Notes under the pieces: generated by a model
What the model saw: only the letters and a program-made list of their open reading frames with translations
What the model was told of the DNA's origin: nothing
The model's database searches: none
Made by a program: the position numbers and the translations under genes
Source of the DNA: a virus
Strand: one strand, 5' to 3'
IMG/VR virus record: IMGVR_UViG_3300045971_000163
Span: 40,140-104,139 of that record
DNA: 64,000 nt
Shown: positions 1 through 64,000 of the stretch, in pieces
Layout of the letters: the number at the start of each line of letters is the position of its first letter
Position numbering within the stretch: position 1 is the stretch's first letter

Positions 1-252
1 ATATATATAAATTTTATCACTTGCAATTATTGCGTCATCCAATAATTCATATGAAATATTGGTAGATTGGATAATAGGTGATCTATGAATATTTTCACCT
101 GGCATATATTTGCCCAAAAATGCATTCATCCATTCACGTGACTGGTTCATCCTTGTCGGAAATATATCAGTCATTGTTTCATATGCAGTTTTTATGTAAA
201 TTTCACCGTCTAATGCTTTAATTGAGTCTACTAAAAATACTATTGGTTTCAT
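1..252 (-). CDS. Hypothetical protein, partial (runs off window edge)
   Basis: Not in the ORF track. ATG at 252 overlaps the TGA of the B12 radical SAM gene (ATGA). The frame is open to base 1 (MKPIVFLVDSIKALDGEIYIK...). Confidence 0.7.
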   Translation of the reverse strand, partial: MKPIVFLVDSIKALDGEIYIKTAYETMTDIFPTRMNQSREWMNAFLGKYMPGENIHRSPIIQSTNISYELLDDAIIASDKIYIY

Positions 253-2159
253 TTTATTCCTACTGTTGTTTTTCCAAAATTTCTGCGCCTGCTAAAGTAT
301 ATAAGCTCTAAAAACTTAGCGAAAGTCATGTCTTTTGCCTCAGTGAAGTCAAAAGTGTAATGCTTACGTGGCACTAATGACTCTCCTTGTAAGTATCCTA
401 ACACATCGTACTCTACTTTCGCAACCACTGGGTATTCAGAAAGCTTCTTGTGCTGTACAATGTAGTTACGGTGCAATACGCATACAGACTGATATAGTCC
501 AGGCGTTAGTCGGAACTGCTTTAAGTATTCATCAATGAGATCAAACATGTGGTCATATTTGTCCTCCGTGTGAATATTAATGGTAGTACGGTGTATTAAA
601 TTCCACCCGTGGATCGGAATATTACCTACTGACGGGTGATTGATTCTCCCATCAATCATCCAGCGTGAATAGTATTGCCTCGTATCGTCATGCTCTTGCT
701 TAAACCATGGATCACGCATAAGAAATTCATAAAGCCCAGTGTAAAAATCTTCGTACGATACATCCAAAAACTTACGCATAAACCTTGACGCAAAGGTAGT
801 CAGACCGTTAATATGCAATGTGTTAACAAACCAGCTAAAGCATTGCGCATCTAACATGTCGTCCAATGGCATTACCCGTGTTGAGACCACAACGTCTACT
901 CCTTCTGCTAACACATCGTCGTTATAACTGCCGCTCATATAATCGTATACTGTGGTGGACTTAATCTTGTGTAATATACGTTGCCCTGTATTCATTTCAG
1001 CATTCTCAAGTAACTGTGCTTGGAATATTTCAATTCCAGTGTGGTTGCCTGCTTCAAATAGTTGCCATAAGTTATTTTTCCACGACGCTAATGTCTCTGC
1101 CGGTAGTCCCAAAATTAGCTCAGTATTAACAGGCACACCTTGCTTTTCAGCCATTGCAAATACCTCACTAATTTGATGCATGCCTAAATTCTTACGCTTA
1201 ATTGCATCTAAGACATCGCCATTCAAACTCTGCACTGATAATGTCAGCCCGTGATTAAAGGTAGGCGAGTCAAATAGTTTCTTGACAATGTTAATTACTT
1301 CAGCCTTTTGCATCTTCGCCCAGCTTGCATTAAATGTATATGGATAACCGTACTCTGTCTGCAATGCAATAATCTTGTCTGCTATTAAATTATCACGCTC
1401 TACGAACATGCCAAAGTTTGCGTCACAAATGCTCATGTGCCCGCAGTTGTGTGCTGCCATCCAATCAAGTTCAGTGTATACTCGTTCTAACGCAAATTTC
1501 TTAACTTTGTTGTAGGTCAAACTCCCCCAGTCGCAAAACGTACATTGATATGGGCAACCACGGTTAGTCTCAAGAGTGGAGTTCCATTCGACGTCTGGAT
1601 TGTCAGCAATAATTTTATCAAATATACCTGTTGTATACGGGCTTGGTAAGTCATCTAAATTTTCAATACGTTCTGCATCACCAGTGTTTATCACTGTGCC
1701 ATTATTGTTGATCAGCAGCCCTGGCACCGTAATAATAGTATTGGTAAGGTATGCCTCAAGTAAACGTTGAAACGTTATCTCACCCTCACCTTTAACTACG
1801 ATATCCATAAACGGAAATCGCTCAAATATTGCTAAGTCAGTAATCGGTGGTTCTGGCCCACCAAACATTATTACAGTATTTGGTGATGCTGCTTTCAACC
1901 GTCGTGCTAATTCATAGTTATAGTTTCTGTTCCAAACATACGTGCTAAATCCAACTATATCCGAGCCCAGTAAGTTTGCTAGCGCGATATCCAAATCTTC
2001 ACGTTTCCACTGCAACGTTTTTAACTCAAAATTTTCACTGACAATTACTGATTGCTTGGCATAAGCCCACAACACGCCAGCACTATAGGGAAGATAGTGA
2101 GCATTTAGCTCTTTTGGCCCTTGTTGGAAATTTGGCTGGACTAGACTTAATGAGTACAT
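249..2159 (-). CDS. B12-binding domain radical SAM protein
   Basis: N-terminal cobalamin-binding-type segment (DIVGFSTYVWN...GGPE...DIVVKGEGE) followed by ETNRGCPYQCTFC (CxxxCxxC) and ELILGLPAET. Confidence 0.9.
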   Translation of the reverse strand: MYSLSLVQPNFQQGPKELNAHYLPYSAGVLWAYAKQSVIVSENFELKTLQWKREDLDIALANLLGSDIVGFSTYVWNRNYNYELARRLKAASPNTVIMFGGPEPPITDLAIFERFPFMDIVVKGEGEITFQRLLEAYLTNTIITVPGLLINNNGTVINTGDAERIENLDDLPSPYTTGIFDKIIADNPDVEWNSTLETNRGCPYQCTFCDWGSLTYNKVKKFALERVYTELDWMAAHNCGHMSICDANFGMFVERDNLIADKIIALQTEYGYPYTFNASWAKMQKAEVINIVKKLFDSPTFNHGLTLSVQSLNGDVLDAIKRKNLGMHQISEVFAMAEKQGVPVNTELILGLPAETLASWKNNLWQLFEAGNHTGIEIFQAQLLENAEMNTGQRILHKIKSTTVYDYMSGSYNDDVLAEGVDVVVSTRVMPLDDMLDAQCFSWFVNTLHINGLTTFASRFMRKFLDVSYEDFYTGLYEFLMRDPWFKQEHDDTRQYYSRWMIDGRINHPSVGNIPIHGWNLIHRTTINIHTEDKYDHMFDLIDEYLKQFRLTPGLYQSVCVLHRNYIVQHKKLSEYPVVAKVEYDVLGYLQGESLVPRKHYTFDFTEAKDMTFAKFLELIYFSRRRNFGKTTVGIK

Positions 2160-2167
2160 GTGTTAAA

Positions 2168-2186
2168 CGATAAATAATATTTATCG
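2168..2186. promoter_or_regulatory. Palindromic pair of divergent T4-type late promoters (GATAAATA on each strand)
   Basis: CGATAAATA-A-TATTTATCG lies between two divergent genes. The same octamer precedes many structural genes in this window. Confidence 0.7.
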
Positions 2187-2197
2187 CGCATAAACTA

Positions 2198-2665
2198 ATG
2201 ACCATTTTAATTGCCCACCGCGGCAACATCAACGGCCCACAGCCAGAAAAGGAAAATACACTCAAATATTTATTTGATGCTGTTGAGGCTGGGTATGATG
2301 TTGAAGTAGATATATGGCTAGTTGGTAACCAATGGTTTTTAGGTCATGATGAACCGCATATTCCAGTGCACGATATTGATCTTCATTATTTAGCACCCCA
2401 TGCGTGGTTTCATGCTAAAAACTATGCTGCGTTAAGCGAGTTAACTCACATTGAATGTCATGTGTTTGCCCATGAGCAAGATCCGTTCGTAGTTACTAAC
2501 AAAGGTTGGATATGGTCCCATAAAGGCTGTGTTAACCCGCATGGCATAGTGGTAATGCCATCGTTAGAAACAGAGCAGCACCTTATACTAAACTGTGCAG
2601 GCGTGTGCCACGACTACTTGCTAGACGTTGAGAAAATTCTCGCTAACAATCCGCATAACGTCTGA
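2198..2665 (+). CDS. Glycerophosphodiester phosphodiesterase (GDPD)-like protein
   Basis: IAHRGN, ENT, DVEVDIW and GHD motifs typical of short GDPD-like proteins found in glycan clusters. Confidence 0.75.
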   Translation: MTILIAHRGNINGPQPEKENTLKYLFDAVEAGYDVEVDIWLVGNQWFLGHDEPHIPVHDIDLHYLAPHAWFHAKNYAALSELTHIECHVFAHEQDPFVVTNKGWIWSHKGCVNPHGIVVMPSLETEQHLILNCAGVCHDYLLDVEKILANNPHNV

Positions 2666-3628
2666 CGTTGCAGAAATCCGTATCAGTAACTTTCTGCTTA
2701 CTGGCGGTAGTAATACATCGCGCTTAAACGTTAGCCCAGCTTCTGTAAATTTTGCAAAGTAATCATCCTGCGGTACATGCACCCAGTTGCCGCCAATGTT
2801 CCACGGATAATGCCGTGCTATCTCTTTGCGGTATGCTATTGTGTTACCAACATAGTTGTCATGAAGTTCAGCGTTTTGTAATACCCATTGCGTAAATTTC
2901 ACACTCGCGCCAGTAATGGGGAACATAGGCCGCATCTTAGCCATGACTTGAATAATCTCTTTCTTCGCTATAGCGTAGCCAACTCTTGCTCCGGCACCAC
3001 CAAACGATTTGCTCAGACTATAGGCAAAAATATAGTTCTTGTCTAACTTGTCGTGTACGTTAAGAGGTGTACAACCAAAGTCTGAGTATACTGAGTCAAC
3101 CACTATAGGTACTTCGTAACGTTCCAAAGTTGCAAACAAATCAAGTGACGGTGAGTCACCAACTGGTGAGTTTGGATTTGTCATCACTACAAGGCTAGGC
3201 TTTGTACAGGGAAAGTTAGTGTCGTGTGTTAGTGTAAGCCCGTCGTATTTCAACAGCACCGGCTCGCATGCGTTTTGTGCTGTGTATACATCGTACATTG
3301 GAAAGTGATACTCAGGCATGATTACTTGTGTATTGTGTTTAGTAAAGCACTGAAACGCACAAAAAATCACGCCGTCTGCTCCTGAAAACAGCATAATATT
3401 TTCAGGCTTTACATTGTGTCTATCCGCTAATGTTTGCTTTAGCACGGAGTCATTGGGATAATTTATGAAATCCTCTTGCGTTAGTGTGCACATAAACTTA
3501 TGCCAGTCTAAAGCGTCAAACGGAACAGTTCGCTCACATGCATGTAACCGTTTACCGATGGTAGCATTACCAATCGTGTTTACCGTATTCATACGGACTA
3601 CCTTGTCTAAATGCTTATTGTACTTCAT
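2621..3628 (-). CDS. PLP-dependent aminotransferase class I/II (HisC/CobD-like)
   Basis: NPNSPVG, VVDSVY and SLSKSFGGAGARVGY (PLP-lysine motif). Confidence 0.85.
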   Translation of the reverse strand: MKYNKHLDKVVRMNTVNTIGNATIGKRLHACERTVPFDALDWHKFMCTLTQEDFINYPNDSVLKQTLADRHNVKPENIMLFSGADGVIFCAFQCFTKHNTQVIMPEYHFPMYDVYTAQNACEPVLLKYDGLTLTHDTNFPCTKPSLVVMTNPNSPVGDSPSLDLFATLERYEVPIVVDSVYSDFGCTPLNVHDKLDKNYIFAYSLSKSFGGAGARVGYAIAKKEIIQVMAKMRPMFPITGASVKFTQWVLQNAELHDNYVGNTIAYRKEIARHYPWNIGGNWVHVPQDDYFAKFTEAGLTFKRDVLLPPVSRKLLIRISATSDVMRIVSENFLNV

Positions 3629-4527
3629 AATATTTGTGACAAGAATTTTGGCAGCTCTTTATAGCTACAATTTTTACAATGCTCAGTGGGGTGGTTTGAT
3701 GCGCAACCCGACGCAATGGTACGCATAGGAACTGACGAGTGAATAAGTTGTAGCGGCTGTTGGAACAAGTTACCAAGAGGTTTTGCTGATGTGTTCATGC
3801 AGCATACCTTTACATTACCGTCTACTGTGACATACAATCCTTTTTTTACCCAAAAGCAATCACTATAGTTCCACGGTGTTTTACCTTTGAAATATTGCTT
3901 ATATTGTCTCAAGTGATCTAACTGTTCTTCAGTGAACCCATTAAGTAAGCCAGTCACTGATTTATCCTCGTCCCAGTTTTGTACAAAATTGATGCGTAAC
4001 CCGTCTAGAGAATACATGTCAACTATTGCTAGTAATATGTCAATGTCAAACACATTTTGCGGAGTAACAGTAAAGTTAACAGGAAACACACAATTAACTT
4101 CTTGTTTAACTGACGCTAATGTCCGTAAAAATTTGTGTAGTTTATCCCAGCTTGAGCCAAACCGTATATCTTCGTAGTTTTCCTTGCCACCGTCAATGCT
4201 CAAGTAGCACATATCCAAATACTTTACTGCATCTATAAACCTCGTAGTGAGTGCCACTTGACAGTTAGTCGCAGATATTACAAATGCTTTTGGAAATGTT
4301 TCACGGAACCGTCGTGTAATCGTGTTAAAATGTGGGTGCATGAATGGCTCGCCCATTCCCATCAGTTTTGCTTCAGTGATAGGCTGCTTCTCTATTTGCT
4401 TTAGCAGCAGATCAAACTGCTCTACTGTCATGTGCGTAGAGCCGTTGATTACTTCTTTACGGTTGCAAAACTTACAGTCTACATTGCAGTAAGAAGTCGT
4501 TTCAAGATAAGCGTATGATATGTTCAT
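3625..4527 (-). CDS. Radical SAM protein with C-terminal SPASM/twitch domain
   Basis: CNVDCKFC, GMGEPF, and C-terminal CFW...DGNVKVCC...CKNC. Confidence 0.9.
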   Translation of the reverse strand: MNISYAYLETTSYCNVDCKFCNRKEVINGSTHMTVEQFDLLLKQIEKQPITEAKLMGMGEPFMHPHFNTITRRFRETFPKAFVISATNCQVALTTRFIDAVKYLDMCYLSIDGGKENYEDIRFGSSWDKLHKFLRTLASVKQEVNCVFPVNFTVTPQNVFDIDILLAIVDMYSLDGLRINFVQNWDEDKSVTGLLNGFTEEQLDHLRQYKQYFKGKTPWNYSDCFWVKKGLYVTVDGNVKVCCMNTSAKPLGNLFQQPLQLIHSSVPMRTIASGCASNHPTEHCKNCSYKELPKFLSQIL

Positions 4528-5537
4528 TAGTTAATTTCAAACGGTATATCGTATGATATAAACTTTTTAATCCATAGTACCATATTTTCTACATTATCGA
4601 CATCTTTTTGCCATTGCTCTTCTAATTCTTGCAATTGTGCTACCGTGTTGTCGTCACTGAGATCAATGAAATTTAATTTTCGTGCGTCAAGTATATGAGT
4701 TGGGCGAATAATTATGTCAGTGACATTCATAAAATGCATTGGAGCGACAGATATTCTAAAAAGTTCTAAATATTGTAAAACCCACAAGTGCAGCGATGGC
4801 GTAAATAACTGCATTCCGCCGCCAGTAGCGCATATATATCTAAACATTAGGCCATATGCATAAAAAGCAGTTCTCCCAAAAACATTAAATTGATCAACGA
4901 ATTGCTCAAACTTAATTACTTGTTTTTGTTCATCTTGACTCCAAAATGCCTGCATTGGTGTATATGTAGTAGCAGCTTGTCTGTATACGGTATTCTGTGA
5001 TACCCCGTTAATTGTGTGAAGTACACTCATACTATTAATTTGAAGGAGCATGTCAGGACGGGTTAAAATTATTACATCGAATTTAAAATTGCCCTCCTTT
5101 TCAAATTGCCTCATTGAATCAAATGATTTTTCATGCAAAAAAGCAACATATGAAAATTCTTCAACGGTAGGTGGTTCTCCCATTGTTGTGAAATGATTAA
5201 CGATGTTAACCGTTGACACTACATTTATTTTAATACCTGCAACTAAATCAGTGAATTTGTCCCCAATGATAGTTAGCAATAACTTTTTTGTAATGCCAGT
5301 TTCTAAAAAACTATTAATTTTTTTCGGAAATATCGAGTAAGATTTATCCCAAGTAATAATTGAAATATAAATTTCTAAATTTGGTAAGGGGAATCCCTCA
5401 CTTTCAATATTATGCTGCCGTATTATGCTTTTAATAAAGTCAGCATGCGAGTGTACAGCGTTTCTGTATTCTCTTAATTGGCCAACAAAAGTTAGTAAAA
5501 TGCGATTTGGTTGCACGTTATCTTCATGTGTTTCCAA
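4527..5537 (-). CDS. Hypothetical protein, possible glycosyltransferase-like
   Basis: N-terminal GQLR and FDVIILTRPD resemble motifs of viral putative glycosyltransferases. AT-rich. Confidence 0.45.
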   Translation of the reverse strand: METHEDNVQPNRILLTFVGQLREYRNAVHSHADFIKSIIRQHNIESEGFPLPNLEIYISIITWDKSYSIFPKKINSFLETGITKKLLLTIIGDKFTDLVAGIKINVVSTVNIVNHFTTMGEPPTVEEFSYVAFLHEKSFDSMRQFEKEGNFKFDVIILTRPDMLLQINSMSVLHTINGVSQNTVYRQAATTYTPMQAFWSQDEQKQVIKFEQFVDQFNVFGRTAFYAYGLMFRYICATGGGMQLFTPSLHLWVLQYLELFRISVAPMHFMNVTDIIIRPTHILDARKLNFIDLSDDNTVAQLQELEEQWQKDVDNVENMVLWIKKFISYDIPFEIN

Positions 5538-6021
5538 AATTTATCCCCCTAATCATATTTTGGCTATTAAAAATATTTGCTATCAATTGATCATGCGAGT
5601 CCGGCGGCGTTCTAACTAAAAGTTGAAACAAAATCAACATTGCTCCAGTGGACCCATTAGCAGTAATAATGCCGGTGGGAAATGCGGCCAACACCCCACC
5701 ATTGTGTAATTTTGATGCATGCAAACATCTTTCAGTGACGTTACCGGAAGGCGCTATTAAGGATTTAGATCTAATAACGTTGTGTTTATTAAAACATATA
5801 ATAACTTGTTTATAATGAAAATGAGCTACACTTTTTAGAAATTCTGCTATGTCTACTTCCATATCAACAAATTGATTAGATTCCGTTAACATGAAAATTT
5901 TTTCAGTTATGTAATTAATCCAAAGTAAATCTGTCGGAAATTCAGTAAAATCTTCACCAGTGGGGTCTACCGTTTCTAATACTATTTGCAATTCTATAGT
6001 TTTTGTGATAAAATTCTTCAT
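5524..6021 (-). CDS. Hypothetical protein
   Basis: 165-aa ORF overlapping or abutting its neighbours in the operon. AT-rich; no recognised motif. Confidence 0.65.
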   Translation of the reverse strand: MKNFITKTIELQIVLETVDPTGEDFTEFPTDLLWINYITEKIFMLTESNQFVDMEVDIAEFLKSVAHFHYKQVIICFNKHNVIRSKSLIAPSGNVTERCLHASKLHNGGVLAAFPTGIITANGSTGAMLILFQLLVRTPPDSHDQLIANIFNSQNMIRGINFGNT

Positions 6022-6024
6022 TAA

Positions 6025-6876
6025 TCAAAATCGTTGTATTAAATAATCTGCAATTGTTTTCTGACCATGCTTGTTATAGTGCCCACCAGCACATCGTAGA
6101 TGTGATATTCCGAGGTTATCTCCCAAGTCTTCAAAATCTTCTGGAACAACGTCAGGTAATATATTTCCATATCTTAAAATATCATATACTAATTGTTTCG
6201 TTGATGCTTGCACTTGCATTTTTCGGAAAATGTGCGGCACTGTAGGTATCAAATTTAAAAATATTACTTTTTCTACATTATTTACTTTTAACAAATTTGC
6301 AGTGTCAACTAATGTCATTGCCCAACTTATTAAAAAATTAGTTACATTAAAATGTGTAATGAATTCTCTAGCAAATTCCTTTGAAAAATCATTTTGACTG
6401 TTTTCTACATTCCCGGGAAAAATTGAGCGCGAAGTAAATCTGCTTAACACAAATTCTAAATCATCATTGCGATCTGTCAGCATATTTATCCACACATCGT
6501 TGTGCTCTAATAATTGCATAACTCGTGATGGAACTGTTACTCCAACAATCCACGCCGTATCTTTTGGGTCTACGCTCTTCTTCTTTAGTGATTCAATCAG
6601 CAAGTATGTTTGCAGTTTAATTCCTTCTTGACTCGCTCCTGACTGCGCGAAGTTTATATAATCATACCCTAACTCTTTAGCCATCAATGACGTAAACCGC
6701 ATGGTATCAAGTAACTCAAAATACCGGCGAAACATTGCTTGATCAACTGGAATATCAAATTCCAATGTGGTCATTTCGTCGTGTTTAAGATGCGAAAACT
6801 CGTCAGGATAATGTGTGCGTACAAGTTCAGCGCCAAAGATAAAACTATCCCCAACCGCGCATAATGTTTTAGCCAT
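6025..6876 (-). CDS. SGNH/GDSL-like hydrolase or acyltransferase
   Basis: Likely start MAKTLCAVGDSF at 6876. Block I GDS, block II NFAQSGAS, C-terminal GHYN...IADYL. Confidence 0.65.
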   Translation of the reverse strand: MAKTLCAVGDSFIFGAELVRTHYPDEFSHLKHDEMTTLEFDIPVDQAMFRRYFELLDTMRFTSLMAKELGYDYINFAQSGASQEGIKLQTYLLIESLKKKSVDPKDTAWIVGVTVPSRVMQLLEHNDVWINMLTDRNDDLEFVLSRFTSRSIFPGNVENSQNDFSKEFAREFITHFNVTNFLISWAMTLVDTANLLKVNNVEKVIFLNLIPTVPHIFRKMQVQASTKQLVYDILRYGNILPDVVPEDFEDLGDNLGISHLRCAGGHYNKHGQKTIADYLIQRF

Positions 6877-8074
6877 GTAATAACCTCGCGAACTCGGGAA
6901 AAGTTTCCGCAAACGATGTATGACGCGATGCGTCTAATGCTGTATTAAACTGCAAGCCTTGTTCTAGTATATCGGTTCCTTTGCTACCGTTAAACATGTT
7001 AATCAACATATCTATTTTCCAGCCATCAAGCCCGTTGCATTTCAATAAAATTTCTCCCGTTAATGCTGCGGGCAGTGCACTCACAGATAAAAATGCTGGA
7101 TCGTGTACGAAGTTCATGTGTACATGCAACCCACGAGCTTTCATAAACTCATGAAACTCTGGCAAATAATACACGTTCATCCAACTTACAGTTTGGCATA
7201 CGCTTGTGTTAATCCACGGTATTGACTGTAACTTATCTAAGTTAGTAATAACATCATCCCACTTAGTGCCACTGCGTATGTATTCATTACGGTTACCCAA
7301 GTCGTCAATGCTACATGATACCTGTACCGTTTTAAAGTAACTCCATAACTCAATCAAGTTGTCAGGCAAGTTGGTCATGTTTATGTTGTACCACAGTGTA
7401 ATCTGCTTGTTCAACCCCCTATCAATTAAGCGTTCCAAATAATGCCAATGCTTTTCGACAAGAGTGGGTTCGCCACCGTTGATATACAGTAACTCAACGT
7501 CTTTGCTATGCTCTAATAAATCGTCCCAGAAAGCTTCACTTTCTGTCCAAGAAGCGTTGATTTTCGCATCGTATTGTGTCACAAACTTCAGTTCTTGCTG
7601 TAGTTTCTTATACTCTGGAGCCCACTGTGTACTTGATGCTGGATTACATGTTCTGCATTTTACATTACACAGATTACCTAAGCGTAGTTCAACAAACTTT
7701 AAGTTGACTGGTATTGTGCCGTCTGCTTGCGTTATAGCACGAGCCATATCTTCAGTGAACCCAAGTTTTTCGTTTTCCTCAATGCGTTTACTTCTTACTC
7801 CATTTGCTTCCTCACGATAGCACCGTAAACATGCACGAGGAGTTTCATTATTCAGCATTTGTAAGCGTGTTTGTTTATAGTAGTCGCTATTCATAATCTC
7901 GACTACCTTATTCTCGTTCAAGTTAAGATGTATGGGGCTATTTTTGGGATTACCATCAACAAAATTTCGAGCACTGTTCCTTGAATAAGTAAAGTCACTC
8001 ACGCAGCAAAGCGTGACGCCACCATGCGGGTGCGTTGCTAAGTGTATCCACGGTAAACTACAGTAAGTGCTCAT
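6869..8074 (-). CDS. Radical SAM protein with N-terminal twitch-like domain
   Basis: YCSLPW...LCC...CLRCY, then CNVKCRTC and GGEPTL. Confidence 0.9.
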   Translation of the reverse strand: MSTYCSLPWIHLATHPHGGVTLCCVSDFTYSRNSARNFVDGNPKNSPIHLNLNENKVVEIMNSDYYKQTRLQMLNNETPRACLRCYREEANGVRSKRIEENEKLGFTEDMARAITQADGTIPVNLKFVELRLGNLCNVKCRTCNPASSTQWAPEYKKLQQELKFVTQYDAKINASWTESEAFWDDLLEHSKDVELLYINGGEPTLVEKHWHYLERLIDRGLNKQITLWYNINMTNLPDNLIELWSYFKTVQVSCSIDDLGNRNEYIRSGTKWDDVITNLDKLQSIPWINTSVCQTVSWMNVYYLPEFHEFMKARGLHVHMNFVHDPAFLSVSALPAALTGEILLKCNGLDGWKIDMLINMFNGSKGTDILEQGLQFNTALDASRHTSFAETFPEFARLLHG

Positions 8075-9477
8075 ATGTTATTCCACCATTCAAGCAGTTT
8101 TGGGTTCTCTGCGTAAATATCTTCTATTGTACACGATGCCTCTCGTATCTCAGCAAGTTTTGACTGCCAACCCTTACCGTTTTTAGCACCTTGCTTGTAT
8201 TCATTCGGGTATGCTTCTTCATGTGTTGGACGTGTCTTCATTGACTTGAGCGTATTGACTAGCGACATTTGTTTATGTGACGCTTTTGGTTCCATGTACG
8301 CAAGTAAGTCGTTAATCATTTCATCAAGTATTGCCCGCGGCCATGCCATGGGCGTAAACATTATGTCAGCATGGAACGCGAACATTATTTTCGTCTCAAT
8401 CCGCACATCAAGCTCTTGGCTTAGATCAAAAAACTCTTTGAGGCTAAACATGCCAGGGCCAGTGATGGTCAAATCCAAAATCATTTTGCTGTGGCCACCA
8501 GGCAGTGTTGTACCTTGCGTAAAGTTGTCTATCCAAGTTGCCCAGTTTAACCCAGTGCGTATAAACTCTGCTATCTCGCCCACACCGTCCATGCTCGCGC
8601 ACATCATCCAGTCTTTGAAGTGAGGCAGATAGTCATACAAGTTTTTGCCCTTATAACTCACTCTGCTTAGGTTGGAGTTGTATCGTAGGTAGCAGTTTTT
8701 AGCAGACCCATTGCGCACCATTTCCTCTAATGCCCACCAGTGCATTTCATACATGAGAGGCTCACCGCCTACCCAATATATTTCCTCTACTATACCTCTG
8801 CTAATAGCATCCCTAAACTCAGGCTCAACTACCTCTTGCTGAAACGTTTGCATTGCAGTTTTTACTTCAGGAATCATAAACGGCTGGTTCTTAGGGTCCC
8901 ATAAGTTGTGCTGTTTCTTTTCTACTTCCCAGCTTGAGCTAAGTTGTTCTCCACACATACGACACTTAAAGTTACACAGGTTACTGTAGCGATAGTCAAA
9001 GCTAATGGGCTCCATTGTCGTGTGCCCAGTTTCGTCTGTACTGTCAAAGCATTGCTGTATTTTGTTGTTAAACAAAAAGCCGGTGAACCACTTCCTGTAA
9101 GAGCTGATGCTAAGGATGTCGTCATTACATACATCGCATTGTGGAATACGTTCACCAGCCATTAGCTTTTTGCGTATGTCTTTCATGTACTCACTATTCC
9201 AATGCTCTTTAAGTGACACTGGATTGTAATCAGATAAAGCTGTCTTAGACTCGGTTACTGCACCATACTTTGCATCGTTTGACGAGTCAATGTATTGCTT
9301 TTGGAAGCTATGCTCTTCACGTGACGCACAGCAAAGCCTACGTTCAGATTGTGGACTGATGTAAGTATGTGTCCATGGTGCAGTGCAGAACACCTTGTTA
9401 GGTGAGTCCGGACTGCATTGACCGTTTGCCCAAATTGGGATAACCTTGTATTGCTTTACAGCTTTTTTCTTAGCCAT
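8071..9477 (-). CDS. Radical SAM protein with N-terminal twitch-like domain
   Basis: FCTAPW...RLCC...CDVC, then CNFKCRMC and GGEPLM. Confidence 0.9.
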   Translation of the reverse strand: MAKKKAVKQYKVIPIWANGQCSPDSPNKVFCTAPWTHTYISPQSERRLCCASREEHSFQKQYIDSSNDAKYGAVTESKTALSDYNPVSLKEHWNSEYMKDIRKKLMAGERIPQCDVCNDDILSISSYRKWFTGFLFNNKIQQCFDSTDETGHTTMEPISFDYRYSNLCNFKCRMCGEQLSSSWEVEKKQHNLWDPKNQPFMIPEVKTAMQTFQQEVVEPEFRDAISRGIVEEIYWVGGEPLMYEMHWWALEEMVRNGSAKNCYLRYNSNLSRVSYKGKNLYDYLPHFKDWMMCASMDGVGEIAEFIRTGLNWATWIDNFTQGTTLPGGHSKMILDLTITGPGMFSLKEFFDLSQELDVRIETKIMFAFHADIMFTPMAWPRAILDEMINDLLAYMEPKASHKQMSLVNTLKSMKTRPTHEEAYPNEYKQGAKNGKGWQSKLAEIREASCTIEDIYAENPKLLEWWNNI

Positions 9478-11014
9478 TTTTTCCTAATGTATCGTTTGCA
9501 GTATCCCAGCCGTGGCCGTTATCTGTATCGTAATCTTCAGTAGTTGCAGGGTCGCCAGCGCGAGTACGCTCTGTTTCACTTGCGTATACTTGAGTAAGAA
9601 TCTCAGTCGCAGTTGGTGTTTCAACATCAATACTATCTAAGAAGTCTACGAACTCTTTAGGGAAAGTAGCACGGAAGTCTTTGCCGCGACGAACGTCGTA
9701 TTGTAAGTAAAAGTTCTTGAAGTCGTTGTATAACTTAGGAGTCTCTGCCGTGTTCTTATGCGGAGTTTTAACTACGTCTAAGTAGTCAACTAATCGTAAT
9801 GTCTGAGCACGTTCCCAGTCGTTAAATATTTGTTGCCCGGTGTGGTCCTTTTCATCAGCAGTAATCTGCACGTTGTACCAGTCTTCTAACTTCACTTTGT
9901 ACTTGTGTTTGATCTCTTCTGGTAGTATTGCGCAGGCTTGGAAGCTAGGGAATCGCAAAATATTAAGCGACATTGCACACCATTGCGCTCCATGCTTACG
10001 CTTAATAGCCAACATGTCGTCCATAAACTCAGTGATGCTTGCGAGGCAAAGGCTATTGATAGTCATCATACAATGAAGTCTACGGACGTTACCCTCAACA
10101 ATAATGCGCTCAATGTTTGCTAACCATTGCTGATAATCCATACCATCGCGAATATACTCGCTGTGAGCACCAATGCTTTCATTACTTGTATAAATGTCAA
10201 ACTGTGGAACATAATGGCTCATTGTAATGAGCTTGTCCAACAACGCTTTCTTGGGAACAAGATTGGAGTTAACTGCATAGCGCATTTTTGCTCCTTTTTC
10301 AGGGTTTGCCTTAAACCAGTCAAACAACTTCCATACAGAGGGAGCCATGAGGGGTTCGCCTCCTGTAATCCGAATCTCTTCAAGATTATCTGACAGGCTG
10401 CTATTCCACCATTTCCAGAAGGCTTGGATGTAGGGATTGTCGTCGTCTTTTTCGGCGGCGTTTTCTGCCCACGGTGCTGTATCAATGAAGTGCCCTCGTC
10501 CATCAGATACGATGTTACGATAGGGACCAAACTTTTTAATGTCGCGTACCCAAGCAGTGCTAAAGGCAGGATTGCAATAAGAGCAAGAAAAATTGCAAGT
10601 GCGCTCAAAGCTAATTTCCAACGTCTTGAGATCGACATCCGCGTCCCACGGCATTTGTGTTGATTTGGTAATGTCTGCATCTTCGTAAATCTCTGTCTTA
10701 AATACACGGTCGCTAACATTATCACGATCCATATCCTCCACTTTCCAGCAGTATTCGCATTCGTGCGGTCGTGTGCCTTCTAACATCATCTTACGCATTT
10801 TCTTCTTGTGTTGCGTATTGTGGATGGCAGACGGGTTGTCTTTAATCTCGTCCAGATCAATTTTGTGGGCTGGTGGGTGGTGACAACTTGTCGTCTGTCC
10901 ATGCCCCAACCATATTGTTGCGTTATACCATTTTGCTGAACAGTACGAATCAGAAATAGGGTCAATGACCCTAACCTTAAACTCTTTTAGACTCTCGTTT
11001 GCTTTGCGACCCAT
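9470..11014 (-). CDS. Radical SAM protein with N-terminal twitch-like domain
   Basis: YCSAKW...SCHHP...CEYCW, then CNFSCSYC and GGEPLM. Confidence 0.9.
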   Translation of the reverse strand: MGRKANESLKEFKVRVIDPISDSYCSAKWYNATIWLGHGQTTSCHHPPAHKIDLDEIKDNPSAIHNTQHKKKMRKMMLEGTRPHECEYCWKVEDMDRDNVSDRVFKTEIYEDADITKSTQMPWDADVDLKTLEISFERTCNFSCSYCNPAFSTAWVRDIKKFGPYRNIVSDGRGHFIDTAPWAENAAEKDDDNPYIQAFWKWWNSSLSDNLEEIRITGGEPLMAPSVWKLFDWFKANPEKGAKMRYAVNSNLVPKKALLDKLITMSHYVPQFDIYTSNESIGAHSEYIRDGMDYQQWLANIERIIVEGNVRRLHCMMTINSLCLASITEFMDDMLAIKRKHGAQWCAMSLNILRFPSFQACAILPEEIKHKYKVKLEDWYNVQITADEKDHTGQQIFNDWERAQTLRLVDYLDVVKTPHKNTAETPKLYNDFKNFYLQYDVRRGKDFRATFPKEFVDFLDSIDVETPTATEILTQVYASETERTRAGDPATTEDYDTDNGHGWDTANDTLGKNG

Positions 11015-11016
11015 TG

Positions 11017-12552
11017 TTATCCTTTAGTGAATGCTTTCATGCACTCGATGTAATATTTACGCATTTCAGGGAACACTTCCATAAATTCTGTGTTGCGCCT
11101 GTTATCGTACTCAGTTATGAACTCGTAGAATGTCACTTTGTTTGTTAGTGTTTGCTGTGGTGGCAATTCCTGTTCCATTATAGCAAGATCACGTTTAACT
11201 TTCAATATCTCATATGGTTTGAATCCCTCAAACGTTGTAGAGTAATCGTCTTGCTGTACATTCTCTTCCATAAACGCGAGCACTTCCTTTACTTGTTCAA
11301 TGCCCCATTGTCCAGCATTTTGAATACTGAACCACGGAGGGTATCTCAAAATTGGTATATCGAACCAAATACGCTGATGCTTTTTAATCGTTACAGGCGG
11401 ATGTTTGAAATCACCATTATCTGGCGGGTATATAACATAGTCCTCTTGCACACGACCACCAAACTCTTTGCGCAAGTCTAAAATCATTTGCAAAAACTGT
11501 CGCAGCGATGGAATACTTAGCAAGGTAAACGTGTTGATGAAACTAATACTTGAGTATTTTGTTTCACGCAAGTAAGTACGCACGTTAGCTAACATTTGCT
11601 CAAAGTCTAATCCAGTACGCATATACTCTGCTTGCTTACCATATCCGTCCACGCTGACAAACACCATAAAGTGTTTGTATGCTGGCGCCACATACCAGTT
11701 ATTTTGCGAGTTCTCGTTGAAGTTTTCTTTGTCTTCCCAAATACGAACTTCCTCTAATGCTTGCACTTTGCTTATAAACTTGGTAAACAGTTTCTGATCT
11801 GGAGGGCAAAAGTTGCTCGTAATAGATAGCTCAAGTTGTCCATTTGGATGTTCGTTTACATAGTCAAGAACTTTAAAAGTGTTCTTGTCCATCAACGGCT
11901 CGCCACCCGTCATTCGGAATACTTTTAGCTGCCTATATATTGTAGGCCACCATTCCCAAAATGCCGATACATACGGATTGTCTTTGTTTGCTACTTTAAG
12001 CGGCATCATACCGCGCTTGGCTAATGCGTCTATGTTATTGTGCGCACCAGTGCTCAACATGTAGGGACCAAACTTTTTAATCTCATCTTCCCATGTTGTG
12101 GACAAGTGTGGAGAGCAGTACATACATTTAAAATTGCATGCTTGGTTGAAGTTTACCTCTACATAACGAGGGGTAACGCTTTCATCTATAGTGCCGCTTG
12201 CTACTTCGTTAAAGGTGGGCGCTGCCCACCATTCACTAGAACGGTAATGACGGTCAGATAAATGGTCTCCTGCGTCCTCTACTTTCCAGCAGTAAGCACA
12301 GCCAGGTGGTCGCTCGCCAGCGATCATTTGCTTACGCTCGTGTATTTTTATTTTTGTATTGTGTAGCGCAGATGGTGATGCTGCTAACTCGTCTAGCGGA
12401 ATAAGGTGCGCTGGCGGGTGATAACATGATTGTGTCATGCCTGCTGGCAAGTTGATGCTTACTTGCTGCCATTTTGCTAGGCAGAGTGAAGGCGACACTG
12501 CATTTAACTTGGTTCGCATTTCTGCGGCAGCGTCATTATATTCCATTACCAA
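11017..12552 (-). CDS. Radical SAM protein with N-terminal twitch-like domain
   Basis: LCLAKW...SCYHP...CAYCW, then CNFKCMYC and GGEPLM. Clear paralog of 9470..11014. Confidence 0.9.
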   Translation of the reverse strand: MVMEYNDAAAEMRTKLNAVSPSLCLAKWQQVSINLPAGMTQSCYHPPAHLIPLDELAASPSALHNTKIKIHERKQMIAGERPPGCAYCWKVEDAGDHLSDRHYRSSEWWAAPTFNEVASGTIDESVTPRYVEVNFNQACNFKCMYCSPHLSTTWEDEIKKFGPYMLSTGAHNNIDALAKRGMMPLKVANKDNPYVSAFWEWWPTIYRQLKVFRMTGGEPLMDKNTFKVLDYVNEHPNGQLELSITSNFCPPDQKLFTKFISKVQALEEVRIWEDKENFNENSQNNWYVAPAYKHFMVFVSVDGYGKQAEYMRTGLDFEQMLANVRTYLRETKYSSISFINTFTLLSIPSLRQFLQMILDLRKEFGGRVQEDYVIYPPDNGDFKHPPVTIKKHQRIWFDIPILRYPPWFSIQNAGQWGIEQVKEVLAFMEENVQQDDYSTTFEGFKPYEILKVKRDLAIMEQELPPQQTLTNKVTFYEFITEYDNRRNTEFMEVFPEMRKYYIECMKAFTKG

Positions 12553-13502
12553 CCCTCAAGTTTCCTAATTACTGAAATCTCTGTCGTCATCAGTGCTAGG
12601 TTTTTGTGCCCTGTTGCGTAGTGGTGCTTGAAAAACTTTGATTGGTCGTAGTCGTAGTCAACAATAGGCAGCGACAATTTTTGTTGTAACCCGTTCCATA
12701 TGTCGCATTGCAAACTTGACCAATCACGAGAATCTATTTCTTGAAATTCAAACTCTACATCTTCCCACAGTTCTTCTAGTTTAGCAAAGTCTTGTACATC
12801 ACGGTAGTCCCAGTCTTTGCCAAGCATAGTTAAGTAAGTGCCGTATCGTGCGCCCCACATCGCGTAGTTACCGTTCGTTACATCAGCACCAACACTCTGC
12901 CAGATACATAGATGGTCGTAGTTACGATTATGTACTTTTTCCTCAAACTCTTTGAGCGTGGGTTTTGCTCCACGGTCGAGGCACATTTTTACACCTTCCC
13001 TGAAGCCTGCTCTCCATGCTTGGAACGGTGAAGCGTTAGGGTAAGTGGTTGAGTAGCAGTTGTGCATGGCAATGTATTTTGGATCATAGCAAAACTCAAC
13101 CGCAGTGTCATCACTACCATTGCTAGCCTCATGTGTTTTCATGTTGTAAACAAACTCTTTGCTCCAGCATGACATGCCACCGTTACCGTACATTAGTCCG
13201 TTGATGTGGTTACGGGCTTTCCAGCGAAATGCTTTACCCTTGTCCTCTACATCGTCTAGTGTAAGTTGTAGGTTAAAAAATTCTGCGTCAGGTAGATTAT
13301 CGCCGTCAATGAGCACAAAGTAATCTGTGTCGCTTGCATCTGCCGCTGCCTTGTGCGCTGCATCACTACCCTTAACCCCGTCTACTCGTTTTGCCCACGG
13401 CACCATGTTTTGAATCTTAATCCAAAACTCTTCTTTTTTCGGCTCATCAAACGTAAGGAAAACGCAATCCAAATCCGCAATATCAATAATCTGTTTAGTC
13501 AT
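12546..13502 (-). CDS. Glycosyltransferase-like protein (GT-A fold)
   Basis: AHKAAA...YFVLIDGDN (DxD-like) and AWRAGFREGVK, typical of large-phage GT2-like proteins. Confidence 0.65.
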   Translation of the reverse strand: MTKQIIDIADLDCVFLTFDEPKKEEFWIKIQNMVPWAKRVDGVKGSDAAHKAAADASDTDYFVLIDGDNLPDAEFFNLQLTLDDVEDKGKAFRWKARNHINGLMYGNGGMSCWSKEFVYNMKTHEASNGSDDTAVEFCYDPKYIAMHNCYSTTYPNASPFQAWRAGFREGVKMCLDRGAKPTLKEFEEKVHNRNYDHLCIWQSVGADVTNGNYAMWGARYGTYLTMLGKDWDYRDVQDFAKLEELWEDVEFEFQEIDSRDWSSLQCDIWNGLQQKLSLPIVDYDYDQSKFFKHHYATGHKNLALMTTEISVIRKLEGW

Positions 13503-13851
13503 ATTTTATGTCGCTGTAATATTCGTGTTCAAAATCTTCGTCTTCTTCAAGTATCAACGCAGCATGTTTCTTTGCTACCTTATACTGATCGCCGCCTTGT
13601 GCAAGCTTTTTATATTTTGGCGACCTGTCAATCAATTTCAACTTGCCGTTCCGTACACAATACTCAAAAAAGTTATCGTACTCAACTCGTGTCACCACAA
13701 TGTAGTTACCAGATTCTGGATGTTGCTGCATACAGCACATTATGATATCACCAGCATCATTATAGTAAACTCTGTACTCTAACTCAAGTGGTTTGACTGG
13801 TTCTATTAGCTCAAATGCTTTTATTAGCTCATCTAAAGAGTTCATGCTCAT
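13495..13851 (-). CDS. Hypothetical protein
   Basis: 118-aa ORF overlapping both neighbours. Confidence 0.7.
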   Translation of the reverse strand: MSMNSLDELIKAFELIEPVKPLELEYRVYYNDAGDIIMCCMQQHPESGNYIVVTRVEYDNFFEYCVRNGKLKLIDRSPKYKKLAQGGDQYKVAKKHAALILEEDEDFEHEYYSDIKYD

Positions 13852-14683
13852 ACTCCTTAATAATATCGTCCGTTACCCATTCTTTTTCGTGGTAGTGTAC
13901 GGGATGATATTGATTTACAGTGCCAATACGCAACATTGGCAAATCAAGTTCAAATGTCGTAGTTTCGTGCCATGGTTTTTCTGGCCATTGATTGATAGCT
14001 GATTTCATGTGTACAAAGTTGATGAATTCTGCTGTAGGCAATGTACATTGTTCAACACCTAGCAGTTTAGCAGTTAACGCATACACCACATCAGTAGTTG
14101 GATGTGGATCTCTACAGTTTTTTAGTGTGTTGCTTACTGTATCCCAGTTTTCAAAAATCATTCTCGCTACATTAAAAAATGTCGTTGAAAGTCGTGTGTA
14201 TCTAAAATACATTAGCCCATTGTAAGTATCTGGCAACTGGTTGTCGTCAAATACACGGCGATATTTTCTGCTCGTTGCTGTTTTTTGCTGATAGTCTTTA
14301 CATCCAGTGCTTAACACTATATCACGCAACCTAAACGCATGCCACCAATGCGAAATACTTCTGGTGAATAAAATGTCGCTCTCTACTTTTATCGTTTCTT
14401 TAAACGGCGTTAGGTCGCCCACTTGCCACTCGTTGGACAACTTCCATTCTTCGTCTTTAGCAGTGTCGTTATCAATCAAAATAACATAGTCAAACACTTT
14501 CCTATGTTTGTTTGTTACTTCTTTCATTGTCTGCTCGTCAACTAGCACAGCATACTTTTCTGTTGGCATCGTTAGCTTAATGCTCATTGCTTGTAAGTAT
14601 GCCAGCCGCAGATAATCTGTGTCGCTATTGTTTTGCGCAATAGTCACAAATCCTTTTTGCTCTTGGTGTGGTGTTATCCGCAT
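13829..14683 (-). CDS. Glycosyltransferase-like protein (GT8-like)
   Basis: DYLRLAY...SIK, TPFKETIKVESD (DxD-like), TTDVVYA and FVHMK. Confidence 0.65.
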   Translation of the reverse strand: MRITPHQEQKGFVTIAQNNSDTDYLRLAYLQAMSIKLTMPTEKYAVLVDEQTMKEVTNKHRKVFDYVILIDNDTAKDEEWKLSNEWQVGDLTPFKETIKVESDILFTRSISHWWHAFRLRDIVLSTGCKDYQQKTATSRKYRRVFDDNQLPDTYNGLMYFRYTRLSTTFFNVARMIFENWDTVSNTLKNCRDPHPTTDVVYALTAKLLGVEQCTLPTAEFINFVHMKSAINQWPEKPWHETTTFELDLPMLRIGTVNQYHPVHYHEKEWVTDDIIKEYEHELFR

Positions 14684-15435
14684 ATTCGTGTTATGAACCG
14701 TAAATGTGCATCGCTTAACAAATACTGTTTGTCAATGACATGTATATTTTGTCTCGCAATAGCGTGTGCTTTATTTTCCTCTTTTACTATTAGCAAGTTA
14801 CCCTTTACTGTAATGCTAGACACTTTGTCTTTAATCGTTAACATTGTAAAGGGTAGCTTACACTTTTCTTCCGTTGCGTATCCGTTTAGAACATGGTTGG
14901 CAATGGTGAATGCGTAGTCGTTGCGGAAGTTTGATTGATCAATCTGAAACAGTTTACAGTAATACGCATAGTTACGCTGGACTTTACCCGCTAGATCAAA
15001 TAGTTGCTTTGCTTTTAGTGTTTTCTTAAACGCTATCACCGTTGCCCACACATAGGGCAGGCTAGTAATGCCCATTGTGTATGTTGCGTCAGTGGCAAGC
15101 ATCTTGTTATCGTGAACGATTTGATAATCTTCTAAAGTGTTTAGTATTTGCACTAACGAGTCATCTAGCATTAAGTAGTCGCTGTCAATGAGCAATGTTT
15201 CATCATACGGGCTTAACTCAAATGCGTTAAATCTGTTGCCGTTACGCCATTCTGTGCCGCCCTCATACTCACCTATACGCTTGTTTTCTAGTGTATTTTC
15301 TATATCTTCGTCAGTGATGATTGTGGTAGGCAGGTTCAGTGTGCTTTTAACTAGTTTTGCTGCTCGTGCTGCTATTTCCACATAGTCTACTGTGGGCGTA
15401 TTAAACGCAAACATCACTACACCGCGTGTGCTCAT
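14674..15435 (-). CDS. Glycosyltransferase-like protein (GT8-like), paralog of the adjacent gene
   Basis: RGVVMFA...DY, SPYDETLLIDSD (DxD) and RNDYAF. Confidence 0.7.
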   Translation of the reverse strand: MSTRGVVMFAFNTPTVDYVEIAARAAKLVKSTLNLPTTIITDEDIENTLENKRIGEYEGGTEWRNGNRFNAFELSPYDETLLIDSDYLMLDDSLVQILNTLEDYQIVHDNKMLATDATYTMGITSLPYVWATVIAFKKTLKAKQLFDLAGKVQRNYAYYCKLFQIDQSNFRNDYAFTIANHVLNGYATEEKCKLPFTMLTIKDKVSSITVKGNLLIVKEENKAHAIARQNIHVIDKQYLLSDAHLRFITRICG

Positions 15436-15746
15436 AGTTTCCTCAACTTCTTAAGCTCTGCGTGTTCTGTGTGCCAGTAGTTCATTACCTTTTGATAATG
15501 TTGCTGTGCTGTTACTAGAAAAACTTGCCTGCCAACCTCAATAGGATTGTTATAAGTATCCTCAATGTAAAGTGTATCTACTGGCCAAGTTGACACAAAT
15601 GCTAGTAACTCTGGTGTGATTTTGAATAGCCCACCGTTATGAGCAAAATGTAGATCAGTTTGGATTTTTTCTCGTAAAATAGTTTTGTTGGTTTGGTAAT
15701 CAGTTGCTAACTTTATTTGTGCAACTAATGTTTCGGTTTCACTCAT
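15432..15746 (-). CDS. Hypothetical protein
   Basis: Likely start is the ATG at 15746 (MSETET...). The longer start in the ORF track lies inside a hairpin. Overlaps the next gene (ATGA). Confidence 0.7.
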   Translation of the reverse strand: MSETETLVAQIKLATDYQTNKTILREKIQTDLHFAHNGGLFKITPELLAFVSTWPVDTLYIEDTYNNPIEVGRQVFLVTAQQHYQKVMNYWHTEHAELKKLRKL

Positions 15747-15760
15747 TGTGTTTTGTCCAT

Positions 15761-15790
15761 AAAAATAGGTAAGTTGTGACACTTACCTAT
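15761..15790 (-). terminator. Putative intrinsic terminator after the tail-fibre block
   Basis: Perfect 10-bp inverted repeat ATAGGTAAGT (15765-15774) / ACTTACCTAT (15781-15790), followed by a T run on the minus strand. The stem is AT-rich. Confidence 0.55.
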
Positions 15791-15820
15791 ATTTTAGCAT
15801 GGAAGCTGGTTATGCTTCAA
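15791..15820 (-). promoter_or_regulatory. Sigma70-like promoter for the glycosyltransferase/radical SAM operon
   Basis: Minus strand TTGAAG-18 nt-TAAAAT with an extended -10 TGn. Confidence 0.5.
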
Positions 15821-15834
15821 CTATTTTGGCTGTA

Positions 15835-16704
15835 TTAAGTTAATACTGGTGTGCCCCACACGTTTGTTAAGTTTGTGGTTTCTGGGTAGATTGCATAGGC
15901 TGTTACTGTGAGTGACAGTACCACTGTACCACCAAAAGAATTATCAGCTGGAATAGTTAACGTTGCGTTATGCATAACTGATGCACCGTTTGCCCCATTT
16001 GTGGTATCTGCCACTGAGGCTGAATAAATGGATTGGCTAGCTGATGTAGTTGCATATGGTGCTGCTGAAGCAGTAGTTGATACTAACGACGATACAGTAG
16101 TTAATCCGCGATAGCCAACGGCTGTAATATTGTTTGTTGCATTATTAACAGTAACATTGAGTGCAGAAAAATCATTTTTTGCTGCAATTGATCGCGCTGT
16201 GCCAGAAGAATCAACTGCCGAGCAAACAAATTGTATTCTGCCACCACAATTAAAAAATAATCTTGCTTGGTTTGCTGAAGCAAAAGTAACTGTACTGATA
16301 ACAGATGGTGTTGCTGCTGCGGTAGCAGCAATATTAACTGACCCTGTTTTAGTGCCCAATGACACCGTTGCCCCACTGGATGCATAATTTGCTCTATTAG
16401 TATACGCCGTATTCACCGCAGCTTGTAATGTACTTAAATATGTAATTGTATTACCGGCTGTAGGTGCTGAAATACCAGATCCAGCCCCAGCTTGGTGAGT
16501 AAGTATACTATTAAGATTATTAATCAGTGATGCCCATTGTACTGCGGTTACTGTGTCAGTACCAGCAGTTACCACTGGAATTGCAGTTTGACCATAACCA
16601 GCGGCGCCACTGCCAGTGGACCAAACCGTGTTTAGCTGATTAGTGCCGTTAATTAAATTGTTGTAATCTGATGCCTGAATCAGGCCGCCTGATGCGTATG
16701 TCAT
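15835..16704 (-). CDS. Putative virion structural protein (tail-fibre associated)
   Basis: Thr/Ser/Ala/Gly-rich, contains FFNCGG, and is preceded by late promoter GATAAATA (16728-16735). Confidence 0.65.
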   Translation of the reverse strand: MTYASGGLIQASDYNNLINGTNQLNTVWSTGSGAAGYGQTAIPVVTAGTDTVTAVQWASLINNLNSILTHQAGAGSGISAPTAGNTITYLSTLQAAVNTAYTNRANYASSGATVSLGTKTGSVNIAATAAATPSVISTVTFASANQARLFFNCGGRIQFVCSAVDSSGTARSIAAKNDFSALNVTVNNATNNITAVGYRGLTTVSSLVSTTASAAPYATTSASQSIYSASVADTTNGANGASVMHNATLTIPADNSFGGTVVLSLTVTAYAIYPETTNLTNVWGTPVLT

Positions 16705-16722
16705 AATATTAAATCCTTGATT

Positions 16723-18669
16723 TTATGTATTTATCTTAACAATAGCATTAATTAACTTTTCTAATGCATTATCGTTCGTTTCCAACGCACGGCCAATCAC
16801 GTTAAATGCAGTTAATTCTGCCATTTCTGCTGCCCTTGCTACGCCGTTTCCAGCACTTACTAACCTGTCGCCTTTTTTCACTGTCCCAACCACCCTAACT
16901 GGCGCTTTACCAGCCAAAACTACTGCGGGATGCGTTTCGTTACTACCAGATTCCGCATTCATTAAATATGCTGGATTCGTAGATACAACACCAAAAATTT
17001 TCTCGCTGCTATCACGTAGTTCCATTGTAACTTCAGCAGTTCCGCCAATGGTCAACACCGTGCCAGGTACATACTCTGCGTCAGCCGCAAAGCGTTCTGC
17101 CAAGTCAGCGTAGTTTGCTGTTGACGCATTACCATTAAACGTCGTAGCATACACTGCATTGAACTTTAAACCACTGGAACCAATGTTGTATACATTGTTA
17201 AACCCTGCGGCTGGGATAATATTTCCAGTAATTGCTGTTAAGTTTACTGCTCCAGCACTAATTCCGTCAACATACCCTTTCGTAGCAATAGTAGTAGGTA
17301 CATCGCCTGTAACAGGGGTTATAGTAGTTGCTTTACCTGTGGTGCCATCAATGCTAATAACGTTGGTAGGCACACCACCAACTTTAACAGACAAGTACAT
17401 TGACTTCCCAGATACATCACTAACTAAATTTACTGCGTTTGAGTTGACATTAACTTTAAAGTCTGCTGATGCGCCAATAGAAATACCAGTATTAGTAGTA
17501 ATACTTGGGGCAACCGTAAACACTGCGTTAGCTGCGTTATCTAATCTAGCGTAGCTAGTTGCTAACACACCAGATAACCTAGAAGAGTCATACGCTAACC
17601 CTGTGAAATTTGTAGCATATATATTAGCAAATGATGCTGCTACAGAACCCAAATTGTATGATCCTGTGGTTTGCGGTAAAATAGTGCCAGTAATTTCGTT
17701 AGCACCATCTCGCATTAGCGCCGCGCTAGTTGAGCCAGAAGTAACACTATCAAGATACCCCTTAGTTACGATTGTAGCTGCTGGGTCCGACACTGTCGTA
17801 GTCTGTGCACTTGCTTTGCCTGTTGTGCCATCTAACCAGATAAGTTTAGTTGCTGTACCGCCTACTGTAGCGTACAATCCCAAATCACAGCCTGTAATAT
17901 TGCTAATTAATTGCGTATCTGTGTTGGAAGTTTTTACTGTGAAGTTACTGCTTGCACCAACAGTTAATCCATTGTTTGCAGTAATTGCCAACGCACCAGT
18001 CAACGTACCAGGTACGTCAGTACGCAAGTAGTTTGCTGCTATAATTCCACCCAATTTGGCAGCATTGTCCGTCAAACCATAGTAGCCTAAGCTGTTTTCT
18101 GACGACAAGTTAAAACCTGGGTTAATAATGCTGAAACCAGGGATTGTTGTGATAGTAAACGATGGGTCTTTGCTTAGGATAGCGACTACAGTGTTGAACA
18201 CTGTAAATTTAATAATAATGTGTGATTGTCCGCCGCCTGCTTCAAGGATGCTATCCGCAACCATACCAGTTTGCCCAGTGTTAGCACTGTTCATTGGGCC
18301 AATAATTTTCCATTCTGTGCCCGCATACGCTTTCAACTGTAAATTAACTGGGTCCCACCAAATATCACCAGCCATTGGGTTGGTTGGTTGCGTTGGAGTA
18401 GAGCCTGATACTGTTTTCCAGCCAGAGTTAGACCTGATACTAAGGCGTTTGTTTGTGGTATCCCACCATAATTGACCTTCAACTGCGGCGCGAGGTTCTG
18501 TACTATTAGCAAAGTTCTCTAAGATTTGAACAAAATTCTCGTTCAAAAACTTACCGTAGCCTGGGTAATTCTTGCCAATTAGGGTCAAACTTGACGCTGA
18601 TTCATCCACTTGCCCGTCTGGGACAGTAACCAGTGGTTGACCATTAGAAAGTGTTATATTGTATGCCAT
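16723..18669 (-). CDS. Tail fibre / baseplate-attached protein
   Basis: Shared N-terminal module (SLTLIGKNYPGYG...LENFAN...GQLWWD). C-terminal YADLAERF...GVVSTNPAYLMN...GDRLVS domain is typical of fibre chaperone/autocleavage-like domains. Late promoter at 18704-18711. Confidence 0.75.
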   Translation of the reverse strand: MAYNITLSNGQPLVTVPDGQVDESASSLTLIGKNYPGYGKFLNENFVQILENFANSTEPRAAVEGQLWWDTTNKRLSIRSNSGWKTVSGSTPTQPTNPMAGDIWWDPVNLQLKAYAGTEWKIIGPMNSANTGQTGMVADSILEAGGGQSHIIIKFTVFNTVVAILSKDPSFTITTIPGFSIINPGFNLSSENSLGYYGLTDNAAKLGGIIAANYLRTDVPGTLTGALAITANNGLTVGASSNFTVKTSNTDTQLISNITGCDLGLYATVGGTATKLIWLDGTTGKASAQTTTVSDPAATIVTKGYLDSVTSGSTSAALMRDGANEITGTILPQTTGSYNLGSVAASFANIYATNFTGLAYDSSRLSGVLATSYARLDNAANAVFTVAPSITTNTGISIGASADFKVNVNSNAVNLVSDVSGKSMYLSVKVGGVPTNVISIDGTTGKATTITPVTGDVPTTIATKGYVDGISAGAVNLTAITGNIIPAAGFNNVYNIGSSGLKFNAVYATTFNGNASTANYADLAERFAADAEYVPGTVLTIGGTAEVTMELRDSSEKIFGVVSTNPAYLMNAESGSNETHPAVVLAGKAPVRVVGTVKKGDRLVSAGNGVARAAEMAELTAFNVIGRALETNDNALEKLINAIVKINT

Positions 18670-18719
18670 TTAGATCTAAACTCCAATTTGTGTATCTTAC
18701 TCTTATTTATCCGCGGATA

Positions 18720-19649
18720 TTAACTTATTGTTCCTAAACGTGTGCCAACTGCATTCCAAGTAACTAAACCGTTACCAATAACTGCTGAGCCTGCTGCTCC
18801 ACCAGCATAATTAGCTCCAGGACCCCCGATCCTACTTACTAAAGGTGCCCCAGTGCCCGGAGCACCTGGTTGACCCAAATCTCCACCTTTACCGCCAATA
18901 CTGTACCAGCCAGAGTTATTACCCAACCCGCCCGTTGTTGCGGTTCCAGCTATTCCGTCTCCACCATAATTAGTAAATCGAGTTGCAAAAGTATTTGGCC
19001 CGTGTAATCCACCTGCTCCTGCAATAATGCCAGCACCGCCACCGCCTGGTGCGCCTGACAATTCCCAATATCCATTATCGCCACTGAGTGATGATCCTCC
19101 GCCACCACCACCACCTGCCATTGTCCCGTTATTTGTGACTGTTACAGCAACTGATGTTGAAAATGCTGCCCCACCTGGCTGCCCAGGCCCAGCACTCCAA
19201 GTATCAGTACCACTACTTTGTGCGTATGAAAACCATTGGTTTGCGCCGCCAATACCACCTTTTCCAACAATGTAGCCATTGTTAATTAAAGATACTCCGC
19301 CAGGAAAAGACCCAGCTATAAACAAAGCTGGAGTAGCCACAGTGTTACTCATAATGATAACCCCAACATTAATAGTAGCAGCCAATGGAGTAGCACTATT
19401 CCATCCAGCCGCTATCGCCATTGCTCGCAAATCTAAATTAGCTTGATTTGATGAAACTACGAGTACAAACTGATTTGCTGCTCCGTGAAACTGTGATAAC
19501 GACATGGTCCCTGATAATGGGACATTTGGGGCACCGGCACCAACAATTCCGCCATTACGATGGTACGCAGAAAAATTTACTGCACCAGATTTAGCAAATT
19601 CTGTTCGCAATGATGAGAAACTTAAAGTACCGGTGGTTGGTAGAGTCAT
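18720..19649 (-). CDS. Glycine-rich receptor-recognition adhesin (T-even gp38-like)
   Basis: INNGYIVGKGGIGG and TNNGTMAGGGGGGG polyglycine motifs with aromatic loops; lies directly after a fibre gene. Confidence 0.7.
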   Translation of the reverse strand: MTLPTTGTLSFSSLRTEFAKSGAVNFSAYHRNGGIVGAGAPNVPLSGTMSLSQFHGAANQFVLVVSSNQANLDLRAMAIAAGWNSATPLAATINVGVIIMSNTVATPALFIAGSFPGGVSLINNGYIVGKGGIGGANQWFSYAQSSGTDTWSAGPGQPGGAAFSTSVAVTVTNNGTMAGGGGGGGSSLSGDNGYWELSGAPGGGGAGIIAGAGGLHGPNTFATRFTNYGGDGIAGTATTGGLGNNSGWYSIGGKGGDLGQPGAPGTGAPLVSRIGGPGANYAGGAAGSAVIGNGLVTWNAVGTRLGTIS

Positions 19650-19651
19650 AA

Positions 19652-21748
19652 TTAAACAGATCCCGCGCCAAATAGTGCTGTAATGTCACCCGCCACAGTA
19701 AAATTACCGGTTGAGTCTAACCTAGCTTTATTTGCCCCACCAAATGCAAAATATAGTGAAGAGCCTGAGGCTATGATGGACCATGAGCCAGACTGCAATT
19801 GTGATGCAATACCTGACGTTGGACCTGCTGGCCCTGTGGCACCTTGAGGTCCAGTGGCACCTGGAGTACCTGCTGGCCCTTGAGGTCCAGTGGCACCTTG
19901 AGGTCCAGTGGCACCTGGAGTACCTGCTGGCCCTTGAAGTCCAGTTGGGCCGATGACTCCAGTGGAAGGACCTGCTGGTCCCATTGGGCCCGTTGGGCCC
20001 ATTGGTCCGACTACCCCAGTCACTGGACCTTCTGGCCCTGTGGCACCTTGAGGTCCTTGTGGGCCAGTGGCACCTTGAAGTCCGCGTGGCCCAGTGGCAC
20101 CTTGGGGGCCTACTAGGCCTTGGGGGCCTGGGGTTAGCGACATAGTGTTTATTTTATCAACAACAAATGCTGTCGTTGCAACAGTAGTACCGGAACTCGT
20201 AGCCGGTGGAGTAGGTGCAGTTACAGTTCCGGTAAATGTTGGATTGGCTAGCGGTGCTTTAAGTGCTAGTTCAGTATTGGTTGTGTTTGCTACTACTGCA
20301 ACTGAATTAGATATCGCAGTAGCCACAAAATTAGTAGTAGCTAATTTGTCTGAGTTATCTGATGCTACTGGAGTTGGTGCAACTGGAACTCCAACAAAAA
20401 TTGGCGAGTCCAATGGTGCCTTAGTTGCAAGGGCTGCGGTATTATTAGATGCAAAATTTGTAGCGTTCCCAAGTGATGTTGCTATAGCCCCTAGTGTTTG
20501 TAATGATGATGGTGCAGTACCTTTCAATGCTGCTATAGCGATGTCAGTATACACATTTGCGCTAGATGTGCTACTATCTATGCTGTTAGTAACAAACAAC
20601 TTATTCGCAACATCTGTATTAGCAGTTGGCGCCACCGTAACTGTTGCATTTGTAAACGAGCCAGATGTTGCAGAAACATTATCTCCCATGAACAATGAAG
20701 CGTGAATATTAGCAAACCGCATACCAACAGAACCCAAACTACGGGTATTGGTAGTATTTGGTAATAAGTCTGCTTTAATGCTTACACTACCATCATCTTT
20801 AATAAAGTTTAAAGCTCGTGTTGTCAACGTAGAATCTACATAAGCCTTATTTGCAACACCATCATTAGAGTCTGGTTGCAACGGAACAAATACTTTGCCC
20901 GTGATGCCCTCAACACGCAAAGCTGTACGTGTAAGACCGCCAGTATTAGTATGAATAACTATGTCTTGGTCTTGTACATTGCTGTTTAGTGTTACTTCAT
21001 TACCACTAGTACCAATAGTAAAATTATTGTTAGTGCCAACAGTTAACCCAGTGTTACTCGCTACTGTCAGTGAAGCATTAGTGGTACTTGGGATATCAGA
21101 GCGTAAAAAGTTTGCTGCTGCAACATTACCTAAGTTTAACGCATTATTTGCGTTACCGTAGTATTGTGCTGAATAAGAGGATAAATTAATACCTGGATTT
21201 ATCGTAGTAAACCCACCAATGTTATTTGTTGTAAACTGCGAATCCTTACTAATAATAGCAATAATGGACCCAGCAACATAAAGTTTAACTATTTCGTGAT
21301 TTGCCCCATATATATCGGTCACAGTTGCAGCAATCGCTCCGCCAATGCCGTTTGTGGCTTTATATGCTGGTCCAACTGTAGTCCAAGCCGCGCCATCGTA
21401 TACGTTAAGTTGCTTACCTGTAGTATCCCACCAAAAGTCACCCTCGACATTCACTGATGGCGCTGTATTGCGCGGCCCTGATCCACTTATTACTTTCCAA
21501 TCAATTCCATTGCGGACTTTCATTGCTTTAGCAACAGAATCCCACCATAATTGACCCTGTAATGGATTAATAGGCGGGGTTGTATTTGCAAAGTTTTCCA
21601 AAATCTTAACCATGTTTTGGTTTTGCAATGGGCCATAACCTGCAAAGTTTTTACCAAACAGTGTTAAGCTTGTATATGATGAATCTTGGCTACCATCATT
21701 AATAGTAACTAGAGGTAAACCATTAGATAATTTTATATTGTATGACAT
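19652..21748 (-). CDS. Tail fibre protein with collagen-like domain
   Basis: Same N-terminal module, KAPLxxPxFxGxxxAPTP fibre repeats, and a long G-X-Y run. Confidence 0.8.
19819..20130 (-). repeat. Collagen-like G-X-Y coding repeat
   Basis: [12 protein letters not shown] units with near-identical DNA repeats (gcaccttgaggtccagtg). Confidence 0.85.
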
Positions 21749-21759
21749 CTTTTTATTTC

Positions 21760-22743
21760 CTAAAATCGGCCAACTGCAATAGACACTAATCGTACACCTG
21801 AAGTTGAACTATCTTCCAAACTCTTTCCTATTACACAACCAGGGACCCATTGGCTTGCGTTGGTTAATGCGGTTGCTACCCCTGCTATTGTGGACTGTAC
21901 TAACAAATCACCCTTATTAACTACCCCAGTTACTTTGCATCGTGTCTTTCCTAGCGTTGTTACTGGTACAAAAAATACAGTACCTGCTGACGTATACGCA
22001 ATATTTTCTGTGATAACCCCAGCAATTTTTGTGTTTAAGTACAAATTACTAGTAGTTACTTCGTATGCACCTCCAAATACTACTACGCTACCTGCTTCGT
22101 ATGCTGCATCAGCGTTGTATGTTTCTGATAGTTTTTCGGATGCAGTAGCAGTTCCATTAAATTTTAATGTGCTTGCCAGTGTAATACCAGGCAGTAGTTT
22201 AGAAAATCCTGACACGTTATCTGATATTTCAAACGCTGCACCAGTATTAATAATAGCTGCATTGTGCCCATCAACTTTTATAAGTGCTACATTATGGTTA
22301 GTTCCACCAGCATCGCTTAATAATACTGGGTCCATACCGTAATAGTTTTGCCCCTTCCTGTATGATGGGCCAACTAGTAACCACTCTGCTCCCGTATAAA
22401 CCATAAGCTGGTGTGTGTCTGTGTTCCACCATTGATCCCCGTCAATGGGGTTAATAGGGGTAAGGTGGCCAACTGCTGAACTAGAGCATGGTTTGAACCT
22501 ATTGCCGTCAAAAAAGTTTAATACTTTACCGTCTGAATCCCACCATAACTGTCCAGCTATAGGATTCAGTGGCGGTGTTATATTTGCGCTATTTTCTAGT
22601 AAGGAAACAAAATTGTTGGCTATTAGTTGTCCATAGTTATTAAAGTTTTGGCCAACCAATGAAATACCTAGCGAATTGTTAACAGTGCCTTCGTTAACGA
22701 TTGCGTATATTTTACCATCAGTATGTGAAACGTTGTATGCCAT
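21760..22743 (-). CDS. Short tail fibre / baseplate-attached protein (paralog of 16723..18669)
   Basis: Same N-terminal module plus a degenerate C-terminal domain (KLSETY...GDLLV). Confidence 0.7.
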
Positions 22744-22748
22744 GTTCT

Positions 22749-23363
22749 TTATCCAATAAAGTTCAAGTTAGTCAACGTGCTAATACGTATAGTGTAATCA
22801 ATTTGGATCAATCGATTTAGTGATTTTTGCACTGGGTGGAATATAACATGAGTAAGTAACTTGCCTTGACCAGCTGCATTTTGTTTAAATCCTTTGAGTC
22901 CAAGCTCGTCAAAAACGTATGAGCCAGATAAATTCTGGCTATTGTCAAATGCTGCTTGGTCGTTAGGCTCGCCGTAATCTAGTAAACAAGAAACCAAAAT
23001 ATCAGAATAGTTCTTGCCGACTATAGGGCGAACTTCCATCTTGTTTCGCAAACTATCTGGATTAAGCAAATTGTTATCGTCTACAATTTTGTAGTATGTT
23101 GGGCTGTATAAATCAGCGTTCACACCTTCAGAATTTGGTGGCAAATACGCAATAACGCCTGTTGGATCAATGCTTGTTCCACCGTTGCCAAAATGCATTT
23201 CTGATATGAAACTATGCCCTTTATTAGATAAACTGTAAGCTAATGCTTCTGAAAAATTTTCAAAATGTATGGCATTATCCTTATCCACAAAAACCTCTTT
23301 GGTCTCTGGATTCCAAATCTTAATGTGTCCTTTAACCCCAAGTGTAAAATTCATTTCATTCAT
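22749..23363 (-). CDS. Putative baseplate/tail structural protein
   Basis: FGNGGT...FDELGL...THVIFHPVQKSLNR; located in the structural operon. Confidence 0.65.
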   Translation of the reverse strand: MNEMNFTLGVKGHIKIWNPETKEVFVDKDNAIHFENFSEALAYSLSNKGHSFISEMHFGNGGTSIDPTGVIAYLPPNSEGVNADLYSPTYYKIVDDNNLLNPDSLRNKMEVRPIVGKNYSDILVSCLLDYGEPNDQAAFDNSQNLSGSYVFDELGLKGFKQNAAGQGKLLTHVIFHPVQKSLNRLIQIDYTIRISTLTNLNFIG

Positions 23364-23536
23364 TATGCTCTTCCTTCGACTAAGGTTTCACCAGTGTTTT
23401 TATCAAAAATCTTAAATTTTGCGTCAATGCTAATACCTGACACATCGTCTGGTGCTTTTTTAGGCAGAGTTTCTGACAGAAATTGCTTGCCGTTCTCAAC
23501 TTTTACAGTATCAGTTAATATGCGTTTTTCGTTCAT
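23363..23536 (-). CDS. Small hypothetical protein (57 aa), absent from the ORF track
   Basis: MNEKRILTDTVKVENGKQFLSETLPKKAPDDVSGISIDAKFKIFDKNTGETLVEGRA*. Late promoter GATAAATA sits 5 nt upstream; TAATG overlap with the next gene. Confidence 0.75.
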   Translation of the reverse strand: MNEKRILTDTVKVENGKQFLSETLPKKAPDDVSGISIDAKFKIFDKNTGETLVEGRA

Positions 23537-23556
23537 ACAGTTATTTATCTATTATT

Positions 23557-26500
23557 TCAGCCTATAATATAGGAATCAAACGGGTCTATGTCGTATGGGT
23601 GTACTGGAGTACCATATTCTCCAAATCCATCGTCGTCAAACCTTGTATTGTTTGCGTTCGGATCAATTCTACCACCCAAATCACCAGGAGCAGACGGCAA
23701 GAACGACCTTCCAGCATGTAAGAATCTTGCTTGAATTGTCCCGCTATCAAATAAACCAACCCCGTCCACAATACGGTCTGTAGTAGCGTATGGAACAGCG
23801 ATAACGTTGTCAGCGTTTGGCACTGAGTCGTTTAACCAAGTCCGTTGTGGGACCGCAGTATCACCTGGAATTGTTTGATATTCTGAGGCGTCAACTACGC
23901 GAGATCCAATGTCGTGAACCGCTGCGACTCCAGTGCCGTTAGTTCCGCGGCGTAAGTTAAGGAGCAGGTTATTACTACGATCAATGCCGTAATACACAAT
24001 ACGCTCTCCGTTAATATACACTACACCAGGGCGTAAAAGCGATGGATTTGGCGTTGGTAAACCGCTAGTGTCTGCTACTGCTATTTGCCCAGGTGCCTTC
24101 ACCACGCTAACCAGTGCTGATGTGTTGCCCGTTTGCTTACGTGCAAACAGTAATGCGTCTGCTTCGTTTAGTGCCCTAACTACCTTACTGCCAGTATCAA
24201 ACGTTACAATCCATGAGTCCTGTGAATACAGTGGCGCTACTAGAGTTGTGGTGCTTGCTGCACTGATACGCTTGAACTCCCAATCTGGTGCTGATGTAAA
24301 TACTTCAGTCATTACTGTTGTAAAGTTACCTGGAGATACTTCAGTAGTTCTAGCCATTGGGTGAATCACTGTATTGATGTCGCGGCTGCGTAGTGTTAGT
24401 GTATTTGCAACGTAATCAACCCCGTAGAACAAGAATTTTTCACCTTCAATAAACACTGGGAGTGGATTCACTTGATCGTATGTTTTGTAAACTGGTTGCG
24501 GCGGCACAGATGCATCGAAATGGCTAAATGTTGGATCACTGAACATTGACACATCTGTGAGCTGTATTGTTAAATCTGCTGGTAACAAGTCAGCAGCTAG
24601 TGTTGTGGCATAGTTAGCCACATACTTCATAGGTTTTACTATTCTGTAACCAATGACTTGCGTTGTGCTCATATCAGCTGGCAACGTAAACACCTGCATG
24701 TCTAATGTGTCAAGCATCAAGCCTGGCACATATTCTTCAGGTGCGTGGCTGTTGTATTTGTCAATGAAGTAGCTGTTACCTAACTCTATTGAGCCGTCAG
24801 CGTCAGGGACATTAAAGAAGCTTTCAATGATTGTTTTTTCTTCGTCTGTGTCAAGGAATGTGGCGCCCACTACTTGGTCAGCAGTGTAACCGCCGCCCGT
24901 AAACAGTCGTGCATAGTCTTTTGGTGGCATACCTGGCACTGGATTGTAAAACTGGTCTACACGGTTAGCTGCGTTGCTATAACTATTTGCTGCGTCTATA
25001 GTATCAGGCACATAACTAATACGGTCAAACGTAAGTGTTGAGTCAAACGAGCGTATCGTATTGTTACGCATCATTACGTAGCCTTTAGCTGTTTGCTCAC
25101 CAGCAGCATCAATGCCGTCACCCAATATTTGTAGCTCTGGTGTTGATGTATAGCCTGAGCCTGGATTTATAACATTGATTTTAACGATAGCACCCGTATA
25201 GAAATCAATAACTGCTTCAAGCACTGCCCCAGATCCGCCACCGCCTACTGCCAACACTGTTGGTGGAAGTGAGTAGCCGTAGCCTTGGCTTGACATTTTT
25301 ACTGACTCAATAGAGTATGTATAGTTTGCTTTCCAGTCCGCATATTTTGTGTCGCTAGCAAGTAACAGGTCGTCTCTTGCATGTTCGCCAGACGGTGAGC
25401 GCCAAACGTTCAAGTCCGTGTCAAAGTATGCTGGCAAGTCAAAGTCAGTTGGCGTTACGTTTGCGGTTGTTGCTGCTTCATACTCTACAATATACTCACG
25501 TATCTTGGTTCTGTAAGGCTTAACTTCCTTAATGTATTCTTCGTAGAATGTTTGGTTGTCCCTAATATAACTTGGGAACTGCTCAAGTTTACGTAGTTTG
25601 TGCAACACAGAGATAAAGCTGGTTTTAAATGCCCAGTCAACCATACGTTGCTCAGATAGTATGTAGTTGAGCATTATAAAGAACAAGTTATTGAACTCAC
25701 CCTCTAGCGCACCCGTAAACAAGTCGTTTTTGACTGCGTTGAAAATATTGCGTATTTCAATAGTAGGGTTTAAATCAAATCTTACTTCGTCAAAGTTTGC
25801 ATTATCAAAGCCAATGTCACTGCTTTCGTGAGCCCAAAACGAGTTGGATATTTGTATAGTGCCGTCTTGTAATCCTACTAGCGTATGAGTTAAATCAGCC
25901 TCTATGCGATAAAACGCAAACTTCCCTTTGCCATTATCCTTAACAAACACCACATTGCTGTATGCTAGTTTTGTTAGTTTGGAAATGTCTTTAAACGTTG
26001 GTACGGTATATGTTGGTTTAACTGTAAAATCAAACGCACTATCATACCAGTCGTCAAACTCCCAGTAATCTGTCGTAGCATAACTTTGTGTTCTAAATAT
26101 AGTGTAAGTAAAATCTGCTTGAACTATGTATATAGCCCATTGATTATTATAACCATTATCAGACTTAACTAATACCTTACCATCAACTGGTAATGCATGT
26201 GGATTTAAATACGATAGTTCTTCAATTGTGTTAACTTCAGCAATATACATATATTCTGTTGGAATATTTTCAACCAAGTATAAAGTATCTAAGTTAAACT
26301 CAGATGCTGCTGGTTGTTTTTTTAATACTGAGTTTACATAGCCAGCAAACACACGCAATGCTTTCTGACGATTAACAATCATCGTTTGTTTTGGACGTAT
26401 GGCAACGCCATAACGTTCTGCAGGTGTTAGTTTATTGTCTGGGACTAAGTTGCCCATCATGTCAGTGCCTGCTAAACTGTCTATTAACTTAGCAACTATT

Positions 26501-29500
26501 TTATCTGGGATTTTAGCGAAAGTTGAGTTTTCTTTGACCAGTTCATATTCATTGTGTGACAATATGCTATTTTTAATGTTTGAGTAGTTAACTCGCAAAA
26601 TCGTGTCGTCTGCAGACAGCAACGAGTCAATGTTCACTAACGCAACGGCATTGTCCTTAATAACTTCCGCATAAGCTATGCCTTCTGTAGCTGGGCTATT
26701 AATCAAACTGGCAATACGCACTATACTCGCCCGTCGTGTGTTTGTCGCTGCATCTAATGTGTCTTTACCCGTTACCCAAAAGTAGTAGGTTGATTGGATA
26801 ACGCCGGTTACATTGTTTACTGCTAATTTTTCAGTGTATGCTGTATTACTACTGTAAACAGGTACGCCTGGCCCAGTGTAACTTGCTGGCGGCACTGTAC
26901 TCTTGACCCACTCGCATACTACAATCTCAGAGCCTGGGAACATTTGCCCCCAGTGTCTAATACGGTAATCTAAACCGTCTTGCTCGTAGTCTATATAGCG
27001 AACTTTAGATAAATCCCACCATACTTGACCAACTTTTTCTTCACCCCATACAAAAGTTTGATCCAGTGTAGTATCCGCCACGTGCGTGGTGTTGTACTGA
27101 GCTGGGTCATATGAGGTTTTGTAAGTAATATCTTGTTCCGCAATGCCAAGAATTTTGCCCTTAGCTGGATCAATATAATCAAGTGTATCAATAATTTGCT
27201 GTGTTTTCTTACTGTAAACCATCAAGCCGTCAATGCTTTCTAAATCAACTGTTGGGCTTTCTGATCTAAATAATGCCCAACCTGGAGTTTTGTTTTTGTT
27301 TGTAAAGTATGCAACACCACCGACGTCTAACGCCGTGTGATCATTTGTTGGCGATCCAACAAATATACCACCGTTGGCTGCTGCAAGTGCCGCCCCAAAG
27401 TTATCGCCCATACTAATAACTGAACTAGACAGGGATTGTGTGAACGAGTATACTGTTTCTGTAGCACTACGCAATGGCTCATAAACGTATACTGCACCAG
27501 CATTCGGAATACTGTCACTGAACATAGTAGTGCCACTATCTAGTAGGAAATCAGTATTATCTATTTGCATTGGGCCAAAGTTAGTTGCTCCTGAGCTAGA
27601 GATCGCAATTGCACCAGTTGCTGTATCTTCAGCAAACGCCACACCAAAATACTCTAGTGATTCGCTAAATGGTTTCTTTATTACTTGTACTATGTTAAAG
27701 TTACCAGTGCCGTCATTGACTAATCTATACACAACACCTGCGTGGTTGTCGTCTGTGATCTGGAATGGAGAACCAATCAACAACTCGTTGTTAGCAGTAA
27801 ACATTACTGTTTGTCCAAACTTTTCATTTGCTTGCGGTACTAATGACTCTATAACGTCAGTGACCGTAGTAAATGTAAATGTGCCTGGTACTGGCTCTGC
27901 TCTCTTGTATACAAATACTTTACCAGCATTAACTATGGCATTGCTTGGTGCTGTAGTAGCAGATATTACTAACAATGAGCCATCACTGTTTGTAGCAATA
28001 GAATCACCAAAGTTAATACCAGGTAACACTAAAGTATCTACTAGAATAGGATCAGACAATATAGTTTTAGTAAACGTTGTGGTGCTATTATCAAACGTCA
28101 TTATAAATTTAGCAAAACAAAGAACTGTGCCTTCTGTTGGCGACGATACAAAGAACCACATATCGTCTTTACTAATTGCAATACTATGACCATAGCTGTC
28201 ATTAGGCAACACTATTTCATCTGGTTCTATTGATGCCTGCTGTAAATTTTCTAAACTATAGTGAAGCAATTTGGTAGACAAATCCAAAGGATCAGTATGT
28301 GCATTTTGTGCACTAACTACGTATGACTTCGTGTTCATTGCGGCCGTTTTGCCTACAATGTAGTTATTGTTGTATTCCTCAATACCACCAACACCATTGT
28401 CCCTATACTTTAATAGGTGTGTAATGCTTGAACTCTTTAAGTATTCACCTGTAGCAGATTTAACATACATTGTCAAGCTATTTGATGTATTTCCTGGCGA
28501 GGTAACGATGACCACGCTGCCGTTGAAAGTAGACACTGTTGCCCCAAAGTTGCCATTAGCAACTTCGGTAAACTCTGTTAGGTTGGCTGAAAAATCCCAC
28601 AGTGAAGACTTTTTGTAAACTCCCCACTTAGCATCTATCGTGTTGTCCACCCACAGCATATCCGTATCAAGCCAGTCAAACACTGGTGGCGTCTTAGTAA
28701 CGATGTCTACGATTTCATTCACCCGTAAGCTATACAGTGTAAACATTGTGCCTGTGCCTTCTAAGCTTGGCACGGTTAGCATAGATTTTTCAAGTGTCGT
28801 AGAGATTGCTGCCACGATTGTATTAGCATCCTCCACTTGCGTTACCTTGTAGAACCCATCTACGGAGTCCATAAAGTTTTTCACTGTGAAGATATCGTTC
28901 ACTGCTAAGTGGTGTGGGCCGTCCGTTGAGAACCGTGCAGTTGTGTCAAGGTTGTAGTCTACGTTTGTTAGCATTGCTGCTGCTTGCGACACCCTAAACA
29001 CATTCCAATCACTCTTCAAGTCTTTCGCTACCCAGATCTTGAAACCTGCGTATAGTCTTGGCAACAATGCGTCTAATGCTGATGAGTGCTGTAAATCAAA
29101 CACCGTTGCGTCTATGTCATTCAAGTTTACATAGCCAGCAGTAAGTAAATCACCGTCGTATAGTGATGTCACTGACCTGTTGTTGAATAGCGTTGGTGTA
29201 AACTCACGAGATTTTTTATACAGTGTATTTTTGTTCTCTGCCACTGCGGCAATCGTAGAAGCCACTGCTCCAGGTTCAGTAAACTCCACAGTAAGCGGGA
29301 TATTCTTATATTTGCTGTCGGACAGTTGTACTTCCACAAACTTGTCTGTACCAGTGGCACCGTATTCACCAACTCTAAATGCCCATTCTTCGTTTACTTG
29401 AACATCACCCATCAAGTTATTAAACGTAGCAGATGTCAGTGCAGTAATGGCGTCTGTTGTGCCCTTGTCGCGGATATAGCCTTGGTAGAACTTAGTTTGT

Positions 29501-32500
29501 GACGTTGAGTTAATACCCAAGTCAGTTAAGTATGAACGTTCTTGGTAACCAATCAAGTTTGAACTATGAGATTGTATTTTCTCGTTAACCACGTTTGAGT
29601 CAACGTCATACATATCTATAAACTTGCTTGCGTTGTAAGATAAGTTAGGTAACAAGCTTGGTTTTATTGACTGGTTGACTGCTACAGCCCATTGCCCGAA
29701 GTTAAACGCAGTAGCAGCATCAATGTTGTCAATGGCAGTGTATATTATATTTTTATACTTGACTATCTCACCCTTTCTGTAATCAGATCCAGATGACCAG
29801 TTTTTGTATGCCGCGCCATAGTAAATAAAACCTGGTGGCGTTAGTTGTCCATCCCACGCACCTGTCTTGTTACCTATAACTTTTAATCTGAACTGTCTGT
29901 TACCCAACTCTGGTGAGTAGATTACATCGTTGAATGCAGTTTTGTTATCAAATACTAATACGTGCTCAAACTGCACCATATCAATGTCAGCAAATCCAAC
30001 AGTGTTGCCCACTGCTGAGCCAATCTCAAATGTTTGCCCCTCGCGTACTACGTTAAACTCAGTAGTTGGTATCAAGTTAAAGTTTGTATCTAATATCTTA
30101 GACCCAAGTGGCAGGTTATTGATTTGATCCGCAACAGCATTAGCGTAAATAACTTTAATCTTGTCCTTCACTGGACTCAATACTACAATGTTTCCAATAG
30201 CCCAGCCTTGTTGTGACCAAGTTAAAAACTCTTTTGCTGACAATGGCCAATCCATTGCCTCGCCAAGTTCGCGGTTAAACTCATCGAATATAAAACCTTG
30301 CGATTCCAAATATCTGCCATAGCTAACTAAAAAGTCAACCACTTGCTGCTTGTTCTTAAACTCTGTACCATACGGAATATCTAACTTCACACGTTGGTAA
30401 TCTGAATAGATTGTGGCGCTAGAGTTGAATATGTTTATAGTGTAGTTATTAGACGTTACTTCACTAGGAATAATAGTAAAATATGGATTTGCTATATCAT
30501 ATCCGCTAACTGAAAATCCTGCTGCTGTTTTCTCAATAATAACCGCGCTATACGACAATCTCTCCACTGGAGATGATTTGTGTAAGTAGACAGCATAGTT
30601 TTCATCTGGCACCATGATTGAACTGTTAGTGCTAGATGGACTGCTTTGTTCAGCCAATACACGTAAAAATGTCTTATCACTAAACCCAGCCATCTTGTAT
30701 GCCAGTTTAACGTCAAGATTCTCTAATAGCGGTGTAAGTATAGAATCTGGTGTTAGCCCGTTAGAGGTTATATAATCCACTACCCAGTTTAAGTAGCCAG
30801 CATTGCGGGTCACTTCTTTACCAACTAGTTTACCATTGATTTTAAAATCCAACTTGGTTAGGCGCCTATTGCTCACTGACGACGTAAACTGATCAATAAG
30901 TGAATTTCTGTAGTAATCGTGAACTGACGATAGCTGGCCAAAATACACGCCTGGTCGCATTAGCGCCAATGCTTGCTGTACCGCAAAAGGATAGTTACTG
31001 GATTTTCTCCATGCTGACTCCACTGGACCACCGTCCCCAATAGCAAATGCTAAATCTGTCTTGCCGCCGTCAAAGTTGCTAACTAAAAACTCGTATGGGG
31101 CACGTAATTCGCCATTTTCAGTAACCGGAATTATTTTGGATAAGCCAGGGCGAGCATAATTTACATCAATACCTGCTCGTGTCCCTTCTCTAATCAATCC
31201 TAACTCCAAGTCACCCCATAACACCAAGTTACCACCAGTGTATGGTGCTGGACCATAATAGTTTTCCCACCAGGTTGGCTTCATGCCAAATCCTAAACAT
31301 TCCCATGGGCGGGCATGCGGTGCGTCTGTGTCGTAGAAATAGTTAAAAATTCCGCGCCAGTAACCAGGCAACGCTGATCCATTGACAGTATCAGTGAATG
31401 CGTTATATGTCCACGAGAATGGGTTACCGCTTGTATACCATTGGTTAGAGCTGTAATCAACCTTGTTGTTGCCTAACCAGCGTAAAAAGTTACGTGATAC
31501 AATATTGTCGAAGTCTGATTTTGCGTAGTTGGTATTTCTAAAACGTCCAGGTACAACGGAGTTGATATCAAATGTGTGGTGGTCGTATACTGCTTTAATA
31601 TTGTTATAAATGCGTAACTCTAATTCCATTAGCAAGTTATCGCGTATATCGCCAAACGCTGGGGTAATACTTCCATCGTGACCGCGTATTGCGTTTATTG
31701 GAGTTGTATACGTATTATCTAAAAACACCTCAGGGACAAACTTAGGGTATAGACCTAGTTTAGTAGGAGTTTCAGGAACGTAGCAACCGTCGGTATTGTT
31801 AAACGTAGTTATAGTTATTACATCATCATATGATAACTTATGTAAAAACTTAACCGCGGGCCGTGTTTGATTGAATATATAATCCTGGCCCTTAACTAAC
31901 TGCACGCCGTTTACATATACTAATACTGCCTTGCTGCCTAAGTCAATGTCATTGAAGATGCTGTCTATTTCGTATTCAGCAATTTCTTCGTTCAACACGA
32001 TATCAGTGATCATTGACCTGTTAGCATCGTACGGTACCATGTCGCTGTAGTACCAAGGCATTTGCCTATTTTTCACTGCGTTCAACGACTTCATAATCAT
32101 GTCAACACCAGTAGCGGGATCAGTGACACCCGCATCAACTACCATCGCGTATGATTCTAAGAATCTGTTTTTAAACTTAACATACTCGTTTTGCGCTAGG
32201 GTAATACTGTCAATGAAGTTAGTGTTGCTGTTAAGCAAAAATACCGAGCTATATGCTGCGGGTGCGCTATGTTGTAAAATCTTGCCGCCAATGTCTTTTA
32301 CAAATATATCACGCAAGTTGCTATTGCCTGGTACATTACCAGTAATAGACAAACTATTTTCAGCTAGCGCAGTTACGTGGGAACTAATCTGTCCTAAACT
32401 TAAATTGTCAAACTTTGCGTTAAGTGCGTTAAACTCTAAACTTGGTGGTACTTCGTAGTAACCGAGTGCTGACACTGACTCAGAGTGTAAAAAGATGTCA

Positions 32501-35500
32501 ACTTTGTCTCCAGCAGCGATAGTAGACAATATTTTCACTGCTAACCGTACACCGTACGAAACGATCATATAGTCAGTGGTGGTGATAAGTTTATTGTTTA
32601 CATACACCTTAATATTTGGAGTACGTTTATTTTTCTTAGGCAATATGTCTATTTCAAAGAATGATGTTTTACCATCGCAAATATGCGAAATATTTTGATA
32701 CTGCTTTGTTTGCTCTACATTTTTCTCCCACAAGTTGCGTAACGCAAATGTGTCAATGTCAGTAATTTTACCAACAAACATATTTCCTATTAGGTGAGGT
32801 GTTTTCACCTTGTTCAATATGGTCGTAAACTCTTCTGTGTCAAAGTTATTTTGGAACACGATATCGCCAATGTTTGAAAAGTTGCGATACGATAAAGGGA
32901 ATTTCAATACTGTGTCTGTGTGGCCGTTACCAGTTTTATACGAGAATATTTTGCTGCCAGTGAACGTTGTACCAGGGTAGAATGCTACGTCTGATGCACT
33001 GTGTTTGTTCTCATCTAAGATGTCAAACAGTGGTGGTACGTTAATTGTTGTCTTTTGCTGAGCTGCTACCCATTCAGTTCCGTTAAACCAAAATGTAGTA
33101 CCTGTTACTAAGCCAACGTTATCAGCTAATACACCAGTTAGCACAATGCCCGCTGACGCCATTTTTGCTGGTAACTTAGAAAAATCTATTTGCCTAGCAT
33201 CTTTGTTAAACAACTGAGCTTTTGTTGCTCCACTAAGTGGAACAAGAGGAACCAACACACTACTTTTCGCAGTAACTGACTGATTTGTGACGATTGGCTC
33301 GTTAACTAGATCCGTTAAGTGCGCTTTTTTAACTGCGTTTATATCAATTGCGTCAATACTAAACACTTTATCTTTCACCGTGACATCGGAATCATTTGCA
33401 AAAATAATCTGGGCATTGCGTGAAATCCCCGCTGATTCCCAAAAAGTTTTATACTTGCTCGTTTGCACTAGCTGTATACTAGATCCAACACCAGTAACAT
33501 AATAATTTTTGCCCCTGTACTCTGCCTGAACTATTTTCTGTCCGAAAATAATAAGTAAACCATTTGCAAATTTAACGTTATTGGGACCAACATACTCTGT
33601 CTGTCCTAAAAAGTCGTTAACATTAAACGGATCAGTACTAGTACCTGGATCAATAACTAACCTGTTAACAATGGAACCCTCAACCTCGTTCATTGCGCTA
33701 ACTACTGTGAAGTCCAGCACATCAATATTAGAGTGGTAGTTAGTGCCGTAGTTAAACAGTTTTAAGTCTGCTTCAAACTCAATGATGGGACGTTTTGCCC
33801 TCATTGTATAATCCACGTTCGGCGTAGTATTATTGTATGTCGCTGTAGCTAGGATTACATCAGTATGGAACCAACGATTTGTTCTTGACCAAGCATTGCC
33901 GTCCACGCTAGCACGATTTATAGTAATGTAATCTGGCGTAAGTGGGCCATCTAAAATTTGATCATATTCACCATCGTCATACCCGTATAAATCAAACGGA
34001 ACCGTATCTACATTGGTGTCAAACTCAGGAGTAATAAGTGAGCTAACATCTACTAATCTAATGCTTGTGCCAACCCCCTCAACGTAGTAATCTTTTCCAC
34101 GATACTCTTCTTGAACTACGTTCCTGCCAAAGTTTATTTTTAGCCCATTGGTAAACGTTACCTTGTTGGGGCTTATATATTGTTTTTTACCTAAAAAGTC
34201 AGTAACATCCAATGGGTTGTCTGGGTTAGTAACTAATTTTATACGCCCGAAGAATTGTTGATCTGTTCCATCGTTATACCACAACTCAGTCAATGTAGCC
34301 GTTATTAACGGCACTTCAGTGATTGTACGCTCATCACTGCGGTAAAATTCTTTTGCCGCGTTCAGTGAGCCTGCTTTAATATATACTTTGTTACGTACTG
34401 GAATAGGAGTTATAGGGTTAAGTCTCACAACTTTATCACCGTTGACCTCAATAATGGCGATTTCCCATACACCAAATCTAGCATCACCAGTAATAATTCT
34501 ACCAGCAGAATAAGGTATTCTGTTAGTAATAACAGACGGCACAAGAGGAGTACCGTCAGTCATTGACCCGTCCTCGCCCCAGTTTCCATTGGCGTAAATA
34601 CCTGGTTCTTTCCAAGCATCATCAGTCATATCGTTGTTGATGAAAATCAACTTCCTACCAGCAACAATATCAGTAGCACCATCTATGCCGCCATTTTTAA
34701 TAACGGTTGAAAGCAGTTGATTGCTAAGTTGCGAAAATGCAGTGGTTGATGCGTAGTCTACATCTGTTGCTGCGTATGGCATTTCAGTGTAGAATGCTTG
34801 CGCGGTGATAGGCGGCACCGTAAAGGTTATAGTACCAGCGTCAGTGCCGTTTTCAGAAACACCCATAACATTACGTGTGTTAATGTTGGCTTGATTTTTA
34901 CGGAAACCTGACACGCCTGGATCTGTTTGAATCCAAAACTTGAATCCCGGCTGATTCACGATGAAAGTGTATGTGCCGCCTCGTGCTAGCACAATGTCAG
35001 GATTTTCAGAATTTTTCGCGTTGCTAAACTTGTATGAGTTCGTTGATGTATCACGTGTTACTGTAAACGTACTGTCTGTGTCAACCAAACCTGTAAATAC
35101 CTCAACTGCATCTGGACCGTGTGGCATCCAGTAATACTGATTAAAGTTAACCAGCTTATCAAAATCCACCAACCCATTAAACGAGTATGCTTCGTTCGCA
35201 AACAAGCGAGAGTGATTCGCAGCAGATCCACCGTAATATTCAATCTGTTGCAGTAAGTCTGTATAGCTACCAAAAAAGTTAATATTGTTGTCAGAGTCTG
35301 TAGAAACTACACTTGGCTCAAACTGATAGTTTTGGCGAGAAGTGCTTGGCTCAGGGAGATAGTTGTCTGTTGAGTGATATGTTGGTGCAAATTTACGGCC
35401 AATATATCCGTTAAGCTTCTTAAAATTTGGCTCTGCTATTAACTGATCAACAGTAGCATTTAAAAACTTTCTGTTGGCAGGAGTTTTAAAAACTTCTGGC

Positions 35501-35526
35501 AGAAAATTAATAGTTTTAGTAGACAT
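23557..35526 (-). CDS. Giant (3989 aa) virion structural protein, probably baseplate wedge (gp7-like position)
   Basis: Follows the gp6-like gene. Contains FG-GAP-like propeller repeats (NFGxxxA) and GxGYT/GGGGSGA repeats. Late-promoter-like GGTAAATA upstream. Confidence 0.7.
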   Translation of the reverse strand: MSTKTINFLPEVFKTPANRKFLNATVDQLIAEPNFKKLNGYIGRKFAPTYHSTDNYLPEPSTSRQNYQFEPSVVSTDSDNNINFFGSYTDLLQQIEYYGGSAANHSRLFANEAYSFNGLVDFDKLVNFNQYYWMPHGPDAVEVFTGLVDTDSTFTVTRDTSTNSYKFSNAKNSENPDIVLARGGTYTFIVNQPGFKFWIQTDPGVSGFRKNQANINTRNVMGVSENGTDAGTITFTVPPITAQAFYTEMPYAATDVDYASTTAFSQLSNQLLSTVIKNGGIDGATDIVAGRKLIFINNDMTDDAWKEPGIYANGNWGEDGSMTDGTPLVPSVITNRIPYSAGRIITGDARFGVWEIAIIEVNGDKVVRLNPITPIPVRNKVYIKAGSLNAAKEFYRSDERTITEVPLITATLTELWYNDGTDQQFFGRIKLVTNPDNPLDVTDFLGKKQYISPNKVTFTNGLKINFGRNVVQEEYRGKDYYVEGVGTSIRLVDVSSLITPEFDTNVDTVPFDLYGYDDGEYDQILDGPLTPDYITINRASVDGNAWSRTNRWFHTDVILATATYNNTTPNVDYTMRAKRPIIEFEADLKLFNYGTNYHSNIDVLDFTVVSAMNEVEGSIVNRLVIDPGTSTDPFNVNDFLGQTEYVGPNNVKFANGLLIIFGQKIVQAEYRGKNYYVTGVGSSIQLVQTSKYKTFWESAGISRNAQIIFANDSDVTVKDKVFSIDAIDINAVKKAHLTDLVNEPIVTNQSVTAKSSVLVPLVPLSGATKAQLFNKDARQIDFSKLPAKMASAGIVLTGVLADNVGLVTGTTFWFNGTEWVAAQQKTTINVPPLFDILDENKHSASDVAFYPGTTFTGSKIFSYKTGNGHTDTVLKFPLSYRNFSNIGDIVFQNNFDTEEFTTILNKVKTPHLIGNMFVGKITDIDTFALRNLWEKNVEQTKQYQNISHICDGKTSFFEIDILPKKNKRTPNIKVYVNNKLITTTDYMIVSYGVRLAVKILSTIAAGDKVDIFLHSESVSALGYYEVPPSLEFNALNAKFDNLSLGQISSHVTALAENSLSITGNVPGNSNLRDIFVKDIGGKILQHSAPAAYSSVFLLNSNTNFIDSITLAQNEYVKFKNRFLESYAMVVDAGVTDPATGVDMIMKSLNAVKNRQMPWYYSDMVPYDANRSMITDIVLNEEIAEYEIDSIFNDIDLGSKAVLVYVNGVQLVKGQDYIFNQTRPAVKFLHKLSYDDVITITTFNNTDGCYVPETPTKLGLYPKFVPEVFLDNTYTTPINAIRGHDGSITPAFGDIRDNLLMELELRIYNNIKAVYDHHTFDINSVVPGRFRNTNYAKSDFDNIVSRNFLRWLGNNKVDYSSNQWYTSGNPFSWTYNAFTDTVNGSALPGYWRGIFNYFYDTDAPHARPWECLGFGMKPTWWENYYGPAPYTGGNLVLWGDLELGLIREGTRAGIDVNYARPGLSKIIPVTENGELRAPYEFLVSNFDGGKTDLAFAIGDGGPVESAWRKSSNYPFAVQQALALMRPGVYFGQLSSVHDYYRNSLIDQFTSSVSNRRLTKLDFKINGKLVGKEVTRNAGYLNWVVDYITSNGLTPDSILTPLLENLDVKLAYKMAGFSDKTFLRVLAEQSSPSSTNSSIMVPDENYAVYLHKSSPVERLSYSAVIIEKTAAGFSVSGYDIANPYFTIIPSEVTSNNYTINIFNSSATIYSDYQRVKLDIPYGTEFKNKQQVVDFLVSYGRYLESQGFIFDEFNRELGEAMDWPLSAKEFLTWSQQGWAIGNIVVLSPVKDKIKVIYANAVADQINNLPLGSKILDTNFNLIPTTEFNVVREGQTFEIGSAVGNTVGFADIDMVQFEHVLVFDNKTAFNDVIYSPELGNRQFRLKVIGNKTGAWDGQLTPPGFIYYGAAYKNWSSGSDYRKGEIVKYKNIIYTAIDNIDAATAFNFGQWAVAVNQSIKPSLLPNLSYNASKFIDMYDVDSNVVNEKIQSHSSNLIGYQERSYLTDLGINSTSQTKFYQGYIRDKGTTDAITALTSATFNNLMGDVQVNEEWAFRVGEYGATGTDKFVEVQLSDSKYKNIPLTVEFTEPGAVASTIAAVAENKNTLYKKSREFTPTLFNNRSVTSLYDGDLLTAGYVNLNDIDATVFDLQHSSALDALLPRLYAGFKIWVAKDLKSDWNVFRVSQAAAMLTNVDYNLDTTARFSTDGPHHLAVNDIFTVKNFMDSVDGFYKVTQVEDANTIVAAISTTLEKSMLTVPSLEGTGTMFTLYSLRVNEIVDIVTKTPPVFDWLDTDMLWVDNTIDAKWGVYKKSSLWDFSANLTEFTEVANGNFGATVSTFNGSVVIVTSPGNTSNSLTMYVKSATGEYLKSSSITHLLKYRDNGVGGIEEYNNNYIVGKTAAMNTKSYVVSAQNAHTDPLDLSTKLLHYSLENLQQASIEPDEIVLPNDSYGHSIAISKDDMWFFVSSPTEGTVLCFAKFIMTFDNSTTTFTKTILSDPILVDTLVLPGINFGDSIATNSDGSLLVISATTAPSNAIVNAGKVFVYKRAEPVPGTFTFTTVTDVIESLVPQANEKFGQTVMFTANNELLIGSPFQITDDNHAGVVYRLVNDGTGNFNIVQVIKKPFSESLEYFGVAFAEDTATGAIAISSSGATNFGPMQIDNTDFLLDSGTTMFSDSIPNAGAVYVYEPLRSATETVYSFTQSLSSSVISMGDNFGAALAAANGGIFVGSPTNDHTALDVGGVAYFTNKNKTPGWALFRSESPTVDLESIDGLMVYSKKTQQIIDTLDYIDPAKGKILGIAEQDITYKTSYDPAQYNTTHVADTTLDQTFVWGEEKVGQVWWDLSKVRYIDYEQDGLDYRIRHWGQMFPGSEIVVCEWVKSTVPPASYTGPGVPVYSSNTAYTEKLAVNNVTGVIQSTYYFWVTGKDTLDAATNTRRASIVRIASLINSPATEGIAYAEVIKDNAVALVNIDSLLSADDTILRVNYSNIKNSILSHNEYELVKENSTFAKIPDKIVAKLIDSLAGTDMMGNLVPDNKLTPAERYGVAIRPKQTMIVNRQKALRVFAGYVNSVLKKQPAASEFNLDTLYLVENIPTEYMYIAEVNTIEELSYLNPHALPVDGKVLVKSDNGYNNQWAIYIVQADFTYTIFRTQSYATTDYWEFDDWYDSAFDFTVKPTYTVPTFKDISKLTKLAYSNVVFVKDNGKGKFAFYRIEADLTHTLVGLQDGTIQISNSFWAHESSDIGFDNANFDEVRFDLNPTIEIRNIFNAVKNDLFTGALEGEFNNLFFIMLNYILSEQRMVDWAFKTSFISVLHKLRKLEQFPSYIRDNQTFYEEYIKEVKPYRTKIREYIVEYEAATTANVTPTDFDLPAYFDTDLNVWRSPSGEHARDDLLLASDTKYADWKANYTYSIESVKMSSQGYGYSLPPTVLAVGGGGSGAVLEAVIDFYTGAIVKINVINPGSGYTSTPELQILGDGIDAAGEQTAKGYVMMRNNTIRSFDSTLTFDRISYVPDTIDAANSYSNAANRVDQFYNPVPGMPPKDYARLFTGGGYTADQVVGATFLDTDEEKTIIESFFNVPDADGSIELGNSYFIDKYNSHAPEEYVPGLMLDTLDMQVFTLPADMSTTQVIGYRIVKPMKYVANYATTLAADLLPADLTIQLTDVSMFSDPTFSHFDASVPPQPVYKTYDQVNPLPVFIEGEKFLFYGVDYVANTLTLRSRDINTVIHPMARTTEVSPGNFTTVMTEVFTSAPDWEFKRISAASTTTLVAPLYSQDSWIVTFDTGSKVVRALNEADALLFARKQTGNTSALVSVVKAPGQIAVADTSGLPTPNPSLLRPGVVYINGERIVYYGIDRSNNLLLNLRRGTNGTGVAAVHDIGSRVVDASEYQTIPGDTAVPQRTWLNDSVPNADNVIAVPYATTDRIVDGVGLFDSGTIQARFLHAGRSFLPSAPGDLGGRIDPNANNTRFDDDGFGEYGTPVHPYDIDPFDSYIIG

Positions 35527-35561
35527 TCATTAATCCTAATTTATACAGCGTATCTGTATAT

Positions 35562-38500
35562 TTACCCTACGATATTCACGTTTAATTCAGCCGCTGTAAC
35601 TGCGCTAATAACTTCTACGTTATCAACTGTTGCTGCGCTGGTTAAAATCTCATTTGCTTCTGCATTAATCTGATACAAGTTACCAAACATTGACGCTGGG
35701 TCAGCTGGCACAATAATAATAGACGATACGTTAGGTGTCAACGCAGTATGTAAATATGCGCTTAACTCACTAAAGTAAAAGCTTTCGCCAAAATCCCAGT
35801 TGTCTACGTCAAAATACGTGTTAAGTGCGCTAATCACGCTCGTCTTAATATCGTTGTCGCTAACGATCACTGCTTGGTTTTTTACTACTTTAAATATTGC
35901 TTGCAACGGCAAGTCTGCTTTAGCACCAAATAGAGGCTTAAACTTTGCGCTATTATAGATTAGCGAGTCGCTAACGGCCTTGATGTTTTCTAACGAGCTG
36001 TAGTTTAATTTTAACTCTTCCGTAGTTGGGGGTGTTGGCTCTGCCAGCGTATTAGTTGTATCTCGCATCCATTGTGTGTACGATGTGCTGTACGCTGATG
36101 TAAGCATAAACATATCAATCAAGTTATTAGGACTTGGATCAATTCTACGATAGTCTGGACTATTGTGCCTATATTGGAATAGTAATTTGCTACGGCCTAC
36201 ATTTGCCACATAACTAGTTTTGTTTGCCACAATGCTAGATCCAATAAGTTCATAAAATATACCCGCTTTTCCAGTGTTAGTGTCAACTTCATCTTTAGCA
36301 TAAAAAATCTGCCCGTTAATGTCAACACCAGTACGAGTATTGATGTCCGCTAAGTAGTGATAATGTGTAATTACCTTTTCCTTAGGCACAGGGGTATACC
36401 ATAAAAAGCTATCCTCAGTAAATGTTTTCTTGAAAAATACAAATTTGTCCTCGGCGAATGATGCTGGTGCCACTACAGATTCAAACAATGTTGGGTCATC
36501 TGGTATTCCGTCTACATTGGTATCAGTAAACGAAAGGTGGATCTTATTTTGATTTACAAATCCGTCATCTTCTACAACGTTTTCATAAATTTTCCAATTG
36601 TAATCCATCCCTAACGGAGCACCAGTGACTGGGTGTGGGTTAACCCTTAGGATTTTGATTAGATCAGGAATAGTGGTTCCAGTTTTGCTGTCATATACCC
36701 TTACTTTCTCATCAAAGTAAAATTTTGTTTCAGCTAAACTTTCAAATACGTAATCTGTTTTTCTCCAATATATCGTATACTCAAATCCAATATTATGCTT
36801 GAAATATATTAACCAACGATCGTCAACTCCTGAACCTAAATAGCTATTTGAGAAGTTACCTGCAGCGGGGTTAACTGGTAATTCCGCTGCGTTAATAATT
36901 TCCCATGTTTCTGAATTTTGGTCGTAGCGCATACCAAAATTAACGCGACTTATTGCTTTTGCTGTTACATCAGCTAGTGTAGTAGGAAGCATTGTATTTT
37001 TAAACACAGATCGTACATTCATTGCTATTGATCCGTTTGGCACTACTTGGTTTAATTTAATTGTGCCAATACCGTTAGAAAGAACCCCTAATCCTCCGTT
37101 AGTTCCATCGCCGACAACGGTTACTACTGAGGCAAACAAAAATAATTTATCGCCGTCATTTTTTGGCAATCCAGATGCGATTCTATTTTGGGCATTAAAA
37201 AACTTACCTACACCAGCACTAAACTGAATTATTGCACCAGCTTTAATATGCTTTGTGCTTGCACTCGTGATGCTACCAACTTGATGTATATGGTTAGCTG
37301 AGTCAATAAAATACCCAGTGCTTGCATTACTATCTCGTGTACTAAAAACCCATTTAACGTCGTTCAAAGTAGCTGGTATAAAGTTAGTAACATCGTAGTA
37401 GAAATGTTTCATTTCAACAGAATTAGTGATACTTAAAAGTTCTTGATTGATTACTTGTGACACTGTTGGCAGCGATGAAAATTTTATCTTCCTTGATGGA
37501 ACGCTCGTGTCTTTGTACAGTATTCCGTCTTGACCAAATATGTTCGTGCTGGAATATTTGCCACTTACGTCAATGACATCTAAGTAACGGCTAACTCCGG
37601 AACTAGACCTGTTGACTGCTTTGACTTTTAATAAGTCAGTGAATGTTGTGTATGGTAAGATGTTGTAATCTTCACCCGTAATCATACGCCCTTGTGTATA
37701 GTATTGCTGTGGCGCTTTACTTTTAATATCTGTAATAGACTCTGCGGCAACGCCGTTCGTCACTGTATATTTTAAGCTTGCTGCTATAGTCAATGTTTCA
37801 GTAGTACCTGAACGTGAAATATAGTTAATAGACACTGAAACATTTTGTAGCTCATCTGGTGTAATCTTGTATGTTTGCCCGTTTGACGTTCTAAAGTATA
37901 GGCGATAGTTTCCTTGCGGAATGTTTGAAAAAGATCCGTCGCCAAATACTAGATCGATTTGGTCGCCCTCACCCGTGTTAACTTGATACAAGTTGCGCTC
38001 TGTCTTCTTGTTATAGATTACGTTAATGCCAGCGATTGTAGGCACGTTGATCCATTTTGTTTTGTCAACGCCAGAGCTGTTAACATCATACAACCATACG
38101 TCTGTACTGTTGATGTTGTTATACCCAACGTTAAGCACACGGTTAGCCAATGCTTCTGCTACGTTAAACTCAACCTTCTGCATCGTCCCTTGCTTGAAAT
38201 GCAAGAAAAAGCCTGTGTTATTACTGCCGTTGCCTTGGTTATCGTTGCGATACAGAACGTTAAACTTGCTGCGTGGGGAAGGCTCTACTTCGTACAAGTA
38301 AGGTTGTCCTGCGCTCGTAACGCTTACTGCCTCAAATTGTGTCGTTGTTCCGCCCACTGTATTGGAGAATGGGTATACAGGCACAACGTTTGAAAGTATA
38401 TTGATTGCGTATTCGTCGTTTTTAATGCCGTTAATCGTTTGTGTGTTGCCAGGATTGCCAATGATTTGGCTATTGATTAAAGTAGCATTTAGCACTATAG

Positions 38501-38966
38501 AAAATTGTTCGTGCCAGTTATTGTTAGATATGTCGTTCCAGCTTATGTTTAAGTTTGCTAGGTTTATACCGTTAGAATCATATACAGATTCAGTGGTAGC
38601 AACAGAGTTGATTTTCAATAGCCCGTTTGCTGCGGTGTTACGCTTAGGGTTGTAGTTAATAAGTTTTGCTAGCTTGAGTATGCTATCGCGGCGTTCAGCA
38701 GTATCTAAGAAGTTTTCACGAGCATTTAGCTCTGTACGGAATGCTAAACTTTGTCCAAGGAACGCAATCAAGTCAATCAGCGCAATGTATTCGCTTGATT
38801 CAATGAAATCGTTAAAGTCCTCGGGATAATATAGCTTCAGATAGTCAATCATCGACTTCCGAAGCGTTTCAAAGTCATAAGACTGAAAATCAGCTTCACG
38901 GAACGTCTGATAGATTTTTTTCCAATCTTCAACTACTAGTAAACTATTTTGGCGATTTGATGACAT
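35562..38966 (-). CDS. gp6: Baseplate wedge subunit (gp6-like)
   Basis: DFETLRKSMIDYL...NDF.ESS, ENFLDTAERRDS, FGDG and ESITDIK..AP..Y.TQGRMIT.EDY. Confidence 0.8.
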   Translation of the reverse strand: MSSNRQNSLLVVEDWKKIYQTFREADFQSYDFETLRKSMIDYLKLYYPEDFNDFIESSEYIALIDLIAFLGQSLAFRTELNARENFLDTAERRDSILKLAKLINYNPKRNTAANGLLKINSVATTESVYDSNGINLANLNISWNDISNNNWHEQFSIVLNATLINSQIIGNPGNTQTINGIKNDEYAINILSNVVPVYPFSNTVGGTTTQFEAVSVTSAGQPYLYEVEPSPRSKFNVLYRNDNQGNGSNNTGFFLHFKQGTMQKVEFNVAEALANRVLNVGYNNINSTDVWLYDVNSSGVDKTKWINVPTIAGINVIYNKKTERNLYQVNTGEGDQIDLVFGDGSFSNIPQGNYRLYFRTSNGQTYKITPDELQNVSVSINYISRSGTTETLTIAASLKYTVTNGVAAESITDIKSKAPQQYYTQGRMITGEDYNILPYTTFTDLLKVKAVNRSSSGVSRYLDVIDVSGKYSSTNIFGQDGILYKDTSVPSRKIKFSSLPTVSQVINQELLSITNSVEMKHFYYDVTNFIPATLNDVKWVFSTRDSNASTGYFIDSANHIHQVGSITSASTKHIKAGAIIQFSAGVGKFFNAQNRIASGLPKNDGDKLFLFASVVTVVGDGTNGGLGVLSNGIGTIKLNQVVPNGSIAMNVRSVFKNTMLPTTLADVTAKAISRVNFGMRYDQNSETWEIINAAELPVNPAAGNFSNSYLGSGVDDRWLIYFKHNIGFEYTIYWRKTDYVFESLAETKFYFDEKVRVYDSKTGTTIPDLIKILRVNPHPVTGAPLGMDYNWKIYENVVEDDGFVNQNKIHLSFTDTNVDGIPDDPTLFESVVAPASFAEDKFVFFKKTFTEDSFLWYTPVPKEKVITHYHYLADINTRTGVDINGQIFYAKDEVDTNTGKAGIFYELIGSSIVANKTSYVANVGRSKLLFQYRHNSPDYRRIDPSPNNLIDMFMLTSAYSTSYTQWMRDTTNTLAEPTPPTTEELKLNYSSLENIKAVSDSLIYNSAKFKPLFGAKADLPLQAIFKVVKNQAVIVSDNDIKTSVISALNTYFDVDNWDFGESFYFSELSAYLHTALTPNVSSIIIVPADPASMFGNLYQINAEANEILTSAATVDNVEVISAVTAAELNVNIVG

Positions 38967-39014
38967 AAAATTTTGCTCATTTTATGTATTTATCTAGTTT
39001 AAAAAGTGCTATGT

Positions 39015-39377
39015 TTATTTTACTGCGTCACGTTCAAAATTTAGCAGCATTTGAGCTGTTTGATTGGTTTCTGAGAATGTTAAATCTAATGCTATTTGTA
39101 TGCCGTATTCATACTCAATAATCGTAATTTCGTTTATGATTAGTCGTGGATCATATGCTGCAATACGCTGCAAATCCTCAGCTATAGCTTTCTTTACCTC
39201 TGGTGTTAACTGCTCAAATAGTAAACCCCAAATAATAGTGCCAAAATTTGGGTTCATTAGCTTTTCACCCTTGCGAATATGTAGGTGATTGATCAAGTCT
39301 TGCTTTGCAAGGTCAAAATCAGTCAACCTATATTTTTTAGAGTTGCCAACGGTAGAAAAGCCTTTGTATATAGTCAT
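39015..39377 (-). CDS. gp25: Baseplate wedge subunit (gp25-like)
   Basis: RKGEKLMNPNFGTIIWGLLFE...YDPR. Confidence 0.9.
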   Translation of the reverse strand: MTIYKGFSTVGNSKKYRLTDFDLAKQDLINHLHIRKGEKLMNPNFGTIIWGLLFEQLTPEVKKAIAEDLQRIAAYDPRLIINEITIIEYEYGIQIALDLTFSETNQTAQMLLNFERDAVK

Positions 39378-39392
39378 AGCGTATTTATGCTG

Positions 39393-41483
39393 TTAACCAG
39401 TGACTGGCGGTGTGCCGGCAAGCACATTAACAGCATACCTGCCCTTGTTGTAATACATATCACCAGTTGTACCGTTAGCATCTGAGCCACCCTGTCCTTT
39501 AGCCCATTTATTAGTGCCACCAGCCCCAAGCAAGTGCGCTACTGACAACTTACCTGCTATATCATCTGGGCTTGATTCAGATGTAATCGTCTTGGAAGCT
39601 TTTAATGCATTAAAGTTACTTTGCAAGTTCACATCCATGATTTTTTCTTGTACATCGTGCGCAGCTAAAAAGTCTGCTTTGCTGCCAATACCGTCTTTAA
39701 GCGGAGTGCCGTCAGCGTTCTGCCAGTTTGCGGGGTTGTTCATACCTTGCAGCGATGTGCCAGGCTTAACATACCCTTGAGCCGCAAGTGCCTCTGCCCC
39801 AAACTGATACTTACCAATGTAGCCCAATGTTGCTTTGCCGTTAACTATTTTAGTGTTATCAGCATTGTAGTTCATGCCAGACTCTGCTAGGCCCATTTGT
39901 GCTTTTAATGCCGTTGTCTGTGCCGCAGTTAGAGAGCCAACTCCGTTTATATTTGGCGGTTGCATCGCTAATGTAGCTGCGGTTGCTGGATTTCTAATGC
40001 CTGCAGAAGTAACTGACGGCGGAACTGGGCTTGATCCTGTTGATATTGGATTACCTTGAGAATCTGTTAGTGGCGCACCTGATCCCGTAGACACGGTGTG
40101 GCTTTGACCGTGTAATGAGTCGCACGGTTCATGCGTTGGGATTGGCCCAGGCATGGTTGTCTGTATTGCACTAGATTGCTTCCATTTATATATTGGTGCT
40201 GGCTTGGTAGGAACTGTCTCTGGCTGTACTGTTGCTGGGATGGGCGTGGGCTTTGTTACGCCAGGTGCACCCATAGTATTCAAGTATATTTTACCTGCTT
40301 TAAATATTAAGTCGCTATTTGCTCCCCACGATCCAGTTGTTGCAGCTTGTAATTTTAATGTGCTGCCTGACGACAAATTAGCTTCGCCGCCGTACATATT
40401 AAGATTAGTCGTTGCTCGCAAACTCAGTACATCTGACTGTTGTTTAAATTCATTACCAGCATGCATGTTTATATTTCGTGCAGCATACATGTTTATGTCG
40501 TTATCGGAGTGAAGATTAAAGTCGTTCTTAGTTCTAAAGTTTATATCTGACTCTGCATAAAAGTGCATTTTGCCATCGTCTGTAAACTCCATCCAAGCAG
40601 TACCAGCTGAGTTAGCTATGTAAACAACCTTCTCCGCATCGTTCATCAGAATCTGATGGCCACCTGCGGTTCGAAGACGGATCATCTGATCTTTGCCGTT
40701 GACATCGCCATCATCTAAGACTACAGAGTGCCCACCTTTTCTGTTTAATACCGCGCTTGTGTCTCTGTCTTTGTTTGGCCCAGGACGGCCAGGTGTACTA
40801 ATGCCAAATACTGCACTAGGTGATTCGCGTTGTGAACTACTAGATACTACACCACGAACACTATCATCCTCTAAACCTTCGTACAGCAATCTGTACACTA
40901 AATCTTCATGCACTGGTTTAGGGATTGTTAAAAAATCACCCCAGCGATCCTTAAATTCAGGATTAGAGTCGTTAAACTCTACAACTGGGTAATACCCGGT
41001 AGTAAGTGCTGCGGCTAATGCAGTGTCTTTTGGTGCTTGCGGTGGCACCATTGACCCCGCAATTGTTGGTAGTCCGTGATGTGTAAGTTCAGGCATAACA
41101 CACGCAAACCAATATCCCCTATTAATATCACCCGACACAAAAATTGTTAATACAAAGTTACCAATGTCAGGCGGTGTCATCCACATTCCGTATGTGTGAT
41201 TTACATACGGATATTCATTTTGCTCGGGCCGTTGTGATTTATATGTCGGCCATCGTGTTGACCCCATATATGGTGATGCATATTGTATTGTTATCCAATG
41301 CGATTCTTGATCTTCGACGCCGCCAAAGTCTGGAATGAATACTTGCACACGACCTGACCTATTAGGGTCTACATTATTTTTAACTATACCAATATACGGG
41401 CCAGGTGTGGAGACCGCCCCTATAACTTTAGTAGGATCAGCCCAACTTGGTACTTTTTTACCAATGCGTTTGTCTATTGTCAT
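39393..41483 (-). CDS. Baseplate hub spike (gp5/VgrG-like) with C-terminal lysozyme-like domain
   Basis: N-terminal OB fold (DPNRSGRVQVFIP...PPDIG), beta-helix repeats (GHQILMND), and C-terminal AESGMNY...GKYQFG...AHLLG. Confidence 0.75.
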   Translation of the reverse strand: MTIDKRIGKKVPSWADPTKVIGAVSTPGPYIGIVKNNVDPNRSGRVQVFIPDFGGVEDQESHWITIQYASPYMGSTRWPTYKSQRPEQNEYPYVNHTYGMWMTPPDIGNFVLTIFVSGDINRGYWFACVMPELTHHGLPTIAGSMVPPQAPKDTALAAALTTGYYPVVEFNDSNPEFKDRWGDFLTIPKPVHEDLVYRLLYEGLEDDSVRGVVSSSSQRESPSAVFGISTPGRPGPNKDRDTSAVLNRKGGHSVVLDDGDVNGKDQMIRLRTAGGHQILMNDAEKVVYIANSAGTAWMEFTDDGKMHFYAESDINFRTKNDFNLHSDNDINMYAARNINMHAGNEFKQQSDVLSLRATTNLNMYGGEANLSSGSTLKLQAATTGSWGANSDLIFKAGKIYLNTMGAPGVTKPTPIPATVQPETVPTKPAPIYKWKQSSAIQTTMPGPIPTHEPCDSLHGQSHTVSTGSGAPLTDSQGNPISTGSSPVPPSVTSAGIRNPATAATLAMQPPNINGVGSLTAAQTTALKAQMGLAESGMNYNADNTKIVNGKATLGYIGKYQFGAEALAAQGYVKPGTSLQGMNNPANWQNADGTPLKDGIGSKADFLAAHDVQEKIMDVNLQSNFNALKASKTITSESSPDDIAGKLSVAHLLGAGGTNKWAKGQGGSDANGTTGDMYYNKGRYAVNVLAGTPPVTG

Positions 41484-41484
41484 T

Positions 41485-44400
41485 TTACGGATCTATGTAT
41501 ATTGGTTCTACTGCGTCGGGTGTAGCTGCTGGTGTAGTAGGTGCACTATATTTAATAGGACCAGCAGCCTTGAATTTGTTTATTATGTTTTCGCCGCTAG
41601 CAATAGCGTTAGTAGCTGTTGGCAGTAGTTTACCAACTGCGTCTATGTTTACTGCTCCTAAGTTCGAGAATCCTGTGCCTAGTGCCGTAGTTGCTTGCGT
41701 AAGTTGTGCTGTTGCTACGTTTAATCCACCCATTGCTGTTCCCGCTGCGTCTTTAATATTACCCATAACTGACGGTATATCGCTACCTGTACCTGTTGGA
41801 ATACTAGTAGGAATCGTTGGGACATTCATCGTAAGTGAATCCATTGGAGTGGTTGCGGTACTGGCAGCAAGACGTAAGTCAGACGGGTTAGTGTTAGCTG
41901 ATGCGGCGTCTGGCCTATCATTAGTCTGATTTTCTTTGTCAATGCCGTCAACCGGCTGCAACGCAAACCTCACAGTATTAAGTTCTTGTTCAAACTTACC
42001 ATTTGAGAATGTCGACACTACTTTTAACACTTTGTACAGTCCAGAGTACACTGATGTTTCGTAAGTTATTTTCGAGGCGGAAGCCGTTGGATCAGCTAAC
42101 CCCTTGCTGTTATAATCTACTGGTGTTTTAAACTTCAGTTTAATAAATATCTCGCCCTCGTCTGTAGCAATGCTACCGTTTGGGGTACGTTGATTTTTAA
42201 TGTGTATAGTGTCGTAAAACAAGTCGTCCTGTTTAATAAAATCAGGATCACCTACTATTTTTAAATTTACTTCAAGTAAATCGCCAGCAGCACCCATCAT
42301 TTGCTCTGCTAGTGATGCTCGGTCGTCCCTAGAGTTTTGTGAAAGTGAAACCATTGATGCTGGATTAGCTACGTGCACTTGTGTTGAGCTAAATTCAGGC
42401 AACACGCCCAATTTGTCTTTTTTAATTTTTACACTATCTTCTGTGGCTTTATAGTTTGGGCCAGCAGCAGCACTCTGCGAAGGTACTGCGTTAGCTGCGC
42501 CAGTAATACTATCTTTATTAGCATTGCCAGAAGTCTTAGCAGTCCAATATAATGCATCAAAATTAATTTCAAATTTAAGTATATCTGCGTTTTTACCAGT
42601 AAACAAGTATTCATATTCTTTAACCCATCCGCGAGGAGTTCCTAGTGGAGCAAACGCATTTTCAGTATTATACACTTTGTACGGCACTACCCTGTATATG
42701 TACTCTTTGGCATAGGTGTATCTATAATGGTCATACCCTAGAATGTTAATGCGTGGGATGATTTTGAACCAGTCTAATGCGTTTTTGTCTGACGCTATTT
42801 TTCCAGTGTCAGGGTCGGCTAACTGATCTCTAATGTAATCACTATTACGCAACGCCATACCAATTACATCAATAATAGTTGTACCACTGTTAATAGACAT
42901 TACTGCGGATGTTTTGCCATCTGCTATACGACTAGTGATTGCTCCATTTTGCGTCTCGCTAGCAGGTTTCATTGGAGTAGCACTACCAGACACTGTCTTT
43001 GGATCTGGAAATTTTGCGTCAGTCATTTTCGTACTTAAAAACTCAAACTTGATGACATCTTGAATTTCAACTTTAGATTTTTTAAATAGCTCGTTACGCC
43101 AAGCATTCATAGCACCAGCATAACTTTTAACTGTAGCTTTGGCTGGTCTAGTAGTTTCGTATTCTTGCTTAAGGTCGTTGATTGACGTTTTGGTATGATT
43201 AAGCATCCGCACATCTTCTGGACCGGCGCTGCCACTAGAGATAGAATCTCGTAACTGACCCTGTAACGCAACTACGTTTTCAGCTTTGGCAGTCACAGCA
43301 CGTTGAGCATCATACTCGGTCATTGGCTCATCATTAGCCATAAAAAACTCACCGATATTTTGCGCCATTACTTCGAGTTTAATTGGATTAATGGCTGAAC
43401 TTGATTCTAAAAATCCACCGTGATTATACGGGAAGGCATCAATGTCGTATGTTGCCCCAGACGTAGTAACTTTAGAAACAAACGACCCAAATTTTATTGG
43501 GATGCTTTTTGTTATTTCTTTTATTTTCGACGGTATACCATTGTCATCATACCCGTAAAAATCAATTTGCAATAGGTATGGCATATCTCTAAAATTTGGA
43601 ATATGCATATCACGGGCAGCATTGATAAGCCTATTCATAAATGTCATACCGTATGGTTCAATGATAGTGAACTTTACCTCTATAGTGTTTGAGTTTCTTG
43701 CTTCAGCTGACATGCCAATAACCGTAGTCATTGTTAAATTGTCAAAGAAAAAATCTTCGTTAAATCGCACTTGCCTGTCAAAGTCCTCTATCCCTCGCCT
43801 ACCTGCACTGGCAATCAACACATTCTTAGGAACATACTTGCCAGGGTCTGAATTTATTTTAGCATAGTCCTCAACAGTAAGTGCATGTAAACTTAACCCA
43901 TACGTGTAAGAAGCATAGTTGTGTAATACATTTTCTGACGGGACTTGATCAGGTACGTTTGAATCGTTAACTTTTGTTGCTGTATTTGCTTCTAATCGTC
44001 GAGTTTCATTTTTATCATACGAGCCGTCATCTGAGCTAACACCCAATCGTTTATTTTCTAGCTTAGTGTATGAATCATCTACAGATGCGACCCCTAACCT
44101 TTTGCTCTCTAAATTATCGTATGAAACGTCTGGCGGAGTAACTCCTAGTCTATTATTTTCTAATCTGTCATATGATGCATCAGCAACGACTGGCGGTATA
44201 GTTGCTGGTGGTTTATCTAAATTTACTGGCGTTGGCTCTGTAGTGTTTACTACTAGTGTAGGTGCTGGTTCAGTATTGGGTCCAGGTGTGGCTGAGTTTA
44301 CTTGTTCTCCATTTGGAGACACTGAACTAAGCGTATACATATTTGTTAATTTGTTTATGTATCTATGTAACCCCGTTACTGGGTCTATACCAACGTAATC

Positions 44401-44568
44401 AAAGGCTGCTAAATTCGTAACGTCTGTTGACGTTGCCCTTGCTAACTGATCTTCTAACCGAACCAATGCAGTTGTTGCCAACTTATATCGTATTGAGGTG
44501 GGATCTGCACTGGCTAAAATAGCTTTGTTTTGATCTATTTGTGCTTGAATTCCAGATACGCTAGCCAT
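41485..44568 (-). CDS. Baseplate hub protein (gp27-like position)
   Basis: NVLHNYASYTY, FTIIEPYG, KEYEYLFTGKN, IVGDPDF and GLYKVLKVVSTFSNGKFEQ; lies between the gp53-like and gp5-like genes. Confidence 0.6.
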   Translation of the reverse strand: MASVSGIQAQIDQNKAILASADPTSIRYKLATTALVRLEDQLARATSTDVTNLAAFDYVGIDPVTGLHRYINKLTNMYTLSSVSPNGEQVNSATPGPNTEPAPTLVVNTTEPTPVNLDKPPATIPPVVADASYDRLENNRLGVTPPDVSYDNLESKRLGVASVDDSYTKLENKRLGVSSDDGSYDKNETRRLEANTATKVNDSNVPDQVPSENVLHNYASYTYGLSLHALTVEDYAKINSDPGKYVPKNVLIASAGRRGIEDFDRQVRFNEDFFFDNLTMTTVIGMSAEARNSNTIEVKFTIIEPYGMTFMNRLINAARDMHIPNFRDMPYLLQIDFYGYDDNGIPSKIKEITKSIPIKFGSFVSKVTTSGATYDIDAFPYNHGGFLESSSAINPIKLEVMAQNIGEFFMANDEPMTEYDAQRAVTAKAENVVALQGQLRDSISSGSAGPEDVRMLNHTKTSINDLKQEYETTRPAKATVKSYAGAMNAWRNELFKKSKVEIQDVIKFEFLSTKMTDAKFPDPKTVSGSATPMKPASETQNGAITSRIADGKTSAVMSINSGTTIIDVIGMALRNSDYIRDQLADPDTGKIASDKNALDWFKIIPRINILGYDHYRYTYAKEYIYRVVPYKVYNTENAFAPLGTPRGWVKEYEYLFTGKNADILKFEINFDALYWTAKTSGNANKDSITGAANAVPSQSAAAGPNYKATEDSVKIKKDKLGVLPEFSSTQVHVANPASMVSLSQNSRDDRASLAEQMMGAAGDLLEVNLKIVGDPDFIKQDDLFYDTIHIKNQRTPNGSIATDEGEIFIKLKFKTPVDYNSKGLADPTASASKITYETSVYSGLYKVLKVVSTFSNGKFEQELNTVRFALQPVDGIDKENQTNDRPDAASANTNPSDLRLAASTATTPMDSLTMNVPTIPTSIPTGTGSDIPSVMGNIKDAAGTAMGGLNVATAQLTQATTALGTGFSNLGAVNIDAVGKLLPTATNAIASGENIINKFKAAGPIKYSAPTTPAATPDAVEPIYIDP
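43985..44185 (-). repeat. Four ~18-aa repeats in the hub protein
   Basis: DASYDRLENNRLGV / DVSYDNLESKRLGV / DDSYTKLENKRLGV / DGSYDKNETRRLEA. Coordinates approximate. Confidence 0.75.
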
Positions 44569-44571
44569 CTA

Positions 44572-44874
44572 TTATATCCCCAAGTCTTTAACTAGCGTGT
44601 CTTTTGAAGGCAAGTATACAGTGTTACCTGTAATGAAGTCAAACAACGGATCTTTAAGCGTGTTTGGGTTACGTGCGGCAAATACCCACCACAATGCAGC
44701 GTCGCCGTAGATGTCATATGCTAGCAAATCTGGACGTAAGTGATATACGCGGTCGATTTGATACAACTTGTCAGACGCTAACTTTGTAATTTTGCGTTTA
44801 GCACTTACATCTAAAAAGTTACCGTATAACCCAGTCCCAAAGAATGGGCTTGATTTTGAATATATTGCTGCCAT
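44572..44874 (-). CDS. gp53: Baseplate wedge protein (gp53/LysM-like)
   Basis: RPDLLAYDIYGDAALWWVFAARN. Confidence 0.8.
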   Translation of the reverse strand: MAAIYSKSSPFFGTGLYGNFLDVSAKRKITKLASDKLYQIDRVYHLRPDLLAYDIYGDAALWWVFAARNPNTLKDPLFDFITGNTVYLPSKDTLVKDLGI

Positions 44875-45851
44875 TATACAAATCCCTTACCAAGTAGTTT
44901 TCCTGACGCAAAGTCCCCTAACTTAAACTGAGCTACCGCAGCCCTACTATAGATAGGTTGCAGCGTAACCTGTATAGTGCTTTGCGTTGGCAGTCTAGTA
45001 GAAGTTGCCCCATCAGGTGTCCATACTTCAATATAATCTTTGTCTTCAGGCATAGTATGAGAAAAACTCTTAACAACGCACGGAACATTTGGAAAATAAT
45101 GTGATCCATACCCACTGAGTTTAACCATAGGTGGTGGAGTCCCTGCTCGATTATCTTCACCCCAAAACATTTTCGTTGCTGATCTAAAAAAGTAAATCGC
45201 CGCCAATAAATATCTACCTTCATCAATGCTTTGAATTGGAAACTCACCGTTTAATTGAATTTCACCCACCTCACTTCCTTCATAAAACTGCATCGCATAG
45301 TTACTATGTGTCAACGACGATGAATTATACTTCGCAGTATGAGTCATCTGTATAGTTGGTGTAATTGGGAAGATGACGCCGTCGGTTGCTTTTACTGGTG
45401 ATAATAACGAGTTGTTAGCATCGTTGTATAAAAAATCTGTTCCTGAAAACAGTGACACTCTAACGCGCCAGTCAATAGCAGAATCAGTCATTGCCGCGGA
45501 CTTCCCACTCTGGGCATAATTTACCGGAACTGGTGATCCGGATTTACCTCCGCCTAATAACCCGCCAGCTGCCCCGCCTATTAATCCAGCGGCCTGTGCC
45601 CTAAGTTTACTTGGGTCTAATGCTCCAGCTAACCCTCCAGCCAATCCACTGACAGCCCCACCAATTTTGTCTGTAATAGACGATAACCCCGCCCCTACAT
45701 TTTGAGCAGTGTCTTTAAACGTAGAAGTAAAGCCCCCTGGAGAAAACGATGACCCACCGGCTCGCGCAAGGATATATGGGTCGTTTTGATTCGCCCCACC
45801 TAATGAACTAGCTTGGCTGAGTGATAGCCCAGGAATGTCGCTTGCTGCCAT
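44874..45851 (-). CDS. Baseplate tail-tube initiator/cap-like protein
   Basis: FPITPTI, HSNY and GTPPP...LSGYG..YF.NVPCVV; head of the baseplate operon. Confidence 0.6.
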   Translation of the reverse strand: MAASDIPGLSLSQASSLGGANQNDPYILARAGGSSFSPGGFTSTFKDTAQNVGAGLSSITDKIGGAVSGLAGGLAGALDPSKLRAQAAGLIGGAAGGLLGGGKSGSPVPVNYAQSGKSAAMTDSAIDWRVRVSLFSGTDFLYNDANNSLLSPVKATDGVIFPITPTIQMTHTAKYNSSSLTHSNYAMQFYEGSEVGEIQLNGEFPIQSIDEGRYLLAAIYFFRSATKMFWGEDNRAGTPPPMVKLSGYGSHYFPNVPCVVKSFSHTMPEDKDYIEVWTPDGATSTRLPTQSTIQVTLQPIYSRAAVAQFKLGDFASGKLLGKGFV

Positions 45852-45887
45852 ATGTTTGCCCTATTGTTAGAAATGGCTAAATGACCA

Positions 45888-45916
45888 TTGCTTTATATAT
45901 TTATCAATGTTATTAT
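45888..45916 (+). promoter_or_regulatory. Sigma70-like promoter upstream of the gp55-like gene
   Basis: TTGCTT-17 nt-TATTAT with an extended -10 TGn. Confidence 0.6.
45898..45905 (-). promoter_or_regulatory. T4-type late promoter (GATAAATA) for the baseplate operon
   Basis: Recurrent octamer, upstream of the minus-strand structural operon. Confidence 0.65.
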
Positions 45917-45980
45917 GTACTAGTATTATATCCGGGCGTGTCTGAATCAGATAAATACATAACAACAAGGCTAACGCTAC

Positions 45981-46967
45981 ATGAACATCAAAAAAGTCAA
46001 TTATTTAAATAACAAAGACCTCCTTAAAGAAATCCACAAAAGCAAAACAAACTATTGTTCATACTCAAAACCAGAATACTCAGATTACGATATCATCATA
46101 CGTGATTTGTCCGTTATCCCCTCATTACTAAACCCCAAAACTGAAACCCGCAAGGTCGTTGACGAAGATACTGAAGAAGTTACTACAGTTACGGCAACAT
46201 TTCCACCAGAAGCAATGCATGCTCGTGCACTGCGTTTGACTAAGTTACTACAGGCTGAGGAGTTATTGGGTGGTAAACGTCCAAAATCCGAACTTACTGT
46301 TATTTCCTACGAAACGATTAAACCACAAGATGTAGTGTTTAGACTTATGACGTGGGATCATATTCCAGAAGCGCCAAAAGCTGAACCAAAGTTAGCTAAG
46401 GGTAAAAAAGCCAAAATGGTTATGATTGACGATGATTCAGACTTGCTGGAAGAGTTAGAAGAGATTGATTTGCCAGCAAGCCTAGCTACGTCAACGCCAA
46501 CCAAGTATGTCAAAGTAAATTTCCCTGCGTTCCAGCACTATATCCTTGATGATAACTTGCAACCCGTGATGGTAGGTAAGAGCCATTGGAAGGGTGATAT
46601 TAACACTGGTGCATTTTGTAAAGATCATGGACAGATTACAAATAAGCTAGCAACGATGTATATGAAACTGTGCGATCGCTACGCAACACGTTCAAACTGG
46701 CGCGGGTATACTTATAACGACGAAATGCGGGCACAGGCTTTGCTACAGTTAACGCAAGTTGGTCTACAGTTTGATGAGTTCAAATCTCAGAACCCGTTTG
46801 CGTATTACACCGCAGCTATCACAAACTCCTTTATCCGTGTGCTCAATACGGAAAAGCGTAATCAAAATATCCGCGATGATATTCTTGAACTTAATAATCT
46901 AAATCCATCATATACTCGTCAGGGTATGGGCAGTGCTGTTGGGCACGACGGGGGATACGAAGATTGA
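45981..46967 (+). CDS. gp55: Late-transcription sigma factor (gp55-like)
   Basis: VNYLNNKDLLKEI, NWRGYTYNDEM and NPFAYYT...NSF; directly upstream of gp47/gp46. Confidence 0.8.
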   Translation: MNIKKVNYLNNKDLLKEIHKSKTNYCSYSKPEYSDYDIIIRDLSVIPSLLNPKTETRKVVDEDTEEVTTVTATFPPEAMHARALRLTKLLQAEELLGGKRPKSELTVISYETIKPQDVVFRLMTWDHIPEAPKAEPKLAKGKKAKMVMIDDDSDLLEELEEIDLPASLATSTPTKYVKVNFPAFQHYILDDNLQPVMVGKSHWKGDINTGAFCKDHGQITNKLATMYMKLCDRYATRSNWRGYTYNDEMRAQALLQLTQVGLQFDEFKSQNPFAYYTAAITNSFIRVLNTEKRNQNIRDDILELNNLNPSYTRQGMGSAVGHDGGYED

Positions 46968-46978
46968 GCCAATTAAGT

Positions 46979-47007
46979 TTGATTTTACTAACGCAATATC
47001 GTAGAAT
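46979..47007 (+). promoter_or_regulatory. Sigma70-like promoter upstream of gp47
   Basis: TTGATT-17 nt-TAGAAT. Confidence 0.55.
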
Positions 47008-47013
47008 AGGCTG

Positions 47014-48030
47014 ATGTCAAACTTATTTAAAAAAGCAATGTGTTTAACGGATATCCACTTTGGATTGAAGTCTAACAGTCAGTTGCATAACGAAGATTGT
47101 CTCAACTTTGTAAAGTGGGCTGCTCTCAAGGGTAAAGAAGAAGGTTGTGAAACTTGCTTCTTTCTCGGTGACTGGCACCACAATAGAGCGAGCATTAACT
47201 TGGTCACTCTTAACTACAGTCTTGAAGCATTAGAGTTTCTAAGCAAAACGTTTACACAGGTATTTTTCATACCTGGCAATCACGATCTCTATTATCGTGA
47301 TAAGCGTGACATTCAATCTGCTGAGTGGGCAAAGCACATTCCGAATATTAAAATCGTCAATGACTTTTTTATTGACGGTGATGTGGCTATTGTTCCGTGG
47401 CTAGTTAAGGATGAGCACAAGAAGATTCAAAAGATGGCAGCAAAGTATTGTTTTGGACACTTTGAGTTGCCGCATTTTTATATGAATGCTCAAATCCAAA
47501 TGCCCGATCATGGTGAGATCCAGCAAGACCATTTTAAGAACATCGAAAAAGTGTTCAGCGGACACTTTCACAAGCGTCAGGAAGGCAAAAATATCAACTA
47601 CATTGGTAACTGCTTCCCACATAACTACAGTGACGTAGGCGATGACGAGCGTGGGTGTATGATTATGGAATGGGGTAAGCCACATGAGTATCATACATGG
47701 CCGGATCAACCTCGCTTCCGCATTTACGGACTGTCACACGTTCTCAACAAAGCAGAAATATTACTAAAACCCAAAATGCACGTTCGCGTTAACTTAGACA
47801 TCGACATCAGTTATGAGGAAGCAACGTTTGTTAAAGATACGTTTGCTGATCAGTTCAAACTGCGAGAAATTACACTTATACCAGTTAAGAAGGATGTCAC
47901 GGGGGCTGAAGTGCAACCCGGCAGCATAGAATTTTTGTCTGTTGACCAAATTGTTGCGGAACAAATAACACAAATCAAGAGCGATCATTACGACCCCAAG
48001 ATGCTGTTAGAAATTTACAATAACTTATGA
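47014..48030 (+). CDS. gp47: Recombination endonuclease subunit (Mre11/SbcD-like)
   Basis: DIHFG, GDWHH, GNHD, GHFE and SGHFH metallophosphoesterase motifs. Confidence 0.92.
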   Translation: MSNLFKKAMCLTDIHFGLKSNSQLHNEDCLNFVKWAALKGKEEGCETCFFLGDWHHNRASINLVTLNYSLEALEFLSKTFTQVFFIPGNHDLYYRDKRDIQSAEWAKHIPNIKIVNDFFIDGDVAIVPWLVKDEHKKIQKMAAKYCFGHFELPHFYMNAQIQMPDHGEIQQDHFKNIEKVFSGHFHKRQEGKNINYIGNCFPHNYSDVGDDERGCMIMEWGKPHEYHTWPDQPRFRIYGLSHVLNKAEILLKPKMHVRVNLDIDISYEEATFVKDTFADQFKLREITLIPVKKDVTGAEVQPGSIEFLSVDQIVAEQITQIKSDHYDPKMLLEIYNNL

Positions 48031-48800
48031 TTTACCATTATAATCATATATTAGTTGTGGGCCACCCGGGCGCAGGAACTCGATTTCTTTCTAGTATTTT
48101 TAACTATATAGCAAATGCAGCACCATTGCCACTGGTTAATAAAGATACAGGGTCAGTACATGGTACTGACGCAAATAATTTATTTTTATGGCCGTCAGAT
48201 GTTATGTTTGATAGTCTATCAAACATAACTCAGTTCAAGAATAACACCAAAAGACCAAGCAATTTCCTGCATTATAACAAGAAGGTTTTTGAAACTCTAC
48301 AACTTGAGCAGCTTATTAATGACAATTTTGAATTTTTTAACACATCTGTTAAGAACCAGATTCTGACCATCTACGCCAATGAGCTTTCAAAAAAAATACC
48401 TATATTTTGTTTACGATCGCATGCTCCCACGACATTGTTAACTCAAATTTTACAGTTAACCAATATAAAGTTTTGGATTATTGAAATACAAGCTGAATCA
48501 TTAATGGCACGTTGTGCCATGTACGCTTTTGGTAAAATGAAAAATGGAGCAATATTACCAGAAATGGTACAAAAAGTTTTTGATTATGAGTTACAGCATC
48601 GTAATTTCTCAAATATAAGCAACGTTGTAATGCCTAATTTTTCTTTTTCATTTATTTTAAATAAAGATATTAACAATATTATGAATTTTATCGATAATAC
48701 CACACTAACGATAAATTTACACACAACACAAAACCAGATGCATAGCATAAAAAATTTCGTCAAAGAGTATTGCGAATATCAACCATATATCATAAAATGA
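48027..48800 (+). CDS. Hypothetical protein, sulfotransferase/P-loop-like N-terminus
   Basis: VVGHPGAGTRFLSSI and LRSH. AT-rich, with ATGA overlaps on both sides. Confidence 0.5.
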   Translation: MIYHYNHILVVGHPGAGTRFLSSIFNYIANAAPLPLVNKDTGSVHGTDANNLFLWPSDVMFDSLSNITQFKNNTKRPSNFLHYNKKVFETLQLEQLINDNFEFFNTSVKNQILTIYANELSKKIPIFCLRSHAPTTLLTQILQLTNIKFWIIEIQAESLMARCAMYAFGKMKNGAILPEMVQKVFDYELQHRNFSNISNVVMPNFSFSFILNKDINNIMNFIDNTTLTINLHTTQNQMHSIKNFVKEYCEYQPYIIK

Positions 48801-50572
48801 CATTCTTAATCCGCAACTTAACGGTTAAAAATTTCATGAGCGTGGGTAATAACACGCAAGCAATTAACTTTGACAGAAAAGACTTAACACTCGTGCTAGG
48901 TGAGAACTTAGACTTGGGTGGCGACGATAGCGGTGCACGTAACGGCACTGGCAAAACAACTATTGCTAATGCGTTAAGTTATGCTTTCTTTGGGCAAGCA
49001 CTAACAAATATAAAAAAAGATAATTTAATTAATAAAACGAACGGCAAGGGCATGCTGGTTACGATTGAGTTTATTAAAGATGGTGTAACTTATCGTATTG
49101 AGCGTGGACGCAAACCTGCAGTGTTGGAACTATACAAGGGTGATGTCGCGTTTGAAGCAAAGGACAACGATGCTCAAGGTGACTCGCGTGAGACTCAGAA
49201 CGAAATCGATAAAATTTTGTGCATGTCACCCGACATGTTCCGCCACATTGTCGCCCTTAACACATATACTGAGCCATTTCTTAGTTTGCGAGCTAATGAT
49301 CAACGGATTATCATTGAGCAGCTACTAGGGATTACGGTTTTAAGTGAGAAGTCGGAAGCACTTAAAGAGCAAATTAGGCTTTCCAAAGAAACAGTAACAT
49401 CCGAAGAGCATAGAATTAAAGCTATCACCGAGGCTAACAAGAAGATTGAAGAGCAAGTGGTTGCTATTAAGCGTAGGCAAGCACTATGGGACACAAAGCA
49501 TGAGGAAGAGCTTACTGAGTTGTCAGGATCGCTGGGAGAAATGCTTACCATCGACGTGGATCACGAAATTGAGCAGCATAGGTTGCTTGCTGAGTGGACT
49601 CTTAAAGATTCAGAGTTATCGTCGTTGGGTGAATTGTTATCTCGCACTGAAACTGACATGGCTCGTGAAGATAAGGCAATTACAAAACTGTTAGCAGAGA
49701 TTGAGAACATCAAGGACCATAAGTGTCATACTTGCGGGCAAGAGTTACACGACGAAAAGCAAAGTGAAATCTTAGCTGCTAAGGATGCTACGTTAGCAGA
49801 GCATGTTAACAAGTTGGCTGACTTGATGGAGAAGAAAGACGTCACTGTTGGTAAAATAGAGCAGTGTGGAGAGTTATACGCTAAACCCAACACGCATTAT
49901 AAAAAAGCGTTAGACGCACACAATCACAAAAATACAGTTAACAACTTAACAGCACAGCTAGAGGCTAAGTTGGCAGAGGAGAATCCATACACTGATCAAA
50001 TTAGTGAAATGGAAACTTCCGCATTGATCCCAGTTGACTATTCCTTGATAGACAAAACAAACAAAACTAAAGAGCATCAAGAGTTCTTGCTTAAACTGTT
50101 AACAAACAAAGATTCGTTTATTCGTAAGAGAATCATTGATCAAAACTTAACCTACTTAAACGCTAGATTGTCACATTACTTAGATAAAATTGGTCTACCA
50201 CATACTGTTGTATTCCAAAGTGACCTCAGTGTTAACATTGAGGAACTAGGTCGTGAGTTAGACTTTGACAACTTGAGCAGGGGTGAGCGTGGGCGGTTAA
50301 TATTGTCGTTGAACTTTGCTTTTAGAGATGTTTGGGAAAGTTTGTATGAAAAGATAAATATATTAATAGTTGATGAACTTCTTGACAACGGATTAGATGC
50401 TAGTGGTGTAGAAGCATCATTTGGAATTTTAAAGAAAATGTCAAGAGATTATGAAAAAAGTATTTGGCTAATATCACACCGTGATGATCTAACAGCAAGG
50501 GCAACTAGCATATTAAAAGTAATTAAAGACGGAGGATTTACTACATATTCTGGAGTAGGAAATGAATTATGA
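48797..50572 (+). CDS. gp46: Recombination ATPase subunit (Rad50/SbcC-like)
   Basis: KNFMSVG, Walker A NGTGKTT, zinc hook CHTC, LSRGE, Walker B LIVDE and ISH. Likely start MTFLIR at 48797. Confidence 0.92.
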   Translation: MTFLIRNLTVKNFMSVGNNTQAINFDRKDLTLVLGENLDLGGDDSGARNGTGKTTIANALSYAFFGQALTNIKKDNLINKTNGKGMLVTIEFIKDGVTYRIERGRKPAVLELYKGDVAFEAKDNDAQGDSRETQNEIDKILCMSPDMFRHIVALNTYTEPFLSLRANDQRIIIEQLLGITVLSEKSEALKEQIRLSKETVTSEEHRIKAITEANKKIEEQVVAIKRRQALWDTKHEEELTELSGSLGEMLTIDVDHEIEQHRLLAEWTLKDSELSSLGELLSRTETDMAREDKAITKLLAEIENIKDHKCHTCGQELHDEKQSEILAAKDATLAEHVNKLADLMEKKDVTVGKIEQCGELYAKPNTHYKKALDAHNHKNTVNNLTAQLEAKLAEENPYTDQISEMETSALIPVDYSLIDKTNKTKEHQEFLLKLLTNKDSFIRKRIIDQNLTYLNARLSHYLDKIGLPHTVVFQSDLSVNIEELGRELDFDNLSRGERGRLILSLNFAFRDVWESLYEKINILIVDELLDNGLDASGVEASFGILKKMSRDYEKSIWLISHRDDLTARATSILKVIKDGGFTTYSGVGNEL

Positions 50573-51314
50573 AAATATATACAATTTAATCGTGTCACGT
50601 GCTAAAATAAGACCTTTACTATCTTTTGAGATTCATCATATTTTACCAAAATCACTAGGCGGCGATAATTCTATAGAAAATTTAGTTCAGCTTACTCATA
50701 AAGAGCATATTTTGTGTCATGAATTATTATGGAAAAAATATAGAAAATTGGTTGGCATCAACCATGAGTCAACAAGAAAAATGGCACATGCTTTCCATTT
50801 TTTAATGACTGACCACAATGGATTAAGATTTCCTTCAATACGGCAGGCTGCTTTAGCATTAGTTGCAGCAAGAGAAGCACAATTGGGTAAAAAATTATCA
50901 GAAGACACTAAACATAAAATAAGTCTTGGTCATAAAGGACAAATACCTTGGAATAAAAATATGCAAGGATGGGCATCTACAGAAACTTCAGAAAAAATTA
51001 GCAATGCTAATAAAGGAAACAAACATGCGTTAGGTATTAAACTCAATGAGAGCCAATTAGTTCGTAGAAGTGAAATTAACTCAGGCATTAATAACCCAAT
51101 GTTTGGGCACTCGCATAGTGAGAAATCACGTAAAGCAATGAGTGATTCACAAAAACAATTATGGACTCTTGAACGAAGAAAACAATATAGCAATGTTGCT
51201 TTATCTAGAAAGAAAATTATGTGTAATCATTGTGGCAAAAAAGCAACTGCTGGTATGTTTGCCAGGTGGCATGGGCAAAACTGTAAAAATTACAACGCAG
51301 ACACAAATGACTAA
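50562..51314 (+). CDS. Free-standing HNH homing endonuclease with NUMOD3-like repeats
   Basis: EIHHILPKSLGG...NLVQLTHKEH...H, HSEKSRKAMS, NPMFG and C-terminal CNHC...WHG.NC. Confidence 0.85.
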   Translation: MNYENIYNLIVSRAKIRPLLSFEIHHILPKSLGGDNSIENLVQLTHKEHILCHELLWKKYRKLVGINHESTRKMAHAFHFLMTDHNGLRFPSIRQAALALVAAREAQLGKKLSEDTKHKISLGHKGQIPWNKNMQGWASTETSEKISNANKGNKHALGIKLNESQLVRRSEINSGINNPMFGHSHSEKSRKAMSDSQKQLWTLERRKQYSNVALSRKKIMCNHCGKKATAGMFARWHGQNCKNYNADTND

Positions 51315-51367
51315 CTATTTTGTAGCCACCGGCCAATGAGCATAAATTAATATATAAGGAGACAAAT

Positions 51368-51553
51368 ATGGCAACACATGAAGATATCGTAGCAGCATTC
51401 ACAACTTATATTGATGAATCACTAAAATTTGAAGACAAGGGCGTAAAAGCCGCAGCAGCTCGCGCTCGTGCAGCATTGGGTGATGTAGCTAAATTAGCTA
51501 AAGTACGCCGAGCTGAGATTCAGGAAAAGAAAAATCTGATGGCAAAAGCATAA
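51368..51553 (+). CDS. Small histone H1-like (Hc1-type) DNA-binding protein
   Basis: KFEDKGVKAAAARARAAL...KVRRAEIQEKKN; strong AGGAG ribosome-binding site. Confidence 0.65.
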   Translation: MATHEDIVAAFTTYIDESLKFEDKGVKAAAARARAALGDVAKLAKVRRAEIQEKKNLMAKA

Positions 51554-51581
51554 ATAAAAGAGTGGAAACACTCTTTTAGGA

Positions 51582-52307
51582 ATGCTTATGATTTTTCTTG
51601 ATAACAAATATACTAACTGGTATTTTAACATAGTAGCGAATGCGAAACAAACAGCAGCATATACTGAAAAGCACCACATTGTTCCAAGATCATTGGGTGG
51701 TAGTAACGACAAGAGCAACATAATAAAGTTATCCGCAAGAGAGCATTTTATTTGTCACTGGTTATTATCAAAGATGTGTGCTGGTAATGAAAGAAACAAA
51801 ATGGTGTATGCTTTGTTTATGATGAAGAAAGAATCAAAACAGCATCAACGATATTTTACACCTATCACAAGCCGTGTTTTTGAAAAATATAAATCTTGTC
51901 TTCGTCATTCAGATGAAACTAAACAAAAGATGAGGAAGCCCAAATCTCAAGTTCATTGTAATAACATAAGTAAGGCGAGACAAGGTATTGCGTTTAGTGA
52001 TCAACAAATTCATAATATGAGTATTGCTCACAAAGGAATTGTGACATATAAACGAACAGATAAGCACCGTGAGATTACAAGAAATATACATAAAAATAAA
52101 GTTGTATCTGAAGAATCAAGAAAAAAGATGAGTGAATCGCACATAGGAAAATCGCCAGGCAACAAGGGAGTTCAGCTATCAGTAGAACAAAAGGCACTAC
52201 GGCCATGGCACCATTGTTCTATATGTGGGACAAAATCTCAAAATAAAGCAAATATAGTACGATACCACGGAAACAATTGTAAAAATGGCAGTAAACGGAA
52301 AGAATAA
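51582..52307 (+). CDS. Free-standing HNH homing endonuclease with NUMOD3-like repeats
   Basis: YTEKHHIVPRSLGG...REHFICHWLL, HSDETKQKM, SEESRKKMSESH and CSIC...YHGNNC. Confidence 0.85.
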   Translation: MLMIFLDNKYTNWYFNIVANAKQTAAYTEKHHIVPRSLGGSNDKSNIIKLSAREHFICHWLLSKMCAGNERNKMVYALFMMKKESKQHQRYFTPITSRVFEKYKSCLRHSDETKQKMRKPKSQVHCNNISKARQGIAFSDQQIHNMSIAHKGIVTYKRTDKHREITRNIHKNKVVSEESRKKMSESHIGKSPGNKGVQLSVEQKALRPWHHCSICGTKSQNKANIVRYHGNNCKNGSKRKE

Positions 52308-52782
52308 AGGAAGCTCTTTTGAACGGAAGATAGCAAATTTGCTATCTGAACGATTTGAGCCCATAACAGGGATTAAGTCATCGTTTAGAAGGAATCCAGA
52401 TTCTGGCTCGTTCTTTGGTGGGACTAATAAAAAACGCACAGTAACACATGATTTAAGTCATGCTAACTTTGGGGACATTATTTGCCCAGAAAACTTTAAG
52501 TTTTCCGTAGAGTGCAAGCATTATAAAACAGGGCCATCGTTTGCTGCCATTGTGAAGGGTAAAATCACGCAATGGGACACGTGGATAGCGCAAGCTTCGC
52601 AGGATGCTGAAAGTAGCCAGCGAAGCATGATGCTTATTATCAAGTATAACGGTGTCGATGAGATCGTTATAACTGAAAAACAGCTAGACCTAGAATCAAA
52701 ACTAATATATAATAAATTCGTAGGGTACCGTTTAGCTGATGTATTATCATTACCCGACGAAGACTTTTTTATAAAAACTTAA
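52285..52782 (+). CDS. Holliday junction resolvase (PD-(D/E)xK, Hjc-like)
   Basis: GKNKGSSFERKIA, GDII and VECKHY. Confidence 0.8.
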   Translation: MAVNGKNKGSSFERKIANLLSERFEPITGIKSSFRRNPDSGSFFGGTNKKRTVTHDLSHANFGDIICPENFKFSVECKHYKTGPSFAAIVKGKITQWDTWIAQASQDAESSQRSMMLIIKYNGVDEIVITEKQLDLESKLIYNKFVGYRLADVLSLPDEDFFIKT

Positions 52783-52910
52783 ACCCACTTCTGAGACCAT
52801 CTCAAATCACACGTTAACAAACCCAAACCCCATGCAAGCGTCAAGTGACCATGTGTTAGTAGGGCAAGTTAATATCCATAGGTTACAACAGAGACAAACT
52901 CTTATACTTT

Positions 52911-53498
52911 TTCAGGTATTTTTCTAGTAACAACTCACACGCTTCATTCGCCGTAAGTTAGTTGACACAAGGATTTGCACGGAGTCCAAATTGTTCCGTG
53001 TGCTAAGGCCCTCATTGGTGGTGTGGCCCACTAGCGTAAGTGCAAGTCAGCACGATCTAACACACTGCGATGAGCAGTCCTTAAAATAATATCAACCCCA
53101 GAGCCATGAGTTGCGCTGGAGCGATGTTTTAGTGTTAGTTTATATAGGTTTTAAATGTGGTTGGTGGTTAATGACACGCGGTATATCCCACCAAATCAGC
53201 GGAAAGTGCTAAGATAACGATCCGATCAAAACTGATGACACACGCCTGGATCCGTACGGAGTAATGCTCATGTGCGGTAGGAGAGACATAGCCAGTTCCC
53301 CCTCCTAAAGAAATTTCAGAATCTAGTGGTACGCGACGGTAAGGTACAACGTAAATGGGATTAGGATAGGAACGATTCGGTTTTTTCTATCTTCTTTCCA
53401 CATTTACCGTGGTCTGACTCTGGTAAGATAGGACTTCAATACCGGCTTCGCCTAATACCTGAATACCAAAACACCCAACCACCAATACTGGCTATAAG
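52911..53498 (+). ncRNA. Putative large structured non-coding RNA of unknown family
   Basis: ORF-free gap. A 10-bp closing helix (52911-52920 / 53454-53463) encloses more than 10 nested helices. A 3' tail can form pseudoknots. G-U pairs favour the plus strand. Confidence 0.7.
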
Positions 53499-53512
53499 GA
53501 AAGGGATAAAAC

Positions 53513-53558
53513 GCTCGAGACGCGATAGCGTCGAAGAGCAGTAGTGCGTAGCACTACT
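53513..53558. other. Tandem GC-rich hairpins with GATA and GTA loops
   Basis: GCTC-GA-GACGC[GATA]GCGTC-GAA-GAGC, immediately followed by AGTAGTGC[GTA]GCACTACT. Confidence 0.75.
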
Positions 53559-53586
53559 ATATAACAATCACACTTTGATTTTGCTA

Positions 53587-53805
53587 TTAGAAAAATGGCA
53601 ATCCAGATTTTTTAGTGGTCTCGAGATTATCTTTAACGATCTTGTTGATCATTTCACGTTCTGAAAACGATAATAGCATAGCGTCCTCATAAGAAAGACC
53701 ACCCCGCATAAACCAGCTTAGTTTGAGTGCTTCTTCTTTGAAGGCTTTTGCCTCTTTCTCCATTTTGCCGATATACCCTTCGATTCTATCGGCGGGCAGT
53801 GACAA
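53587..53805 (-). CDS. Small tail/baseplate assembly chaperone ORF (gp51-like), probably reached by -1 frameshift
   Basis: WFMRGGLSYEDAMLLS..ERE. Weak TTG start with no ribosome-binding site; frame is open back to the slippery site. Confidence 0.7.
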   Translation of the reverse strand: MSLPADRIEGYIGKMEKEAKAFKEEALKLSWFMRGGLSYEDAMLLSFSEREMINKIVKDNLETTKKSGLPFF

Positions 53806-53810
53806 AAGCC

Positions 53811-54647
53811 TTAGGCGAAAAAATTAGAATAGTCGAATGATAAGGTTATGTCGAAGTTATGTCCGCAAGATGAGCAAGCAACATTAACTGGCTTGATTTT
53901 TGCTGTTTCTGCATGCGCAGATAATACATCTTTTACTTTGACAGTAATTTGCCTACCAGTGTTCTTAAAGAACTCAACAATAAATGCATGATTAGTAACT
54001 TTAACCCCATCCTCTGTTAAGATGTATTCTATTGAGTCAGCGTATAAATCATTTGTCATTTCAACAATACGTGTTAAGTGATTTGTAAACTGTTCAGTTT
54101 TCTCAGCATCGTTTAACGTAACGTCACGTATTGTGTTAAGCAACTTTTGCTCTTCAAAGTTTACTAAGTTTGCTTTGGTTACGTCGGAGTATTTCCTAGG
54201 CTTAAACTTAAACGTTAGCCCATCAACTTGCAACTGCTCGTTATAGTTTGGTGGTCTAATAGATCCAAGCACATTATTCAAATCAATATTGTACGAGTTC
54301 TCTTCGTCACATTTTGGGCACTTAGCTTCAACTTCCATCATATTTGTATAGCTAGCAATGCGTATTGCTACTAAAATAGCATCTACGTCAATAGATGGCA
54401 TTTCCCAAGCATTTTTAATTTCTGGAATACAAGATTGGATCACGCTTACTACCCCGCTACCGTTAAGTAGTGCGTCAGGAGTCCTGAGAGTAATCTCATC
54501 TTTAGTAGTCATTGAGTATACTGGAATTTCCCCAGTTACTGGCAACGATAGAGCATTCTCTGGCCAAAAAGAACCCCCGCTTGGTAGTTTGATGTAAATG
54601 GCTGGCTGGCGAAAGTGCTTGAAAAGTGGATTACTAGAATCTGTCAT
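53811..54647 (-). CDS. Baseplate hub / tail assembly chaperone (gp26-like)
   Basis: YIKLPSGG, MTTKDE, D..AILVAIRIASY, CPKC and CSSC...NFF. Confidence 0.75.
   Translation of the reverse strand: MTDSSNPLFKHFRQPAIYIKLPSGGSFWPENALSLPVTGEIPVYSMTTKDEITLRTPDALLNGSGVVSVIQSCIPEIKNAWEMPSIDVDAILVAIRIASYTNMMEVEAKCPKCDEENSYNIDLNNVLGSIRPPNYNEQLQVDGLTFKFKPRKYSDVTKANLVNFEEQKLLNTIRDVTLNDAEKTEQFTNHLTRIVEMTNDLYADSIEYILTEDGVKVTNHAFIVEFFKNTGRQITVKVKDVLSAHAETAKIKPVNVACSSCGHNFDITLSFDYSNFFA
53817..53823 (-). other. Putative -1 ribosomal frameshift site T TTT TTC
   Basis: Minus strand AAT TTT TTC GCC TAA. The -1 frame reads TTT TTT CGC CTA AGG CTT TTG TCA into the downstream ORF. Confidence 0.7.
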
Positions 54648-54656
54648 AAAATCTCC

Positions 54657-54694
54657 TATAAATACATATGGTGCATGTAGTATCTATATTTATG
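54657..54694. promoter_or_regulatory. Divergent T4-type late promoters
   Basis: TATAAATA (+, 54657-54664) faces the tape measure gene; CATAAATA (-, 54687-54694) faces the chaperone gene. Confidence 0.7.
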
Positions 54695-54704
54695 TGAGCA
54701 TATA

Positions 54705-57700
54705 TTGATGGATGAAGAAAATTCAAGCAGTTTTACCGAAGCAATTAATCGAGTAACCGAAGGCCTTAACGTTGAGGCTGATACTCGCGAGAAAATTGCA
54801 AAGGAGCTCAAGCGCGAACTAACAGAATCTATTAGGAGAGAGTCGTTCGCTAAATTATCAGCGGCACAGCAAAAGAAACGCACCCAAGAGTTAATATCTC
54901 ACATACAATTACAAACTGACAAGCTAAAAAATAACACCATTGAACTAGCTGAGTTTAGGGACACCACGGAAAGTGCTACTCGAGACTTAGCTCAATTTCG
55001 TAAAACTGCTGACTCTAGCACAAAAGCACAAATACAGCAAACTCTTGGGGCAGTTAAAGACATCGAGGGAAGGAAAAAAGTAAACGATCAGTTACTAACA
55101 TCATCGGGTATGCTGGTTGGTACTCTTCTGCGGTCGGCTGGAACATTAACCACTGGTATTATACGAGCAGTTCAAGATGGTGGGGATGGTATTAGGGTTG
55201 CGTCGACCATTCTGCAAGCTGAGTTAACTGCTGGTGGGGCAGTCGCTGGCGCCATATTTAAAGGTGTGGCATCAGTTGGTGGTGCAATGCAAAGTATGGG
55301 TCCTGGCGCCGCTAAGGCAGGTAAAGGATTAGCAATGCTTGGCAATACAGCGGGCTTTGTATCTGACTCATTTATTGCTTTTGAAAAATTCAAATTCGAG
55401 CTACTTTCTAAGGAAGCAGAGATAGTAGTAACATCGTTCCGTGACATATCGTCAACTGGTGCAATGTTTGAAGAAGGGATGAGCGCATTAAAAAATGCGT
55501 CTATTGAGTCCGGGTTGTCTATCCAAGCATTAGGAAAAATACAAAAAACGTCAGCGGAAAATATTTCGGGTGCTGGTTTAGGTATGGCAAAAGGGTTTAA
55601 GCTACTAGCCAAAACATTTTCAGGTGATGCTGGTAATCAGTTAAAAACTAGTTTGCTTAACCTGGGATTTGCACTTGAGGAACAAGGCGATGTTGTAGCC
55701 AAGACAATGGAACAAATGCGTATGGCTGGCAGAGATATGAATACAGTATCTCAATCTGACATCAAGCAAAGTACTGAAGACTACGCTAAAAACTTAAGAA
55801 CAATATCGGCCATAACAGGTAAAGATGCGAAAGCAAAAATGGAAGAAGCTAGGAAAGCTTCAATGAATGCAGCGGTCTTAGTTAAAGTGAGGCAAGCAGA
55901 GCGTGCTGGAGATAAAGACGCATTACTGAAATTTAAGCAAGGGTTAATAGCTGCAGGGGAGTTTGGAGATGCGTTTATTCAAAATTACGTATCCTCTGAT
56001 TCAAAAGGTCGAGGAGGTAGTATCGTAGATCCTGCATCAGCGGTTGCACTAAACCAGGTACCGGGATCAGAGGATCAAGTAAAGAGGCTCACTGAAGCTG
56101 CATTGGATTCTACGACTAACATGGATCAGTTTACCAAATCTGCCGCAGCAGCAAAAGGTCGATTAAATGAATTATTCACAAGTGATGAAGGACTAAAAGC
56201 CTTTAAGGAAATTGCTATTGCTGGAACAATGGGAGCCAATAGTTTTGTTAAGACTATCGCCGATAAAAATAAAAGTATTTTGGACGATTCATTCAAGGGT
56301 CCAGCAAATAGTAAAGAAGCAGTTGACGCAGTTAACGCAGTTCAAGTAAGTATGAAGACCTTGGATGAAACTACACGCGGTCTAAACGAGGTTATCTTAC
56401 AAGGTGAAGCAACACGATCTAAACTTGAGGGGTTATTATTTGATAATCTAGCAAAATACACCGAGACAATGAAAACAGCATTGGCCCATGCTAACTTACT
56501 AGTCGATTCTAATAAATTTTTAGAAAAAGCAATGGAAGATGCAAAGAATGCAGTTGGTAGTTCTATTAACTGGTTTGAAGTGGCTATAGCTGGATTAATT
56601 GGGGCGTTTAGTCTTTCGAAATTAGCTGGGCTAGGGACGGCAATAGGAAAAGCTACCACTGGATTACTTGGTGTAACAAAAGCAGCTGAAGGAGCGGCTC
56701 TTACCTTCCCAGTATTAGAAAATGCAGCGGGGGCAGCAACTGGTACATCAACAGCAGCAGTCGCTGGTGCAGCAGTAGCACCACTGGCGTTAATGGGAGC
56801 CGCAACGGTTGCCGCTGACAATGCGCAAATGGGCGGAAGTAATTTAAATCCGTTTAGTGCAACTGGTAATGCTGGCTTAGGTATGTCAAAATTCTTTGAA
56901 AGTATTTTTGGCAGCCGTGGTGATGACGCAGAGCGTAAACAAAAGAAACAGCAAGCAGAATCTGGTGCTACTTGGAGCCTTAAAGAAGCTGAGGATATTA
57001 AAAAGCGTTTAGGTATTGATGTCCCAGTCACACCTGTAACAGCAGCAAACGCAAAAATAGCGTTAGTTGAAACTGACAAGAAGGAACCAGCAGTTGATAG
57101 TAAGGATAAAACCACACTAGCACAAGATGTAGTAGACAAAAACAAAGAGTTAGTGGACGCAGTTTCCAAGATACCTGCACCACCAGCACAAGAGGTAAAT
57201 GTATCAGTTGGATTAAGCCCCAAAGATATAAGTGCATTGCAAAATGCAGTAGCAGCAAAAAACAAAGAGTTAGTGGACGCAGTTTCCAAGATACCTGCAC
57301 CACCAGCACAAGATGTAAATGTATCAGTTGGATTAAGCCCCAAAGATATAAGTGCATTGCAAAATGCAGTAGCAGCAAAAAACAAAGAGTTGACAGATGC
57401 AGTTTCTAGTGTGCAAGTGCAGCCAAAACAAGATGTAACTGTATCAGTTGGACTAAGCCCTAAAGACATCAGTGCATTGCAAAATGCAGTAGCAGCAAAA
57501 AACAAAGAGTTGACAGATGCAGTTTCTAGTGTGCAAGTGCAGCCAAAACAAGATGTAAATGTATCAGTTGGACTAAGCCCTAAAGACATCAGTGCATTGC
57601 AAAATGCAGCAAAAATTAAGGAAGAAGCGCCGCCAAAAGATACAACTTTAAAATTATCGTCAACAGAGTCTGATGCTATTATTAAAAATAAAGAAGTTAG

Positions 57701-58007
57701 TACAGATACCAGCTTAACACAAATAAAAGCTGGCTTGGAAGCTACTAACGCAACATTGCAATTAAATGAGACAGTCCAACGGTTAGCTGCATACCTTGAG
57801 AAAAACGATAAGGCTAGTAACACAGAAGACAAACCAGTCAAGCCAGCATTTAATCCAGCTGACATGTTCGCATTAGTATCGAAAATCAATGAGTTAATGC
57901 AAGCACAAGTTGACAAAACGGATGAATATCTAGATTTAACTCGTGAAATGCTGGGAGTAGCGTCAGATCACAAGAACATCTCGACAAAGATGTATCGAGC
58001 TGGGTAA
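54705..58007 (+). CDS. Tape measure-like protein
   Basis: Long helical Ala/Gly/Lys-rich protein with hydrophobic stretches, YAKNL..ISAITGK; lies between the chaperone and portal genes. Confidence 0.7.
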   Translation: MMDEENSSSFTEAINRVTEGLNVEADTREKIAKELKRELTESIRRESFAKLSAAQQKKRTQELISHIQLQTDKLKNNTIELAEFRDTTESATRDLAQFRKTADSSTKAQIQQTLGAVKDIEGRKKVNDQLLTSSGMLVGTLLRSAGTLTTGIIRAVQDGGDGIRVASTILQAELTAGGAVAGAIFKGVASVGGAMQSMGPGAAKAGKGLAMLGNTAGFVSDSFIAFEKFKFELLSKEAEIVVTSFRDISSTGAMFEEGMSALKNASIESGLSIQALGKIQKTSAENISGAGLGMAKGFKLLAKTFSGDAGNQLKTSLLNLGFALEEQGDVVAKTMEQMRMAGRDMNTVSQSDIKQSTEDYAKNLRTISAITGKDAKAKMEEARKASMNAAVLVKVRQAERAGDKDALLKFKQGLIAAGEFGDAFIQNYVSSDSKGRGGSIVDPASAVALNQVPGSEDQVKRLTEAALDSTTNMDQFTKSAAAAKGRLNELFTSDEGLKAFKEIAIAGTMGANSFVKTIADKNKSILDDSFKGPANSKEAVDAVNAVQVSMKTLDETTRGLNEVILQGEATRSKLEGLLFDNLAKYTETMKTALAHANLLVDSNKFLEKAMEDAKNAVGSSINWFEVAIAGLIGAFSLSKLAGLGTAIGKATTGLLGVTKAAEGAALTFPVLENAAGAATGTSTAAVAGAAVAPLALMGAATVAADNAQMGGSNLNPFSATGNAGLGMSKFFESIFGSRGDDAERKQKKQQAESGATWSLKEAEDIKKRLGIDVPVTPVTAANAKIALVETDKKEPAVDSKDKTTLAQDVVDKNKELVDAVSKIPAPPAQEVNVSVGLSPKDISALQNAVAAKNKELVDAVSKIPAPPAQDVNVSVGLSPKDISALQNAVAAKNKELTDAVSSVQVQPKQDVTVSVGLSPKDISALQNAVAAKNKELTDAVSSVQVQPKQDVNVSVGLSPKDISALQNAAKIKEEAPPKDTTLKLSSTESDAIIKNKEVSTDTSLTQIKAGLEATNATLQLNETVQRLAAYLEKNDKASNTEDKPVKPAFNPADMFALVSKINELMQAQVDKTDEYLDLTREMLGVASDHKNISTKMYRAG
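57138..57611 (+). repeat. Four tandem 120-bp (40-aa) repeats, A-A-B-B pattern
   Basis: Units start near 57141, 57261, 57381 and 57501 (KNKELxDAVS...VSVGLSPKDISALQNAVAA). Confidence 0.92.
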
Positions 58008-58011
58008 AAAC

Positions 58012-58019
58012 GATAAATA
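58012..58019 (+). promoter_or_regulatory. T4-type late promoter (GATAAATA)
   Basis: Upstream of the portal gene. Confidence 0.65.
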
Positions 58020-58039
58020 TAATATTATAAAAGAACACT

Positions 58040-59776
58040 ATGTCTGGATGGAAAAAGCACTTTAAAGTAGCCAATTTTAACAACCTTAGCCCTATATCTG
58101 GCGATAAGGGCGGTAACCACGATGCTGTTAATAGCTTTGGGTTTAAAAACTATCAAAGTTCGCTACCTGACGTTTACGTTGGCCACCCAAATCGTATTGA
58201 ACGTTATAATCAGTACGAGCAAATGGATGCTGATTCAGAAATTAACGCAGCATTAGACATTTTAGCTGAGTTCTCAACGCAAGCAAATATTGAAAACGGC
58301 ACAGCATTTGACATTAAGTTTAACGAACCCCCAACAGACAACGAAATCAAAATCATCAAAGAGCAGTTGCAGCAATGGTGTAACTTAAATGAGTTTGATA
58401 AACGTATTTTCAAGCTATTCCGCAACGTATTAAAATACGGCGATCAGGTGTTTATCCGTGACCCTGAAAACTTTAAACTACTATGGACTGAAATGTCTAA
58501 AGTAACGAAAGTTATTGTTAACGAGTCAGACGGTAAAAAGCCAGAGCAGTATGTAGTTAAGGAACTGAACCCTAACTTGGAAAACTTAACAGTTACCGCA
58601 GTTACTACATCAGACACGTATATGAACTCACCCACAACAGGTGGGCAAGGTGGTGCATTGTATTCCTCAACGGGCGGAGGTGGCGGAGCAGGCGGTTCAC
58701 GTTTTAGTAATGCTAAAAACGAAGCAGTTATTAACGCAGAGCACGTTGTTCACATCAGTTTAACTGAAGGGCTGGATGCAGCATGGCCTTTTGGCACTTC
58801 TGTGCTAGAGACAGTATTTAAAGTATTCAAACAAAAAGAGTTGCTAGAAGACTCTATCATCATTTACCGTGTACAACGTGCACCAGAACGTAGAGTCTTT
58901 AAGATTGACGTTGGTAATATGCCAACGCACTTAGCTATGGCATTCGTAGAGCGTGTGAAAAATGAAGTGCATCAACGTAGAATACCTACACAGTCGGGCG
59001 GCGGCACTAATATGATGGATGCAACATATAACCCGTTAAGCATGAACGAGGATTACTTCTTCCCACAAACAGCAGACGGCCGTGGGTCTAGCGTTGATAC
59101 ACTGCCAGGTGGACAAAACTTAGGCGAGATTACAGACTTACGCTTCTTTACTAACAAGTTATTCCGTGGCTTGCGTATTCCATCTAGCTATTTGCCAACA
59201 CAAACAGACGAAGCAGCTAATAGCTTCAGCGATGGTAAAGTTGGTATGGCAATGATACAGGAATGGCGTTTTAACCAGTATTGCTTACGCTTACAAAAGT
59301 TAATGGCACATTCGTTAGACGGAGAATTTAAACTATTCTTGCGTTTCCGTGGCATTAATATTGACTCTAGTGTGTTTGATCTACAGTTTAACGAGCCACA
59401 GAACTTTACGAAATATAGGCAAGTAGAGATCGACAATGCTAGAATCAGTACATTCTCGCAGTTAGAGCAAATACCTTACTTGTCTAAACGCTTCTTAATG
59501 ACACGCTACTTAGGGTTGTCAGAGGAAGAAATGCAGGAAAACGAAAAGTCGTGGGCGGAAGAGCATGCCGATGCAGATACAGCAAAACCAGAAGACGCAA
59601 ACTTGCGTTCTGTTGGGGTATCAGCAGGCGGCTTAGGCGCAGACTTAGAAAACGTAGCACCAGTGCCCGAGGAGGGTGGTGAGGAAGGTGCGCCGATGGG
59701 CGGTGAAGGCGGAGCAGCACCTGGAGTCCCAGGAGCACCAGTAGCAGCAGGTGGAGCACCTGGGATGGCACAATAA
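58040..59776 (+). CDS. gp20: Portal protein
   Basis: LLEDSIIIYRVQRAPERRVFKIDVGNMP, EDYFFP and TLPGGQNLGEI.D. Confidence 0.95.
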   Translation: MSGWKKHFKVANFNNLSPISGDKGGNHDAVNSFGFKNYQSSLPDVYVGHPNRIERYNQYEQMDADSEINAALDILAEFSTQANIENGTAFDIKFNEPPTDNEIKIIKEQLQQWCNLNEFDKRIFKLFRNVLKYGDQVFIRDPENFKLLWTEMSKVTKVIVNESDGKKPEQYVVKELNPNLENLTVTAVTTSDTYMNSPTTGGQGGALYSSTGGGGGAGGSRFSNAKNEAVINAEHVVHISLTEGLDAAWPFGTSVLETVFKVFKQKELLEDSIIIYRVQRAPERRVFKIDVGNMPTHLAMAFVERVKNEVHQRRIPTQSGGGTNMMDATYNPLSMNEDYFFPQTADGRGSSVDTLPGGQNLGEITDLRFFTNKLFRGLRIPSSYLPTQTDEAANSFSDGKVGMAMIQEWRFNQYCLRLQKLMAHSLDGEFKLFLRFRGINIDSSVFDLQFNEPQNFTKYRQVEIDNARISTFSQLEQIPYLSKRFLMTRYLGLSEEEMQENEKSWAEEHADADTAKPEDANLRSVGVSAGGLGADLENVAPVPEEGGEEGAPMGGEGGAAPGVPGAPVAAGGAPGMAQ

Positions 59777-59800
59777 AATAGATTTTGGTTAAATAGTATT

Positions 59801-60079
59801 ATGCATATTGTAGAATTATTCCTAGTCGAAGCGGAGGAGAATGCCGATGATCAAGAGCCTATTGAAAATGGTTCCACTCCTGATGGTTACTCTACGGATG
59901 CTGATGATCAGTCTATTCTTACTTTATCTGATCTTCGGAAAACCAGGCTTACACTAAGCCAACTCAATAAATTACGCCAAATGAATGACGTAAAAAAGAT
60001 TGAGCACGAACAAAAGTTGAAATCTCTCTCGTCTATGTATAAACCAGCAGAACAAGATGCTGGTGGTATGGGCATGTAA
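59801..60079 (+). CDS. Hypothetical head-module protein
   Basis: RKTRLTLSQLNKLR; GTTAAATA lies 5 nt upstream. Confidence 0.75.
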   Translation: MHIVELFLVEAEENADDQEPIENGSTPDGYSTDADDQSILTLSDLRKTRLTLSQLNKLRQMNDVKKIEHEQKLKSLSSMYKPAEQDAGGMGM

Positions 60080-60201
60080 TTTAGCGCAAAACTGCGCAAA
60101 TTCCTAGTTAGCCTGTCAAGACTCTCCAAAAAACACTACTATTACACTATTTCTAGTGTAAATGAGTAAATAAATTTATAAAACCACATTAGGAGTCTTT
60201 T

Positions 60202-61356
60202 ATGAACCAGTTTGAAAAACTTATCGAATTAATAATTAACGAAGACGAAGCAAAAGCAAAGGCATTGTTTCATAAAATCGTAGTTGAAAAATCTCGTGAC
60301 ATTTACGAAAGTTTAGTCGACGAAGACCAAATGCCAATTCAGCAAGGCCGTGGCGCTGAGCGTTTAGGACAAGAAATTACTGATGACCAAGAAGTAATTG
60401 ATGGCGACCATATCGGTGAAGCTGACGAGACAGATGAGTTCGGCGGCGATGTAGGCGGCGACGAGTTCGGCGGCGAAGAAGAAATGGGTGGCGATGACAT
60501 GGGCATGGGCGACGAAATGGGTGGCGATGACATGGGCATGGGCGACGAAATGGGTGGCGAACCAGCTACTGTTGAAGACCGCGTAATGGACTTGGAAGAT
60601 GCACTTGACGAACTTAAAGCAGAATTTGATGCTTTAATGGGCGAAGAAATGCAAGAGCCAGAGCATGCTGATTTAGCTGCTGACATGGGCAGCGACGAAG
60701 AAAGCGACTTCGATGACGAAGGCGAAGAAGGCATGGGCGGTGAAGAATTAGGCGACGAAACAGACGCTGAAGGTTCTAAGTTTGGTGAAGCTAGCATTTA
60801 CGGCGAATCCAAGAAAACTGACAAGCCATGGAAAGATTCCAAAGGTAAAGAGCATCCAGGTACCGCTGTAAAGGGCGACAAGTACGATGGTAAGGCTGCT
60901 GAGAAAGAAGAAAAAGCTAAGAAAGTTAAAGAATCTCGCAAGTCTCCAGCAGACTTAATGCGTGAGTACGTAGAGAAAGTTACAGCAGTTAAGCCAGTTG
61001 AGGGTGACCCAATCGGTTCAGGCGGTACTAAGTCTCCAATCAACTCTAAGAGCACACAGATCAATGGCAAGAACGATATGGGCGGTACTACTGCTAACAT
61101 CGCTCAAGGCAAGTTTGCTTCTGACCGCGATAGCAACAATGGTCCAAAGACTCCAAGCAACGAATACACTAAGGGTGGCGGTGCTGGTAAGAAAATGGGT
61201 CAAGACAAATACGAAAACAGCCCAGCAGCTAACACTAAGGGTTACAAAGACAAGCAAACAGTTAAACGTGAACAAGAAGGTCAAACTACTAAGGATTCAG
61301 TTCCAGTAGTTAAGAAGTCCTTCAATCCAGGTGGATCGTCAGGCTTTAAGGGTTAA
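60202..61356 (+). CDS. Acidic prohead core/scaffold-like protein
   Basis: Very acidic and low-complexity; lies between portal and protease; AGGAG ribosome-binding site. Confidence 0.7.
   Translation: MNQFEKLIELIINEDEAKAKALFHKIVVEKSRDIYESLVDEDQMPIQQGRGAERLGQEITDDQEVIDGDHIGEADETDEFGGDVGGDEFGGEEEMGGDDMGMGDEMGGDDMGMGDEMGGEPATVEDRVMDLEDALDELKAEFDALMGEEMQEPEHADLAADMGSDEESDFDDEGEEGMGGEELGDETDAEGSKFGEASIYGESKKTDKPWKDSKGKEHPGTAVKGDKYDGKAAEKEEKAKKVKESRKSPADLMREYVEKVTAVKPVEGDPIGSGGTKSPINSKSTQINGKNDMGGTTANIAQGKFASDRDSNNGPKTPSNEYTKGGGAGKKMGQDKYENSPAANTKGYKDKQTVKREQEGQTTKDSVPVVKKSFNPGGSSGFKG
60481..60560 (+). repeat. 33-bp tandem repeat (EMGGDDMGMGD x2 plus partial)
   Basis: gaaatgggtggcgatgacatgggcatgggcgac at 60481 and 60514, partial copy at 60547. 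Confidence 0.85.
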
Positions 61357-61360
61357 TTAA

Positions 61361-62002
61361 ATGTCACGTTATAATCTTAGAGAGAATTTATCCTTTGATA
61401 ACGCCCGCGTTGAGATTCTCAACGAGGACGACGGCAAGGGTGGCAAGTCTCTCAAGATGAAGGGTATCTTCATTCAAGGCGGGGTTAAAAACGCAAATCA
61501 GCGTGTTTACCCTGTCCATGAAATTAACAAGGCTGTAGGCACCGTAATGGAACAAGTTAAGGGTGGCTACAGTGTACTTGGTGAAGTTGATCACCCAGAT
61601 GACTTAAAAATTAATCTCGACAGAGTTTCCCACATGATAACAGAAATGTGGATGGACGGACCAAACGGATTTGGTACGTTAAAAATATTGCCTACCCCTA
61701 TGGGACAACTTGTTAAAACAATGTTGGAAAATGGGGTTAAGCTCGGAGTTTCCAGCCGCGGAAGCGGTAACGTTAACGAAGCAAACGGTCATGTAAGTGA
61801 TTTTGAAATTATAACCGTTGACGTAGTAGCACAACCTAGTGCACCAAATGCATACCCTAAAGCAATTTATGAAAGCTTAATGAATATGAAGTACGGTCAC
61901 AAGGTACTTGGAGTGGCAGGTGAAGCCAGTGCAGACGCAAGAGTCCAGAAATATCTCAAAGAGCAGGTAATCTGCTTGATTAAAGATATGAAGATAAAAT
62001 AG
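61361..62002 (+). CDS. gp21: Prohead protease
   Basis: GIFIQG..KNANQRVYP, GEVDHP, GVSSRGSG and DVVAQPSAP. Confidence 0.95.
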   Translation: MSRYNLRENLSFDNARVEILNEDDGKGGKSLKMKGIFIQGGVKNANQRVYPVHEINKAVGTVMEQVKGGYSVLGEVDHPDDLKINLDRVSHMITEMWMDGPNGFGTLKILPTPMGQLVKTMLENGVKLGVSSRGSGNVNEANGHVSDFEIITVDVVAQPSAPNAYPKAIYESLMNMKYGHKVLGVAGEASADARVQKYLKEQVICLIKDMKIK

Positions 62003-62010
62003 GAGACGTT

Positions 62011-63111
62011 ATGTTAAATGCTATGAAACCACTCATCGATAGCGGCATTATAAACGAAGACACACGTCAAGCCATTTCTGAAGCTTGGGAGGCTCAGCTT
62101 GCTGAAGCCAAAGAGACTGTAAGAAGTGAATTGCGTGAAGAATTCGCTCGCCGTTACGAGCACGATAAAGGTGTAATGGTCGAGGCTTTAGACAAAATGG
62201 TAACAGAATCCTTGCAGCAAGAAATCGCTGAGTTCAAGGAAGAAAAGAAGGCACTCTCTGAGGATCGCGTAAAGTTTAAAAAACATGTACGCGAATCAAG
62301 CAGCAAATTTAATGCATTTATGGTTGAGAAATTAGCCGAAGAAATTAAAGAGTTGCGCAAAGATCGTAAAATGCAAGTTGAAAGCGTTGGCAAATTAGAA
62401 CAATTTGTTATGCAACAATTAGCTAATGAGATCGGTGAGTTTGCTAAGGACAAACAAGATGTTGTCGAGACAAAGGTACGTTTAATTGCAGGTGCTACTA
62501 AGAAATTAGCGGAAATGCAAAAACAATTTATCGCTCGCAGCGCAAAACTTGTCCAAGAATCCGTTACCCAAAGTTTAGGGTCAGAAATTGGTCAACTGAA
62601 AGAAGACATTCAAGTTGCAAGAGAAAATATGTTTGGTCGTCGTTTGTTCGAAGCATTCGCTGGCGAGTTCACTGCTACTCACTTAAATGAGAACAAGGAA
62701 ATCGCGAAACTTACGTCCTTAGTGAAAGCTAAGAATCGTCAACTCGAAGAAGCTAAAAAAATTGCAACTAAATCAATCAAGTTGGTTGAATCCAAAGACC
62801 AGGAAATTAAAGTTATTCAAGAATCTGTTAATCGCAAGCAAGTCTTAGCCGAACTGCTTGGTCCGCTTAATAGGGACAAAGCTTCGGTGATGTCAGAGCT
62901 TCTTGAGAATGTACAGACCACGAAACTGCGTTCTGTATATGATAAGTATCTACCGGCAGTTCTAAACAACTCAAACGCAGCACCAGCGCCTAAAGCAAAA
63001 GTGTTAAGTGAGAGCCGTTCAGAAGTTACGGGCGATAAAACTGCAAAACAAGTAGTTGAGCAACACTCAGATAATGTGGTGGAACTTAAACGCTTGGCAG
63101 GGCTGAAGTAA
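62011..63111 (+). CDS. gp22: Prohead scaffolding protein
   Basis: Coiled-coil, Glu/Lys-rich; lies between protease and capsid genes. Confidence 0.8.
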   Translation: MLNAMKPLIDSGIINEDTRQAISEAWEAQLAEAKETVRSELREEFARRYEHDKGVMVEALDKMVTESLQQEIAEFKEEKKALSEDRVKFKKHVRESSSKFNAFMVEKLAEEIKELRKDRKMQVESVGKLEQFVMQQLANEIGEFAKDKQDVVETKVRLIAGATKKLAEMQKQFIARSAKLVQESVTQSLGSEIGQLKEDIQVARENMFGRRLFEAFAGEFTATHLNENKEIAKLTSLVKAKNRQLEEAKKIATKSIKLVESKDQEIKVIQESVNRKQVLAELLGPLNRDKASVMSELLENVQTTKLRSVYDKYLPAVLNNSNAAPAPKAKVLSESRSEVTGDKTAKQVVEQHSDNVVELKRLAGLK

Positions 63112-63136
63112 AAACTAGATTAAAAAAGGAAAAATC

Positions 63137-64000
63137 ATGTCACAAAATCTATTAGAAAGCCGTTGGGGCGAAACCAAGGAGGCCCTGTTAGAAGGTTTGC
63201 AAGGTTCACGTCGCACAACAATGTCGGTTATTTTAGAAAATACCCGCAAAAGTTTGAATGAAAATGCAACAGCTGGTGGTACACAAGCTGCTAACATTTC
63301 CACTTTAAACCGTGTTATCCTCCCAGTGATCCGTCGTGTTATGCCGACTGTTATCGCTAATGAAATCGTTGGTGTTCAGCCAATGACCGGTCCTGTTGCA
63401 CAAATTCATACTTTACGTGTGCGTTATGCAGACCCAGTGGCCGACTCTAGCGGTTATGGTACAAGCGTAGCAGCCGGTGATGAAATGTTAAGCCCGTTCA
63501 AGATTGCTACAGCCTACTCCGGTAGCGCAGCAACTGGCCGTGCTGACAGCACAGCGGCATACGAAGGTGTGCCAGGTCGTCGTATCAACGTTCAGATCTT
63601 GAAACAAGTTGTTGAAGCAAAATCCCGCAAGTTAAGCGCTCGTTGGACTTTTGAAGCAGCACAAGATGCTCAAGCTATGCACGGTCTCGACGTTGAAGCA
63701 GAAATTATGGCCGCATTGGCACAAGAAATTACGGTCGAAATCGACCAAGAAATCTTGGGTTCTTTACGTGCGTTAGCTGCAACCGAAGAAACTTACAACC
63801 AAGCAACCGTTAGCGGTACTGCAACGTTCGTGGGTGACGAGCATGCTGCTTTAGCAGTATTGATCAATCGTGTTGCTAACAAGATTGCTCAACGCACACG
63901 TCGTGGCGCAGGTAACTGGGCAGTTGTATCTCCAGCAGCATTGACAGTATTGCAATCAGCAACTACTTCAGCGTTTGCTCGTACAACAGAAGGTACGTTT
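63137..64000 (+). CDS. gp23: Major capsid protein, partial
   Basis: Not in the ORF track. MSQNLLESRW...LPVIRRVMPTVIANEIVGVQPMTGP...SRKLSARWTFEAAQD...EIDQE; frame is open to the window end. Confidence 0.95.
   Translation, partial: MSQNLLESRWGETKEALLEGLQGSRRTTMSVILENTRKSLNENATAGGTQAANISTLNRVILPVIRRVMPTVIANEIVGVQPMTGPVAQIHTLRVRYADPVADSSGYGTSVAAGDEMLSPFKIATAYSGSAATGRADSTAAYEGVPGRRINVQILKQVVEAKSRKLSARWTFEAAQDAQAMHGLDVEAEIMAALAQEITVEIDQEILGSLRALAATEETYNQATVSGTATFVGDEHAALAVLINRVANKIAQRTRRGAGNWAVVSPAALTVLQSATTSAFARTTEGTF

Follow-up and report, generated by a model that had tools for sequence, protein, structure and literature searches.

Covariation supports a candidate family of large structured RNAs behind a resolvase-like nuclease gene in metagenomic phages

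To our knowledge, few classes of large (>400 nt) bacterial or phage noncoding RNA with complex conserved folds are known, and such large classes have tended toward revealing new biochemistry. ROOL and GOLLD are large ornate phage-associated RNAs and are usually found among tRNA genes. A catalogue of 10,006 viral csRNA contains motifs 29 to 151 nt long (PMC10690425). Polynucleobacter-1 RNA (RF01718) was catalogued in 2010 by Weinberg et al. (PMC2864571), and RNA-seq of the jumbo phage PA5oct identified four ncRNAs, at 8.3, 22, 103, and 246 kb (Lood et al. 2020, PMC7318152).

The stretch of DNA analyzed here (the window) makes up the right-hand 64 kb of a 104-kb contig from IMG/VR, which derives from an uncultured giant T4-like phage and is estimated to represent 29% of the genome. 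Judged by Rad50, the nearest cultured relatives are the PA5oct-like Pseudomonas jumbo phages (49% amino acid identity). An earlier reading of the sequence had proposed that a gap at 52783 to 53586 holds a large, pseudoknotted noncoding RNA. The gap is as that original prediction described it: its longest ORF has 43 amino acids, and it is the longest stretch of the window without an ORF of at least 100 amino acids, the runner-up being ~425 nt at 59777 to 60201. We found no conserved ORF in the gap, either in the window or in the homologous loci, and ARAGORN identified no tRNA or tmRNA gene in the 64 kb. The gap sits between two convergent units. A plus-strand unit encoding, in order, Mre11/SbcD-like, Rad50/SbcC-like, HNH/NUMOD3, 61-amino-acid Hc1-like, HNH/NUMOD3, and PDDEXK_15 proteins ends with the PDDEXK gene, which is full length in comparison with 33 homologues, and the putative RNA lies directly 3′ of this gene on the same strand. 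From the other side, on the minus strand, the gene for a conserved 72-amino-acid protein faces the PDDEXK gene across the gap.

The two HNH/NUMOD3 homing endonuclease genes (50562 to 51314 and 51582 to 52307, plus strand) flank the Hc1-like gene and, because the syntenic locus L065 has neither, both appear to have been inserted into the recombination operon recently. The 61-amino-acid protein (51368 to 51553, plus strand) matches the chlamydial histone H1-like protein Hc1 (PF07432, E = 1.5e-10), and in relatives its gene is conserved beside the nuclease gene; the protein is a candidate nucleic-acid-binding partner of the RNA. A small DUF5710 ORF of 72 to 86 amino acids lies between the RNA and the 72-amino-acid gene in three other loci (L065:10263-10502, L050:5185-5445, and L051:5258-5476, plus strand); neither the window nor L114 has it.

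A search of the whole window with Rfam 15 gave no match at gathering thresholds, and between 52600 and 53800 only five noise matches (E = 7 to 8) appeared at E ≤ 10, in agreement with the original prediction, which could not place the RNA in a named family; the homologous loci L050, L051, and L114 had no Rfam match at E ≤ 0.1. The likeness that had been drawn to ROOL and GOLLD did not extend beyond size. Those RNAs are likewise >400 nt, multidomain, phage-borne, and noncoding, but neither model matched, the window offers no tRNA neighborhood, and the phage group and genomic context are different. The group I introns of T4-like phages share with the window RNA their size class, a multihelix pseudoknotted fold, and HNH homing endonuclease neighbors; however, no group I or group II intron model matched even at E ≤ 10, no gene is split, and there is no downstream exon. 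The PA5oct ncRNAs are noncoding transcripts of a related jumbo phage, but all of them lie off the syntenic region (75.7 to 77.9 kb). In PA5oct, that region (L103:9030-10542 in NC_071039.1, ~75.7 to 77.2 kb) is a stretch of ~1.5 kb with four annotated ORFs of 38 to 50 amino acids; it matches neither of the two RNA families described below and is not among the four published ncRNAs.

Using nhmmer on loci fetched via flanking proteins and conserved words, we found that a core of ~450 nt (~52961 to 53410, plus strand; conservation spans about 52958 to 53430) is kept at ~70 to 80% identity in five other distinct contigs (L050, L051, L064, L099, and L114). L064 is represented by many identical copies, and the distinct variants, the window included, number six. 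Gene order is the same in all of the homologues, with the genes for Mre11, Rad50, the Hc1-like protein, and the PDDEXK nuclease ahead of the gap and those for the 72-amino-acid and baseplate proteins behind it. Pattern scans with GATGAGCAGTCCTTAAA, GGAGCGATGTTTTAG, and CTGCGATGAGCAGTCC on viral contigs, with GGAGCGATGTTTTAGNNNTAG on metagenome contigs, and with CTGCGATGAGCAGTCC also on genome contigs returned only L064, its identical copies, and L099, the remaining matches being due to chance and mostly coding, while a protein-guided scan with the PDDEXK alignment added L114. The loci of ~120 further PDDEXK homologues lie outside the searched set. The gap gave no blastn match among 50,697 cultured-phage records. 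A covariance model made of domain II and helix H9 (see the table) was run on 100 related loci, on PA5oct and Atu_ph07, and on the rest of the window's own contig and found no further member, and the combination of nhmmer and this model returned only noise from PA5oct and Atu_ph07 (best E in PA5oct, 0.14). Thus, this family, which we call family A, appears to be rare, and its rarity and its occurrence in metagenomes only are practical limits on work with it.

The checks put forward with the original prediction included one against shuffled sequence and one for covariation and conservation in relatives. The first came out negative for the window sequence: the minimum free energy of the whole gap was little removed from that of shuffles (z = −1.70 on the plus strand and −1.66 on the minus strand), and that of the conserved core was indistinguishable from it (z = −0.28 and −0.83, respectively). 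As folding energy is no better than shuffled, the case for an RNA rests on covariation, for which the second check was clearly positive. For four sequences, RNAalifold predicted 86 pairs, of which 33 showed compensatory changes. We then scored a curated comparative model of 11 helices and 61 pairs, restricted to reliably aligned columns and counted on six sequences, against shuffles and against a slid control in which partners were shifted by 1 to 3 columns. In the curated model 93.7% of cells were paired (81.2% in shuffles, 31 to 45% with slid partners), 32 of the 61 pairs had changed on both sides (11.8 ± 2.4 in shuffles, 3 to 8 with slid partners), and there were 50 further pair types (37.8 in shuffles, 13 to 26 with slid partners); on none of these three measures did any of 500 shuffles score as high, although the shuffle control overstates significance because the six distinct sequences are related by descent.

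L099 and L114 joined the alignment after the helices had first been derived from four sequences, and they keep H2, H3, H4, and H9 with new compensatory pairs, examples of the new pair types being GUCUAG/CUAGAU in H2, GAUCUAGUAU/AUACUAGAAU in H4, and CCGGUAG/CUACCGG in H9. The helices persist across 25 to 35% sequence divergence, loops and junctions are conserved as well, and length differences fall at helix tips: L064 and L099 have an additional hairpin behind H5, a lengthened H7, ~50 extra nt within H10, and a long H12. It is conceivable that the core has no function, having been conserved through recent descent, and that the pairing is an artifact of fitting few related sequences. A folding energy equal to that of shuffles would suit this explanation, as would a sample of only six, and related sequences can beat shuffles; against it stand the excess over shuffles of both-side changes and of further pair types, the measures on which such an artifact should weigh least, the collapse of the former with slid partners, and the survival of helices through divergence and through indels placed at their tips. 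We therefore consider an absence of function very improbable.

The curated model contains invariant G-U pairs, and the consensus energy from RNAalifold was better on the plus strand (−148.7) than on the minus strand (−138.8), which together assign the RNA to the plus strand. In this respect, and in being large and multidomain, the covarying RNA is the one that had been proposed. We put the probability that the gap encodes a stand-alone, highly structured plus-strand noncoding RNA with a core of ~450 nt, as the comparative sequence analysis suggests, at roughly 60%.

When subdomains were folded separately for each homologue, the same topology was obtained. The domain I three-way junction recurred in independent folds of the window, L051, L064, and L114, and helix H11 with the two hairpins that it closes folded independently in all six homologues. 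The stem of H14 differs among homologues (GUAC/GUAC, UGCA/UGCA, GUAA/UUAC, and UGCAC/GUGCA). The conserved 3′ tail is complementary to the loop of H14 and also to UAAAUGUGG at 53152-60, which precedes H9. Both complementarities are conserved with little covariation, and the two pairings are plausible candidate pseudoknots. No helix joining the 5′ and 3′ ends was found to be consistent across the full-length homologues.

Features of the gap and of the genes beside it (positions in the window; helices are given as 5′ arm/3′ arm)
Feature	Position	Strand	Evidence or remarks
PDDEXK_15 nuclease gene, resolvase-like	52285..52782	+	PF24608, E 1.9e-25; phrog_244 RusA-like resolvase
5′ motif E, GAGACCAUCUC, 11-nt hairpin GAGA-CCA-UCUC	52793..52803	+	Single copy in the 64-kb window
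Degenerate second E copy, AGAGACAAACUCU	52890..52902	+	Alignments; U-rich trailer same as in L064
Domain I, three-way junction H1-H3	52961..53051	+	91-100% of cells paired; 11/20 pairs compensatory (model helices 1-4)
H1	52961-66/53046-51	+	GUUGAC/GUCAGC; covaries
Hairpin H2	52977-82/52996-53001	+	Domain I
Hairpin H3	53002-05/53032-35 plus 53007-10/53025-28	+	Domain I
Domain II, H4 closing H5-H7	53054..53141	+	Model helices 5-8
Closing helix H4	53054-63/53132-41	+	5/10 pairs compensatory
Hairpin H5, loop GAUGA	53064-68/53074-78	+	Invariant
H6	53089-93/53123-27	+	Domain II
H7	53098-101/53116-19	+	Domain II; CCAGAG pairs with CGCUGG
Hairpin H9	53161-67/53188-94	+	100% paired; 5/7 pairs compensatory
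Helix H10, encloses variable-length region	53195-99/53232-36	+	4/5 pairs compensatory
ACACGCC box, then H11 block	53240..53319	+	Between H10 and H11
Helix H11	53246-50/53315-19	+	3/5 pairs compensatory (CUGGA/UUCAG, CUUCG/CGAAG, CGUUAC/GUAGCG)
Hairpin H12, variable, inside H11	53252-57/53272-77	+	Folds
Hairpin H13, conserved loop GACAUAGNCAAUCC (GACAUAG.CAAUCC), inside H11	53278-83/53302-07	+	Folds
Hairpin H14, conserved loop GCGACGG.AA	53329-32/53344-47	+	Hairpin in 4/6 homologues
Hairpin H15	53363-71/53385-93	+	Folds in 6/6
Conserved 3′ tail CCACAUUUACCGU (CACAUUU.CCGUG)	53398-53410	+	Ends core
3′ hairpin GACGC-GAUA-GCGUC	53519-32	+	Conserved; covaries in family B
3′ hairpin AGUAGUGC-GUA-GCACUACU	53540-58	+	Conserved; covaries in family B
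72-aa protein gene, conserved, convergent downstream	53587..53805	−	ORF list; same order in L050, L051, L052, L065
Baseplate hub gene, after 72-aa gene	53811-54647	−	PF12322 T4_baseplate; phrog_150 baseplate hub

Every helix arm quoted in the original prediction does occur in the window where it had been placed, and the local hairpins were largely right, whereas the long-range layout was mostly replaced by other covarying helices. The hairpins TGCACGG/CCGTGTG, TTGGTGG/CCACCAA, TAGGAG/CTCCTA, and AGGATAGGA/TTCTATCTT were supported, as was CCGTAC/GTGCGG, at whose position a hairpin folds in all six homologues. For TAAATGTGG/CCACATTTA the support was weak, the YAAA/UUUR part being kept and the remainder not. 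The seven helices unique to the earlier model had 75% of their cells paired on the same alignment. GTTGA/TCAAC, AAGGATT/AGTCCTT, CTCATTG/CGATGAG, CCAGAG/CTCTGG, CCATG/CGTGG, and ATCC/GGAT were unsupported. The first three showed no compensatory change and several disruptions, and the covarying helices H1, H3, and H4 take their place; AAGGATT/AGTCCTT and CTCATTG/CGATGAG might instead reflect invariant segments that meet in a tertiary or kissing contact. CCAGAG, which had been paired with CTCTGG, forms the local helix H7 rather than reaching a partner 320 nt away. Both arms of the proposed closing helix (52911-20/53454-63) lie in the flanks of the core, which are conserved in no relative. The single-sequence minimum free energy fold of the first two domains reproduces the Domain 1 that had been proposed, so the earlier architecture is what the window sequence taken by itself suggests.

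Hairpins frame the core on both sides. The E hairpin lies 29 to 165 nt upstream of the core in every homologue, and its fifth pair is U-A in some of them and A-U in others. It is present in all family A loci and in L052 and L053 and was missing from every other locus searched (58 loci; PDDEXK loci of at least 4.5 kb). The degenerate second copy suggests that ~100 nt of leader has been duplicated specifically in the window's phage. Ahead of the E hairpin, neither a sigma-70-like nor a T4-late-like promoter was conserved. The two conserved 3′ hairpins probably mark the transcript end and/or act as terminators for the convergent units. Complements of the conserved loops within the window, as potential antisense targets, were chance 10- to 12-mers only.

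The original prediction implied that the RNA is unique, but in many related phages this slot is occupied by a second large structured RNA, which is already catalogued in part. In an all-versus-all comparison of gaps, we found this second RNA, family B, in the same gap of at least 18 more distant relatives. It is 400 to 450 nt long, and among 18 aligned sequences 24 of 38 pairs are compensatory. With the 141-position RF01718 model and a threshold of at least 37 bits, the 5′ third of family B was identified as Polynucleobacter-1 RNA in L008 (105.9 bits) and L029 (103.9 bits), in the same slot, while the same model had no match in the window or the 104-kb contig even at E ≤ 1. The comparative evidence argues that family A is a real and new family of large structured phage RNA, its novelty being tempered because related phages have, at the equivalent position, this RNA that is in part catalogued.

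Family B is marked by twin boxes, identical 7-mers at two places in 17 of the 18 sequences, for which eight different words are used. The boxes (L029:5114-5277, minus strand, and other rows of the alignment) have the form xGAUxAx, the three positions marked x differing between sequences; the variable G/A of the first module is paired with a C/U 7 to 10 bases upstream, whereas that of the second module is not. Family A contains no twin boxes, its only invariant repeated 6-mers being GCGAUG and GUUUUA.

The twin-box RNA and the window RNA share their slot, their strand, and a 3′ hairpin motif. Both lie downstream of a small nuclease gene, on its strand and convergent with the 72-amino-acid and baseplate genes; both are of similar size with a multidomain covarying fold; and both end in a GAGCG(N)AAGCG hairpin followed by a hairpin with a GNA loop. 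However, their cores have no detectable homology. We recognized a family B core by a long-range helix enclosing a GGGGG-UACCGGACAACCG-CCUCC hairpin and then a UUUGCCC hairpin. A covariance model of this core (R1), built on 18 sequences, matched L113 (E = 2.7e-05) and, marginally and partially, L162 (E = 0.17); it had no match in the gaps of L050, L051, L065, L099, L114, and the window or in the window's own contig. Conversely, the family A model found no family B locus among 100 related loci. A family B nhmmer profile matched family A only at the 3′ motif GAGCG(N)AAGCGAAA (L114, E = 5.9e-05; L050, E = 0.0086), and the short resemblances ACACGCC, a hairpin with a UCAA(U/C)C loop, and AAUCUAGAUG had no statistical support.

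The RNA may be contained in a transcript of ~770 nt that spans the leader and the 3′ hairpins (from the E hairpin, 52793, to the pair at 53519-58). With no conserved promoter ahead of it, the RNA would arise when transcription of the rightward recombination operon (Mre11/Rad50/Hc1-like/PDDEXK) reads through, and it could then be trimmed or protected at the E hairpin on the 5′ side and at the GCGAUAGC and GUA-loop hairpins on the 3′ side. Once released, it might use its invariant single-stranded loops (GCGAUGAGC, GGAGCGAUGUUUUAG, GACAUAG.CAAUCC, and GCGACGG) to act in trans, either as a folded scaffold or as part of an RNP, and a ribozyme is another option for a shape-dependent RNA released from the 3′ end of an operon. 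The fold and the invariant loops are kept across ~30% divergence, and a second elaborate RNA occupies the same place, which suggests that the RNA works through its three-dimensional shape and makes a mere terminator unlikely. Its slot is the one that the twin-box/Polynucleobacter-1 RNA occupies in sister phages, and the two RNAs therefore probably have the same task during infection. Both the trans action and this functional equivalence we infer from position only.

The position is also what one would expect of a cis-acting 3′ untranslated element that stabilizes the operon mRNA or insulates or terminates the convergent units and has no function in trans. Rightward and leftward transcription meet exactly here, no promoter of its own was found for the RNA, and the 3′-end hairpins are conserved and common to the sister family. 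Such an element would need only a hairpin or two, however, and not ~450 nt with an 11-helix covarying model and invariant loops, and the finding of two unrelated large cores at the same place argues for a demanding function at the RNA level. On balance, a purely cis-acting role seems unlikely. A replication-origin or primer RNA, which by folding would make or regulate a lasting R-loop from which DNA replication is primed, has precedents in RNA II of ColE1 and in the T4 oriF and oriG transcripts, and the gap does adjoin recombination and replication genes. The gap is nevertheless free of iterons and direct repeats of note, and what covariation reveals is selection for a fold of the RNA rather than for a DNA-RNA hybrid. 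An origin RNA strikes us as quite improbable here. A stand-alone RNA acting as a folded molecule is the reading that we retain.

L052 (4547-5078, plus strand) comes from a close relative whose nuclease is 70% identical to that of the window, and its gap has a folding z of −4.96. It combines the window-type E hairpin with a family B core, the boxes of which are unusual (ACAGAAA/ACAGAAG), and is thus a natural hybrid of the two RNA types. The PDDEXK protein tree, built to ask whether the two RNA types had been exchanged, was too poorly resolved for an answer; it is compatible with one origin per RNA type and with either divergence of A from B or its replacement. The presence of either an A or a B core in the slot of related phages, together with the two HNH/NUMOD3 genes just upstream and the apparent duplication of the leader in the window's phage, might be taken to mean that the RNA is the remnant or cargo of a mobile element, such as a self-splicing intron that has degenerated or a homing cassette associated with its HNH neighbors. 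We give this explanation hardly any credence: relatives that carry the RNA have no HNH genes, intron models fail to match as described above, the PDDEXK gene is complete with no host gene split, and the PDDEXK tree lacks the resolution that would reveal an exchange.

The window RNA adds a second architecture, with no detectable relationship to the first, at the locus that carries the twin-box/Polynucleobacter-1 RNA in hundreds of aquatic giant phages. Comparison of families A and B could narrow down the role of the locus, the flanking hairpins, the position after the nuclease gene, and the strand being shared while the cores and the twin boxes are not, and the pair offers a natural swap experiment. 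A bolder and rather doubtful proposal is that one fixed locus behind the resolvase-like nuclease gene serves giant T4-like phages as a slot for interchangeable large structured RNAs, with the window carrying the second type (A) within the same frame of 5′ and 3′ hairpins. If so, a single essential RNA function would be served by two different folds, either through convergence or because one took the place of the other. The RNA might then be a ribozyme, a decoy against host defense, or the scaffold of an RNP involved in virion assembly or in replication/recombination.

Further ORF-free gaps, 756 to 1,281 nt long, lie behind the nuclease gene at L117:3104-4384, L162:2999-3754, and L180:2999-3791 and may hold more RNA types in the same slot. 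L170, L171, and L172 have ~2.5 kb after the nuclease gene (~3016 to 5507) with no ORF of at least 60 amino acids save two of 68 to 75 amino acids; an RNA cluster, a tRNA cluster, and another genetic code are all possible explanations. Elsewhere in the window, a single ORF of 3,989 amino acids (23557 to 35526, minus strand) is followed by ORFs of 1,134, 696, and 1,027 amino acids, and these four presumably encode giant virion or fiber proteins.
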